DNA of 63,910 bases, filler included, from 4 parts of 4 records of this genome joined end to end with filler, not necessarily neighbours in it; one strand, 5' to 3'. Shown: positions 1 to 63,910, counted from the first letter of the whole stretch. Notes: generated by a model from the letters alone, not told the origin. Numbers and translations are program-made.

Positions 1-1
1 C

Positions 2-304
2 GATAAGTATTTCCCGCCGCTTTACAACGCACTGGGTATTTTCCTGCCGCTGATTACAGTGAATTGCGCCATTCTGGGTGGGTCTCTGTTCATGGTGGAA
101 CGCGACTATAACTTTGCCGAGGCGGCCACCTATGGCGTCTCGTCAGGCTTCGGTTGGGCGCTGGCAATTACTGCGATGGCAGGCGTGCGCGAAAAGCTGA
201 AATACTCGGACATTCCTGACGGCCTGCAGGGGCTTGGTATCACCTTCATCACCGCGGGACTGATGGCTATGGCCTTCATGTCCTTCTCGGGCGTGAAGCT
301 GTAG
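2..304 (+). CDS. nqrE: Na+-translocating NADH:quinone reductase subunit E (5'-truncated by window edge)
   Basis: Frame from position 2 reads [27 protein letters not shown]...[21 protein letters not shown], the NqrE/RnfA-family C-terminus; lies directly upstream of nqrF. Confidence 0.95.
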
Positions 305-314
305 GGAGGGCGCA

Positions 315-1538
315 ATGGAAACCTTTAGCCTTGGCGTTGTCCTTTTTACCCTGATTGTTCTGGCGTTGGTGGCCATCATTATGGCGGCCCGTTCCAAGTT
401 GGTATCGACCGGCAACGTCAACATCACCATTAATGGTGAAAAAACCATTGCCGTACCTGCGGGTGGCAAGCTTCTGCAAACTCTGGCGGCCGAAAAGCTG
501 TTTGTTCCCTCGGCGTGCGGCGGCGGTGGCACCTGCGCGCAATGCCGGGTGCGCGTGCATTCCGGCGGAGGGTCAATCCTGCCGACCGAAGAAAGCCACA
601 TAACCAAACGCGAGGCCGCCTGTGGTGACCGTCTATCGTGTCAGGTTGCGGTCAAGCAGGACATGAACATCGAAGTCCCCGAAGAGGTATTCGGTGTTAA
701 AAAGTGGGAATGTACTGTTCGTTCAAATGAGAACGTAGCGACCTTCATTAAAGCGCTGACGCTGGACCTGCCAGAAGGTGAGGATGTGAATTTCCGCGCT
801 GGCGGGTACATCCAGATCGAAGCACCCGTGCACCAACTCTCCTATACCGATTTTGATGTGGAAGACGAATATCGCGAGGATTGGGATCGCTTCAATCTGT
901 GGCAGTACAAGTCTACTGTCGCGGAACCGATTGAACGCGCCTATTCGATGGCCAACTACCCGGATGAAAAGGGCATGATCATGCTGAACGTCCGCGTGGC
1001 CTCGCCGCCTCCGGGATCGGAAGGCATCCCGCCGGGTCAGATGTCTTCGTACATCTTCAATTTGAAACCGGGCGACAAGGTCACGATCTCGGGTCCGTTT
1101 GGTGAGTTCTTTGCCCGCGAGACCGAAAAAGAGATGGTCTTTATCGGCGGTGGTGCGGGTATGGCCCCGATGCGCAGCCACATCTTCGATCAGCTCAAAC
1201 GCCTTGAGAACCGGAATCGAAAGATCAGCTTCTGGTACGGCGCGCGATCGAAGAAAGAGATGTTCTTTGTCGAAGACTTCGACACGCTGGCAGAAGAATT
1301 CGACAATTTCGACTGGCACGTGGCGCTATCGGATGCGCAGCCTGAGGATGACTGGAAAGGTTATACCGGCTTCATTCATAACGTGCTGTTCGAAGAGTAC
1401 CTCAAAAACCACCCGGCACCCGAGGATTGCGAATACTACATGTGTGGCCCACCGATCATGAACCAGTCGGTCATAAACATGCTGCTGGATATGGGTGTGG
1501 ATCGCGAAGACATCATGCTCGACGATTTCGGCGGATAA
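315..1538 (+). CDS. nqrF: Na+-translocating NADH:quinone reductase subunit F
   Basis: N-terminal TM helix, 2Fe-2S motif [15 protein letters not shown] motif [12 protein letters not shown] motif [20 protein letters not shown]-terminal DDFGG; RBS GGGAGGG upstream. Confidence 0.98.
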
Positions 1539-1546
1539 GTAAGTTT

Positions 1547-1578
1547 GATCGGCTCCGGTCTTTGGAGCCGATCTTTTT
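1547..1578 (+). terminator. Rho-independent terminator after nqrF
   Basis: GATCGGCTCC-ggtcttt-GGAGCCGATC perfect 10-bp stem followed by TTTTT. Confidence 0.85.
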
Positions 1579-1667
1579 CAACTGAGAGCTGGTCTGGCAA
1601 CCGGTATCAGTTCCCCTGTTTTTGAACAAATTCCACGCCGATTGTGCCTCTGTAGGCGGCAGGACAA

Positions 1668-2447
1668 ATGTTAACCGGATGGATCAAAAGGCTTGTCGCC
1701 CCCAAGGCCCCGTCTGATCAGGCGGTGGGTCTGTCTGCACTCGCGCCAGCGGAAAAATTCTATGCGATCGGGGATATTCACGGCAGGCTGGACCTGTTGC
1801 AGAGATTGCTTCCTGAATTGGATGATGATTGCCCATTGGTCTTCGTGGGCGATTACATTGACCGAGGGGAGTGCAGCGCACAGGTGTTGCGCCAGCTACG
1901 TCATCTGGACAACAACACGGAACGGCGGACGACCTGCCTTAAAGGCAATCATGAGGATATGCTGCTTGGGTTTCTTGACGATCCAAAAAAATTTGAGCGT
2001 GTTTGGCTGCACAATGGCGGAGCTCAGACGTTGGCGTCTTTTGGCATTGCTGATGTCGATCTGTCCGAGCCAGAAGCCGTGGCAACAGAACTCCGCAATT
2101 CTATGGGTGAACACCTGTTGGAATGGCTGTCTGATCGGCCGCTAACTTGGACGAGTGGCAATGTGACGGTTGTTCACGCTGCGCTTGATCCTTCGCTAGC
2201 GATTGACAGGCAGCACGAACGGACTTGCCTATGGGGTCATCCGCAATTCCGGAAAAAACAGCGGAAAGACCAGCAGTGGGTAGTTCACGGCCATACGATC
2301 GTCGACCAGCCGCGCGTCGAACACAGTGTAATTTCCATAGACACAGGCGGATTCGTCACCGATCAGCTTACAGCTGCTGAGATTTCACCTGGCTCGGTTC
2401 GATTTATTTCAACCACCCGCACTGGAATCGGGCGAATTTCGGCGTAA
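1668..2447 (+). CDS. Calcineurin-like metallophosphoesterase (Ser/Thr protein phosphatase/ApaH-like)
   Basis: Motifs GDIHG, GDYIDRG, GNHE, VHA, HGHT, IDTG. Confidence 0.9.
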   Translation: MLTGWIKRLVAPKAPSDQAVGLSALAPAEKFYAIGDIHGRLDLLQRLLPELDDDCPLVFVGDYIDRGECSAQVLRQLRHLDNNTERRTTCLKGNHEDMLLGFLDDPKKFERVWLHNGGAQTLASFGIADVDLSEPEAVATELRNSMGEHLLEWLSDRPLTWTSGNVTVVHAALDPSLAIDRQHERTCLWGHPQFRKKQRKDQQWVVHGHTIVDQPRVEHSVISIDTGGFVTDQLTAAEISPGSVRFISTTRTGIGRISA

Positions 2448-2451
2448 GCCT

Positions 2452-2976
2452 CTATCCGACGATCATCTGCTTCATTCTCAGGGCTTCATATTCCAGTTCT
2501 TTCAACCGGAAATGCACGACATCCCCAATGGTGATAACGCCTTGTATGTTGCCATCACTCAGCACAGGCATGTGGCGGAACCGGCCTTCGGTCATGGTTT
2601 TCAGCACGTCGTTCAGATAGTCATCGGGGCTGCAGGTCTTAACCTGGGTTGTCATCAGATCAGCTACGGATTGCGGCAAGGTCTGACCCGGTGTTTCCGC
2701 CATACGGCGCACGATGTCACGCTCGGACAGGATGCCTTGCAGCGTACCATTCTGATCCGTCACAACCACGGCACCAATGCGTTTTTCCCGCAGGATATCC
2801 ACAACAGAATGAATCGTATCATTGGGCCGCACCGAAAAAACGGCATCCCCTTTGCCTTCCAGCAGTTTGGCAACCGTTGACTGGGTGTGTGACAGGTTGG
2901 TTTCAACAGATTGGCTGCGGGTTGCTGTTGCGGCCTTGTCGCCGCGGGTCGGGGGCTGGTAAGAGCTTGGGGCCAT
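2452..2976 (-). CDS. Tandem CBS-domain protein
   Basis: Two CBS repeats (IGAVVV...GILSERDIV; FRHMPVL...GVITIGDVV). Confidence 0.9.
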   Translation of the reverse strand: MAPSSYQPPTRGDKAATATRSQSVETNLSHTQSTVAKLLEGKGDAVFSVRPNDTIHSVVDILREKRIGAVVVTDQNGTLQGILSERDIVRRMAETPGQTLPQSVADLMTTQVKTCSPDDYLNDVLKTMTEGRFRHMPVLSDGNIQGVITIGDVVHFRLKELEYEALRMKQMIVG

Positions 2977-3093
2977 GGGCGGTCTCCTGTTTCACCGGTA
3001 TTGTCCTTATTTTCCACCTTACCGCAGGGACCGGCCCTGTATAGGGTGCAATTTCGAAAACCGGCATAACTTGGCCACTTTACAAGGAGTTCC

Positions 3094-3285
3094 ATGCTTG
3101 TGAGCAACCTGTATCTGACCCCGCCTATTGCCGCCTTCATTTTCTTTGCTGTCGTTGTTTGCGGTCACAATTTTCGCATGGCATGGAAACAGCAACCACA
3201 AGGATGGCAAAAACGTGCATGGCTCTTTGGTATCCCCGCCGCTGCAGGGCTTCTTGCACTGGCGTTTTTACCGCTCAAGGCCTGA
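3094..3285 (+). CDS. Small two-TM membrane protein (63 aa), function unknown
   Basis: Strong RBS AAGGAG before ATG; two hydrophobic segments flanking a WKQQPQGWQKRAW loop. Confidence 0.7.
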   Translation: MLVSNLYLTPPIAAFIFFAVVVCGHNFRMAWKQQPQGWQKRAWLFGIPAAAGLLALAFLPLKA

Positions 3286-3352
3286 GGCCGGTTTGACTCT
3301 GAACAGGGCCGCTGGCATATGCCGGGCAAGAATACGCCCAGGAGATTGCCCC

Positions 3353-4378
3353 ATGCGCCCACTGATTGCACTGGCTTCACTGCTGATTGTCTCGGCCTGC
3401 CTGTTTGACAAAGAACCTGAAGTGGTGCGCCTGTCTGGTGAGACAATGGGCACCACTTTCAACATTACAGCAATCGGCGATGATCTGGATGAGGCTGCGC
3501 TTGGCCAAGCGGTTCAAGAGACGCTGGCGCAGGTCAATGCGCAGATGTCCAATTGGGATCCGAATTCCGAGGTTTCGACCTTTTCAGCCTCAGACAGCAC
3601 AGATCCGATGCCGGTTTCAGATGAATTTGCCTTCGTGATCAAAGCCGCAAATGAGGTTCACGCACTATCTGGCGGTACTTTTGATGTTACCCTCGGCCCA
3701 CTGATAGAATTGTGGGGCTTTGGTCCGCGCAAACCCGAGGATCCGGTTCCAGCCGACGCTGACATTGCAGCAGCGTTGGGGCAGGTGGGTCAGGCGCGGT
3801 TGCTGACGCTTGATGACGCGGCGGGCACTCTGGCCAAGTCAGATGCAGGGGTCGGGATCAACTTGTCGGCCATCGCCAAAGGATACGGCATTGATGCAGT
3901 GGCTGCACGTCTGCGCGAAGCTGGGATCGAAAACTATATGGTCGAGATCGGTGGCGATCTTGTGGCTATGGGAGAGAATGACAAAGGTGAAAGTTGGCGG
4001 ATCGGTGTCGAAAAACCCGAGGCCAGCGCGCAGGCAATTCAACTGATCGTGCCTCTGATCAATCTGGGTATGGCAACTTCGGGTGACTATAAGAATTTCT
4101 TCGAACAGGACGGGGTGCGGTACTCGCATATCATCGACCCGACCACCGGGCGCCCAATCACCCACGCCACAACCTCGGTCACGGTATTGGCTGACAGCGC
4201 GATGATGGCGGATGCCTGGGCTACGGCGATGCTGGCACTGGGTCAGGAAAAAGGGCTGGAGCTGGCCGAGGAGCATAAACTTGCCGTGTTCTTCATCTCG
4301 CGGGATGTGACAAGCGGCGAAGAAGCCTATATCACCGTACAAAGCAGTGCGTTCAAGGATGCGCTGGGGACCAACTGA
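3353..4378 (+). CDS. apbE: FAD:protein FMN transferase (ApbE lipoprotein)
   Basis: Start reassigned to ATG 3353 (RBS GGAG at 3341); lipobox-like IVSAC; GETMGTT, LSAIAKGYGID, ATSGDY, YSHIIDPTTG, ADAWATA; nqr context. Confidence 0.95.
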   Translation: MRPLIALASLLIVSACLFDKEPEVVRLSGETMGTTFNITAIGDDLDEAALGQAVQETLAQVNAQMSNWDPNSEVSTFSASDSTDPMPVSDEFAFVIKAANEVHALSGGTFDVTLGPLIELWGFGPRKPEDPVPADADIAAALGQVGQARLLTLDDAAGTLAKSDAGVGINLSAIAKGYGIDAVAARLREAGIENYMVEIGGDLVAMGENDKGESWRIGVEKPEASAQAIQLIVPLINLGMATSGDYKNFFEQDGVRYSHIIDPTTGRPITHATTSVTVLADSAMMADAWATAMLALGQEKGLELAEEHKLAVFFISRDVTSGEEAYITVQSSAFKDALGTN

Positions 4379-4393
4379 CCGGTAGGAACCGTT

Positions 4394-4624
4394 ATGAGCA
4401 CCTTTATTCTGGCCTTCATTCTGTTGCTTATCATCATGGTTGGGATGTCTCTGGGCGTGATGCTGATGGGCAAGACCATCAAGGGCAGCTGCGGTGGTCT
4501 GAACGCGATTTCGGGGGCCGACAAATGTGTGGTCTGTCAGAAGGATGTCGACCCGGATAGCCCTCTGCGCGACCAGTTGCAGTGCAAGCGTGCGAAAAAG
4601 ATGCTGCAACAGATGGAAGGCTAG
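4394..4624 (+). CDS. nqrM: Na+-NQR maturation factor NqrM
   Basis: Single N-terminal TM then IKGSCGGL...CVVC...C four-Cys pattern; follows apbE as in other nqr loci. Confidence 0.88.
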   Translation: MSTFILAFILLLIIMVGMSLGVMLMGKTIKGSCGGLNAISGADKCVVCQKDVDPDSPLRDQLQCKRAKKMLQQMEG

Positions 4625-4639
4625 GATAACCCTCTTGGC

Positions 4640-6310
4640 ATGAGCAAAGCCAAGAACATCCTTTTCATCATGTTCGACCAATTGCGCTGGGATTACCTCA
4701 GTTGCTACGGACATCCGCATCTTCATACGCCGAATATCGATCGTCTGGCCTCGATGGGGGTGCGCTTTACCCGCGCCTATATCCAGTCGCCGATCTGCGG
4801 AAGCTCTCGCATGTCGACCTATACTGGCCGCTATGTGCATTCTCACGGCGCGTCGTGGAATGGTATCCCGCTGAAAGTCGGCGAGATGACCATGGGCGAT
4901 CACCTGCGCAAGGCGGGAATGGATTGCTGGCTGGTTGGCAAAACCCATATGAGGGCTGACGCCGAAGGTATGGCCCGGCTGGGCCTGGAACCCGATAGTC
5001 TGATCGGAGCACGGGTGGCCGAATGTGGCTTTGATGTTTTTGAACGGGACGACGGGATGCGCCCCGAGGGACCGGATGGCTTCTATGATCCCGGTGGCGC
5101 CAAGAAGTACAACGAGTATCTGAAAGACAAAGGCTATGAGAGCGACAACCCGTGGCATGACTTTGCCAATTCGGGGTTGGACGCAGACGGCAATGTGCTT
5201 TCGGGTTGGTTTCTGAAGAACTCAACCGAGGCTGCGAATATCGCCGAGGAAGACAGCGAAACGCCCTATCTGACCACCCGTGGTATCGAGTTCATGGAAA
5301 GTCACGATGGGCCATGGTGCTGCCATCTGAGCTATATCAAGCCGCATTGGCCTTATATCGTGCCGGAACCTTATGCCTCGATGTATGGTCCCGAGCATGT
5401 TTTGCCTGTGGTTCGCTCTGAGGCCGAGCGGCAGAATGCACATCCGGTGCTTAAGGCGTTCATGGACACGAAAATAGGCCAGACATTTTCGCGCCAGGAT
5501 GTGCGCGAGGCTGTCATCCCGGCCTATATGGGTCTGATCAAACAAGCCGATGACCAGATGGGGCGGTTGTTTGACTGGATGGAGCAGACCGGGCGGATGC
5601 AGGACACGATGATCGTGCTAACCTCGGATCACGGTGACTTTCTGGGCGATCATTGGATGGGCGAGAAAACCTTCTTCCACGACGCATCGACCAAGATGCC
5701 ATTGATCGTCTACGATCCATCGTCCGAAGCAGATAGCACGCGCGGTACCACATGTGACGCGCTGGTCGAATCCATCGATCTGGCCCCCACGTTTCTGGAG
5801 ATTGCTGACGGGGAACCTGCCGGGCATATCCTTGAAGGACATTCATTGCTGCCAATCCTGCATGGTCGGGCTGACAGTACAGCGCGCAATGTGGCGATTT
5901 GTGAGTACGATTATTCTGCCTCTCCTATTGCCCAGATGCTGAATGCTTCGGTTCGGGATGCAGTTATGTTCATGGTGACGAATGAGAAATGGAAGCTGAT
6001 CCATTGTGAGGGGGGCTATCGCCCGCTTTTGTTCGACCTCGAAAATGATCCGAACGAACTGACCGATCTAGGCGAAAGCGCTGAGCATGGGGACGTCATG
6101 GCCGAGATGTATGAGCACCTTTTCACGTGGACGCGGCGCCAATCTCAACGCACCACTCGATCCGAAGAGCAGTTGCTGAATATGCGCGGCTCTAGCGGTG
6201 GAAAGGGAGTGGTGGTCGGTATCTACGACGAAAACGAAGTGCCGCTTGAGCTGACCGTAAAATACCGCAATCGCAAGGCGCGGCCATTTGGGGACTATAA
6301 GTCAGATTAA
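4640..6310 (+). CDS. Formylglycine-dependent sulfatase (alkaline-phosphatase superfamily; arylsulfatase/phosphonate monoester hydrolase-like)
   Basis: NILFIMFDQLR, CxxxR motif ICGSSRMSTYTGRY, GKTH, KPHWP, SDHGD; no signal peptide. Confidence 0.9.
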   Translation: MSKAKNILFIMFDQLRWDYLSCYGHPHLHTPNIDRLASMGVRFTRAYIQSPICGSSRMSTYTGRYVHSHGASWNGIPLKVGEMTMGDHLRKAGMDCWLVGKTHMRADAEGMARLGLEPDSLIGARVAECGFDVFERDDGMRPEGPDGFYDPGGAKKYNEYLKDKGYESDNPWHDFANSGLDADGNVLSGWFLKNSTEAANIAEEDSETPYLTTRGIEFMESHDGPWCCHLSYIKPHWPYIVPEPYASMYGPEHVLPVVRSEAERQNAHPVLKAFMDTKIGQTFSRQDVREAVIPAYMGLIKQADDQMGRLFDWMEQTGRMQDTMIVLTSDHGDFLGDHWMGEKTFFHDASTKMPLIVYDPSSEADSTRGTTCDALVESIDLAPTFLEIADGEPAGHILEGHSLLPILHGRADSTARNVAICEYDYSASPIAQMLNASVRDAVMFMVTNEKWKLIHCEGGYRPLLFDLENDPNELTDLGESAEHGDVMAEMYEHLFTWTRRQSQRTTRSEEQLLNMRGSSGGKGVVVGIYDENEVPLELTVKYRNRKARPFGDYKSD

Positions 6311-6397
6311 TTCTATCCTTGCAGCCCCAAAAGACGGTTCAACCTTGAGTGAGCAAGGGGTAGAAGACGACAACGCCGCCGCAATCGGAGAGCTTTC

Positions 6398-7915
6398 ATG
6401 ACCGCCCCCAAACCTGTTGTTCTGTGTATTCTTGATGGTTGGGGCCTGTCCGACAACACCAAGGCGAACGCGCCGCATCTGGCCAATACGCCCACATTAG
6501 ATGCGATCATGGCCGAAGGCCCCCATGCGCAACTGATCACGCACGGGCCCGATGTGGGGCTGCCGAGCGGTCAGATGGGCAATTCCGAGGTCGGCCACAC
6601 CAATATCGGTGCAGGGCGTGTGGTTGCGATGGATTTGGGACAGATCGATTTAGCGGTCGAAGACGGCACTTTCTTCACCAATCAGGCGCTGCAGGAATTC
6701 ATCGCCAAGGTAAAGGCGGCAGACGGGACAGCCCACCTGATGGGGCTGGTCTCGGATGGCGGGGTGCACGGGCATCTTGATCATATCGTGGCTGCCGCCA
6801 AGGCCGTCACCGACGCAGGTGTCTCGGTGGCATTGCATGCCATTACTGATGGACGTGATGTGGCCCCGAAGTCAGCTTTCACCTATATCGCAGAGCTGGA
6901 AGACCGTTTGCCTGAAGGTGCGAAAATCGTCACCGTTTGTGGGCGGTACTTTGCAATGGATCGCGACAATCGCTGGGAAAGGGTGTCTGAGGCCTATGAC
7001 GCGATGGTCAAGGGGCAGGGGCGTATCGTGTACTCAGCGCATGAGGCCGTTGATCATGCCTATAACCAATCCGAGACCGATGAGTTTATCGCGCCCACGG
7101 TGCTTGACGGATACGTGGGTATGCAAAATGGCGACGGGTTATTCTGCCTGAACTTCCGTGCCGACCGCGCCCGCGAAATTCTACGCGCCGTTGGTGAACC
7201 CGGCTTTGAAGAGTTTGACACAGGCCCACGCCCGCAGTTGTCGGCGCTGCTTGGCATGGTCGCGTATTCCGATGACCACGATGGGTACATGACGACTGTG
7301 TTTCCCAAGCGCGAGATCGTGAACACCCTGGGTGAATGGGTCGCAAAACAGGGTCTGCGCCAGTTTCGGCTGGCCGAGACCGAGAAATACCCTCATGTCA
7401 CCTTTTTCCTGAATGGCGGTAAAGAACAGCCCGAAGGGGGTGAAGATCGTTTCATGCCCAAATCGCCCAAAGTGGCGACGTATGACCTTCAGCCTGAGAT
7501 GTCTTCGGCCGAGGTGACCGAAAAATTTGTTGAGGCGATTCATTCGGGCTATGATCTGATCATCACCAACTATGCAAACCCGGACATGGTCGGCCATACT
7601 GGCGACCTGCAGGCTGCGATTGATGCCTGCGAAGCAGTTGATCAAGGTTTGGCAAAGGTGGTTGCCGCCCTGAAACAGGTCGGGGGCGCGATGATCGTGA
7701 CTGCAGATCACGGAAATTGTGAAATGATGATCGATCCGGAAACAGGTGGTCCGCATACGGCGCATACATTGAATCCGGTCCCGGTTGTACTGGTTGGAGG
7801 CCCCGTGGGCGCAGGCCTGCGCAATGGGCGGTTGGCTGATCTCGCGCCGACGCTGCTGCAACTGATGGAGCTACCGAAGCCCGTTGAAATGACTGGGGAA
7901 AGCCTGCTGACATGA
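6398..7915 (+). CDS. gpmI: 2,3-bisphosphoglycerate-independent phosphoglycerate mutase
   Basis: LCILDGWG, GQMGNSEVGH, SDGGVH, AETEKYPHVTFF, NPDMVGHTG, ADHGN. Confidence 0.98.
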   Translation: MTAPKPVVLCILDGWGLSDNTKANAPHLANTPTLDAIMAEGPHAQLITHGPDVGLPSGQMGNSEVGHTNIGAGRVVAMDLGQIDLAVEDGTFFTNQALQEFIAKVKAADGTAHLMGLVSDGGVHGHLDHIVAAAKAVTDAGVSVALHAITDGRDVAPKSAFTYIAELEDRLPEGAKIVTVCGRYFAMDRDNRWERVSEAYDAMVKGQGRIVYSAHEAVDHAYNQSETDEFIAPTVLDGYVGMQNGDGLFCLNFRADRAREILRAVGEPGFEEFDTGPRPQLSALLGMVAYSDDHDGYMTTVFPKREIVNTLGEWVAKQGLRQFRLAETEKYPHVTFFLNGGKEQPEGGEDRFMPKSPKVATYDLQPEMSSAEVTEKFVEAIHSGYDLIITNYANPDMVGHTGDLQAAIDACEAVDQGLAKVVAALKQVGGAMIVTADHGNCEMMIDPETGGPHTAHTLNPVPVVLVGGPVGAGLRNGRLADLAPTLLQLMELPKPVEMTGESLLT

Positions 7916-9045
7916 GGTTGGGTTCGATCCTCGCTGCGGTATTGATTTGGTCGACGACTGTCGGCGCCCAAAACAGCCCGTCAACGGCGGCGCTGGAAGC
8001 AGCCGGGATGCTGGAGGAAGCATCAATTGCATTGACCGAGGCCGACAGTGCCCGCGACCGCGTCAAGGCCCTGACCGGAACGATACAGGCCTATGAGGCC
8101 GGTTTGACCGCCATGCGGGACGGCCTGCGCCGTGCGGCACTGCGCGAGGCGCAATTGTCTGCGGAATTGCAAGTGAGAGAGCAGGAAGTGGCGCAGCTGC
8201 TGGGTGTATTGCAGACCATCGAAACCACCGCACCACCAGTGTTGATGCTGCACCCTTCCGGCCCATTGGGGGCCGCACGCACCGGTATGATGTTGTCCGA
8301 GGTCACGCCCGGTCTGAACGCCAAAGCTCAGGCTCTTGCCAGTGATTTGCAAGAAGTGCAGACGCTGCGGCAGCTTCAGCAGAGCGCGGCCAATACGCTG
8401 ACGGAAGGTTTGACTGGCGTGCAGGATGCCCGCACGCGGCTGAGCGAGGCTATTGCGGATCGCACCGATCTGCCGCGCCGGTTCGTCGAAGACCCAGTTC
8501 GTACCGCAATCCTGATATCTTCGACAGAAACTCTGGACGGGTTTGCCAGTGGACTGTCCGAGATATCCGATGGCGAAATTGAAGACACCAGTGCGGATGT
8601 CTCGGACCTTAAAGGTCAGATCACACTCCCTGTTCAGGGTATTTTGCTTCATCGGGCAGGAGAAACGGATGCCGCGGGGGTAACACGCGCCGGTCTCGTG
8701 CTGGGAACTCGGCCCCGTGCCTTGGTAACGTCACCCACTGCAGCAACGATCCGCTACCGTGGGCCCTTGCTGAATCTGGGAAATCTGGTGATCCTCGAGC
8801 CACAACCCGGGCTGCTCTTCGTATTTTCGGGCTTGCAAGAGGTGTATGGCAAGACCGGTGAGGTGATTCCCGAGGGCACTCCGGTCGGTTTGATGCCAGG
8901 CGAAACACCGGAAATCGGCGCTATTATGTCAACAAGCGGTGATGGCACTGGAACTGACCGGTCAGAAACGCTCTATATAGAGGTAAGAGAAGACAACAGC
9001 CCAGTGGACCCGGAATCATGGTTCCGGACGGACAAGGATGGATAA
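7912..9045 (+). CDS. envC: Murein hydrolase activator EnvC-like (coiled coil + degenerate M23/LytM domain)
   Basis: Signal peptide, long coiled coil, C-terminal LytM-like LYIEVREDNSPVDP; gpmI-envC-ctpA synteny; 4-nt overlap with gpmI. Confidence 0.85.
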   Translation: MRLGSILAAVLIWSTTVGAQNSPSTAALEAAGMLEEASIALTEADSARDRVKALTGTIQAYEAGLTAMRDGLRRAALREAQLSAELQVREQEVAQLLGVLQTIETTAPPVLMLHPSGPLGAARTGMMLSEVTPGLNAKAQALASDLQEVQTLRQLQQSAANTLTEGLTGVQDARTRLSEAIADRTDLPRRFVEDPVRTAILISSTETLDGFASGLSEISDGEIEDTSADVSDLKGQITLPVQGILLHRAGETDAAGVTRAGLVLGTRPRALVTSPTAATIRYRGPLLNLGNLVILEPQPGLLFVFSGLQEVYGKTGEVIPEGTPVGLMPGETPEIGAIMSTSGDGTGTDRSETLYIEVREDNSPVDPESWFRTDKDG

Positions 9046-9051
9046 ACGAGT

Positions 9052-10392
9052 ATGAAGAAATTTGTGATGGCCGGACTGGCCGGCACCGTGGCAGGGTTAA
9101 TTGCAACAACACAGATCGCGGGCCCTTTGCTGGCGCAAGAGGCCGAAAGCAAGGCCGGTGTCTACGAACAGCTTGATCTGTTCGGCGATATATTTGAGCG
9201 TATCCGCGCCCAGTATGTCGAAGAAGTGGAAACTGATGAGCTGATCGAGGCTGCGATTGATGGGATGCTGACCTCTTTGGATCCGCATTCCAGCTATCTA
9301 TCGCCCGACGATGCGGAACAGATGCGTGTGCAGACACGCGGTGAGTTCGGGGGGCTTGGTATCGAGGTCACGCAAGAAGAAGGTTTTGTCAAAGTTGTCT
9401 CGCCCATCGATGACACTCCGGCGGATGCTGCAGGGATCGAGGCGGGCGACTTTATCACCCATGTTGACGGCGAAAGCATTCTGGGTCTGACATTGGACAA
9501 AGCCGTTGATCTGATGCGTGGCCCGGTGGGATCGGAAATCGTGATCACTGTTGTCCGCGAAGGTGAGCAAGAGCCGTTCGACGTTACCATCGTTCGCGAC
9601 ACGATCAAGCTGACCGCAGTGCGCGCGCGCACCGAAGGCACCAGCGTCGTGCTTCGCGTCACAACCTTCAACGATCAGACTTACCCGAACCTCAAAGATG
9701 GCTTGGAAGAGCAAATCGAAGAAGCCGGAGGCATCGAAAATGTTAACGGCATCGTTCTGGATTTGCGAAACAATCCAGGCGGGCTGCTGACACAGGCCAT
9801 CAAGGTCTCGGATGCGTTTCTGGATGAAGGTGAGATCGTTTCGACCCGAGGTCGAAACCCGGAAGACGGTGAACGGTTTAACGCCACGGCTGGCGATTTG
9901 ACCGGTGGCAAGCCCATCGTGGTTCTGATCAACGGCGGTTCGGCTTCGGCTTCGGAAATCGTCGCGGGCGCCTTGCAGGACCACCATCGGGCGATCGTGG
10001 TTGGCACCAAGAGCTTTGGTAAAGGATCAGTCCAGACCGTTATGCCAATCCGGGGTGATGGGGCGATGCGTCTGACGACATCGCGCTATTACACGCCTTC
10101 GGGCCGCTCGATTCAGGCGCTTGGCGTCAGCCCGGACATCATTGTAGAGCAACCGCGTAATAGGCCTGAGGAAGAAGAGGACGACGCAAACGCCCGCACA
10201 CGGTCCGAGGCAGATCTACGCGGCAGCCTGAATAATGACAGCCTGAGTGAAGATGAAATCCGCCAAATCGAAGAAGATCGCGCCAAGGCCGAAGCCACCG
10301 CAGAACTGCGGGAAGAGGATTACCAAATGGCCTATGCCATCGACATCCTCAAAGGTCTATCGGCCTTCAATCCAACCGGACCTTCGCAATAA
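9052..10392 (+). CDS. ctpA: S41 carboxy-terminal processing protease
   Basis: LDPHSSY, PDZ GEFGGLGIEV, DLRNNPGGLL, SASASEIVAGALQD, SFGKGSVQT. Confidence 0.95.
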   Translation: MKKFVMAGLAGTVAGLIATTQIAGPLLAQEAESKAGVYEQLDLFGDIFERIRAQYVEEVETDELIEAAIDGMLTSLDPHSSYLSPDDAEQMRVQTRGEFGGLGIEVTQEEGFVKVVSPIDDTPADAAGIEAGDFITHVDGESILGLTLDKAVDLMRGPVGSEIVITVVREGEQEPFDVTIVRDTIKLTAVRARTEGTSVVLRVTTFNDQTYPNLKDGLEEQIEEAGGIENVNGIVLDLRNNPGGLLTQAIKVSDAFLDEGEIVSTRGRNPEDGERFNATAGDLTGGKPIVVLINGGSASASEIVAGALQDHHRAIVVGTKSFGKGSVQTVMPIRGDGAMRLTTSRYYTPSGRSIQALGVSPDIIVEQPRNRPEEEEDDANARTRSEADLRGSLNNDSLSEDEIRQIEEDRAKAEATAELREEDYQMAYAIDILKGLSAFNPTGPSQ

Positions 10393-10398
10393 GGATAG

Positions 10399-10417
10399 GG
10401 GCCGCCACGCGCGGCCC
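10399..10417. terminator. GC-rich hairpin between convergent ctpA and MFS genes
   Basis: GGGCCGC-cacgc-GCGGCCC 7-bp stem; no clear U-tract. Confidence 0.45.
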
Positions 10418-10437
10418 TGCTCCCTCGCTGTTTCAGT

Positions 10438-11964
10438 TCAGCCTTCGACTTTGTGCAGCTTTTTCTCGTCTAGCATCAGGGCAAGAACGATACCAGCGGC
10501 GACCGAGATGGTGGCGAAGACGAAGGCCATGTTCATACCGGTATCAAAGGCTGCTGCAATGGCGGCCTTAACCTTCTCGGTTTCACCCGAATTTAGTTTC
10601 TGAAGCACCGCTTTCGCAGATTCTGTGGTCAAGGTTCCACCATTGATCACTTTCAGATCGGCCTCGGACAAATTGATGCCTGCGGCGGTTAATCGAGATT
10701 TCAGGCTGGACAGGCTCGACGCGTACATGACTGCAGTCGCACAGGCGACAGAAATGGCACCGTAAACGAGATGTGTCATGAAACTTAGACCGCCAACCAG
10801 ACCGGCGCGTTCTGGCTTGACCGCGCATACAGCAGCAGTACCCGAAGGGCCGACCGTCAATGTTGCGCCCAACCCAATCATGGCCATTCCTGGCAGGATC
10901 TGAAGATATCCGGACCCGGCGGGCATCAGGACGACGCTGGCTGCGCCAGCCGTTGCGCAAATATAACCCCAAAAGAGCAATCGTTTGGGTCCGAAATCAT
11001 TATATAGCGTGCCCGAAACGATGGATCCGACGGCCAATAATACCGTCAGTGGTGCCAATCCCAGTGCAGATTGAAAGACGGACCATCCAAGGACTTTTTG
11101 CATATATTGCGGAAAATACAGCAATCCGACAAAAGCGGCCGATACGTTGAACATATTCAGACCTAGTGTGATCAGAAACTCCCGGTTCTGCATCAGTTGC
11201 GGCAGCAGCAAAGGTTCTTTGACCCGCTTTTCGATCCTCGGAAACAAGAAGAACAACACTGCGCTGACAAAGAACAACAGCAAGAGCGGTAGCGAGGTCC
11301 AGCCCCAGTCGGCCCCGACATCCAAACCATAGAGCAGCAGCAAAACAGCGAAAGATAGGACGCCCATACCGGCAAAGTCGATACGTTCACCTGTTTTGTG
11401 CTCGGTCTCGCGCTCCATCAGAAGAATGGCCGTCGCCATCGAAATACAGGAAAACACCACGTTGGCCAGGAAAAATAGCCGCCAATCACCCAGATTGACA
11501 ACTGCCCCACTGATCATCGGACCGAAGACATTGCCGGTGGTAACCCCGGCCAGGATCAGCCCCATAACCAACGCGCGATGTTCTTCTTTTGAAACCTTGG
11601 TCGCTCCAAACGCAAGAGTGCAGGGCCAGACGCATCCGGCACCTATCCCTTGAAGTGCGCGCGCTCCGATCAGGTAATCCAACCTGGGCGAGACAAAGCA
11701 CAAAACCGAAGCGAACAGGAAAATACAAAGGCCGATGATCATCATCTTGCGGTGACCGTACATGTCACCCAAGCGACCTCCGGCCACCATCGTCATGGCA
11801 AAAAACAAGGCATAGATATTCAGAACCCACTGGGTGCTGGTGATGTCTGTGTCAAAGCTGTTTTCAATGGCAGGGACCAGCATCAGGGCTCCGGTGAAAT
11901 CGATCCCGATCCCGAAGGCCGTCACCATCAAGGCGATGACTTTTATGATGCTCGTGCGGTCCAT
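10438..11964 (-). CDS. 14-TM MFS efflux transporter (DHA2, EmrB/QacA-like)
   Basis: QWVLNIYAL, motif A GGRLGDMYGHRK, ARALQGIG, WRLFFLANV, EPLLLPQL; about 14 hydrophobic segments. Confidence 0.9.
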   Translation of the reverse strand: MDRTSIIKVIALMVTAFGIGIDFTGALMLVPAIENSFDTDITSTQWVLNIYALFFAMTMVAGGRLGDMYGHRKMMIIGLCIFLFASVLCFVSPRLDYLIGARALQGIGAGCVWPCTLAFGATKVSKEEHRALVMGLILAGVTTGNVFGPMISGAVVNLGDWRLFFLANVVFSCISMATAILLMERETEHKTGERIDFAGMGVLSFAVLLLLYGLDVGADWGWTSLPLLLLFFVSAVLFFLFPRIEKRVKEPLLLPQLMQNREFLITLGLNMFNVSAAFVGLLYFPQYMQKVLGWSVFQSALGLAPLTVLLAVGSIVSGTLYNDFGPKRLLFWGYICATAGAASVVLMPAGSGYLQILPGMAMIGLGATLTVGPSGTAAVCAVKPERAGLVGGLSFMTHLVYGAISVACATAVMYASSLSSLKSRLTAAGINLSEADLKVINGGTLTTESAKAVLQKLNSGETEKVKAAIAAAFDTGMNMAFVFATISVAAGIVLALMLDEKKLHKVEG

Positions 11965-12069
11965 AGTCTCATCAATTGAAGATGGGAAGCTTCAATGATG
12001 CATGGATATGACTGAAAAGAAAGGAATACTTCCGAAGATCGCTGTCGGTTAGAGCACCAGGGGCAGATT

Positions 12070-12426
12070 CTATGATGACTGAGACCGGCGGAACGCGCGC
12101 TTCAGCATGTCAAGTTCTGCGCGAAGCAACGCAACCTCGGCCCTCAGATCGTCGGTGGCAGGAGATCCGGCGATGATGGTGAAATCGCCCAATTTCTGAT
12201 TGGTCGCCACGTCACGAATTAAGATGCAGTGTATGCCTTCGGACATGACCGAAAGGGGCACCGGAATGCGCAAATCCCATCCGTCTTCGTCGGGCGTCAG
12301 CTTAATATCTGGCAATGGTTCACCCAGATATTGCACCTCAACCTGCGGAGTGATTTCTCCGGTCAGATGGCCTTCCCACACTGCGTTCTCAAAACGGATC
12401 GGGGTCAAGCTGGTTTGCGTCATCAT
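12070..12426 (-). CDS. Conserved hypothetical protein with C-terminal coiled coil
   Basis: Beta-rich body then DLRAEVALLRAELDMLKRAFRR; 6 nt downstream of the upstream gene, probably co-transcribed. Confidence 0.75.
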   Translation of the reverse strand: MMTQTSLTPIRFENAVWEGHLTGEITPQVEVQYLGEPLPDIKLTPDEDGWDLRIPVPLSVMSEGIHCILIRDVATNQKLGDFTIIAGSPATDDLRAEVALLRAELDMLKRAFRRSQSS

Positions 12427-12432
12427 ATGCCT

Positions 12433-13209
12433 CTACAGATCAGCCCGGTGGTGGCGGCAGAATGTCAGATCGCGCAAGGCGATGCGGTTCATTGCCGGGT
12501 TATCAATGATTAGGTCCAGCCAGAGTTTTTCAATTCGTCGTTCATGCAGTTCCAGATGCGCAAGGTCAAAATCAACTGAACTTTCTGACATTGAAAGATT
12601 GAGCTCTCGCAGAACCTGCTCAGTGTTTGGACCATGTTGGATGTTAAGCCGGGAAAACACAGTTGTCGGGCGCTCGGATTCAATCACGGTGTCCACCCGC
12701 ATCAGATGCTGGCGTGTCAAATCAATGGCGGCATCCATTGGAAGTTCGACCGAAAGTGACAGAAATGTACCTTGAAAATCAAAGACCTCAATCGCCAGAC
12801 TGAAGGGAGCCAGGTCCTTTCCCCGTCGATTTCGTGTTTGTTGCATTGCGATCTCTGCCAGAGGGCAATCATGAAACAGGGTCACCTGACTGTCTATTCC
12901 TGCTTTGCGCGGTGCTGAGGCAAGTCCTTTGCGCAAGGCCGGTTCGCGCCAAAGATCAGGACGCCAGGACCAATCGGTTCCCAGCGGTCTCGGAAACTGG
13001 TTCGAACCAAGCCGCGGCTGGATCAAACGACTGTCTGCTGTTTGGATGACCCGCTCTAGTTGCCCGCGCAAATGGCGCGCCTCGTCCCGCTGGCGGCGCA
13101 ATTTGGGCAATGCCATCTGATCAGCCTGCTGTTCAGCCAGCCGCCACTGCGCGATTGCCTTGCGTCGAATATAGCGATCCAGAAATCCGCCCATCGTCCT
13201 ATCATCCAA
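12433..13209 (-). CDS. DUF6478-like Rhodobacteraceae conserved protein
   Basis: DWSWRPDLW, LFHDCP, RLNIQHGPNTEQ, KLWLDLI, C-terminal RADL; family recalled from memory, not searched. Confidence 0.7.
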   Translation of the reverse strand: MDDRTMGGFLDRYIRRKAIAQWRLAEQQADQMALPKLRRQRDEARHLRGQLERVIQTADSRLIQPRLGSNQFPRPLGTDWSWRPDLWREPALRKGLASAPRKAGIDSQVTLFHDCPLAEIAMQQTRNRRGKDLAPFSLAIEVFDFQGTFLSLSVELPMDAAIDLTRQHLMRVDTVIESERPTTVFSRLNIQHGPNTEQVLRELNLSMSESSVDFDLAHLELHERRIEKLWLDLIIDNPAMNRIALRDLTFCRHHRADL

Positions 13210-13435
13210 ACCTGCTTCTGTTTAGTCAAAGTCAAAGCGAGGGACAAACACGTCTTGATGATTAGGACGTGAATTTTTCTGAAATCTGGCTAAAGCCCAT
13301 CGATCAACTGAAATTTATGGCAACGACACTTCACTATTCTTGCAAAGGGAATGGCTGCAGCTTACCGTCGGCGTTCTGGTCGGGATGTAACCCGAATTAT
13401 CCCCAGATCATTAAGTTTCACGACGAGGCAGGGGC

Positions 13436-16400
13436 ATGGAACCCACCCTATTTTCATTTATCTGGAAGCACTCGAAAAAACAGCAATTGGTGTTGCTTTT
13501 TTTGACGGTTTTGTCGTTTCCTTTCCTCTATGCCTCGTTGGAGCTTCCAAAACAGATCATTAACGACGCCATTGGTGCGCCGACGGATACCGTGACATTC
13601 CTTGGCTTCACAGTAAGTCAGGTGCAGTACCTGATGATTCTGTGTTTTGCATTTTTGGCGACGGTCATCGCCAGCGGCGTGATGAAGATGCGCATAAACA
13701 CCATGAAGGGTATTCTGGCCGAGCGTATGTTGCGCCGCCTGCGCTTTACCCTGATCAGCCGGGCCATGCGCTTTCCCAAGTCCTATTTCGCGACCACCAG
13801 CCAGGGTGAATTGGTGTCGATGATCACGTCCGAGGCCGAACCGATGGGTGGGCTGATGGGCGATGCCATCGCGCAACCGGTGTTTCAGTTTGGTCAGATG
13901 ATGACCATCGTTACCTTTCTGTTCATGCAAAGCGTCTGGTTCGGGCTTGCCAGTATTGCGCTGATCCCTGTGCAGGCTTGGTTGATCCCAAAGCTTCAGC
14001 GCCAAATCAACCTTCTGAACAAGGATCGTATTCAAGAAGTCAGGCGATTAAGCTCTGAAATCGGTGAAAGTGCCGCCGGGATAAGTGACCTGCGCACCAA
14101 TGGTGGTTGGCGTTATCGTCTGGCTCAGTTCAGCCATCGTCTGGGGACATTGTTCGAGATCCGCTTCAAGATCTACAACAAGAAATTCTTCATGAAGTTC
14201 CTCAACAATCTGATCACTCAGATGACGCCTTTCCTGTTCTATTCGGTGGGTGGTTACCTGGCGATCACCGGTGAGGTGACGGTGGGCGCGCTGGTAGCAG
14301 CTTTGGGTGCCTACAAGGATCTCAGCGGCCCGTGGAAAGACCTGCTGACCTACTACAACCAGGTGCAGGACATGTCGCTGCGCTGGGAGATCGTGATCGA
14401 GCGGTTTGCCCCTTCAAACATGATACCCGAGCGGCTGTTTGAAGGTGTCCCCGCATCCATCCCGCATCTGACGGGGGATATCGAACTTCGCAATGTTACA
14501 GTTCGTGATGACGACGGTAAGACGATCCTCGAAGATATTGATCTGACAATTCCGCAAGGCGCACGGATCGCCATTCAGTCGAAACATGCCTCCGAGCGAA
14601 CTGCGCTTGCTCAGCTGCTGACACGTGAACTGCTGCCAGTTCAGGGAGAGGTCCTGATGGCAGGCCACAATCTGAACGATCTGCATCAGGCGGTGATCGC
14701 CGCAAGGATCGGCTATGCCTATTCGCGACCGTATTTGTTTGACGGAACGCTGGGGGACAACCTTTTGATGCCCTTGCGCACGCATCCTCAACACGAAGAA
14801 GATGCGTTACGTGTCCCCACGCGCCGTCAGATCGAAGCGGTGCGCGCGGGGAATCCACCCGATTCCCTTTCCGACGAATGGATTGACCCAAGTCTGGCAG
14901 GCCTTGATGACATCGAGGATATCCGTGATTGGTGGTTCCAGCTTGTCGAAGCAATGGGCATTGACGAGTTCATGTTCCGCCGCACACTGCGATCACAATT
15001 CGATCCAATGGTGCATTCGGCGTTGGCGCAAGAAATCGTCGATCTCAGAGATACCGTAGCCGATCGCTTGCAACAGCGTGAGCTGGATAAGTTCGTTTAC
15101 CGGTTCGATCCCGATCAGTTCAATCCAGCCGTTCCGTTGGGCGGCAACCTGCTGTTTGCCTCTCCGGCACACGACATAGCACCTGATATTCTTGCGGGTG
15201 ACGGGCGGTTCCTGTCGCTGTTAAAAGCAAACGATCTGGATGATGACGCGCTTGGGATTGCCGAAGCTGTACTGGATACACTGAACCAGACATTTGGGCG
15301 CGACGGGGCAGATCACCCGCTGTTCCTGCGGTTGGGCATGTCAAAGGATATGTACCATCGACTACTTGATATTGAAGAGCGTCGCAGAACCAAAGGCGAA
15401 GATTCTATTGGTGATCAAGAGCGTGCGTTGCTGTTGACCGTCCCATTCATGCTGACCGCCGAGCAAATCGGCCCCAGTTTCCCCGAAGAATACAAGGACA
15501 AAATACTCTCGATCCGTCACAGCCAGGCGGAAAGGCTAAGGGATGCGATGGGTTCGATGTTTGTGCCAGTGTCGCCAGATGTCTACGTTCCGCGCCTGAC
15601 AGCAATGGAAAATGCGCTTTATGGTCGGGTGTCTATTATGGCTGGTGCGCACGCGGAAGAGATCGAAGATCTTGTGGCCGAAGTGTTGAACGAGGCCGGG
15701 CTGCGCCGCAGGGCTGCCGCGATCATTTATGACCTTCCGTCCGGTTTAGGGGGCAACAATTTGCCGACCGTGTTCCAGGAACGCGCCGCGTTTTCGCGGG
15801 CGGGGATAAAACGCCCCGATATCCTGATCCTCGACAAGGCCCTGGCCAGTCATGACTCGGAAAGCCGCCTCCGAACCCGCCTTAAGCTGCGCGAATTGCT
15901 GCCCGATTCAGTCATGATTTTCATGGAAGATCATTTTGCCCATCCTGAAGCCTATGATCTGTTTGTCGAAATCAAAGATGGCCGTATTGACGGTGTCTCG
16001 CGCGTGTCTACCGAGGACGAAGTCGACGGGCCAGATGACCTGAGCCGAAAGCTCAAGATCATTTCGTCGAACGAGTTGTTCTCGCGGGTGGATGGGCGCA
16101 ATCAGCGCCTTCTGGCATTCTCGGCGCAATGGTACGAAGCGGCTGCAGGTCAGACCATATTCTCGCGCGGGCAGGCTCCGGATGCGGCCTATCTGTGTAT
16201 TTCAGGTCAGGCGACCCTGAACTGGCTGGACGAACACGGCGATATGCGTTCGATCTCGACGGTTGAGCCGGGCCGCCTGATAGGGGACCTGGCGATCATT
16301 ACAAATGAACCGCGTCAATTGGATTTGGTGGCCCTCACGGATTGCGCCTTCCTGAGAATCGGTGCCGAGGAACTACGTGCAGTCATCGAAAGTGATGCAG

Positions 16401-16531
16401 GTGTTGCTGTGAGATTGCTTGAAACCGTGGCGGGCTATCTGACCACTGTGTCCGAACGGCTGCGCGATCCCAGTACCCCAATTGGGGAAGACCCAGCCCT
16501 TGTGGGTGCCGGGCAAGACAATGAGGGTTAG
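13436..16531 (+). CDS. ABC-type TMD + degenerate split NBD + C-terminal cyclic-nucleotide-binding domain fusion
   Basis: Six-TM ABC membrane domain; GDIELRNVTV NBD start; KRPDILILDK Walker-B-like; cNMP domain IFSRGQAPDAAYL...GRLIGDLAII...R. Confidence 0.85.
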   Translation: MEPTLFSFIWKHSKKQQLVLLFLTVLSFPFLYASLELPKQIINDAIGAPTDTVTFLGFTVSQVQYLMILCFAFLATVIASGVMKMRINTMKGILAERMLRRLRFTLISRAMRFPKSYFATTSQGELVSMITSEAEPMGGLMGDAIAQPVFQFGQMMTIVTFLFMQSVWFGLASIALIPVQAWLIPKLQRQINLLNKDRIQEVRRLSSEIGESAAGISDLRTNGGWRYRLAQFSHRLGTLFEIRFKIYNKKFFMKFLNNLITQMTPFLFYSVGGYLAITGEVTVGALVAALGAYKDLSGPWKDLLTYYNQVQDMSLRWEIVIERFAPSNMIPERLFEGVPASIPHLTGDIELRNVTVRDDDGKTILEDIDLTIPQGARIAIQSKHASERTALAQLLTRELLPVQGEVLMAGHNLNDLHQAVIAARIGYAYSRPYLFDGTLGDNLLMPLRTHPQHEEDALRVPTRRQIEAVRAGNPPDSLSDEWIDPSLAGLDDIEDIRDWWFQLVEAMGIDEFMFRRTLRSQFDPMVHSALAQEIVDLRDTVADRLQQRELDKFVYRFDPDQFNPAVPLGGNLLFASPAHDIAPDILAGDGRFLSLLKANDLDDDALGIAEAVLDTLNQTFGRDGADHPLFLRLGMSKDMYHRLLDIEERRRTKGEDSIGDQERALLLTVPFMLTAEQIGPSFPEEYKDKILSIRHSQAERLRDAMGSMFVPVSPDVYVPRLTAMENALYGRVSIMAGAHAEEIEDLVAEVLNEAGLRRRAAAIIYDLPSGLGGNNLPTVFQERAAFSRAGIKRPDILILDKALASHDSESRLRTRLKLRELLPDSVMIFMEDHFAHPEAYDLFVEIKDGRIDGVSRVSTEDEVDGPDDLSRKLKIISSNELFSRVDGRNQRLLAFSAQWYEAAAGQTIFSRGQAPDAAYLCISGQATLNWLDEHGDMRSISTVEPGRLIGDLAIITNEPRQLDLVALTDCAFLRIGAEELRAVIESDAGVAVRLLETVAGYLTTVSERLRDPSTPIGEDPALVGAGQDNEG

Positions 16532-17420
16532 AAAGAGCTACGACGCCTATCGTAGCCACGAAAACCTGCTAAGCGAGGCCCGCAGATACCCCGATCTTTG
16601 GCGCCTGTTTGCGGGTCTCGTGCTGGTGTCGGTAGTTGTTGTGGCGCTTAATGCGATCTTGTTCGCCATCATAGCCAATCTGACAACGCCAGGGTCAGCG
16701 GCTGGCTTTCTGACGGGTGCGTCCCCCTTGGCACTTCTCATCGTGCTATCTAGCTTTATCTTCGCCACCCTTGGCGTAGCACTGAGTGCGAGGCTGTTTC
16801 AGCACCGTTCGCTTGCCTCGGTAATTGGAGGGCAAAGTTTAGCAATACGACAGTTCTGGCGCGTCTTCCGCGCGCTGTTGCTGCTGAGTGTGGCCGTATT
16901 TGCGCTGCCGCCCTACAATCTGGGTGCACCTTTGGTGGCGAATCTGCCTTTCGCCAGATGGTTGCTGCTATTGCCGCTATCGATCGTAGCAGTCCTGATC
17001 CAGACCAGCGCCGAAGAAGTTCTGTTTCGGGGCTACCTGCAACAAAGCCTCGCCGCACGGTTTCGATCGCCATTGATCTGGATAGGTCTGCCATCAATAT
17101 TGTTCGCGGCCGGACACTATAACCCGGCCACCGTGGGCGATAACGCACTGCTAATTGCGATTTGGGCACTTACATTTGGGATTCTGACAGCTGACTTGAC
17201 TGCGAGGGCAGGGACACTCGGGCCCGCCATAGCGCTGCATTTCTTTAATAATTTTGCGGCCCTTCTGGTTATTTCGTTGCCTGACAGTCTTAGTGGTCTG
17301 GCCTTGTATCACCTCCCTTATCAGGCTTCAGATGCAGATGCGCTAAGGCCTTGGCTGCTTGTCGACTTTGCGCTGATGATCGTCGGGTGGCTTACGGCGC
17401 GACTGGCCCTCAGGCGTTGA
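16521..17420 (+). CDS. CPBP/Abi (CAAX) family intramembrane glutamic protease
   Basis: [22 protein letters not shown] motifs; start placed at ATG 16521, overlapping the ABC gene stop. Confidence 0.9.
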
Positions 17421-17479
17421 TTGCATTTCCCGTCGTTGCGCCTTATTTGACGTCAACGCCGCATTATCAAGGTTCCGAC

Positions 17480-18412
17480 ATGAACTGGATCACAAACTAC
17501 GTCCGCCCCCGGATCAACTCGATCTTCTCACGCCGCGAAGTACCCGAAAACCTTTGGCATAAGTGTGATGAATGCGGAACCATGCTGTTCCACCGCGAGT
17601 TGGCAGATAACCAGAATGTCTGCACCCAGTGTGATCACCATATGGGGATCACGCCACGAGACCGGTTCAAGCATCTGTTCGATGGCGGTATATTCTCTGA
17701 GGTTGATGTTCCGGCCCCCAAGGATGACCCGCTGCAATTCCGGGATCAGAAGAAATATCCCGACCGGATGAAAGCAGCGCAGAAAAAGACTGGCGAGAAA
17801 GAGGCGATGCTGGTCGCACTGGGCGAAATCGGGCGTACTCCGATCGTTGCTGCCGCGCAGGATTTCTCATTCATGGGCGGGTCTATGGGCATGTATGTTG
17901 GCAATGCCATCATTGCTGCGGCACAAGAGGCCGTTAAGCTGAAGCGCCCGCTGATCTTGTTCTCGGCAGCTGGCGGTGCGCGGATGCAAGAAGGCATACT
18001 GAGCCTGATGCAGATGCCGCGTACTACGGTGGCGGTTGAAATGCTCAAAGAGGCGAAGCTGCCTTATATCGTTGTGTTGACGCACCCTACCACAGGCGGT
18101 GTTACCGCATCCTATGCCATGTTGGGTGACGTTCATATTTCCGAACCCAATGCTCTGATCTGTTTCGCGGGTCCCCGTGTGATCGAGCAGACCATTCGCG
18201 AGAAACTGCCCGAAGGTTTCCAGCGCGCGGAATACCTGTTGGATCACGGCATGCTCGACCGCGTGACCAAGCGCACCGAAATGCGGGAAGAGCTGATCAC
18301 CATCACCCGAATGCTGACGAATCAGCCCCCTGCGGTCAAAGGTGATCTGCCGGCGCCTGAACCGGAAGAAGCCACTGCAGAAGCACCAACCGAGGATGCG
18401 GTCGAGAAATGA
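17480..18412 (+). CDS. accD: Acetyl-CoA carboxylase carboxyltransferase beta subunit
   Basis: [10 protein letters not shown] start at 17480; zinc finger CDEC...[35 protein letters not shown]. Confidence 0.98.
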
Positions 18413-19683
18413 CCGCCCAGACCTCGGATGTCATCCTTGATCGGATGATGGCGTTGCACCCCAAGATCATCGACCTGACCCTGGACCGCATGTGGCGTTT
18501 GCTGGCTGCGCTGGACAAACCACAGATCAAGCTACCCCCGGTCATTCATATCGCCGGAACCAATGGCAAGGGCTCGACCCAGGCCATGATCCGCGCGGGG
18601 CTTGAAGGGGCAGGGCATGCGGTTCATGCCTATACCTCACCCCATCTGGCCCGGTTTCACGAACGCATCCGGCTGGCCGGAAAGCTGATTTTGGAACCTG
18701 ACCTCACCGCCGTTCTGGATGAATGCTACGCCGCCAATGGTGGCGAGAACATCACCTATTTCGAGATCACCACCTGCGCGGCACTTCTGGCGTTTTCGCG
18801 CACGAGGGCGGATTATACATTGCTCGAAGTTGGTTTGGGTGGGCGTCTGGACGCCACCAATGTGGTCGAACAACCTGCGTTGACGGTCATCACACCTGTT
18901 TCGATCGATCACGAACAATTCCTTGGTGATACTCTGGGCAAGATCGCTGCGGAAAAAGCCGGAATTATTAAACCCGGCGTGCCCTGTATTGTTGGCCCAC
19001 AGCAAGATGAGGCGCTGGAAGTCATCGAGTACACTGCAGCCCGCCTAGGCGCGCCGCTGCAGGTTTACGGGCAACATTGGCATGTGCATACCGAAAATGG
19101 GCGCCTGATTTATCAGGATGAAACCGGATTGCGTGATCTGCCGATGCCAAACCTGTTGGGGGCTCATCAGATAATCAACGCAGGGGCAGCTCTGGCCGTA
19201 TTACGTCACCTGCAAATGGGTGATGACGCTTATGAGGCCGCAGTCACTAAGACTGAATGGCTCGCGCGCATGCAGCGGTTGAAATCCGGCCCCCTCGTCG
19301 ATCAAGCCCCGCAAGCTGAACTGTGGCTGGATGGAGGTCACAACGCCGCCGCAGGCATCGCATTGGCTGATGTTCTGTCGTCATTGCCGAAACGGCCCAC
19401 GCATATGATTTGCGGCATGTTAAATACGAAGGATGTTACTGGCTATCTCGCGCCATTGGCTGCAAAAGCCGACAGCCTGACCGCCGTATCCATCCCCGGT
19501 GAGCAAAATACGCTGAGCGCAGAAGAGACTGCTGCTGCGGCTGCCAGAGTGGACCTGACGGCCACAACAGCCGATAGCGTCGCGGATGCGCTTGCCGCCA
19601 TCACCGCTCGTTCCCCGGATGCGCGGGTTCTGATCTGCGGGTCACTTTATCTCGCCGGTAATATCCTCCGAGAAAACGCCTGA
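18409..19683 (+). CDS. folC: Folylpolyglutamate synthase/dihydrofolate synthase
   Basis: [43 protein letters not shown]; accD-folC synteny. Confidence 0.97.
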
Positions 19684-19727
19684 TCCTTTACGTGGTCGAA
19701 AATACTCCGGGTCGGGGGTAGGGGGCC

Positions 19728-20798
19728 TTATTGTCCCCAATCCTTATCCTGCATCTCGCGCAGGCGTGACGCTGTGCGCTCAAACTCGAACGTGCCTTCC
19801 CCTTCGACGTACAGCATCTCGGGCTCAGCAGCGGCAGAACAGATCAGCCGGACCTTTGCTTCATACAACGCGTCGATCAACGTGACGAAGCGCTTGGCCT
19901 CATTAAAATTGTTGCGCGACAAGCGCGGTATGTCCTCAAGCACCAGAACTTTCAGCGCTTCTGCAATGGCCAGATAGTCACCCGGTCCCAGCATCCGTCC
20001 GCATAGGTCGTAAAATGAGGCCCGCGCCACACCGTTGCGGAACGCAGGCAGCACCACCTCGCGCCCTTTAACCTGAAGGGTCAGCGGCTCTGCGGGTCCA
20101 CCAGATAAATCATTCCACACAGCCCGAATATTATCGCGCGCTTCGGGTCCGATAGGTGTGAAATATACCGGCGAGCCTTCAAGCCGGTTCTGCCGATAAT
20201 CCGTAGGTGAAACCAGCTCCCACACTTCCAGCTGTTCTTTGATGTGCTGGATAAAAGGCAGGAACAATTGCCGGTTCAACCCATCCTTATACAGATCATC
20301 GGGATGCCGGTTCGAGGTTGTGATGACAACCACCCCGCCCTTGTGGAGCATATCAAACAACCGCCCCACGATCATCGCATCGGTGATATCGGTAATCTGC
20401 ATCTCATCAAATGCCAGGACGCGTGCGGATTTGATCACAGCCTCGGCCACTGGGGCCAGCGCATCTTCAACTCCATCTTCGCGCGCCTTGTGCAGGCCGG
20501 TATGGATTTCCTGCATGAATGCGTGAAAATGGACCCGGCGAACCGGTATGTCGCCCAGCGTCTCGACAAACATGTCCATCAGCATCGACTTGCCACGCCC
20601 AACGCCGCCCCAAAGATACAAGCCTTTGGGTGGGGGCGACGCCTTGCGGAACAAACCGCGCTTGACCGGTTCGGCCAAAGCTGTGCGAATTCGGTCAAAC
20701 CGGGGTAGCACTGCCTCTTGTGCGTCATCCCGGGTCAGCGACCCATCAGCAATATGATCTTCATAAAGCGAAATCAGATCCGTCATGAGTTGAGCCAT
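19728..20798 (-). CDS. zapE: Cell division ATPase ZapE (AFG1 family)
   Basis: GLYLWGGVGRGKS, RVHFHAFM, FDEMQITDITDAM, TSNRHPDDLY, FERTASRLREM. Confidence 0.95.
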   Translation of the reverse strand: MAQLMTDLISLYEDHIADGSLTRDDAQEAVLPRFDRIRTALAEPVKRGLFRKASPPPKGLYLWGGVGRGKSMLMDMFVETLGDIPVRRVHFHAFMQEIHTGLHKAREDGVEDALAPVAEAVIKSARVLAFDEMQITDITDAMIVGRLFDMLHKGGVVVITTSNRHPDDLYKDGLNRQLFLPFIQHIKEQLEVWELVSPTDYRQNRLEGSPVYFTPIGPEARDNIRAVWNDLSGGPAEPLTLQVKGREVVLPAFRNGVARASFYDLCGRMLGPGDYLAIAEALKVLVLEDIPRLSRNNFNEAKRFVTLIDALYEAKVRLICSAAAEPEMLYVEGEGTFEFERTASRLREMQDKDWGQ

Positions 20799-20934
20799 AC
20801 CGTCCGGTTCGTATGTTGAAAAGAAACCTTTTTTCCTGACCCATCAATTTTGCTGAACTGGTGTCACAAAACTCCTGAATTGACGCTTCAAACTACGTCG
20901 CTAACGTCTGACAGAATAGAATTCCGGAGCCTCA

Positions 20935-22176
20935 ATGCCGCAACCCGCCCACCTACTGAATCCGATCCTGATTGTCGGTTGCATCGTCATAACCGTCAGC
21001 TTTGCGGTTCGTGCCTCATTCGGCGTGTTTCAGATTCCTATCGCAGATGAATTCGGATGGTTGCGCACCGATTTCTCGATGGCGATCGCGATTCAGAATC
21101 TGGCCTGGGGGATCGGGCAGCCGATCTTTGGTGCCATTGCCGAAAAGATTGGTGACCGGCGCGCTATTGTTCTGGGTGCCTTGACCTATACGGCGGGAAT
21201 GGTTTTGTCGGCTTGGTCCGTCACCCCCTTTGAGCACCAAATTTATGCCTGGCTTGTGGGTTTCGGGATCGCGGGTACGGGGTTTGGCGTAGTCCTAGCG
21301 GTCGTCGGACGCGCTTCGACTGACGCGAACCGTTCAATGTCATTGGCGGTTGTCACTGCGGCGGGCAGCTTTGGGCAGGTGATCGGGGCACCCACCGCTG
21401 AATGGCTGCTGACATTCCTTCCTTGGCAACAGGTTTTCCTCGTCTTTGCGGTGGCAATCCTCGCGTTGATCCTGACGTTACCGTTCATGCGCGCACCTCA
21501 GCCGGTCAGTAAGACCGAACTGGAAGAAAGCATGGGGCAAATCCTGGCCAAGGCGTTCCGCGATCCTTCTTACGCACTGATTGCAATCGGCTTTTTTAGC
21601 TGCGGTTATCAACTGGGCTTTATAACTGCCCATTTTCCGGCCTTCGTCACCGAGATGTGCGGCCCAATCCAACCCGGAGGTGTGCTGCATTCGATTGGCA
21701 TCACGACGACATCCGCATTGGGTGCGGTTGCCATTTCCTTGATCGGCTTAGCCAACATAGGCGGCACGTTGCTGGCGGGGTGGGCAGGTAACCACTTTCC
21801 GAAAAAGTACTTGCTCGCAGCGGTTTACACCGGACGGACAGTTGTGGCGGGGGCATTCATCGTGTTCCCGATCACACCCTTTTCCGTTATCGCATTCTCT
21901 CTGGTAATGGGGTCGCTTTGGTTGGCGACGGTTCCGCTGACATCTGGCCTTGTCGCGCATCTTTATGGTTTGCGCTACATGGGCACGTTGTACGGGATTG
22001 TTTTCCTGAGCCACCAAATCGGCAGCTTCCTGGGCATCTGGCTAGGAGGCCGCATGTACGACCAGTACGGTGACTATACCATGGTTTGGTGGATTGGTGT
22101 CGCAATCGGAGCTTTCAGTGCCATTATCCACCTGCCCATCCGGGAAAATCGCGCGTCAGCTGGCGTGACAGCTTGA
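20935..22176 (+). CDS. MFS transporter
   Basis: About 12 TM segments; GAIAEKIGDRR motif A; GFFSCGYQLGF; GTLYGIVFLSHQIGSFLG. Confidence 0.9.
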   Translation: MPQPAHLLNPILIVGCIVITVSFAVRASFGVFQIPIADEFGWLRTDFSMAIAIQNLAWGIGQPIFGAIAEKIGDRRAIVLGALTYTAGMVLSAWSVTPFEHQIYAWLVGFGIAGTGFGVVLAVVGRASTDANRSMSLAVVTAAGSFGQVIGAPTAEWLLTFLPWQQVFLVFAVAILALILTLPFMRAPQPVSKTELEESMGQILAKAFRDPSYALIAIGFFSCGYQLGFITAHFPAFVTEMCGPIQPGGVLHSIGITTTSALGAVAISLIGLANIGGTLLAGWAGNHFPKKYLLAAVYTGRTVVAGAFIVFPITPFSVIAFSLVMGSLWLATVPLTSGLVAHLYGLRYMGTLYGIVFLSHQIGSFLGIWLGGRMYDQYGDYTMVWWIGVAIGAFSAIIHLPIRENRASAGVTA

Positions 22177-22177
22177 C

Positions 22178-22798
22178 TTAAACAGCCTCTTCCTTGGTCA
22201 GCAGACCTTCTGAAACCAATCGATCCGCCCACCCTTGTGGATCGAGGAAGTGGTGTGTTTGCCATCCCCGCGCCTTGGCCGTCTCGATGTTTTCAATCCT
22301 GTCGTCAGCAAACAAAAGCGCAGATGGTTGGATATCACAATCAGCTTCGACCATCTCGTATATCGGAATAAGAGGCTTCACTGCTTTCATCCGGCCCGAG
22401 ACATATAGTCGATCAAACTCATTCAGGAACGGATAGACCGTGGTGGCATAATCGAAGTTCTGCACCCCAAAATTGGTCAGGGCAAAGACCGGAACCTTTC
22501 TGGCGCGCAACGCGCGTAGCAGTCGCACAGAATGTGGGATGTCAGGCGCAGCCAGTTCAATCCAGTTGTCGTGCCACATCCGAATTTCATCGCTCCACTC
22601 AGGGTACTTGTCTGCCCACTTGTAAATCGTATCAGTGAAGTGATGGCCCTGATCGACAAGATCGTTCATTCCATGCAGATTGACCTCGGCAAACATGGTT
22701 TGACGACGAATTCTTCCGATGACGCGATCATAGTAGCGCTCGGGCTGCCATTCGATCAGTACGTTTCCGATATCAAATACAACGGCTTCGATGGCCAT
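22178..22798 (-). CDS. HAD-family phosphatase
   Basis: Start MAIEAVVFDIGNVL at 22798; LTNF, KP, FADDRIEN motifs. Confidence 0.88.
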   Translation of the reverse strand: MAIEAVVFDIGNVLIEWQPERYYDRVIGRIRRQTMFAEVNLHGMNDLVDQGHHFTDTIYKWADKYPEWSDEIRMWHDNWIELAAPDIPHSVRLLRALRARKVPVFALTNFGVQNFDYATTVYPFLNEFDRLYVSGRMKAVKPLIPIYEMVEADCDIQPSALLFADDRIENIETAKARGWQTHHFLDPQGWADRLVSEGLLTKEEAV

Positions 22799-22944
22799 GC
22801 TGCAATCCAGTTCGATCCAATACAATTATCGCCGACTGAACCAAGCGCGCAGCGGATATGCAAGCGCCAACCGCAGCGCGGCACGCGCTGCCACGCCCAA
22901 CGGAAAGTTGCGCATCTTTGATGCGCCTCTGACCGGCGGGAGTG

Positions 22945-23400
22945 TTACCCGCGCAAGGCGGCACGGACTTCCCGCTCAAGCACGTCCAGAAACCGCGATC
23001 GGTCTGCTTTACCAAACGGCTTACCTCCACCGCCAGCTCCTAGTGGATTGGCGGCACGAAGGTCCACCATCAGGTCGCGCATAGCGAGTTGTTGACCAAT
23101 ATTGGCCGCGGTGAATGCCTCGCCATTAGGGCGCAGCACACGGGCCTCGGCTTCAACGCATTTTGCGGCAAGCGGAATGTCTGACGTCACAACAATATCA
23201 CCCGGGCCGCAACGCTCGGCGATCCATTTGTCCGCCTCATCCGCCCCCGCGGAGACAACCACCACCTGTACCAGCGGGTTGGCTGATGGGCGCAGCCCAC
23301 CGTTCGAGACCAAAATCATCGGCACTTTGTGCCGGGTTGCCACCCGCTCAGCTTCGGCCTTCACCGGGCAGGCGTCACCATCGATATAAAGCGTTGTCAC
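22945..23400 (-). CDS. yaiI: YaiI/YqxD family protein (UPF0178)
   Basis: [34 protein letters not shown]. Confidence 0.9.
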
Positions 23401-24857
23401 GCCTCTTTGGCCTTTGCAGGTTGCTTCGCCTTCGAGGGTGTTTTGCGCACCTTGAATTCCTCGGGAATAGGCATCCGGTTGAACGCATCCAGACCCGCGA
23501 TCTTATAAGCCTCAGCTAGAGTGGGATAGTTGAACGTGTTCTGAACGAAGTAATCCACCGTGCCTTTCAGGTTCAGCACCGCCTGCGCGATGTGGATCAA
23601 TTCGGTTGCACCTTCACCCACGATCTGCACACCCAGAACCCTGCGAGTTTTGAGAGAGAACAGCATCTTCAGCATGCCATGTTCCAACCCCATGATGTGC
23701 CCGCGCGAGGTTTCGCGAAACCGGGCCACACCTACTTCATAGGGTATTCCGCGCTCCTGCAACTCTTCCTCGGACATGCCACAGGTCGAGATTTCGGGCA
23801 CCGAGTAAATCCCATACGGATACCACGGGCTTTCCGGCAAAGTCGGTGTTTCCAGCGCATGACAGGCCGCGACCCTCCCTTGCTGCATCGACGTTGAGGC
23901 CAGCGAGGGATGCCCAATGACATCTCCTGTTGCATAGATATGCGAAACCGAAGTTTGATAGGTCTTGCTGTCAACGCTAATTCGGTTGCGGTGGTCGGTT
24001 TCAATTCCGACAGCGTCAAGATTGAGGGCCGAAGTTGCCCCCATGCGGCCCGCCGCAAACAACAGCATCTCAGCCCGCACGTGGCGTCCGTTATCTAGGG
24101 TGACCTCGACATGGCCTCCGGTATCTTCGATCTTTTCGACGGCCGAGCCCAACCGCAAATCAACGCCGTTTTCGCGGATCTGATGCGTGAAGTCGTGGAT
24201 CAGTGTCTTGTCAATGAAATCCAAAAATGTCTCGCGCGGTTCAATCAGCGTCACGCGGACATCAAGTGCCGAAAACATGGTGGCATATTCAACGCCGATC
24301 ACACCGGCACCGATCACGCACAGCGAACGCGGAATCTCTTCCATCTCAAGGAAATCATCCCCGTCGACAACGGTTTTGCCGTTGAACGGAACATAGTCGG
24401 GACGATAAGTCTTGGTGCCGGTGGCAATCAGGAACTTAGCCGCAGTCAGACGCGTGGATTCGCCTGCGTCCGTTGCCACTTCTACCTCATGCGGTCCTGT
24501 GAATGTGGCAAGCCCGTTCAATGTTTCCACATGGTTTCGGTTAAACTGATGCTCCAACACGTCGACTTCGTGATCGAGTGTCATGTGCAAACGCGCTTTC
24601 AAATCTTCCGCACTGATCTGATCCTTAACCCGGTAGGAGCGCCCATAAAAACTGCGTTCGCGCCATCCTGACAAGTTCAGCACCGTTTCCCGCAATGTTT
24701 TCGAAGGGATTGTGCCGGTATGAACCGAAACACCACCCAGCCGATCTTTGCGGTCGATCACAAGTACCCGGCGCTGCAATTTGCCCGCCTGAATGGCCGC
24801 AGCACGCCCTGAAGGGCCCGAGCCGATGATAATCAGGTCGTAATCATACTTGCTCAT
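23397..24857 (-). CDS. sthA: Soluble (Si-specific) pyridine nucleotide transhydrogenase
   Basis: [25 protein letters not shown] (no redox CxxxxC), [13 protein letters not shown]. Confidence 0.93.
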
Positions 24858-24860
24858 GCC

Positions 24861-25694
24861 TTAGTCCCCGTACAGCGCTTCGGCGTGGAAGGTAATGTGA
24901 TCCTCCATGAAGGTGGACACGAAATAATAGGAATGGTCATAGCCAGGTTGCAGGCGATATGTTGCCTGCTGGCGACGCTCGGCTATTGCCTGTGCCAACG
25001 CTTCGGGGCGCAACAGATCCATGAACTGATCATTAGCACCAGTGTCGATCAGCACGGGGCCGTCAAATCCGGTGCTTTTCATCATTTGCGACGCGTCATG
25101 TTTGGCCCATGCAGCCTCATCATCGCCCAGATATGCGCTCAGCTGTTTGCGACCCCAATCCGCCCCCATCGGGTTCGAAATCGGAGAGAAAGCCGAAACC
25201 GACCGGTACCGCCCGGGCAGGTTCATCGCCAAAGTTAACGCACCATGCCCGCCCATGGAGTGTCCGGTGATTGCCTGACGATCAGCATCAATCGCGAAGT
25301 TTTCGGTTAGCAGGGCGGGTAATTCCTCGGCCACATAATCCCACATGTTGAAATGGGGTGCCCAGGGTTTTTGGTTGGCGTTGACATAGAAACCGGCACC
25401 TTGGCCGAGATCGTAATCTTCATGATCTGCAACATCCGCGCCGCGCGGCGAGGTATCTGGAAACACCAGCGCAATTCCCTGCTCCGCGGCCCACCCCTGA
25501 GCACCTGCCTTTGTCATGGCGTTTTCATGGGTGCAGGTCAGTCCTGACAGATACCATAGAACCGGAACGGGGCCATCCTTGGCCTCGGCTGGAAGAAAAA
25601 GTCCAAATGTCATGTCACATTTGCAAGCCGAGGAGGCGTGGCGGTAGACGCCTTGTACACCACCAAAACAGGCATTTTCCGAAAGGGTTTCCAT
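24861..25694 (-). CDS. fghA: S-formylglutathione hydrolase
   Basis: Start METLSENACFGG at 25694; LSGLTCTHEN, PDTSPRG, GHSMGGHGA, GYDHSYYF. Confidence 0.96.
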   Translation of the reverse strand: METLSENACFGGVQGVYRHASSACKCDMTFGLFLPAEAKDGPVPVLWYLSGLTCTHENAMTKAGAQGWAAEQGIALVFPDTSPRGADVADHEDYDLGQGAGFYVNANQKPWAPHFNMWDYVAEELPALLTENFAIDADRQAITGHSMGGHGALTLAMNLPGRYRSVSAFSPISNPMGADWGRKQLSAYLGDDEAAWAKHDASQMMKSTGFDGPVLIDTGANDQFMDLLRPEALAQAIAERRQQATYRLQPGYDHSYYFVSTFMEDHITFHAEALYGD

Positions 25695-25795
25695 CAAGCT
25701 ATCCTTGCGTTGTATCGGTGCCATGGCTAACGGTCTGCAGCGTCGACGTAAAGTGCGGGTGCCTTCGGCGGGCGTATTTTTCGAAAAGGTGAAGA

Positions 25796-26725
25796 TCAGT
25801 AGCCGCTGACCCAGCCAATCACCAGTGGGACGGTCAGTATGCTGGCCATGGTCGAAAGCAGGATGGCCGCAGATGCGCGTTGTGGAGCCACGCCATAATA
25901 TGCGGCCAGCATGTAGACATTGCCTGCAACGGGTAGCGAAGCCGCTGCGATTGCAACCATTGCCGGGAAGGTGGCAACAGGGATCAACCAAATCACCATA
26001 AGCGCGACGAAAAGGGGATGAAGAACCAGTTTGCAAAAACTAAGCCACCCAGCGATCTGAATACGCTCGGCCGACTTATCCGCCAGGGATGCACCGATGG
26101 CAAACAGCGCACTGGGGGTGGCCGCTCCGCCAAGTATGGTCAGAAAATCGTTCAATGGGGCAGGGACCGGGATCTCCAGCGCAGACCAAATCAAACCTCC
26201 AGAAATCGACAAGATCATCGGGTTCTTCAGCAAGCCGAACCCGATCAACCGTATTGTTCCAAAACTGAGACGGCCATCGCGTCCAACATGAATCAGAATG
26301 ACGATCAGCGAAGAAAAAACGACTAGATCGACAGTCAGAACCAGCATTACAGGCCCAATGGCCGCTTCGGAGAACAAAAGTGCGAGCATCGGCAAACCTA
26401 GAAACCCGACGTTGCCAATGGCGGCGCACTGGGCCTCGACCGCCGCTGTGGGTAGATCCAGACTGCGCAGATAAGCGATAACCATTGCAATCGCGTAGAC
26501 GCAGACGGTGCCGATCAAATACCCGATCACCAGACGGCCGTCGAATATCTCGGCAAAGGGCAGTGTGGCTGCAAATCGAAACAGCATCGCTGATAATGCA
26601 AAGAAGAATACGAATTTAGTCAGATACAAGGTCGCATCGGGTGGGAAGAAACGACTGCGCCCGGCCCAGAATCCCAGGCCGATGATTGCGAAAAAGGGGA
26701 AGGTACGCAGAAATATTTCGACCAT
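25796..26725 (-). CDS. AEC (auxin efflux carrier/malate permease) family transporter
   Basis: GNVGFLGLP, KNPMI, AATPSALFAIG, KLVLHP, LPVAGNVY; about 10 TM segments. Confidence 0.88.
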   Translation of the reverse strand: MVEIFLRTFPFFAIIGLGFWAGRSRFFPPDATLYLTKFVFFFALSAMLFRFAATLPFAEIFDGRLVIGYLIGTVCVYAIAMVIAYLRSLDLPTAAVEAQCAAIGNVGFLGLPMLALLFSEAAIGPVMLVLTVDLVVFSSLIVILIHVGRDGRLSFGTIRLIGFGLLKNPMILSISGGLIWSALEIPVPAPLNDFLTILGGAATPSALFAIGASLADKSAERIQIAGWLSFCKLVLHPLFVALMVIWLIPVATFPAMVAIAAASLPVAGNVYMLAAYYGVAPQRASAAILLSTMASILTVPLVIGWVSGY

Positions 26726-26885
26726 GGGAATGTGTTAGCACGGTTGGCCAGGGCCGCAAGGCCGACGCTTAACGATGTAATAGTTGATGGTGCAGCCTGG
26801 TGACAAAACCGCGACTAAGGTGAAAAGCGTTGAAACTGAACCGAGCGGTTTATAGTGTTGGCGCATACCGCTTTCAGGAGACATC

Positions 26886-27503
26886 ATGACCCAAGCCGCA
26901 ACCATCCTGCGTACAGGCCGCAAATTCGATCAGGTTTTATGCGGGGCCCGAGAGGTGTTCATGGCGGATGGGTTCGAAGGTGCAAGCGTCGATGACATTG
27001 CGCGCGCAGCTGGCGTGTCCAAGGCCACGCTTTATAGCTATTTCCCCGACAAACGTCTTTTGTTCACCGAGGTCGCCCAGACAGAGTGTCGCCTGATGGC
27101 CGAGCGAATTTTGTCGATGATTGATGAGACAAAGCCCGCACGTGAGGTACTTACAATTGCCGCTACGCAGCTTACGGCCTTTCTTGTTTCGGACTTTGCA
27201 CAGCAGGTTTTTCGGATTTGCGTTGCCGAGCGCGATAGATTCCCAGAGCTCGGCAAAGCATTTTATGAAGCCGGGCCGCAAAACGGACAGCGCCAAATGG
27301 CCGAATATCTGACCAAGGCGGTCGCCAAAGGAGAATTGGTGGTCGAGGACGTCAATATTGCCGCCGAGCAGTTCTCGGAATTGTGCAAAGTCAGGCTTTG
27401 GGGACGCGCTGCATTCGGAATTCAGAACAGTTTTAGTCAGAGTGAGATTGACAAGGTCGCCTTACAGGCCGTTGACATGTTTCTGGCCCGATACGGCAAG
27501 TGA
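26886..27503 (+). CDS. TetR/AcrR family transcriptional regulator
   Basis: HTH GFEGASVDDIARAAGVSKATLYSYFPDK; C-domain RFPELGKAFYEAGP; RBS AGGAG. Confidence 0.93.
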   Translation: MTQAATILRTGRKFDQVLCGAREVFMADGFEGASVDDIARAAGVSKATLYSYFPDKRLLFTEVAQTECRLMAERILSMIDETKPAREVLTIAATQLTAFLVSDFAQQVFRICVAERDRFPELGKAFYEAGPQNGQRQMAEYLTKAVAKGELVVEDVNIAAEQFSELCKVRLWGRAAFGIQNSFSQSEIDKVALQAVDMFLARYGK

Positions 27504-27555
27504 ACGCGACAAGCTTTGCCGTCATATCGACACTTTAGGTCATGTGGAAACACTA

Positions 27556-27622
27556 TGGTGCGGGTGGAGGGACTTGAACCCCCACGCCTTGCGGCGCCAG
27601 AACCTAAATCTGGTGCGTCTAC
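27556..27622 (-). tRNA. tRNA-Leu (anticodon TAG), 5' part lost at contig end
   Basis: Reverse complement GTAGACGCACCAGATTTAGGTTCTGGCGCCGCAAGGCGTGGGGGTTCAAGTCCCTCCACCCGCACCA: anticodon arm CCAGA-TTTAGGT-TCTGG, long variable arm, T-loop GTTCAAG, encoded CCA. Confidence 0.93.
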
Positions 27623-27722
27623 NNNNNNNNNNNNNNNNNNNNNNNNNNNNNNNNNNNNNNNNNNNNTTAATTAATTAANNNNNNNNNNNNNNNNNNNNNN
27701 NNNNNNNNNNNNNNNNNNNNNN
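27623..27722. other. Artificial contig spacer (N44-TTAATTAATTAA-N44)
   Basis: Six-frame-stop linker flanked by N runs; identical copies at 39809-39908 and 58084-58183. Confidence 0.99.
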
Positions 27723-27752
27723 ACAAAACAAACAAACAAACAAACAAACAAA
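27723..27752 (+). repeat. (AAAC)n microsatellite at contig start
   Basis: acaaaacaaacaaacaaacaaacaaacaaa. Confidence 0.9.
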
Positions 27753-29383
27753 GCGGGCGAGCAAGCACGCGCCAGAGGAACGTTTCACCGGCAACAGAGG
27801 CGAAACTTTGTTGCAGCCGAACAGAGAGACAACACCGTTGTTCGCTGCTAAGAGGGAAATATTCTCAGATGGACCAAGAACTATACCGATACACACAAAA
27901 AAGGAAAACACACCGTCGTTGCGATGCTGACCGCCGTATGCGGCTGGAATAATAGCGTCAAGGGCGGAATCGACTCGCGGCCGTACCAGAAACGCAGCGC
28001 TGCACATACCCGGAACAAGTAAGCCCGCGCAGTAAGCCCGTGACGCAGACGGACAGAAGACGCCAGTCAAACCACAGAAAAAGCATAGCCAAAGAGGAGG
28101 AAAAAAAAAAGAGTGACGGGACCCTCCGTTGTTTTTGGTCGTCGCAAAACAAAGCAGCACTGCCGCCCACTTGAGACACCGAAACGCGACAAAGCAGGCC
28201 TCTCGCGGAACACGATATCAGCGAGCTTGCGGAGAAACATGCGTACCGAGTTCCAATAACAAGATCGCCGCTGAAAGCCCATACACAGAACGCTCTGCGA
28301 CAGTTGACAAAAACATATCCGATTCTGCAAACACACAAATCCCAACCAAAAGTTAACAGGCATGTGTACCCGCAAAAGGAGCACGTGCGGTTTCCAGATG
28401 GCGGGCAGGTTGCTCCAACATAGCTTCGGCCACCGGAGAAACGTATTTCAAGTTGCAAGCAAAGACGCACACCCTCCCCGCGCTTCCTCTCGCGCAAAAT
28501 CGCGAGTAATACATACACCAACTCTCTGATTAGTAAGTCCATGCACTCTATGCATGCAATGCAAAACCCGCTTCGCAGGCGCAGGCGTCGCAACGTGCCG
28601 CGCGCGTCCACGACCACAGTGCAACGGCAGAATCGAACGCGCAACAGCAGAGCTCGCAACGAAAACCGCTCTCCCCGGGCGACCTGCCTCGCAAGCACCA
28701 GCATCCGTGTAAAACCGTTCTTCGGACTCCGGAAGGGATATGTACACGCGCAATACATGGTGCGCTAGCGAGCACCAGACGCTGTATACACGGGAAACTC
28801 GCGCATGTGCTCCTGTTTTCATCGCACCTGCGCCAGCTTCAATAATCGCGAGGGCAAGCGTGAACATGCCGAACAGCTTCTTCGAGCGCCGATAAACCAG
28901 ATGCAGACGCCGGTCGCGAGCGTGCTTCTCCCCGGCGGGGATACCGTCCACAACGTGCATAATCACGCGTCGAACGCGCTGTAACTGGCTTTGTGGACGC
29001 ATAGTGGCATCTTTTTGCACAACAGATGCAGAAGCAAAAACACTTCCGACGGAACGCATCGAATGCGGCCGCCCAGCGCCGGACTCGGCCGACGACAGTG
29101 AGCTCTGGCTCTCCGTGTCGGACTCGGGCGCCTCGAGCCCGATAAGCTCCATCCCTGGAACGCCCGACGAGCGGCGCCGCGCAGCGCTCTGCTCTGCCTC
29201 GTGACTGCCCTCCCCAAGAGCTCCCAACGGCTCCGTTATTCCTGACGACGCGTGCGAGGCAGTTTCCGAGAAATCGACATCAGCTGTAAATGATGTATCG
29301 TCACTTGAAGGCTCCTGTCGCTCGCTGCTGCGGTTCCCAGGATCAGGCGTCGCGTCGCCGCGCTCCACAGCGGAGCTCATCGT
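27723..29383 (-). CDS. Putative intron-containing eukaryotic gene: acidic/Ser-rich N-terminus followed by hydrophobic segments; 3' end runs off contig
   Basis: Long exon MSSAVERGDATPDP...KKLFGMFTLALAIIEAGA ending at a GTGCGA donor; downstream exons only tentatively placed. Confidence 0.45.
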
Positions 29384-32223
29384 GCCCACGAACGCAGGCG
29401 CGGCGGTGTCGGAAGGCAGCAGTCCGCCGTTTCGCGAGCACGAGCAATCCCAAGCGCGAAGACCGCCCTCCCCGCAGCACTATGTGCCAACAGCCGATGC
29501 ACGTCAGAGGACTAGCAGTATATTTTTTTCCTGCAAAGCGGCGCACAGCCATGCGCTTTGCACGGAAAAGGCGTCGTACCGCTCAAGTCTGAAGTCGACA
29601 GCCAGCCGAAGACGCGCTGAAAAGAACACGTAAGCAGCCCTGACTTCGGCTCTCCAGCTGCGACGCGAAGAGTGGCGCGCGCGCACACAAACACACACAC
29701 ACACGCTCCAGATGCGATAAGAAAACTTGGGCACACTGAGGCAGGGATTGACGCCGGCGCAGGGCGAGAGGGAGGGGCTCTCGCACAGTCGCCGATACGA
29801 TGAACAACTTTATCTAGTGAAAACTTAGTATACAAATACATGAATTGATCACATCCGGCAGCCAGTCCGCGGCTCACCTCTCGCACCCTGCTGGCCACTG
29901 TCCAGACCCCTTTACTCCGGCGCAGGAACGACAATGCACTTCCGTATCAAAGGATGAAGACCTAAAACAGTCAATCAATCAAACAATAGTAATAATGCTA
30001 GTCGCCAGAATAAAATCCTAGGGCGGAGAGAGGAAAAGGTAATGCCGGAAAGTATCTACAAGCCGCGAGAGACTTGAGTGCGCAGCAGTGTTCGGGTGGC
30101 GCTCTAGGCTGTCAGCGTGCTGTTGCCAGTAACCATCTCTCCCTGAAACAAGCCCAGCGCGAACGCCAGCGGACAAACTCGGCGCCGAACGAAGTGAATG
30201 TGAGCTCGCTTACGCTGCCACAATCCAGGCATTTGTGATTGAAAAACATTTCAAAGACGTGTGTTGCAAAAATATAAAACCTGTCATGCGGCTTGCACCC
30301 GCTAACCCGGAGCAAAGCGCCCAGTTTCTTGCGCAGCCTCGAGCGTGCGTATGCGGCGCAGAGGCCTTGCTCCCGTTTCTGTTCGAGCGCGCAGGGCGAG
30401 CCACGTGAGCTGCCCAGACCTTGGAAGGCAACCCTCCGTGCTGGAAACTTCTTGCACACACGTGGTGTTCGCACCATGCCTGTTTCCTCTGCCAACGCAT
30501 CAGCATCCGTACGGCAATCATTGCCTACCAGGTTAACCATGCATGGCTCTATCTCCAGCTCAGAAGGCTGCGTCGTTACCATACCTTCTCAAGGGACAGA
30601 CCATGGGAACAGGAAAAATATATATCCAATGCCACCCCAGCTACATTCTCCGTTGCACTTTGTCGCGACACAGCCGCTTGATTGCTGAGCACCCGCAATT
30701 GCGCCAACACAGCCAGATGCTTGAACATGGCAATAGTTGCCCCGTACTGCACGGCCCGCCCACCACGCACATCAGATGCCAAAGCAGAACATTGCTTACC
30801 CTAGCAAAAGTAAATGCTTGCACTGTTATTTCCAACCCAGCGTTCGCTGCAGCCTAGCTTCACGCGTACCACAGTGCTTCCAGCTGCGCAACCGTTCTCG
30901 TCTGCGCAACTGTATATAAATATAGCATTTTACTACACAACCGCCGCTATATTTCACAACGGCGCCGCACATTTTTTGCAGGCCCGCCCAACTGACACGC
31001 TCCGTGTCATCAGCAGGGTTTCCAGCGTGTACGGAACCGCCGCTCGATTCGCAACGCCGCCGGACCTGCGCGCCCGAACTGCTGCTGCACGGGCGCTTCG
31101 TACCGCAATCCGCTGCGTACCAGATACGAAACAATTTACTCAATAGCTGTCCATTGAAACCCGTAATTTATTTTCCCACGATTTTCGGCGGCCTTGCAGA
31201 GACCGCTGGTGCGAAGAAACGCGTGCTAGTGTGCCGCCGAGCTGCGCGTAGCACTGGACAGAACCAACGGCGCCGCGAACGCTGAACGCTCGCTCCGAGC
31301 CGATCCGCGCTGCGCCAGGTATGTGTGTGCTGCGCCGGCACCGCCGCCTCGCACGCACTGCGCTGCCCCGACAAGGGGACGGAGGAACATTTGATTTCCT
31401 TGTACCATGCCCATAAATATCACTAGCATAGAGTGCTCCCGTACGTAAGTGCTCCATTTAATCGCTACAGGACCGCACGGTTTGTAAAACGGAGGCGTGG
31501 GTGCACGCGCGCGCGCACATGGGCTGGGACACTCCAGGCTGGGCCTGGTCACGCGCCCGCGCGCCGCGCGGATTAGCCGAGGGCGCACCCGTTCCGCAGG
31601 CCGCAGTGCTGCTCCCTTTCGCGGCACTGGCTCGGCAGGCGAAAGCGCTCGCCTTGCTGCCGATCCCTTCTCCAACGAGCTCGCTTAGAGAGTGTATTTG
31701 TGCTTATAGTGTGCTGATGTACAGCGTTTGCCCGCCAAACTGCGATAGCACTTTTACTTTCCCGGGCGGGCAGCCGGCATCACGCTCGACCGCGCGGCCT
31801 AAGCAGGGTGCGGTCGCTCCAGCTTTCCGGTCACCATGGCGACGCCCAACCTGCCTCGCCAGTGCTTGGCACGCAGGGCCGTCGGCGCATCACTTCCTAC
31901 CACCCTTCCGGCCTGCAATTGCCCCGACTGCGGTACCGTTGTCGTTCGTACAACGTTCTGGCCACGTCTACGAGGTCTGGGCGTCAATCTCGCGCCCAAG
32001 CTCGCGCGTTTCCTCCTACGCGCCTGCGACTGTAATGCGCCACTGCCAGTGCATGCGCTGCAGCCGGGACGTTGCTCCACCGCAAGAACAAGCGCAAACT
32101 GTGTCGAGGCGTCATTCTGCGCTGCGCACAGTTCGCCCGCTTTCCTCACCGGGTGCCGTTCCTGTCCGCGTGCGCCCGCACGCTCGTCCGCACATGCTGC
32201 TGCATTCTTCCATGCAGATCGAC

Positions 32224-35200
32224 ATGCGCCGCAGTGCGTCGCTTGAATCTCCGCGCACTTCGCAAGTCGAGGAAGTCTCGCGCACAGATATGCAGCCTTC
32301 GGAAGAGCCAACGGCCGCAGAGCCGTCGAAGCACGGCGTCTCATTTGCCGCTGCGACAGACAGCCCTGCGGCAGCTGCAGCAGCGTCAGCTTCCGCCACA
32401 AGCTCAACAGGCGTTGTGGAAGCCCCTGCGGCAGGGGCGTACGAAAAGCTTCGTGTGCTTGGCCGAGGTGCTGTAGCCAAAGGTGCGGCGTTCCTCGTTA
32501 CTCTCGCCGGTAGGGCCGCTGACGCCACGGCGCCGGCGGGCACGGAACGCGCCGGCGCCGCGCACCCAAAAAGAACGTCGCGATCCCTCTATCACTCGAA
32601 CAGCCTGCGATACCTCTTTTTTTCTGGCATATGTTGCAAGCGCGTTCGTTTCACAGGCACCCTGCATCGGCACAGCGCCTGCGAGCTGGCGAACGCGCGA
32701 CTCCGAGACACTTGGAAGCCAAGCTCCTTTGCCGAAACCTGTTTCTTTTTTCCCATGTTTTCTGCCATGTGTGCGCCTATTTACCGCGCTGTTTTTTTTT
32801 CCCTCACTCTCGCTATGGAACGACATTTTTATCGGTGCAGTGTACCTCGTGCGAAATCGAAAGACGGGCGAACTGCATGCCATGAAGGTCATGTCGAAGA
32901 AGGAAATGCTGCGAAGGAAGCGCATACATCGTGTTCTCAACGAAAAGGAAACGCTGGCAACCCTCTCGCATCCCTTTGTTATCAACTTTTACGCATCATT
33001 CCAAACAGTTGCGTTTGCTTCTGCCGACAAAACCCGGTAACCCCTTGCGACAATATGTACAGAGCGTCAATGCTCTCAAATTTGCAGTCGAACATGTTTA
33101 TCCCTGGCAGATACGCCTCCCACTTGCAGGCGCTCCTGTCGCACGGGCGCAACCACGAGGAACTTGTGTAAGTAAAGCTCCCCATAGTCTCTCTTACGAC
33201 ATCTCCTAAGACGCCCCCCCCAAACCAAACTGTCCATTTTCGTTTCCTTGCTGCAGGCGGCCAAAATTTACTTCGTCATGGAACACTGCAAAGGTGGTGA
33301 TTTTCTTTCCCTGCTGGAAGATCAGCCGATGGAACGCTTGGACGAGGTGCAGACGAGATTCTACGCCGCCGAAGTGCTCTCCGGGCTCGAGTACATCCAC
33401 AGTATGGTACGGTAGGCCCCCAGGCGATACAGTCCGCATCTGGAACGCCATCCGATCTCCCGCAAGGTACTCGCAGCCTACATGGCGCACCGTGTCCGTA
33501 GACTTGCATATCGTACGCAAGGTACTTGTAGCCTACAAGGAGAATCGTGCCCGCGCGCTCTCGCATCGTCAGTTGCAAGCGCGCGACGAACGTAGCAGTG
33601 CGCCCGCGTGCTCTAGAGGTCACTGTGCCAGCGCTGCGGCGGAATTCCGGTGTAGTGCTGCGCCCAAGACCCGAGCACGGGAAAAAAAGGTGGTAACGAT
33701 AACGCGCAACGCACACGAGGCTGTCTTGCGGCCCGGTACCCAAGCAGCAGAATACTCTTTTCCGACGGCGTAGTTCTGTGAAAGATTGCATTGGCTCTTT
33801 TTTCTCTGTATTATTTCGGGTGTGTTGTTTGTTTGTTTGCTTGTTTTGTTTGTTTGTGTGTTTGTTTGTCGTTGGTGTTATTCTGGATCGCCAAATCTGC
33901 GATGTACGCCTTTGACATGGGCGCGGCTCGCGCAACGTTTGTGTCGCCACCATTGGCATTCCTGACAATCGCCCAGCAGTGATCCGCATGCGATAAGCGT
34001 TCGTTGTCCTCCGGATTTGGGGAGCGCGCACTCCCGCGACTGCACAAACTCTGCGCAGCTCTTCGCGAATTCCTCCATCGCCGCTAGGGGGTAGCCCCGC
34101 AGTCTTGGTTGCCCAGGTGGGTTTCCTGACCCTCGCGCGCCCTTGCTAGTTGGCAACCGGGCCCCCCCCTTGGTCTCGACTAGCTGACCCTATGGTTTCC
34201 CTCCCGTCACATCGTCCACGCGCGCCTCCCCCTCGTTGCTCCGCAGGGTTACATCCACCGCGACCTGAAGCCGGAGAATATCCTCGTCACTGGCGATGGG
34301 CATCTTCGCATTACGGACTTCGACGTTTCCACCCGCTTAGATACGTCCTCCAAGGCGCTGCTGCATCCGAGCCACCTGCGCCTGACAAGCAACGCATCAG
34401 ACAAGCGCCGCAAGGGCCGAGAAGAGCGAGAACTCAAGTATTCGCTCGTGGGGACACCGCAGTACATCGCGCCCGAGGTTATCAACGGCGAAGGACACGG
34501 ACGCGACGTGGACTGGTGGTCGCTCGGGATCCTTATCTTTGAAATGCTCTACGGATTTACCCCGTTTCAGGCCAAGGGAATGATGAAGACGTTTATGCAG
34601 ATCCAAGCCGGAAAATTCGAGTTCCCGGCCGAGCCCGCCGTCAGCAATGAGTGCAAGGATGTGATACGCCGCCTGCTTGTCGTCGATCCAGCCCAGCGTC
34701 TTGGGCACGTTGGAGGAGCCGAAGAAATCAAGTCGCACGCCTTTTTCGCGGGGGTCCACTTTGACAAGCTTGCCAATACGCAGGCGCCGTGCAAACCCTT
34801 TGTCCCGGAAGACCCCAAGCAGGGAGCGGACAGTGACGATGACACCGACGACTCGTTCGCGCGCGATGACGACGAACTTGCCCAGGATGGAAAGGATGAT
34901 CCGTTTCTGTTTTACAATTTCAACTTCTCCAAGCTCGTTCAAAATGTCAAGGAAATGCTCGGCGCGGACGACGATGACCAGGAGAACGCCACCGAACTCA
35001 AGACAATCGACCGCCCTGCCCCAAACAAGGTGTGGAGCGTCCAGGCGCGGCGTAGCATTGCGCGCAGCAAAGAATGTGCGCATAGTATGATTGCGTCTGT
35101 GCCTACTATGCGCCCCAGTCGGCATCCGCGCGAGTTCCGTGGTTCGCAGTACCCGGGATTCCGCAAAGCGCGTGCTCCGCACCGCAGCCCTTTCTTCTGC

Positions 35201-37992
35201 TCGCCTTCACACGGATGCGCCCGGTCGGTATCGTGGCTGCTGCTCCATGTAGAACTTTCGACTCGTCCACAAGCTCGACAAGATGCGCGATCAGCTTTCA
35301 GAAGCCACGGTGCGCCAGGAGCGCCTGGAAAAGGACAAGCGCGTCCTTGCCGAGGTACGTAGCTGCATTGTCTCAACCTACGCAGCTCGGGCCGCTTTCC
35401 CTTGCGCCTGTCCAACATGCAGCGTCGTATCTCCGCGCCTTTGGGGAGCTACTGTGGGTTGCCGCGCGCAGCGCACAGTGCACGTACTTGCGTGCCTCTA
35501 TCTCGAAGTGAGGTCTGGTAGCGAGCATGCTGGCAATGGCATACCGTCAGCTGGCCCAGAGAACGACAACAGAGTCGGGGCATCGAATTGTTTGACCTGC
35601 TGTCTCCTCACACTGCATCTCTATCTCTTCGTGCCCGAGTGCAGGAGCTCAGCGCGCTCAACCGCGTTGTCGACAATATGAAACGATGCCGCACCCTGGA
35701 CGCCGTGTACTCCTTGCACGCTGTCCCTTCCAGCGCCAACGCCGCCGCCCTACCGCCGGGCCGCCGCGGCCCGCTCACGCTAGATTCATCCAGCGCCGTG
35801 CAGCAGCGAGATGAAATGTCCGCTGTCGCCGTCGAGGCAGCCCCAACGCGCGGGTCCATGGGCGCGCCGCTCGCTCGCCCAGGCAGGAAAGTCAGCGCCG
35901 CCAGCGACGGCGCGGTGTCGCGCACGTCCGCCGCGGCAATCGAGGTCGGGCGCGACAACTACAGGCGGTACGTGGGTCGCGTCATAGGAGCACGATGCGG
36001 CAGTGTGAGCAGCTGCGTGAGATTCATGTCGAACGACGGGTCGCTCCAGACGGAACTATTCTTCTTTTGTGGGGCCGGAAGCGCACCGCAAGATCACAGA
36101 GCTCCTCTGCATGCCGCTGATACCGGACGCCGCGCTGTGCCCCTGCCCTTTTTTTTACCGGCGGTATGATTCCCTATGTTCTTGCAGAATCATGGAGGCC
36201 ACAGTCACACAGCTTCTCGATTCGGCACTAGCGTCAACGACGCCCGGTACACCGGCAAGCACAACCGCATGGGTGCACGACAAGGCCGTTGATGGCCTCG
36301 TCATCGAGCGCAGGTGCGCGGCAATTCAGAACAATGCACTTCACACGTCCTTTGCATACCTGCGTGCCCGCTGTGACAGAGGTGCAGCAGCGTTGGAGCG
36401 ATGCGTGGATGCAGCCATAGCGAAACGTTTCCTCTTTGGCCTGCTTGTCGTGCAGAGCCCCATTGCTGCCCTCTGCTGCAGCGTGGCGTCCGCCCCGCAT
36501 GCCTCTGCGTCCCATGACGCGGAAGCCTCTCCGCCCTCCTTGTCGGAAAGTTTGTGCAACAAGAGCGGCGCGCGTGGAAGTTATGGTGTTCTCGTCCGCG
36601 TGCGCCAGCTGTCTCCGAGGCCTCCCTCTCATGCTCTCTCGCCGTTCGCGCCGTTCGCGCCGTTAACAGAGACGACGAAGACGTTCCGTGCATGAGAGCG
36701 CACGTGTACGTTCGCGCGGCGCCGCAACGTGTATTCGAGCTCGTAAAGCGGGTGACGTCGGCCCGCGAAGCGCTCGCAGGTCAGGCAGCCTCCGTGGGGA
36801 TCGAAAAGGAAATCGTGGAAGAGCTCGATGCATCTGCATGCATCGTCCGCCTTCTCTACAACTCCAAGAGCGCGCTTGTAGCGAACCGCGATTTTTGCGT
36901 ACTGCACGCAGCCTTTGCCGCCAGTGCTAGCGCGGCAGCCGCGGATGCGCTGGGTGACGAGAGCTCCGACAACACGTACCTGAAGATGATGTGCTCTGTC
37001 GCCCACGAGTCGCTGCCCGATGTCCAGGGCTGCGTCCGCGGCTTTCTATTCCCGTCAGGCTTCGTCATTCGAAGTGCTACCGACGCGGAGCGCGCAGTCC
37101 TCCGCATGGATCCCGCCGCTGACCAGGCGCGCATGCTGCAGCGCGAGGAGGCGCTCCTCTTCGACTCACCGTTCCCGCGAGAGAATGCTGCACGCGCCCC
37201 GCTTCTGCCCACGCACGCGGCGCTGGCAGCGCCTACTCCTGGCGACGCGGCAGCTGCTCCACACCGCGCCCAGCGGAAACTGCGCGACAACGACGTCCAG
37301 GATATGGTGTACAACGGGCGCGCAAGGTATGTCCTGCACCGCACCCGTACAAAATGCGTCAGGGAGGTGCTGCCCCAGCTACCTGCAGCTGCACTGGGCG
37401 CAAAGTGCTCTGCTGGCCCGAGAAAGGCGATCTTGACGAAATGCTGATCACCGTCACGGACGCGCGCTGTTCTCCTCCCTGCGGCGCCCTGTGCGCATGC
37501 AGCAATGTCTCCGATCGCACGCCTCTCTTCAGTGACACAGTCGACGAGTCGAGAGGAACACTCGACAGCGCTGTTGGTGCAGACACTCGCCTTCGCAGCG
37601 ACTCTGACGTGCGCGCGAGTGCAGAATCCAACGCGTTCGAAATCACCTTCCGGACCATCGGAAGAGGGCTGCGAAATCTTCTCGGTATCACCGAAGATGA
37701 CGACGATGAGAGCGAGAATTCGGCGCCGGTGCACGACGACTACGACGGCCCCATCACGCGCGTCACGTTTGTGCTCAAATGCGATCTGATGGGCTGGATT
37801 CCGGCGTTCTTCGCAAAGGATACCATGGAGGCGCAGCTTTCAGTGCTTCTCGGCATTCGCGATATTGCAGAGGAAAATGAAGCGCGCGCGCGCGCGTTCT
37901 CCTCGGCCTCCGCGCCCGTCGACTTTGAAGTCGATCCGGAAAAGATTGGCCGCGACGTACCTGCCCTTCGAAATGGAGAGGCTTGGGAGTGA
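32224..37992 (+). CDS. Eukaryotic AGC Ser/Thr kinase (DFD-type, Fpk1/Kin82/phototropin-like kinase domain) fused to coiled coil and C-terminal START domain; 9 coding exons
   Basis: Hand-spliced exons 32224-32482, 32841-33007, 33257-33406, 34247-35029, 35253-35354, 35645-35967, 36188-36313, 36670-37326, 37503-37992, all GT-AG with matching phases. Reads LGRGAVAKVYLV..AMKVM..HPF..FVMEHC..HRDLKPEN..DFDVS..VGTPQYIAPE..DWWSLG; then START-like WVHDKAVDGLVIER..RDFCVL..SVAHESLP..VRG..SGFVI..TRVTFVLKCDLMGWIP. Confidence 0.85.
33819..33870 (+). repeat. Imperfect (GTTT)n microsatellite inside a kinase intron
   Basis: tgttgtttgtttgtttgcttgttttgtttgtttgtgtgtttgtttgtc. Confidence 0.8.
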
Positions 37993-38824
37993 GCGCCGCT
38001 GCACGGCAATGAACTCGTGAGCGGCTGCTGCTTCAATGGCGATCCGGCCATGAGCATTACGGTGCGCAAAATATCTACGTCAATGGATGGCCTGTGCCGT
38101 GCTGAGAGCTGTGAATTTCGATACTGTACGTTGTTCTTTGTACAGAGAAACTTATGCTGGGGCTCTTCGTCGGCGCTGGCGTCGTCGTCGTCGTCGTGCT
38201 ACCCGTTCCCAGCTCGTCGCGCAGGTGCTGTGCCTTGTGGGTTTGGTTCACCCTGCTTGCCATTGTTATTTTTTCCGAATATGTTTTCATCGATTTATTG
38301 TATACTCTGTGTACCTTCTTTTTTTTTCATCGCAAGGCCCCTTCGGGTATTTCTCTCTGTATGCATACATGGCAGTGGTGTATATGCGAGTATGTGTGCA
38401 AGCCTGGTGCGCACACAAGGGCGTGGCAAGCCAAAGGGACAGACCGCACACGAGAGCCCACGAAAACGAAACACCGCCACAAGCTCCCCGGCGAATCCTT
38501 TTCGCAAGCGATGTGCGCGCATATTGCGCAATGTGGAGACTCGCGGGTTCCCCCGCACGCAACGCGAAGGCACAAAGAGGCGATAGCGTACAAAATCCGG
38601 AAACAGAATGGTAGAGCACAAGTTCACTCACGGACGCCGTTGTCCGGCCATCTTCTCAACTCGCACCGTGTCCCAGAAGTATAAAAGACGTAGCCCATAC
38701 GAAGCTCCTCCAAAGACACTGTTGCAGTAACGCGCGACACTCTGCCCGCACAAGCACACGCACACACAGCGGGGCCCGGCCTTTCTCATCTGTGCGCCCC
38801 AGCGCCCCCGCCGGGATGCAACTG

Positions 38825-39748
38825 CTACGCATTGCTCCCGTAACTGGCCTTCGCCGGCGCAGCTTCCTCGCCGTACATCTTGTCCATACGCGCATGCTAC
38901 ATCGCATCCACAGAAGCGAAAAGAAAAGAGTAGCATAAAGCGTACGCAGAAGTCGACCCGTCAAGATAAATACGACAGCCATGTACAGAGCACCACGGAG
39001 CACACAGAATGTTCACAGCGCAGCGCTGGTGCACAGCGACCCCGCGCGCAAGCAGGCCGAGATCTGACTGCACACCAGCGGTTGCCACGAACGCAGGCAA
39101 ACGCACCGGGAGGATTGGTTGCGACATCGCACCTCGCCGGTCATACCGGCGGCGCCACCGCGCAATAGCGACTACCGCAGCAATAGCAATTGTCATAGAC
39201 ACAATAATACCGATAAAATGAGGGGTAGATACACCGAGCACTGTGTCGGTATTACCGCGCGGTGCTTGCGGGCACGACGCATCGCACGTCGAGCACGGGC
39301 ACGAATCCTGCGTTGTGGACAACATGGATCGCAAGTGGCAAGCGTTCACGCACCGTCGTCAGGTGTTCCCCAGGCGCAAAATACAAAGGCCTAAGTCGCG
39401 GAAAATGCAACGCCTGACAACAATTATTGACACGAAACCAACAGGATCCGCAAGGGCATCACGAAAAAGGCGCGCCCATATCGACAGATCCCGCGTCGCA
39501 CGTCCACGGTCGAGTACAGGCGCGTGCTTCTCGGGCAACCAGGCGACGGCGAAGGTTATCGTCGGGGAAACACCCGAGCGCACCTTGCAGCTTCGAACAT
39601 TGGCGCCGAGGTCGAAACAATCAGGAAAAGATTTATCCACATACACCATCTTCAGGTCGTATTCTGGATTCTGCTGCGCCTGAAAGTCAAAGAACCCCCG
39701 GCTCGTGTGGAAGTAGTCCTTGACCGTGGCTCCACTCTCGTACATGAT
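38825..39748 (-). CDS. 3' part of a single-pass membrane protein with a Cys-rich NPC1 N-terminal-domain-like ectodomain end
   Basis: Phase-0 exons 39748-39584, 39307-39107, 38896-38825: ...FFDFQAQQNPEYDLKMVY...ANVRSCK|DSCPCSTCDASCP...FIGIIVSMTIAIAAVVAIA-RWRRR...QPILP|HARMDK...SNA*; upstream exons lie beyond the contig end. Confidence 0.6.
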
Positions 39749-39808
39749 CTGCGTCGCATCATGACCGCCCCGAAATAGGCGCCGGCAAGCTTGTGAGTAG
39801 CGAGCGAG

Positions 39809-39908
39809 NNNNNNNNNNNNNNNNNNNNNNNNNNNNNNNNNNNNNNNNNNNNTTAATTAATTAANNNNNNNNNNNNNNNNNNNNNNNNNNNNNNNNNNNN
39901 NNNNNNNN
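39809..39908. other. Artificial contig spacer
   Basis: N44-TTAATTAATTAA-N44; the next contig starts in a poly-A run (39909-39929). Confidence 0.99.
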
Positions 39909-40129
39909 AAAAAAAAAAAAAAAAAAAAACCGGACGAACAGCCCCACGCCACAATTGGAGAAGCAGCGGCATCGTGATATACACAAATGGATGACTTGGA
40001 TTATTAACAAAAACATGTCACAACAATAATCGGGTGAACAGCAATGGAAAACCATCCAATATGGGAATACGCCTTGCGCGACTGAGCAGGAAAACCTTGT
40101 ACCTGTCGTCGTGCCCATTTTTGTGCTCG

Positions 40130-41780
40130 TCAATCGGCTGCGAATGAAAGATTGCTCCATGGAAATGTGGTGAACCTATTCCCTTCGAACCTGCATAAAA
40201 CGACGGCGCATTGTTGTAGAACGTGAACACGTAAACTGTTTGGTGGACCATTTTGCACGGGCGGCAAAACTCTATCCGAAACGTTGGATGCGCAAATGAG
40301 TAATTTTGTTTCATTTTCTTTTCTTTTCTTAGAAAAAGGGGGCTCTTGCACGTTTGTCGCTATGCGACGACTTTGCGCTACAATGATAGTACAATGGCGC
40401 ATACCGCTCAACCTGGACCAGTTCTCTTGTGTGAGACTCGTGAGCGGCTCCTGCCCTGTGGTTCTCGTACTTCGGGGCGCTATCGCACACCAGGGCTCGA
40501 GCGCGGCGCGAACGCGCTGCATGGCACAATCGGCTACTACGTCGATGAGTTGGCAAACTCCAATACCTCTTCTACAGCAAGACGCATCCTTGACTGTGCC
40601 CTGTTTTATGTACACCAGCACTAGCAACGTACTGACTTGGTTTCGAAATGCATGTAGCTTGGACGCAAGATTCACCGAATGTGGTTCACGAGTTGGCAGG
40701 CGCCGCCTTTCTGCTTGCCGCTGCACATTCTTCGTGGGCCAGTGCACCTGCTGCCTGAACCGGAGGCGAGACGAAAGTCGGTCGTCGCGCGAATCGCTCG
40801 CCAATGCAGTTGCTTCTTTCGAAGTCTCAGTTGATATTTGTTTTTCTGTACTTTTGCGATGATTTCGTACCGAGGCAAGCAAAACCCGACGCCGTTCTGA
40901 GAGCGCCGAGGGCCGACTTTGCGCCGTACCTCCTCGCGACGCGTCGGTCTCGTACATTTCTGCGATCAGTCGCTTTGCCTCTTCGACCTTTGATTGATCT
41001 GCTCCCCGATGGCTTTCCGCCAACATGCTATCGGATTCGCCAATCATCTGACAATCAGATACTGTCACGAGATATTGCAGTTACCAGGTCGCCCTAGTAA
41101 TCGTGCGCGCAAAAGGTAAGCTGCGCGCGCTCGCGCTCTTGCCTCCTCTTGCGGGCTCCCGCACTGGCGCGACTGCACACAAGAATGCGACGAGCCCCTG
41201 AAGCTCCGATCTCCCGGCACCGTGGTACAATTGGAATATGATCGGACCTCTAGTACGCAATCGGTTGTATTGACAGTCGCTCGTTGATTCGCTCCCTGCG
41301 GTGCGAAATTGCCACAGCCAGCTCGAAGAAAGAGCTTGCGCACAGCTCGGTGCGACTGCTTACAGGAGCGGCAACGACTGCACAAGTGTGCCTGTGCATC
41401 TACAAATGCAGCTTTTTCTCAGTATTTCCCTATCGTGCCACCTCCGTGCCGCGATGTATACAGATTATTTCCAGTTGGGTGAATAAGGATCGAGAGGAGG
41501 CACCAGGGATGGGTTGCTCTGCGCAGCGCTGGCAACGACCTCGCAGCGTGCGGCGCTGTCGTCGTCAGGGCCGCGCGCGAGCGGAGAGCCGTGCAGAAGC
41601 CCGCGGCCCCCGGGCGGCAGCGGCGGCAACTTCCGTACCCCCAGTACGACTGGCTCTGGCTGGCCGCCGCTGCAACCAGGCGCGAGCGCACGCAGACAAG
41701 GCCACTTCTACGTCGGCACTCTGGCGCACGCCATCGCTTCCGTAGCGTAGCCCGGTCGGTGGCTCGGCACTTGTGTCCAT
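40130..41780 (-). CDS. Possible intron-containing gene of unknown function, head-to-head with TFIIE-beta
   Basis: Open, charged exon-like stretch at about 40640-41070 (SKVEEAKRLIAEMYETD...) and a candidate first exon MDTSAEPP... at 41780; no recognisable domain. Confidence 0.3.
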
Positions 41781-41928
41781 TCTTGCAATTTGCACGTAGC
41801 GTTTGGCTTTTTCTGTCAAGCGGCTGCGAGAACGGCGCGACCTCGGCGCACGGCGTCGCACTTTTCACGCTCTCTGCCTTCACGCTCGTGCCGACCTGCC
41901 GTGCGGCAGCGAAGCGACTTTTGCCGCC

Positions 41929-44306
41929 ATGGACGAGCTCAAAAAGCGTCGTCTGGCCTTTCAGCGGCGAATGATCAACGTATGTGCTTTTGGAATGTCG
42001 TTTTCATCACTCTTGGTCGTTACGAGAACGCCAATGGGCGGGTGTTTCGAGCTCGTAGTTCGCCTGCGCTGCCCCACTTCTCGCGTGAAGGTGTCGCTTT
42101 ATCCAGGTGGCTCCGCGCACGGCTGTACACCGCATGCGCGGGCCCGCTCCGACCAAATACGTAGTCATGCAAGAATAAGACGTCCGTATAATTTGCAAAG
42201 ATTTCGCCTGCGCGCAGCCAGGATGCGCAGTACGCTTCGTGCGCAGGCTGCGCACGACTCGAGCCCAAGCAGGCGCCTCGCTTACCTGGCAGACACTCAC
42301 TCGCACGCGGCGGCGCGTGCGCACTACCGCGTGCGCCTGTGAAATGACGCGCTTCCTGCTGCGCCGTTTGCAGATGAACAAGCTGACGGACCAGGGAATG
42401 CGGGTATCTGAAAATAAGCGCATGAAAGAGGAGAAGAAGCGAGAACAGGACATCAGTGCGCGGGTGCGCGCGCCAGCCGTCACTGTATCCCGCATTCTGT
42501 TTCAGATCGTCCAGTTCCTCTCGTCAACGCGGCAGCCGGCCTCCGCGGCAACACTGCAGGCAGCGCTTGGCATCGATATGGGCAACGAAAACCTCCTCCG
42601 ACTGCTACAGAAGAATCCCAAAGTCTTGTACAATACCAGGGATAAAACCTATGAAATTCGTCGAAAGCATGTCGACGTTGTTGACTCCGAGTACGTGCGC
42701 GCGTCGGTGAGGGGCTGCATGGCGCAGAGGCTCGTGCGGCACCTCTTCGCTTTACTCGGCCACGCGGAGACGGTGCTTTCCTGTCGCTTCCCCCTGATCG
42801 TTTTCGCGATTTCTTATCAGAATGAGCCACCATCGTGCTCCTAGCGCTCGTATGCCACTAGAAATACCCATGGGAAAGTGGAAGAGAGTCGCTGATGTCT
42901 TCACCTTTGTGCGCGCGTGCTTCTTACACTGCGCGTGTTTGCGTGCCGATGTACGTGCGGATTCGCCGCAAACCCGTGCGCGCGGAGCAGCTCGCTGCTG
43001 GAGAAGCTCGAATCGGTCGGCGGAGGCGTTCCTCTCGATGAACTAGAAGAGGCATACGTTGGTGCAAAGAAAGATGTCGAGGCTCTGGAGGCGCAAGGCT
43101 TCGTGAAGCGGGTGAAGAATGCGGGCTCGCGCCGAGATGTCGTCTTCTTGTGGGAAGGTACGGCGCTCCGTGTCCGGCTGTTCATTCTCCCAATTCTGCT
43201 CTCCCATGGATGAAGCACTGCAGTACATATTTGCAGCAGTGTATCTGAATGCGGGTAGCTCTCTCCACGTTTGAGAAAGGAGAATCGCCAGATGCGGAGA
43301 GAGCCCTGCACCTAAAATGTAGGATAAAAGGCCGAGCCACTGTCCGGATCAGTTCGGGACTTCCGGCGTAGCTATATGTACTGCAACCCCCCTCTTCCGC
43401 GCAAAGTCGAGGCGTTGCATGTGTGAGGGCGATAGAATCAATGATGCTGGTAGTGCATTTGTTTGTATGCTTTCTGCTCCGACGAAGCTGGTGTGAAATG
43501 AATTCCACCAAATATGCTGTACGAGTACTGCCACCAGTATCTTTATTCTTCGCCAATGTTCGTGCATTCGTACCTTTTCAGAGGACATGGATTGGGTAAG
43601 CGCGGTTGTACGATAGAGAATTAACTGTAACCATGCCATCTACCGCTATGCAGGAAAAGGTGGGCGCTTCGGTCGGCCATGTCGGTGCTTGGCGGTCGTC
43701 TTTGCGCCATGCGTCCTCTTGCATTCCGCGCGATGCGCAACAGGTCTCCAGGCACGATTGTCGTACGATCTTCGCTGTTTTCTGTATACAGCTTCCCTGG
43801 TCAGGATATTGTCAATGATATGTTTTCTGGTACTGCTTTCTACGCAATGCAGAGGGAGACCGTATCGTTTCTGTGGCGGACGAGGCGGTGCGCGCGCTGC
43901 TCACGGAGATCGAGTTTCCGAAGACCAGCGAGAGCGCCGTATCGATTCTGCGCGAAAATAATAAGCGCGAGGTCCAGACGCTGGACGTGTTTATCCAGGA
44001 GAGTGAAGAGGGCGGTATGTTGGCGTTCGGCACGGGCCTTCGTGCAGTGGCGCGTCCACTCACTCGTGCACTGCGCGAAGGGCGTCTCCACGAGGAGAAC
44101 GTGCGAGGCGGCCGCTCGGCTGTGCTTGCGACAGGGCGTGGGGCGCGGCGTCTCTCCTCCACCTCACTTCGCCCTCCCCCCCCCCGTGTGCCCTGCCTGT
44201 CGCAGACGATGGCCGGAAACGGAAGCGATCACGGCGTCCGACGAAGCTTACCAATACGCACATTGACCTCGAGGCGATGGAGAAGCGTGTTGCGTACAAG
44301 GAGTAG
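41929..44306 (+). CDS. Transcription initiation factor IIE beta subunit (TFA2/GTF2E2-like), 5 exons
   Basis: Kozak GCCGCCATGG; exons 41929-41979, 42374-42690, 42991-43157, 43853-44014, 44206-44306 with matching phases; winged helix ..LQKNPKV.Y..; GGVPLDELEEAY; C-terminal RKRKRSRRPTKLTNTHI. Confidence 0.85.
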
Positions 44307-44755
44307 CGGCGCGGTGCGCCAGTAGGAGGCGCGACCACGCACAGGGCGAGGGTTCGCCGCTCCGTGTGACTGCAGCGGCGAAACTTCCCTCCGCGCTGCA
44401 TTACAATGTGCTACAGCAATCTGTACCCGCATTATGCAGGGAGTGACTTTGGCTGTATCGCGTTGCTTATTTTATTTTACGTGCGCGAAAGAAAAAAAAA
44501 ACATCTGCGGCCAGCAGTTGCAACCCGTCTGCTGGATCCCTTTCGCGTGCTTCCAGCGCCGAAACAAAAACGCAACGGCTCAGGGGCGGGAGCGCTCCGG
44601 CGCTGTCGCTGCGGGCACTCAGCAACGAGTGCAATATATCTTGCTATGACTTGGCGAGGTGATATATCATAAACCACAATGCGTGATGTCGTCAGCCGAC
44701 CGTTTTCTGCTGCGCATATCGCTGCATTCCTCATCTCTCCTTTCTGTCCCTTGCA

Positions 44756-47700
44756 TCACTCGTCCACACGCCGCCGCTTCGCTCCTGGAAGCTGCTGGAA
44801 CATCTCCTTGATGTCGGCGGCCGTTACGGTCTGGGCGGGGGCGCACGCAGCAAGAATTTCCGGCAGAAAACCAGCAGAGCAAAAAAAAAGGCAGAAGAGT
44901 GTCAACGTAGTCGCAAATACGTCTCTGCGAGATCATGGGATTCGGGATCGGCCTTGCAGCTACCTTCGGCGCGCGAATCAGTCTCGCCCTCCCCGCAAAA
45001 CACCCGGGACCACGCGTCCCCCGGAAAGCAATGCGCCAACGCACGGCTCTGACGCCCAAGGACACAAATCGCGCAAGCACTGGTCTCCATATCAATAGCG
45101 CGCACGTCTGCTCCTGGCGCGAAGTAGTGCTAATCCGATCAGCTGCGCCTGCTTGCATTGCTCTACCAAACACTACAAGAGCACTCGCCCGGGGAGCCCC
45201 TTCCCTCCCTACGCCCGTTAGTGGGCAAGGGAAAAAAAGAGCGCACCCGATTTTCCGCTGCAATCTTCCCCAGCGAATTCCGCACCGCCGTGCTCATCTC
45301 GTGAAAAGCAGTCGCGGCTTCCATTAGCTGAACTCGCGACTGCACGGCGCACACGCACATCGAGCAGCAATCACCCCGCGGCATAGAACGACACAGCAAA
45401 TGGTTCGTGAGGCAGGTGCGCACAAAAAAAGCTTCTCTGCACGTGTGCATTTCAGAACATAGTAGGGTACGATGGGACAAACAACCGCCGGAATCGCAGA
45501 GTAGGATGCATGCGCCGCATCTCCGAGAAGACATGGTGAAATCATTAGCTGCGGCCACCGTGTAGCCGGCGAGAGAATCCACCAGGCGCAGCAACGAGCA
45601 GCGCAACCAACACAGACCCTCCTCGGCTTAGGCAACCATATACCACAGCACCATGTCCACAAATACTCGCACAGCAATCAAGCCCAGTCTCAAAAAATAA
45701 AGGCACAAGAAGCAGACAACCACGTCGCGTACCAGCGGGGAGTCCTCGATCGCACGCCGCTCCGCTGCGGCGACGCGCTCGCTGTGCAGCAGCCGCGCGC
45801 GCGTTTCGTGGGCGAGGAGCGTATCGCTCTGATCCAGCAGAAAAGCAACCTTTTGCGCAGCAATTTCCAGCCTACGCGAGTACGCCCAGATTGGTCATAC
45901 GCAAAACGAAACACACGAAACAGGTTCAGATGATCCAATGTTCCCGCCAGCAACACCAAGCGAAATACACAAAATGCGAGAGCTCCAGGAATAGCAACAA
46001 CACGTCGCACATCGCGCGAAGCCGCAAAAGGCATTTCGCACCATAAAACGAAACGCCGAGACATCCGCAAAATATATGTATCAACGGTCCAGTTCAGCGC
46101 TACCAAGATATGTGGCATACCTTGCAGTTGCGTCGCGCGCAAATGCCTCTCGTGCGTCCCGGCTGAAAAACGCTGGCAGCTCTGTAGATGGCGCCACAGC
46201 GGTGCTCTCGCAGCTTTGATCCTTCTTGCCGCCTGCATCGGCGACAAAGGGCGAGCGAGTGGCGATCGCGTCGACTTGATTTCCACCATCGCCCGGCATG
46301 TTTGGTCTCGCTTCGCCTGTTTCAATGGCAGTCGAGACCGTTTCTCCAGAGCTACGCTGCGTATCGTCGTCTGCTGTCCCTGCCGCAACCGTGTCTGAGC
46401 TATCGCCAGTGTTCTCGCTGTCTTTCCTCATCGCGTCCGCCGCAGCAATCTGCACGGCATGCGCGCGAAGACTTGGAAGACCCGTCATACAGCTCGAGCA
46501 AATGAACTCTTCGTACGAATCCGCATGCGGAACGAGCGCCGGATTCATTCCAAGATGCTCAACATGATACCAGTCCTCGCACACAATGCATTGCAGCATT
46601 TCCTCATCTGGACGTAACGAAGTGGACCAACGAAGTGCAGCACCGCAGAATACGCCAGTGAAGCAAACGACAAACCAAAGACATGCGTTGATCAGTACAT
46701 AAATTATTTGTCCGCGCATACGGGCGAATCACTCAGACGACCTTCGCCACAGCTTCACGCGCGCGCAACAGCGTAAGCAGCCGAAACAAGAGCGCCGTAG
46801 ACTGGCGCAGCGCTTTTCCACAGGCGCAGCCATCTAGCAGGCGCACGAGAAGCGGCGAAACAAAGGCGGGACGCTTCGGCTCGCGCATGCGACAATACTA
46901 TAGGGAACAATAGGTAGAGAAACAAACTCTTACATTTCTACCTACAAGCGAGAAAATCAACGTACGAAAGAGGCAGCCACACAAGCGGCTTCTATTCACC
47001 CGAGCAAACGACGATACGCAGCTCGACCTCGCCGCGGTAGGTCACCCCATTGCGGGGCACAAACGCCCATTCTTTCTTTGAGCGGAAGAGGGACATCCCA
47101 CTTCTACTCCTACGACCTATATATGCTTCGAAACCTGAGGGAACACAGCTCCAATATTCTGAAGCGACTGAAAAGTACACAAGATAAACAAGGACAGACG
47201 CGCCTAACCCGACTAGAAGCGAAGACTGCTCAGCACCGGCGCCGCTTGCTACCAGAGCCACAACGCCCAGACGTCGACCAGCAAATAGCCAGCGGCTCGA
47301 GATACGTACTCTCCAGCCGGCAATCGGGATCGGGGTACGGGCGATCGCATACACAATATCGGCCTCGGAAATTGTGGTTGTAGCGATTCCCTTCGTTGAC
47401 AACGGCTTCTTTCGCACCACTCGGATCAAACTTGCAGTGCCCTCCGCGCACTGTGCCGCAGTCGCAGCTGCGCGACAAGAACAGCAGAAGCACGATGACG
47501 GTGAAGATATCAATCAAACTTTCCCAATGCATGCCAGTAATCGGTTCGCAGTATTCATTCTCAAGCCATTTGCAATGTGAGGTCTTAGGTGTGAATAAGT
47601 GTCCACGAAAGGCTGAAACATGGCTCAAAAGCGCTCTCATTGCTCGCGCCATCATTGACTCGGCCGCAACACTTGGGAACAGCATTCGGAAACAAGAAAT

Positions 47701-49263
47701 CTAACCCGCTACACAAGCTGCTCGAAAGTAGGATCCAAACGTACCGGAAGTTTCTCTTCGTATACAATTCCACAATTTCGTGGCGCTCATGGCTGCGGAG
47801 GCGCGCGTCGCGATGGTCACAGCACAAGTTAGCAACATGAGGATGTCAACGAACCGGTACGTAGTGGAGCACACGCGCGCGCGACGGCGACCGCTTGACC
47901 GGCACGTCCAGACGGCTGCTTCGTAACACCGGAGGGTAGTACTTTCAGAGGGCATGCTTATCAAACCGATAAATGTATAAGAGCTTGACAAGTCCATAGC
48001 ATCTCGATAAAAGTACCAAAATAAGACCTTGGGGTCCGCAAACGGGCCGTCCCAGAGTCCAACACGCGCATGGAAGCGCAAACCACTGCACAGCGAGAAC
48101 GCACGGTGTACTACTCACTACACCACGCCCACCATGACGGCACGACGAGCTCTCTTGAAACTCCACGAGACTCTGAATTTTCCACTGTTTCCCGGAATGC
48201 GGAAACATCCGACCGGCCTGCGGTGAGGACGACGCTCGTGCAGCCCGATCCAGCGTTGCGCGGAAAGTAGCACCTCTTTTCCAGGGAAAGGCTGGCTTGT
48301 GGCGTGTGCCGCGGACGCTCGCAATAGATCCCCCCAAAAAAAAGAGCGCTCTCAACGCCATGGGTAGCCTAATCATTTGGTACGTGCAAAGTAAACATTA
48401 TCAAAACAGTAACATTCGCTCTATCTACTGCGGCCGCTGTCCTGCGGGAAGCAGCTTTGCGAACGAACAGCGACGCCCGCACAGTCGCACCACTACGTGC
48501 CTGAGCCTGTAGCGCAGCAGCGCCAAAGCCGCGCAACGTACCACTTTAGTGCGCACCCGAGGCAGACGCCCGCTGGGGCACCCGGAGCAGAGCACGTCAA
48601 GCACGCATAGAGACTCTACAAGTTGAGTACGGTTTCGTGTTTACACCGACAGAGGAGTGGTCAGAGGGGTTGCACGTCTGTTCTGCGAGCGTGATGCGCG
48701 GCGGCAACGAAGTTGGTACGCGCAGGTGCGCGCTGCAGCAGCTCCTGTCTCGCGCGGTCGCCCCAACGGGAGCACGTACCTGCCGCACGTAACCGCGTGC
48801 GAACGAGCATATCGTCTCGTCATCGGCCCCAAGAATCTAGTACATGAATGGGGAGCAACAGTGCACAGGCAGCGGTACGAACGCACTTGTGAGGCTCGTA
48901 CGCACACGCGGAGGAAAAAGCCAGCAGGCGCACTCTAGCACAAGGTCGGCCGTGGAGCCGGGAGGCGCGCAAGGAGCGCACAAGCGGAGCCTTGGGAAAG
49001 GCCCCGTAGTCTGCACAAATTTAGTGCGCACCGAGGCGCTCAATGATTGCACCGAGATCTGCATAGACGCTACTTCAAAGATATTAAGGTGCGTATGAGC
49101 GCGTACGCTGAGTCTCCGGGCCCGTGCTCGCCCACCGCGAGAGAGTGGGAGCGCCGCAATCTGCGCGCGTGACACACGCACTTACCGCCGCAGCTTCCGC
49201 TTCGTGTTCCTCCTGCTGGGCAATGATTTCCGCGGCGGTAAAAACATCTTCGTCTTCAGCCAT
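44756..49263 (-). CDS. UBR7: UBR7-like E3 ligase/histone chaperone (UBR-box + PHD finger), multi-exon
   Basis: Exons 49263-49186, 48836-48780, 48615-48542, 47792-47745, 47467-47310, then from 46607: CSFARGYVRQSLYACLTC..GVCLGCALKCHERHEIVELYTKRNFRCDCG..NRYNHNFRGRYCVCDRPYPDP..EMLQCIVCEDWYH..FICSSC; last exon 44830-44756 VTAADIKEMFQQL..KRRRVDE*. Confidence 0.88.
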
Positions 49264-50137
49264 TCCACTTTATGCTAAGACAACCTGAAACGAAGCGATG
49301 GCTCTGAAATATCGTCAGTTGTGCCGGCGAAACGAAAGGAGAATCGGGAAGGGAGCAGGTGGCCGGGCGAGGCGGAGACACCGCGCTAGCAATTTACGGC
49401 TGCTCCGCCGCGCCGGAAGCGGCAACTTCCCGCCTACTTGCATTCGCAGTCACAATCGAGTGTCACACAGGAAGGGAGAAGAGGAAAGCACAGGAGAGGA
49501 AGCGGCAGTCACCCTAGCGCGTGTACCAGTGGCAGCCGACGTACCTGTTGAAAAAGAGCGACAAAGCCAAACCTGTGGCAATGCGAGCCATTCACACTTT
49601 TTCCCAGCAACTGTTTGCGATTACGCGGTCTTCGTACTCATACACACGACTTAACAAAGTATGAAGGCAATGTCGGCCCGGGCGCTCAATTACAGTGGCA
49701 ATCCGCGCGATGCCGTGTCGCTTGCCTGTGTGCGCTTCCACTAGGGCTACATACGCTAGTTGCAGACGCCGTGCCACAGCTTCCTGCTTCCCCTCGCGGC
49801 GCAAATGTGGACAATTCCTTCCGTGTGTGCTAGCACTCCGGCCGCGTACGGTCCGTCCGCACTCCGGCTCATAGCTGACGTCGAGGTATATCGATGTGTA
49901 TGCCGATAATGATGAAAATTCGGCTTGCATCGACCTGTTCCCGCGATGGAACAGTAAGGGGTTTTCGCGGGAAGCTTCCCCGGCAGACGTAGCGCTGCAG
50001 GGAACGCGTGGCGAGCGCAGGCGCTCCCGCGGTTTTGGTGGGCTGCGCTGCCTGCGATCTTCCAGTTGCAATTCTCTCGCAGTTGCGCTCATTTTTCATG
50101 ATTGTATCTTTCTTTGTGTTATACTCGGGTTCCAGTC

Positions 50138-51318
50138 ATGGCTAGCACTCTGTCGCGCGGAGTCGCGGCGTACTTCGTCGCGGTGAACGGTGGCAGTGCC
50201 GCGCTCTTCTGGTATGACAAAAACCAAGCTCTCAACCATGGGTACGTTGCCTTGGATAAGCCGCCATGTGCTTCCGCCACCAATTTGCGGTCTCTCCTAT
50301 GTCACCTGTTTTCTTGTTCGCATACAATTGATTCATAAAGACTCACGTATGTTCTTCTTGCTTCTCTGTAGGTGGAGGGTTCCGGAGAAGACACTCTGTG
50401 CGTCAGCATTGATCGGCGGTTGGGTCGGCGGCATGTGGGCAAGTACGTGCGCTGGCTTCGGCGAGGGGCCACCGGTGTGCAGCGCGCAGCGCAAGTACTC
50501 CGAGCACCACATAACTATTTTACTTCTGTCTGGTTGGAATAGTTGACGTGTTGGATGTAGGGGCGCAAGAAGTCACAGCTGCGCTGAGTCATACGAGGAA
50601 GCCACATTGTTTCGGACGTATCGCAATGTACAAGCACGACGATCTCCTGCTCTTTCTGCCTCTTCCGCATCGTTTCTCGACTACGGTAGACCCTCTGCTG
50701 CCTAATTCTTCTCCTCCATTCCAACACTGTAAAGCAAAAATCGCTACAGATAGCGTGCAGGTATTACACAAAGCTACGCCAAGGAGTCGTGCAGCGGGCT
50801 TGTTGCGCGCATAGCATTGCGGGACGCTTCGGCACAGCCCACTGTGTAGTTTGGACCCAAAGTTTGCATGACAGGGCTGTTCATGGGCCCGATATTACTT
50901 ACTTCTCTGGAGGAGCTGGCCATCTTACCGTCACGCAAAGTGAGCCCATTATCTCCCATCTTGAGAACCATTGCGTGGATCTGAGCAGTGCGGTTTCAGC
51001 AGATCTTTGCAGAACAGAACACGACAAAAGCGAAAGGTTCCGCGCTGCTTCACATCCCATGGCGCGGCTCCGTGGAATTTTGCCCTCTGCGGCTCATTGC
51101 GCAGGACGCGGATTTCCTATTGCTTATTGCACCTTCTGCCACATCCGCGTTAATGTGATACGTATGTATTCCGTGCAGTGGAAACATTTCGACATAAGAC
51201 GAAGAAGCAGTCTTTCCGCAATCAGTACTTCGCGAGCGTCGCTGCGAACGCTGCCGGAGTTGCTGCCCTAACGAATCCTCGCGTGCGAGCGTCAGTTCTG
51301 CGATCATTCCGGCGCTGA
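50138..51318 (+). CDS. DUF1294 (YsdA-like) small membrane protein, 3 exons
   Basis: Exons 50138-50241, 50372-50442, 51179-51318: LFWYDKNQALNHG-WRVPEKTL..GGWVGGMWAM-ETFRHKTKKQSF, the DUF1294 signature. Confidence 0.85.
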
Positions 51319-52299
51319 TCTCAGCATCTGTGTAAAATTTTCGCAGACGATACCGTGGAAGACACATGCAGGTGCGACTATATTCGTACTATGGTACACA
51401 GACATCTACTGATGTCCTTTTCGGTCTACAAAGCCATGATGTTGCTCCCTTTGCCTACCTCGAGCACGCTCGCGCGAAAGCAGCGATCGACCCGAGTGGG
51501 ACCCGTAGGGCCGAGACACACGACTCTGTCAATATGATTCGAAATGGCTGCGCTACTTTTGTGCACCGCACGGTACGCATCGATGTCGATCGCGCCATCA
51601 TTCTGCCGTACGAAAAATACGCAAACGGAGGCACGCTCTGTCGCTGCCATCGCAAACTACGCGACGCCAAGCCCAAGTCGATAAACACGAAGGGTACCAA
51701 GTCGGGGAAGCCGGGGAGAGAATTCTGATGACATGTATTTTGCGAACCGCGTCCGTACCCTTGGAATACAACACCCATGCCAGTCCATCACTTCAGTTCG
51801 CACAATAGTAAAGGAGCTGCCTCCGAGAAGCAGCAGAACAGCGCTCGGAGGCGGAGTCGGGCGGCGGCGCGAACTCGCGCGCTTTGCTGCTCGGAGAATC
51901 TGGCGACGCCGCGAAGCAGCAAACGAGCCACACAAGGGGAAATCCAGTCACTTTCACAAAGATCCCGTACCCCAAAGCGATCCTTGTTCCACAGCTGCAT
52001 GCATATCCCTATCCCGCATGCTGCATGATACTTGCATAGATAGACGACGCGAGAGCTCCCGCTTCACCGTCAGTCTACGGAAACCCACAGGCAACACCGC
52101 AGCAGAGGAAGCCCCAGCAGGGGCACAAGCTGACCATTAGAAGCACCATGGAGCGCAATGTTTTCATACACAGAAAATCAAACGAAAGCATGCGTGTCGC
52201 AAAGCTTCTTTATTTCGCGAAAATCTACCGCATTTGCGACGCGCTTACGTGCAGAGCCGACTGTCCAGTGTGTGCCGTCGACGCCCGATCCAAAACAAC

Positions 52300-55170
52300 A
52301 GCAGCAACTCGTCACGCAGACCCAACCCCTCCTATAGCTGTCAGCGGGAAGGACTAGATAGTGAGACTACACGCATCCCATCGGCGAGATGCAGGCATGC
52401 CTTTTGCAGCGATCGCAGTTGACAGAAAAGCGAATACTTCATTTCGTCCGGGACAGCGACACCTGCAAGTCGCACGGCGCGTATAGCAGACGGACAACGT
52501 GAGCGCTCAACTTGTACAAAAGCGCACGTGCACACGAGCATGCTCATGCACATCGAAAACCCAACCACTCTACGCGAGAAAAAAAGTATAAATGCTCTCA
52601 CATTGATCGATTCACAATATCCCATCAATGCTTCGGGTCTATAGGAGGCGTGCCGGCAGAACTTGACACACAACTGTAAGCAATATCAGCCTATCAATCT
52701 GCCTAGTTCGAATGTGTGTACCGCTTCTGCGCTGCTCGCACACATTCGCACGTGCTCACCTCTCGCCAGCAAGGCTGCAATCCACAGCAAAGCATCTTGC
52801 TCAAATACACGCTGATGGAGAAAGCCAATGCACCGGGCGAACATGCGCTCGGCGGTGGGCGGAGAAAGGTTATCTACTTGCGGTCCTGCAGCATGCAAAA
52901 ATGATTTCATTCACAGCGCCGCGGCACAACACAGGCAGGAGCATCAACGGGATTTACCAGGGTGAGCGACAAGAGAGTCCGGTGAGAGCACTGCAATACA
53001 CGAGCTACATGCGCAAACGATACGATAGAACACTTGCCGAGGCAGCGCAACTTGCGCAATGTATGCGCAATATCTCCGACAACGTTGCCCACAAGCGCCA
53101 GAAGGCCGGCTTTTCCAAGCGAGAGGCAATGGAGTACATACCTTTCTTGGAATTATCCTGCAAGCGTAAGAAAACTACACCACAATCAACAACGTCTCAA
53201 AATATATAAAAATATAATTGCGTAACGAACCGTAATGCTGCATCGTGTGGTGCAGAAGCGCGTCGTCATTCGCGCGCAGAGCGGCGGCAAACGCCTCGTC
53301 AGCATGCCCGCTATCCAGCAACTGGTCCAGTCGGCGAGCAGACCCGTCGCGACTTCTGGATAGTCAACACGCACCAGACGAGCACGAGAATGCACACACA
53401 AGACATGGTATGAAAACACGATGTAAGCTCTGCGTACAATATGCTGGAGAAGTGCACTCGACGATACCACTGGACTCGAAACGAAACGCCACGAGGAGCT
53501 TCCGCGCCAGGAGCGATCGATTCCTTTCCGCTCCTTGAGCCGCTTCGGTATGCCAATGGAACCCCGGTTCAACTTGCAGAACACGTGCGCAGTGACTCAT
53601 CTAGAGAGCATTCGAGATGTCTTCTTTCAATATACGGGAAGCAATACGCTCTCGCTACAGTGAAGAAAAGTGCCATTTGCAGCGGAGCTCGCAAAGCGAG
53701 CTGTCTGGATAGTGAGCTCGACAGGTATGATAACAGCGTATTCTATATCAGGATCCCGTAGCCATATCTCTCCGACTTTCTTTCGAGCGAATTTGGCGTA
53801 GAGAGGTCGTATCAGTACCCAGCGAGAGAGCAGCCGAGCGGCAACACCGAGAGCGCACGCTGCCGCACCCGTCACCCCGCTGCGCTCCAAGCTGCCGGCG
53901 CTCCGTTCCACACGCTCCACAGGCCGTCGCGAGCATACGAGGTGCATACGCGCGCAGTGCACGTTAACTTCGGATGGTGTAAAGGCTTGCCAGCAGCGCA
54001 AAGAGTAACGGACCTGGGTGTAAGGGGAGTCTGCAGCTGCGGGTTCTCCTGCACGAGTCGCGCAAACTTGGCCTCGACTGCGATGCGGAATCCAGGCGAG
54101 CGACACGGAAGCGGCGGCCCAGTCAGCAAGCAGTCCGACCAGCAGCACAAGCAATTGATTTACACTACGCTTCACGAAGAGACGCACGAAAGAAAAAAAT
54201 GTAGCTGATGTACAGCTAAATGCGAACGAGCAGCACTGGCCCGTCGCAGACGGGACGTGCGGGTGCGAACGGGCTGTTCACTGCCGTCACACCCGGAGAG
54301 CAGCGCGGGCTGCTCCTGCAACGACGTGTTTGCCTCCTCCCGCGCAGAGACTTTGGCCAACAGTGTCCACTTCACTCTCTGCTCAATAGCCGATGTAAGT
54401 CTTAGCAATTCATAATACGCTTTCAAAGGGAGCGACAGGCAACGTATAGCTGAAAGAGTGATGCGCAACTGCCATTTCGCGCGGCGCTCGAGTAGCAAGG
54501 CCAGCGGCAACGACGTGCTCGCAACGCGCGCCAAAGCTCTGCAACGCAACAACCGTGCTTCCGCGACGCCAACAACCTCCTCGTGCACACGCATGGCGCG
54601 AGCACGCAATATCCCATGCAATGCCGCAGTGCATCCGTGAAGCATATACCAAGTAAACGATTGCCGCTACCTTGCAGCAATTCTTGTCTCGCAGATACGC
54701 CGCGACGCACCTTGGCTGAATCGATTCTCAACGCGCGACAGCAGCGACTCGGCGTCGCTTGCAAACGTATCGACAGAAGACACAAGCCTCTCGCTCTCGG
54801 CAGTGAGTTGCTCAACGAGCATTCTGACGAAACCGAATTGTCATCAAAAATAAAGTACATTCCAGAAGCTAATGTAACACATCCGTTCCAGGTTCCACCC
54901 GAGACGATGTCGCGAACAGAGAAGAAAGAGAACGCACACACCGACCGCTCCGACAGCTCGCAAGAACGAAACGGAGATGGCGCACGCTCTACGGTGCAGC
55001 AGAAAAAAAAACCAGCAGGGAAAAAAGCACATGCTCGCTTTGCTCTTGCATGACCAATCTCTCAAAATCCAGAAGAAAGGCCTCGTTTTCTCTGCGACTT
55101 GTTGCAAGTTCCGAATGCAAGGTGCGGAGTGCGCCCTGGGCAGCACGGTGTCGCGGCCGCGTGTGCACCA
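52300..55170 (-). CDS. Probable multi-exon gene (coiled coil then hydrophobic segment), poorly resolved
   Basis: Several AG-bounded coding-like blocks (MLVEQLTAESERLVSSVDTFASDAESLLSRVENRFSQ; SVNQLLVLLVGLLADWAAA; GPQVDNLSPPTAERMFAR); full model not established, boundaries approximate. Confidence 0.3.
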
Positions 55171-55634
55171 ACGTACCGGCAGTGCGCACGAACGCTGCTC
55201 CGGTGCGACATTACCCGTCGCCGCAGCAGCTACCGAGGGGGCGCAAACAGAGTTCCAGATTGGAAGCTGGCGACAATGAAATGATGAAAAGGCCCCCTTT
55301 CCCCCTAGATGCGCCCTTTGGGGTGCAAAGATGGCAATAAAATGGCCAGCTTTCCCTCGCAGAGCTGGGAGCAAGAGCAGCAAAACACTGGTTGGCGTCT
55401 GCGGTCTCGCACAGGAAGAAACGAAGAAGGACCGCACCACACTTCCCATTTATATGTCACTCTGAAAAATACCGCTTTCCACAACTATGATTTCTGCTAT
55501 TTACTTCTACGTGCCACTATCGAGCATCCGCCCGTTTTCGCTGGCCCGGGCGCTTTGCGGGCGAACAGCAACATAGCACAGACAATTTTCGTACGAAGCT
55601 CCATTTCATATCTGTTTCCGGAATGAAAAAAGCC

Positions 55635-58028
55635 TTAAAGAGTGAGTAAAGCGCTGAGCCGGTCTTTGATCTGATCCATTCCGGGCGGGTCCTCGTCCTC
55701 GACATCGGTGACAAGTTCGCGAATCGCCCTGGCACAGCCAAGCACGAACAGCACATCGAACACGTCGCACAACCAGATTAGACCGGCCGCGACCTCACAG
55801 TCACGCGCAGACCCTCTGACAATGCGAAACGAGGAGGACCGCAGTAAAGTACCCTCGGCCACTGCAATCCGTGGAATCGACAGGGCGCAGCGCGCGGGCA
55901 AATTTGGCAGCAGAGTCCTAAGTATTGTTTTGTGTTTTGGCGTTGTTCTTTGCGCACGGCGCAGGACGATGCAACGGTGGAAAACGCCACATTCCCAACC
56001 GCCAGTCCGCATTAGCTGAGAGACGAGCATAAGGGGGAGAAATGGGTTCTCCGTCGCTCGCGCGTGACCTTGTTCTGTCAAGAGAATATTCCAACGCACC
56101 CGAGAAGATTCTCCAGGCGAAGCGCGTTCACAGATTCGGAGAGAGAGATCTGCATCGCGGTGCAGGCAAGGCGACAACACGAGCAATGCAGCGCCCAGTC
56201 TCGTCGGGAAAGAAGCAGCGCGCGCGAGCCGCGTGCACCACGAGCGCCCCGCTGGAGCTTAATCGCGGGCTTTTATACTGGAGCGGGCAGGAGAAACGTC
56301 GCGCCCCAATCACGAGCACCTGCAGGGTCCCGAATCGATGCTCCTTCCATTGGCCTCCAGCACTGCCAAGGACTACCCAAGCAATCCCACGCCAAGCGCC
56401 AATCGCGCGCGCCCAGCTCCGCTGGTAGACGGGCATCCTGTCTGAGTACCGAACCTTTTCGCTCTCAGCAGAGCGCTCGTTGATCTTCTTCTCGGTTTCC
56501 TCCAGCAGCGACTGCGGATCAGGAGCGCAGGACACCAGATGCGGTTCGCAGGAATGGTCAGTGCTGCGACGGATTCCTGTACTCTATCACTTCGCGACGA
56601 ATGACACCACACCGAGAATCAAAGTCGCAGGATCAAAGGGGTGTGCTCGCATACCTGAAAGGTTTCCTTTTTCTTGTTAATTTGTTCATCGAGCTTCTGC
56701 AATTCTTTTTGCATCTGCCTGTTAAGAAATTGAACCCCAAAGTTGCCAGCACAGCGCGTAAAGCTCAGCGAGTGCGCCGCGAGTGCTGCAGCACGCCGTC
56801 ACGCCCGTGCTCCCCGGCTCGCACTTCCCCAGGTACGTTGCAGTCCACACAGTCGTGCTAATGCAACACGCCAGACATAGTGCAATACTGGCCATAATCA
56901 AGTACCTAGGAGCAACTGACGGCATACGATAACGTACAAAATATCCTTTTGCGCGTCCTTTCCTTTTACGAGAGTGCTCATGCGCTTCGCGTTCTGGTCA
57001 AACTTCTTCAGCTGCGCTCTGAGCATTTCGTTTTCTTGGCGTGTCTACCGACAGAGAGGCGCACGTTTGGAATACAATACCAACGAATTGAGACCTCAGA
57101 ATACAAAAGAGAGAACTTTCGAGCACAAAACCGTCGTCGCCGCGAGAAACGCTGCAACATGATGGCGTTGCTCTCGCGTGTCGCCACAACAACGCAAAGA
57201 AGCGCAACATTAGGCGTTACTGTCCTGCGTGCCTGCGAACTCGACAGATTCCTTCGGTGTGCCCATATTCGGTTCACCTTCCTTTCGAAGATGCCGAAAA
57301 TAAGTACGCGCTCACTGCGCCGTCATCAACGATTGCCAGCGATGCAATACGTGTTCCCGGATCGTTTCTTTCGCCGGAAACCAGCTCTCGCACAGGACTA
57401 GTTCCACGTTCTCTCTTACTCTGGCTTGCACTCGATTTCCCAGTGCAATCGGCTCTAATCGAAGATACTGCGCTGCATTGAAATGCACCGCGTATGCTGG
57501 CTCGTTTCACGGGCTGTGCATGCGTTTCTTCTATCACAAGCGTCTTACTTGGTAAATCGATTTCTCTCACTGTGCGTATCACGGCGTACCTGCTGCTCAT
57601 AGGTGCGGAGCTTGTCGATCTCGGTAGCGTAGAATTCCATGAGCGTCGACTTGTCTCGCGTGATCATCTTTTTCTGCGCCTGACGAGTTGCGACCTACAT
57701 CAATGTGGCATCGTTCCAAGCGAAATCTGGTCGTGAACTGAATGCTGACGCGCGGGATAGAGAAAAGGTATGCCAGTGTGTGCGAATGCACACGCGCACA
57801 AACAGCTACGTTTCACACAAGAAGCGAGTCGATGGAGGGGTGGTCCCTGGAATACGTAACCTCGCACTTGCGCGCATAATGACCCTATCATCGTCACCGT
57901 ACACACACCACACACGATGATCCGAGCGTCGTTTGGCGCGATTCCACGAAAGGAAAACGATAGAAACGCAAACGGTAGCGTAGCATACCTCGAGTTGGCT
58001 CCTTGTGTCTTCCAGCTCCGCTTCCAAT
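55635..58028 (-). CDS. 3' part of a coiled-coil protein, at least 7 exons, 5'-truncated by contig end
   Basis: Phase-consistent exons giving LEAELEDTRSQLE|AQKKMITRDK..EQQ|TRQENEMLRAQLKK..|QMQKELQKLDEQINKKKETFQ|SLLEETEKKINERSAESEK|ISLSESVNALRLENLLG|AIRELV..RLSALLTL*. Confidence 0.7.
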
Positions 58029-58083
58029 CTGCAGCGCGCGCAGATTGCCGCGAAGGAAAGCGGCGCGAGGATAAGCAACAAGG

Positions 58084-58183
58084 NNNNNNNNNNNNNNNNN
58101 NNNNNNNNNNNNNNNNNNNNNNNNNNNTTAATTAATTAANNNNNNNNNNNNNNNNNNNNNNNNNNNNNNNNNNNNNNNNNNNN
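58084..58183. other. Artificial contig spacer
   Basis: N44-TTAATTAATTAA-N44. Confidence 0.99.
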
Positions 58184-59939
58184 ATAAGAGACGCCTCTGC
58201 GCCTTTCCAGGCGGCGTCGCTACCGACACAGTGCACCAGGGCCGCCCATGCGCTCTCGAGCATAGCGATGCCGTCCTCCTGGCCTGATGCGCCGTCTGGC
58301 ACTGGAAAGGCCGCCGGATCCGTGACTTCGCAGGCAACGTCCAGCCCGGCGAATATGGATTCGACAGCCTCTCTCGCGTCGTTACCCTTGGAAAGCGATG
58401 ATTGCGACACGGCACCGCACGCATCGCCGTCGTGGCGACCGCCTCCTTGCGCCGGTGACCGGCCGCTGCTCGCGTGCGCGTCGCCACCGCTCAACACCTG
58501 CGCAGTCGCACGTCCGCACGCGGACTGAATCGCCGGTGTGGCAAACATGCCGCAAAGCTCCGCCCGATCTGACGCACAGCGGATAGCGCGCAGAAGCCGT
58601 GCAAGACTGCGCGGAGAATTGCGACGCGCCAAGGCCGCTGCGCGCACAGCAGCGGCGATTGCATCGGGCGCTCGCCGCGCGAGCCACGCGCCCGCTCGCC
58701 GCGCTAGCGATTTGTCCCGCCGTAGCAGGATGTGCAACACCGCAAGATCGAGCGCCTGCCCCGCCACCGAATTCTCAGAGCGATCATCGAAAAGCCATAC
58801 ACTAGCATAGTCTAGGGCAGCACGGGCAGAAAGAACATCGGCGCGAGAGAGGATCGCGCACACCGCACTACTCGCCGCTTCGCGCGCCTGGGGCGTTGGC
58901 AGCGAGCCACCGGGCGCGCCAGCAGCAGGCCCAGCAAGCGTCGCCGCCCACGCCAAGGCAGCAGCTCCGACGTCGCCTCCGCGGCGTCCAACGATCGCGC
59001 AGTGTGCCGCAAGGACAGAGGCTGGAACACGAACGCACACAACAGCAAGCGCCCCTGCAGCTGCAGCTGCAAGATCGCCGTCTGCGTCATTCGCAGCAGG
59101 CACAAGCGCGGCTACGGCCCCGCGCGCGCACGCGGCGAGTGCGTCGCCGAGCACGCCGACGTGCGTGACGAGAAGATGGCACGCACGCCGCCGCACTTGC
59201 GTAGTGCCATGCGCGAACACCTGCAGTATCCCCGACACAAGAAGCTCGCCGCATCCAAATGAATCCAACTGCCCAACCAACGATGCGGGTGACACGCTCG
59301 ACACAACCGCGTCGTACGCGTCGAGCGCTTGCATGTGCACACCCGACGGATATACGACGTGCAGGCACTGCTCAAGCCAGCGCGCCAGCGCCACCTGCGC
59401 AACAGCAACAGCGCGATCCCACGCACAACGCATTCCCTTTAGCATGTGTGATTCTGCACATATATGCATATGATGCACAAAATCAAAAATGGGCAGACTA
59501 CACGCTCGGTAAACGACTGCGCGGCGCTGGCGAAACCGTGCTGTGCGCTTGGAGCCGGGGTAGTTTCCCTGTCGAGCACGACAGTCGAGCTGACGAGAAC
59601 ACGCTTATGGGAAGACCGCGCAAAGAACGAAACTCGCAAGTATACGGCACGCGAGAGCGAGGATTGGAAGATTTCGCCTCTACGCGGCGGGCATAAAATT
59701 TATAAAAAGAGTCAATGGGAAGACTCAATCGCAGATCGGCACAAAAGGCGCAACAGAAAGGCCACGACAGGTCCGGAAACGCACTCACAACATACCGGTT
59801 GCGGCAGAGCTGGCAGCGGAGCGTGCGCGCGCAGCGCCGACGACAGCCTCTGCAGGCACGTCACCAGGTCGGCCCACTCGCGCGCGCGTTCAAATGTGCC
59901 CAGCGCCACGATCACAGCAGCTGCCCCATGGTCTGGCAT
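58184..59939 (-). CDS. Dopey/DOP1 family protein, N-terminal domain (3' end runs off contig)
   Basis: Exon 59939-59796 ALGTFERAREWADLVTCLQRL; exon from 59394 LARWLEQCLHVVYPSGVHMQALDAY and LLRRDKSLARRAGAWL, matching Dopey_N motifs (EWADL, QCLxPxLPSGVH, LRRDxSLxRR). Confidence 0.8.
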
Positions 59940-60216
59940 ATTTGACACCGTATTGACCGTGCTGTCGTCCCGCTGGCATCCGCAAGAAATACTCCGCGCC
60001 ACAGTAAGCAAGCAAGAAAGTCACTTCGCGAGGCTTGCACTTCGCGGCACGTTGCAGGTAGCGCACAGCATCGTTTCGCAAGATAGGGGTACGGACATGC
60101 GCGGCCTGTTCCGCACGGAGAACCGTGCGTTTTGCTTGCAGGCTCGCGCACGACGCCGCACCGAGGTTTCCGCGGCGGTGGCAGAGGGCCTGTGGCCGCG
60201 AATCGTTCAAGCCGCA

Positions 60217-63200
60217 ATGCGGAGGCTCCGCAATGCGCAGTGGCACGTTTGGAGAACGCTGGCAACGCAGCGACCCGCACATATTCCAGTCCACCGCTAT
60301 CGATCACCCGCGAAACTCGAAGAGGTGCGTGTGCTCGCAACCGTCGCCGAGCTGGCGCACTTTCCCCAAGAGCACCTCTGTTGCTGACCGCGCCAGCGTC
60401 CGCGGTGTGCGTTTGTCCTTTGCTACTCTCAAAGCAAAAGGGAAGCATCATGTGGTTCCGTGGCTTTGGAAAGGATCTGTACCAACCTGTGTTTTCGATA
60501 CGTGCTGAATAAGAATGAATCGCGGATGGCTGTGCCGGCGAGTCCTTGCGTCGACTGTGGGCTAGACGACGCGCGCCGCGCTGTGTCTTGAGTTCCCACG
60601 GGCGAGCTCCAAGTGGCATGGAGCGGGCGCTGTCTACAGCCAACTTCACCTCTTTCCGTCTCGTCCTATCGGGAAAGCGTCCAACTGACCAATTTTTTCA
60701 CGGCTTTTTCGCTTCTCGTCGGTAATTTGTGCGCTCCTTTTTTGCGCCCTCTGCCACTGGTTTGTGCAGGCGCAAGACCGTGCTCTTCTTCGAAAGGTGA
60801 TCAAGAACGCGGCGCGCGCCTCCACGGAAGAAGTTGTGCAGAGCCTCCGCGCTGCGTCGCGTCTTGGCGTCGCGCCCGACGCCTTGCGCGCGGTATGGCT
60901 CGCGCAGCGTGGCGTATTCACGCGTGACAGATCATTATCGAATCTGTTTACATCGTTGATGGCACGTTCAGGCGATACGGAAATCTTGCACAGTACCGGA
61001 ACGGCTCCCGAGTATGTCGCAGAGGCTGTCATACGCAGCTGCACAAAGAGCGCCGACCTGGCTCGCACCATCGCCGGCGTGGCAGAGAAGGCACAGCGGG
61101 CGGCGCTTGCGCTTCAGGCAGAGGCACTGCAGCTTCTTACAAGAGAAGAAGCACGCGCTTTATATCAAGATATTGATAAGAGCATACGATCCGTCGCGAG
61201 ATTCCCGTGTGGGGTTCCTGCGGTTTCTGCTGTCCTGCGCACCTTCCGCCCATCCCTGGCGGAGAGCGAGGCGCTCCTGCGCACTCTCGCTTCCGAGGTA
61301 CGGGCGGTTGCGGCGCTTGCCCTGCTTGCCGATGGCGGCGATGTACAGCACGCGAGATCACAACTCGCCAGTGCAGCAGCAGCCGTTGCACGTTCGTTAC
61401 AATTTGCACCTCGAGGAAGCTGTATTCGCGCGGCTGCTGTGCTCTACGGAAGTGCGGCGGAGGCGCGCAGTGCGCAGCTAGTGCAAGCAATCGACGACGC
61501 GACGGGAAATCGGTCTGCCGGCGCACCACAGGCCTCTTTATCACAAGCTACCTCGTCAGCACATCTGCAAAGCATGTACGATAGTTCTACGTGGGAGGAA
61601 ACAACTGATCGAATACCATATGATTATATAGAGCGAATCAACGACGCTGGAAATTGGCAAAGCTCGAAAAGCAGCGATATGCCGTCGTCAACCGGCGGCA
61701 GCATGCAGTCGCATTCTGCCGTGCTCCACCCGGCTCAGGCCGAAAGTCGCGCTGAGGCCGATCACGTAGCGCGCACCTCGTGTCAACGTGACGCACATAG
61801 TGCTCGTGACGAAATATTTACGGACGCAGCATTTGCTGCGAGGCTTCATGCACTGGATCGATGCGGCCGCGGTGCGGACGCGTTGGCGGCAGCGCTCGCA
61901 GCGGGCACTGCGCTGACAGCGCACGCTGCGTCCGCGGCGCTGCGCCACTGCGTCAGGTCCCGCAACACAGAAGCTGCCGCGCAGATAATTGCGACATTGT
62001 GTTCAACAGGCAACCTTGACCGGTGTGCTGCCGAGGCAGCAGCACGCGTGGCGCATATTGCGCGCAGCTCCGACCTTGCCGCTGAGGTCGTCAGCGCGGT
62101 GGCGCAGCTCCGCATCGAGCCGACCGACCGGCTCGTGTCGGGGCTCGCCGGCGCCATCGCGCGAACAGCTTCTCCTGCGGCCGCCGCGACTCTTTTGCTT
62201 ACCGCTGCTCCAGAAAGTCCAATCAGCAAGTCTCTCCGTAGCATCTCCCGTAACCAACCGAGCTCTACACAGGCAGAGCTCAGCTCTCGCGTGTCGGATT
62301 CTCTTGTCGACGAGCTGGCGCGCCTGCTTTCTCGCGCACCCGGCTGTCTCGGCGCGCACACAGCAGCTGCTGTGCTCACGGCGGCCGTGGAGGACCGCCG
62401 CGCAGCAGCCGATGTGCGCCAGGCGCTCACCGAGCTCCGCCACGTCATCCCGATGACCCGGACGCTCTACCAGGTACGTGCACCCACGTCGCTGATCCGC
62501 ACGACTCCGACGGCGCGCACCTTGTAACTCGGGGTTTGGCCTGCCCTGTTGGCACCAACGCCCACGCTCTGCCGCGCGCCCAAGGCCGCGGTCGCGCCCG
62601 CTTGCCACCCGAGGAGATGGCGCGCGGGGAAAGCCGCGGCCCCGTCCCCGTTTGGGTGACAGCAAAGCCATCTCGATGTGGCGCAGAGCGTGATTCTTCC
62701 GGTCCAGCTCTCGTTTTAGCTTTCCATCGCCTTGCGTAGACATCCTCAAAGTAGACCAGCGGTATTTACTTGGTCCCATGTCGCGCGCGTGTAGAAAGTG
62801 ATGATTCCTGGTCGCTGCACTGGTTTTCTGCGTTGCTGCTGCGGCATCACCCTGAGCTAGGCACCCACTGACTCTCAAGGGTAACTTTGCCTTGTTTTGT
62901 ACCTGGTAACATAGCTTTATGGCGAACCATAGTTTGCATTATTTGGTTGTTGCTGCACTGTTCCGTATTGCGTTGCTCGCGCACATTCGCGAGCGACGTG
63001 GGAAATCTGATCGAATCCGGCGCTTTTTTTTGGGGGGGACACGTGCTCACGCAGTGACGCGGTGCCCGATACCCCGCTGCTCAGGTCCCAGCACCCGCGT
63101 ACACGCTCATATTCAGTTCCCTGTCGCATGCCGCATGCGACTAAACTATACTGCAGGTTGATATAGCGTCGCGAAGTGGGTATGGTACCGCTATCCCGGC

Positions 63201-63613
63201 CGTCGTCGCGCTGGAGGACATGGAAGAAGACGGGGCGTTTGTTACCGTGGCGTCCGTTAACGCCGCGCTCCAGGCCTGCGCTCGCTCCGGGGACGCAGAA
63301 CAGGCGGAGAAGCTGCTCGCTAAGATTGACGAGTCACCATTTCTTTCTGCGACCCCGCGCAGCATCATGCTTGCAGTGGATGCATGTGTGCGGGGGAAGT
63401 GTCCGCGTCGCGCCATCGCGATCTTCCGGCGCGCCGTGCCCGCAGCCGCAGATCCCGGCAGCCGCGCGTGGAGCCACGTGTTTGCTCTCGCAGTCCAAGC
63501 GTACATGCAAGTTGGGAATCCCGTCGAAGCGCGCGCGCTGGTGGAACGCCTCTTGCATTCAGGAGATGCGCAGCATGTGTTGCGATCGTCCTTACTAGCT
63601 GCCAGGGCTCTCG
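60217..63613 (+). CDS. Ala-rich pentatricopeptide-repeat (PPR)-like protein with probable organellar presequence (continues beyond window)
   Basis: Exons 60217-60324 (MRRLRNAQWHVWRTLATQR..., Arg-rich, almost no acidic residues), 60770-62473, 63157-63613; PPR-like VTVASVNAALQACARSGDAEQAEKLLAKI and SIMLAVDACVRGKCPRRAIAIF. Confidence 0.65.
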
Positions 63614-63910
63614 GTAAGTTGTCCGTTCACCGTAGTCCGCATATTACGGCGAAAGGCAGATCGTGTCTGTTTTGCCGGCCAGGCATGACCTTGAGAGCTC
63701 GTACCCACGTCGTTCTCCCCTCCTTCTGGCCGCTCATGACGAAATGCAAGCGCATTCGTCTCCCCCCTTCTACATTGATATTATAGCTGTACTCTCGTCT
63801 TCTGCCACCGTGTGGTAGAATGAAAATTTTCCATTTTGTGAAACCGTAGCAGCGATTCCACAAGAAGGGACTCGATCCTTCGCTCTCCGTATCACTGCGG
63901 CAGATGCGGT

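Follow-up and report, generated by a model that had tools for sequence, protein, structure and literature searches.

The window analysed here, 63,910 nt of DNA, is made up of four contigs with spacers of the form N44-TTAATTAATTAA-N44 between them, and does not represent a single locus. The gene of interest is located on the plus strand of a eukaryotic contig at positions 27723-39808 (12,086 bp) and encodes a protein kinase followed by a START-type domain. Its ORF extends from 32224 to 37992 in nine exons and comprises 3057 nt, made up of 1018 codons and a terminal TGA, and is free of internal stops; all eight introns are GT..AG introns with consistent phases, which confirms the gene structure proposed in the first-pass annotation. 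An in-frame stop lies 14 codons upstream of the start ATG at 32224 in the spliced 5' UTR, and the 303 nt of 5' UTR seen contain no ATG. The features are as follows.

31022..31318, plus strand: 5' UTR exon (transcript piece 31022-31315, with a GT..AG joint, cut +3, to 32218); its 5' end is simply where the transcript contig begins, and the true start may be further upstream
32218..32482, plus strand: exon 1 (CDS 32224-32482), Ala/Ser-rich N-terminus and start of the glycine loop (GRGAVA)
32841..33007, plus strand: exon 2, kinase N-lobe with the AMK lysine motif; both junctions in the transcript
33257..33406, plus strand: exon 3, kinase hinge and alpha-D/E region
34247..35029, plus strand: exon 4, kinase C-lobe (HRDLKPEN, DFD, insert, APE), putative AGC-type tail with an acidic stretch, and FYNF
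34316-34324, 34469-34477 and 34910-34921, plus strand: DFD, APE and FYNF of exon 4, respectively, as pattern matches
35253..35354, plus strand: exon 5, where the heptad-repeat (coiled-coil-like) segment begins; junctions in the transcript
35645..35967, plus strand: exon 6, remainder of the heptad segment up to ~35695, followed by a linker rich in Ala, Ser and Arg without Pfam match
36188..36313, plus strand: exon 7, N-terminal part of START; profile alignment from residue 619 (36258)
36670..37326, plus strand: exon 8, START core to residue 778 (37093), then the start of a low-complexity insert of ~160 aa
37503..37992, plus strand: exon 9, remainder of the insert up to 37749, then the final strands and C-terminal helix of START (37750-37890) and a short tail before TGA (37990-37992)
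37993..38896, plus strand: 3' UTR, an overlap with the convergent minus-strand neighbour at its 3' end, or both; the same transcript contig continues

The kinase-START gene is a single real transcribed gene with one spliced RNA. Transcript support consists of one assembled (de Bruijn) contig from one public run, X1, which was presumed to be an RNA run; the contig is 5096 nt long, has a depth of 13.6 and matches without differing letters over the eight pieces listed. Eight of its 10 joints correspond, once the cut offsets of the tool are allowed for, to all eight predicted introns, and among them are the junctions 35029/35253, 35354/35645 and 35967/36188, which the first-pass annotation had expected to find together in a single transcript. 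The 10 joints also include an additional GT..AG intron in the 5' UTR (31318/32218) and a CT..AC joint (38896/39107) that belongs to the convergent neighbour on the minus strand. As the contig enters this neighbour, contigs of run X1 can merge overlapping transcripts.

Pfam Pkinase (PF00069) matches the product collinearly across exons 2, 3 and 4 (profile positions 16-68, 72-117 and 120-263), as the earlier reading had predicted; searched singly, exon 4 (E 4.2e-35, 121.9 bits) and exon 3 (E 6.3e-08, 32.8 bits) exceed the cut-off of 31.7 bits, and exon 2 (E 3.6e-07, 30.3 bits) falls just below it. The kinase motifs are GRGAVA at residue 80, a glycine loop with Ala in place of the third Gly, AMK (100-102), HRDLKPEN (196-203), DFD (216-218, followed by V-S) and APE (267-269), and the kinase is apparently catalytically competent, judging from these intact motifs. 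Within an activation segment of 54 aa (residues 216-269) there is a basic insert of 35 aa (residues 221-255), and the distance from DFD to APE is 51 residues, compared with a median of 26 in 25 RSK rows. The T-loop reads K-Y-S-L-V-G-T-P-Q-Y, with Ser at the usual T-loop position. An acidic tail (residues 361-453, 20% Asp) contains FYNF at residues 414-417, a candidate hydrophobic motif of the FxxF type; Pfam Pkinase_C (PF00433) was not reported on exon 4 at E<=1. Of 199 PDB sequences with E<=1e-20, the 60 that score best are Cbk1, PKA, MRCK, RSK and STK38/NDR, all of them AGC kinases, and among long relatives the highest scores go to RSK, phototropins and the AGCVIII kinases of plants. By its closest relatives, then, the domain is a DFD-type Ser/Thr kinase of the AGC group, and the earlier description of an AGC-type kinase with DFD for DFG, an activation-segment insert (then put at about 30 aa) and an acidic tail stands.

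The first-pass annotation regarded DFD together with such an insert as the mark of plant AGCVIII kinases and of the fungal flippase kinases Fpk1/Kin82; both features are indeed present, but the kinase is not an AGCVIII kinase by insert length, AEP motif or tree position. In PMC3499706, plant AGCVIII kinases are defined by DFD(LS), an insert of 36-118 aa, an activation segment of 55-137 aa, the T-loop SxSFVGTxEY and an AEP motif, and their insertion domain is described as directing plasma-membrane association and binding phosphoinositides and phosphatidic acid. The query kinase has DFD, whereas its insert and its segment are each one residue short of these ranges, though still far longer than in RSK; its T-loop keeps the Ser, VGT and Tyr but not the first Ser, the Phe or the Glu, and no AEP motif precedes it. 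Plant AGCVIII membership is ruled out by the 35-aa insert, the lack of AEP and a position outside the plant/algal clade.

Kinship with the wider DFD group is a matter of degree. DFD occurs in 49/49 phototropin rows and 28/29 plant AGCVIII rows, and in none of the 25 resolved RSK rows. The phylogeny that the first-pass annotation called for gave two answers: in the careful tree the query lies inside a 30-row DFD clade (100/99), sister (99/96) to the other 29 DFD rows and outside the 26-row phototropin and plant clade (99/97), but in a quick tree (121 rows, LG+G4) it falls on the RSK side, and in that analysis monophyly of the DFD rows was rejected (AU test, p 8.2e-09). Since trees and AU test disagree, kinship with phototropin and Fpk1-like kinases is model-dependent, and at best the kinase may branch off first within the lineage of DFD-type AGC kinases. 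The nearest rows include the fungal P0087 and P0108, two DFD kinases whose inserts are short and which we assume to be Fpk1-like, along with P0020, at 48-49% identity; these two were the fungal DFD rows compared, the rows including no bona fide Fpk1 sequence, and in the careful tree they lie nearer than the query to the rows of phototropins and AGCVIII kinases. To our knowledge Fpk1 carries no START domain. According to PMC7385178, no yeast kinases are closer to the kinase domain of phototropin than Fpk1 and Fpk2 (Kin82), and Chlamydomonas phototropin replaces these flippase kinases in yeast.

The acidic tail is followed by a segment (residues 456-504) that is free of Pro and Gly and has Leu, Ile, Val or Met at 10 of 14 a/d positions, a value reached by 8 of 10000 shuffles; this heptad periodicity bears out the short coiled coil noted before. 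Large low-complexity inserts occur throughout the protein.

The C-terminus is a complete but divergent START (helix-grip) domain, as established by its homologues, a family profile and a model of the exon-8 core, and not by Pfam alone. The Pfam search that the first-pass annotation proposed as a check was run exon by exon: START (PF01852, of the Bet v1-like clan) matches exon 8 (E 0.014, profile 97-158), but its 15.2 bits fall short of the cut-off of 22 bits; neither exon 7 nor exon 9 gave a Pfam match at E<=1, and phmmer with exons 8 and 9 found no START among PDB sequences. An exhaustive search of 1.84 billion representatives returned seven relatives at E<=1e-3 (best 1.4e-10), all seven with Pfam START above the cut-off and three of them (P0121, P0124 and P0126) with five START repeats each; the closest are stand-alone or tandem START proteins without a signalling domain. 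A profile built from the 22 START domains of these relatives gives the spliced protein 79.5 bits and aligns residues 651-778 with profile positions 5-126 and residues 940-982 with positions 127-169, that is, two collinear START pieces flanking the insert of ~160 aa, which lies before the last strands. With an extended profile, residues 619-776 align unbroken across the exon 7/8 junction, as do residues 939-985 beyond the insert. Exon 9 alone scores 14.9 bits, compared with a maximum of 7.4 among 2000 shuffles (0/2000 reach it). The seven relatives are 15-32% identical to the query domain, solved START domains 10-23%, and the invariant family columns D74, C76, S109, G124 and G130 are kept in the exon-8 core. 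In the ESM Atlas, 30/30 matches belong to the START set, the best with a score of 0.94, and the exon-9 part scores below 0.9 with no clear family. An AF2 model of the exon-8 core, which covers ~70% of the domain and leaves the cavity and lid helix outside (pLDDT 73.8), has 49 Foldseek matches in the PDB at E<=1e-3; every one listed is a START domain (query-normalised TM 0.51-0.64), among them StarD13, ACOT11, STARD3/4/5/10, StAR, CERT and PCTP. The START-type C-terminal domain first recognized from the sequence is thus upheld.

Several known systems invite comparison. A 'kinase-START' protein has been published in wheat, WKS1/Yr36, the kinase of which is non-RD (Fu et al., 2009, cited in PMC6170490); in the Yr15 paper this kinase is likened to WAK5, PTO and pattern-recognition-receptor kinases, and the protein is reported only from Triticeae (PMC6170490). 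WKS1 shares with the query the order of domains within one polypeptide, Ser/Thr kinase at the N-terminus and START at the C-terminus, and the same general idea of a lipid-binding domain modulating a kinase. The query, in contrast, comes from a different eukaryote and has an AGC-type kinase of the RD class (HRDLKPEN) that combines DFD and an activation-segment insert with a putative AGC tail and a coiled coil. Set against the published description of WKS1, a non-RD, non-AGC kinase on one side and an HRD, AGC kinase on the other, the two are separate fusions and neither one family nor orthologs. A WKS1-type kinase-START is ruled out for the query, its kinase being RD and AGC-type. The earlier view that the architecture had not been described therefore fails for kinase-START proteins in general, already known in WKS1/Yr36, and a described kinase-START family, named in the first-pass annotation as grounds for refutation, thus exists in part. 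For the AGC plus START fusion, no paper was found in the literature searched and no ortholog in our sequence searches, including that of 1.84 billion representatives; with no ortholog found, conservation is no argument for function.

The phototropin and AGCVIII kinases (D6PK, PID, KIPK and UCN) resemble the query in the DFD Mg loop, the VII-VIII insert, the Ser-x-VGT T-loop and the FxxF tail, and are its best-scoring long relatives at 36-51% identity. Phototropin likewise fuses a small-molecule-binding, sensor-type domain to its kinase, although there it is an N-terminal LOV and in the query a C-terminal START. Fusion of START to catalytic or targeting domains is common, as in CERT (PH-START), StarD13/DLC2 (RhoGAP-START) and ACOT11 (thioesterase-START), the proteins whose START domains the exon-8 model resembles most closely in structure; none of those listed has a protein kinase, and their START identity to the query is 10-23%.

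Could the two halves be mainly separate products, arising from internal promoters or alternative splicing, with the fused contig a minor read-through or an assembly join? The single de Bruijn contig from a single run, also merged with the convergent neighbour, would allow this, and WKS1 reportedly has several transcript variants, but we consider it very improbable. The links between exons 4-5, 5-6, 6-7 and 7-8 are spliced GT..AG joins of a kind that only splicing of one pre-mRNA gives, the frame is open over eight junctions with no stop after the kinase, and the START profile alignment itself spans the exon 7/8 junction. It is also rather unlikely that the START is a degenerate fold without lipid binding, serving as a protein-protein interaction or autoinhibitory module. 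Low identity to relatives and to solved START domains, the sub-threshold Pfam match and the insert inside the domain point that way, and insert and divergence together could mean that the lipid pocket has been lost; yet the invariant columns are kept and both halves of the domain are collinear with the profile. Large low-complexity inserts being common in this protein, the insert says little on loss of START function.

A tentative alternative, somewhat less doubtful than either of these, is that the START is a targeting or lipid-transfer module and not a switch, docking the protein at a membrane or contact site or shuttling lipid; the kinase would be under conventional T-loop and hydrophobic-motif phosphorylation, and its substrates would be local, or would be the START and the Ser-rich insert themselves. 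START proteins of the CERT type are controlled by phosphorylation. The same domain evidence applies to this explanation, stand-alone and tandem START relatives look more like lipid handling than sensing, and the kinase retains the usual sites of AGC regulation, a Ser preceding VGT and FxxF. On the other hand, Pfam found no FFAT, PH or TM membrane-contact motif in any exon, and nothing here separates targeting from allosteric gating.

Of the kinase-START architecture itself we are confident: a 1018-residue, presumably cytosolic signalling protein with, from N- to C-terminus, a putatively disordered Ala/Ser-rich region, an AGC kinase, a heptad helix of ~50 residues, a low-complexity linker and a START domain. 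That the START regulates or targets the kinase in a lipid-dependent manner, a reading by analogy, we hold about evenly balanced, and the architecture and this regulation or targeting, taken together, likewise have an even chance of being right. By analogy with LOV in phototropin, we infer a regulatory logic in which a lipid sensor would gate the kinase. The START domain would bind a single membrane lipid, whether sterol, phospholipid or ceramide-type ligand, and lipid-dependent conformation or membrane docking would set the location and strength of kinase action, the protein probably acting as a coiled-coil dimer. P4-ATPase flippases seem improbable as substrates; that they or other transporters might be among them is suggested solely by kinship with phototropin and Fpk1-like kinases. 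In our working model, lipid composition would be read out as phosphorylation of membrane-associated substrates.

The kinase–START gene (32224–37992, plus strand) is real and expressed. Its nine exons join into 3057 nt, comprising 1018 codons and a TGA with no internal stop, and all eight introns (358, 249, 840, 223, 290, 220, 356 and 176 nt) begin with GT and end with AG, as the first-pass annotation had modelled them in a single ORF. The only public sequencing run matching the stretch, X1, is stored as contigs, and that these derive from RNA is a guess. It contains one contig of 5096 nt, in which no letter differs across the eight pieces shown and whose joints, after the tool's stated cut offsets, correspond to all eight predicted introns, so that the expected single spliced transcript is found. 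The same contig carries one further exon:

31022–31318, plus strand: 5' exon upstream of exon 1, joined GT..AG to 32218 in the X1 contig

An in-frame stop lies 14 codons 5' of the ATG at 32224 in this spliced leader, and no upstream ATG occurs in the 303 nt of it that are seen, which together support the proposed start. Genomic DNA would still carry the nine GT..AG introns that this contig lacks, and the gene is therefore transcribed and spliced as predicted. This support consists of a single assembled contig from one run, which also merges with the 3' end of a neighbouring gene, and on these grounds the two halves, kinase and START, might be argued to be separate products. Against this, four consecutive splice junctions tie the kinase to the START domain within one open frame, and for that reason we consider separate products very improbable.

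The neighbour is a convergent gene on the minus strand (38896–39309) with a CT..AC intron (GT..AG on the minus strand) at 38897–39106 (joint 38896/39107), and its transcript overlaps or abuts the kinase–START 3' UTR within the same X1 contig. A loose contig end at 39309 suggests a further neighbour exon beyond, and the neighbour's ORFs gave no Pfam matches. A (TTTG)n/(CAAA)n microsatellite is present at 33817–33876, inside intron 3, and again at 27723–27752, where contig 2 starts; the former was skipped as a repeat when the sequencing-run contigs were mapped.

The START-like domain at the C-terminus had been the weakest part of the first-pass annotation. When the exons were compared with Pfam one by one, Pkinase was recovered on exons 2–4, but Pfam START was approached only by exon 8 alone and below threshold (E 0.014; 15.2 bits against a cut-off of 22 bits), with nothing in Pfam for exons 7 and 9 taken singly. 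A phmmer search of the PDB sequences with exons 8 and 9 likewise returned no START domain, and nothing at all for exon 9; a chalcone synthase match in this search (E 0.23) was taken as chance. The identity of the domain is nevertheless settled by five lines of evidence. When 1.84 billion representatives were searched exhaustively by phmmer with the exon-8 core, seven proteins came up at E ≤ 1e-3 (best 1.4e-10), every one of which carries Pfam START above cut-off and none of which has a kinase. A profile derived from these seven relatives (22 START domains) scores 79.5 bits on the spliced protein, with residues 651–778 corresponding to profile positions 5–126 and residues 940–982 to positions 127–169, the two pieces keeping the order of the profile on either side of an insert of about 160 residues, which crosses the exon 8/9 junction. 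An N-terminally extended profile (18 domains) aligns residues 619–776 unbroken over the exon 7/8 junction, and exon 9 alone reaches 14.9 bits, compared with a maximum of 7.4 in 2000 shuffles. In the ESM Atlas, all 30 hits of exon 8 fall among START clusters (top score 0.94), and the exon-9 part has a best score of 0.87 with no common family. Finally, the exon-8 core was modelled with AlphaFold2 (pLDDT 73.8, pTM 0.65, from an eight-row alignment), and Foldseek gave this model 49 matches to the PDB at E ≤ 1e-3, all of those among the matches listed being START domains, including structures bound to ceramide, myristate, cholesterol/lutein and phosphatidylcholine. As judged from alignment and model, a divergent START domain with all its elements and a large loop insert thus spans exons 7–9, at about residues 597–985. 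The nearest START relatives, P0121, P0124 and P0126 (1272–1377 aa), each have five tandem START domains and also touch Pfam DUF3074; in another, P0125, the START domains are accompanied by a Myb DNA-binding domain.

Successive stretches of the Pfam Pkinase profile (positions 16–68, 72–117 and 120–263) are covered by exons 2, 3 and 4, and the AMK, HRDLKPEN, DFD and APE motifs are all present, so that there is no sign of a pseudokinase. Among the best 60 of 199 PDB matches (E ≤ 1e-20), the nearest solved relatives are Cbk1, PKA, MRCK, RSK and STK38, all of them AGC kinases. The best long relatives in the database (120 rows) belong, at 33–51 % identity, to the RSKs, the phototropins of green algae and the plant AGCVIII kinases; DFD was read in 49 of 49 phototropin rows, 28 of 29 plant AGCVIII rows and none of the 25 resolved RSK rows, where DFG stands instead, and one row from each of the RSK and plant sets could not be resolved. 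The DFD-to-APE spacing is 51 residues, compared with an RSK median of 26, and it is 46–49 residues in three database DFD kinases with short inserts (P0032, P0087 and P0020). The DFD motif and activation-segment insert noted at first pass are therefore both present, the insert being 35 aa long. Passages of a paper on AGCVIII kinases (PMC3499706) describe DFD, an insert of 36–118 aa, an activation segment of 55–137 aa, a T-loop of the form SxSFVGTxEY and an AEP motif; against that description our kinase has DFD, an insert one residue below the range, an activation segment of 54 aa, a T-loop that is partly similar and no AEP motif.

The placement of this kinase in trees is model-dependent. A quick LG+G4 tree of 121 rows, for which the tool warned of long-branch attraction, let its long branch join the RSK side, and a single DFD clade was rejected by an AU test (p 8.2e-09). 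In a careful RSK-rooted LG+C20 tree of 40 rows (39 of the 120 relatives kept, the long-branched database kinase P0001 being among those dropped), it falls within a clade of all 30 DFD rows (support 100/99) as sister (99/96) to all the others, among which P0020 and two fungal kinases are followed by phototropins grouped with plant AGCVIII kinases. We conclude from these comparisons that the protein is a DFD-type AGC kinase, probably related to the plant AGCVIII/phototropin family but outside it. The link to that family made in the first-pass annotation is thus retained as to DFD and relatedness in the LG+C20 tree; the short insert and segment, the absent AEP motif and the outside branching do not fit membership.

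Between the two domains, the Asp-rich tail that follows the kinase (20 % D, as the acidic tail had been described) holds an FYNF motif. In residues 456–504, free of Pro and Gly, 10 of the 14 heptad positions a and d are L, I, V or M, a score reached by 8 of 10000 shuffles, and by this periodicity of its sequence the stretch is a candidate for the short coiled coil read there at first pass. The Ala/Arg/Ser-rich linker after the heptad stretch has no Pfam match.

As to the source of the gene, spacers at 27623–27722, 39809–39908 and 58084–58183 show that the window is four contigs and not one piece of DNA, and no feature should consequently be read across these points. The first spacer consists of 44 Ns, TTAATTAATTAA and 44 Ns and holds stop codons in every one of the six frames; in the other two the pair of 44-N runs recurs, again 12 bases apart. 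The genes recognized on the other contigs are as follows:

1–27622 (contig 1): genes of bacterial type for ApbE, sulfatase, iPGM, M23 and S41 peptidases, MFS and DUF6478
1–27622 (contig 1): ABC transporter with cNMP-binding domain, AccD-like, FolC-like and AFG1/ZapE
1–27622 (contig 1): pyridine-nucleotide disulphide oxidoreductase and esterase
42179–43210, plus strand: exon, TFIIE-beta homolog (Pfam TFIIE_beta and TFA2 winged helix 2)
46084–46728, minus strand: exon, PHD-finger protein (Pfam)
58186–59604, minus strand: exon, Dopey N-terminal protein (Pfam)
63145–63783, plus strand: exon, PPR/TPR protein (Pfam)

Contig 1, with intronless genes back to back, is bacterial in content and layout, which accounts for the nearest genome, G001, being a 4.5-Mb prokaryote; G001 matches this contig only and the kinase–START gene has no match there. 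Contig 2 (27723–39808; 12,086 bp, GC 58 %) carries the kinase–START gene, and contigs 2, 3 and 4 look eukaryotic in their interrupted exons and their TFIIE-beta, PHD, PPR/TPR and Dopey domains. In 134 more ORFs from the eukaryotic contigs, Pfam recognized only TFIIE-beta, PHD, PPR/TPR and a few DUFs, most other long ORFs having no match. Neither these domains nor Dopey serve as markers of taxonomy. Since a bacterial contig was co-assembled with eukaryotic ones, the assembly is mixed. The final 60 bases of contig 1 resemble a cut-off tRNA 3' half, and ARAGORN found no complete tRNA in the window.

Searches for the same architecture elsewhere were negative. Of the 120 top-scoring long relatives of the kinase, not one lists PF01852 or shares the C-terminal half (residues 455–1018; blastp, best E 0.29), and a word-indexed search of exon 8 against longer proteins gave no match. 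In metagenomes, the START core gave 553 pattern matches and no relatives, and exon 4 gave 546 kinase relatives; 80 of these, all at 27–45 % identity, were kept, and the START profile found no START-like ORF at any of their loci (488 kb). Four prokaryote-genome loci from the START-core scan (24–25-residue matches) were judged chance; tblastn extends them to only 29–39 residues, and they match neither the START nor the kinase profile. A fusion of START with an AGC kinase is apparently lineage-restricted, the absence of orthologs being weak evidence because the searched libraries under-sample protists.

To our knowledge, the one known case of the kinase–START design has so far been a wheat resistance gene, in which the function of the START domain is reportedly still unclear. 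The architecture is already in print as wheat WKS1 (Yr36), as passages of the Yr15 paper (PMC6170490) make clear, and the first-pass view of it as not a described family holds only in part. The wheat kinase is, in those passages, non-RD and receptor-like, whereas the present one is RD and AGC-type, so that START was here fused independently to another kinase family; what appears new, by sequence, is an AGC-type in place of a receptor-like kinase. No report of a protein that joins START to a kinase of the AGC or AGCVIII type was found in open-access text, where PF01852 and PF00069 occurred together only in unrelated beetle work. A Leishmania AGC protein described there is lipocalin–PX–FYVE–AGC, without START.

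START domains hold one lipid per helix-grip pocket, and AGC kinases are switched through T-loop and hydrophobic-motif interactions. Membrane transporters (plant PIN and ABCB auxin carriers, yeast lipid flippases) are under the control of phototropin/Fpk1-type kinases, which read the state of the membrane mostly indirectly. Insertion domains of AGCVIII kinases are linked to membrane and phospholipid association in passages of PMC3499706, and a phototropin kinase is described in passages of PMC7385178 as able to drive yeast flippases instead of Fpk1/2. In our main reading, which we hold to be about as likely as not, START would couple lipid occupancy or membrane docking to the activity or location of the kinase, acting probably as a coiled-coil dimer. 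A bolder hypothesis, one that we hold as possible rather than probable, is that the protein is a lipid-gated AGC kinase, functionally a 'phototropin for lipids' that arose independently of the wheat kinase–START protein, in which a specific membrane lipid, by occupying the C-terminal START pocket, would switch a phototropin/Fpk1-like kinase on or off. The protist might then sense its lipid composition directly and correct it by phosphorylating lipid transporters, for example P4-ATPase flippases, which by analogy are our guess as targets. The main rival, consistent with the same data, is that START serves as a targeting or transfer module and not as a switch, the parts being otherwise the same. 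The observation of the first-pass annotation is confirmed and its interpretation partly supported.

The weight of the finding is limited, as no orthologs were found in the searches made and the role is predicted only. An AGC kinase naturally fused to a START pocket would be a compact and testable case of direct coupling from lipid to phosphorylation, and engineers might gain from it a kinase module that responds to lipids. As a second, independent origin of the kinase–START design, it could also help to explain why this pairing is useful.
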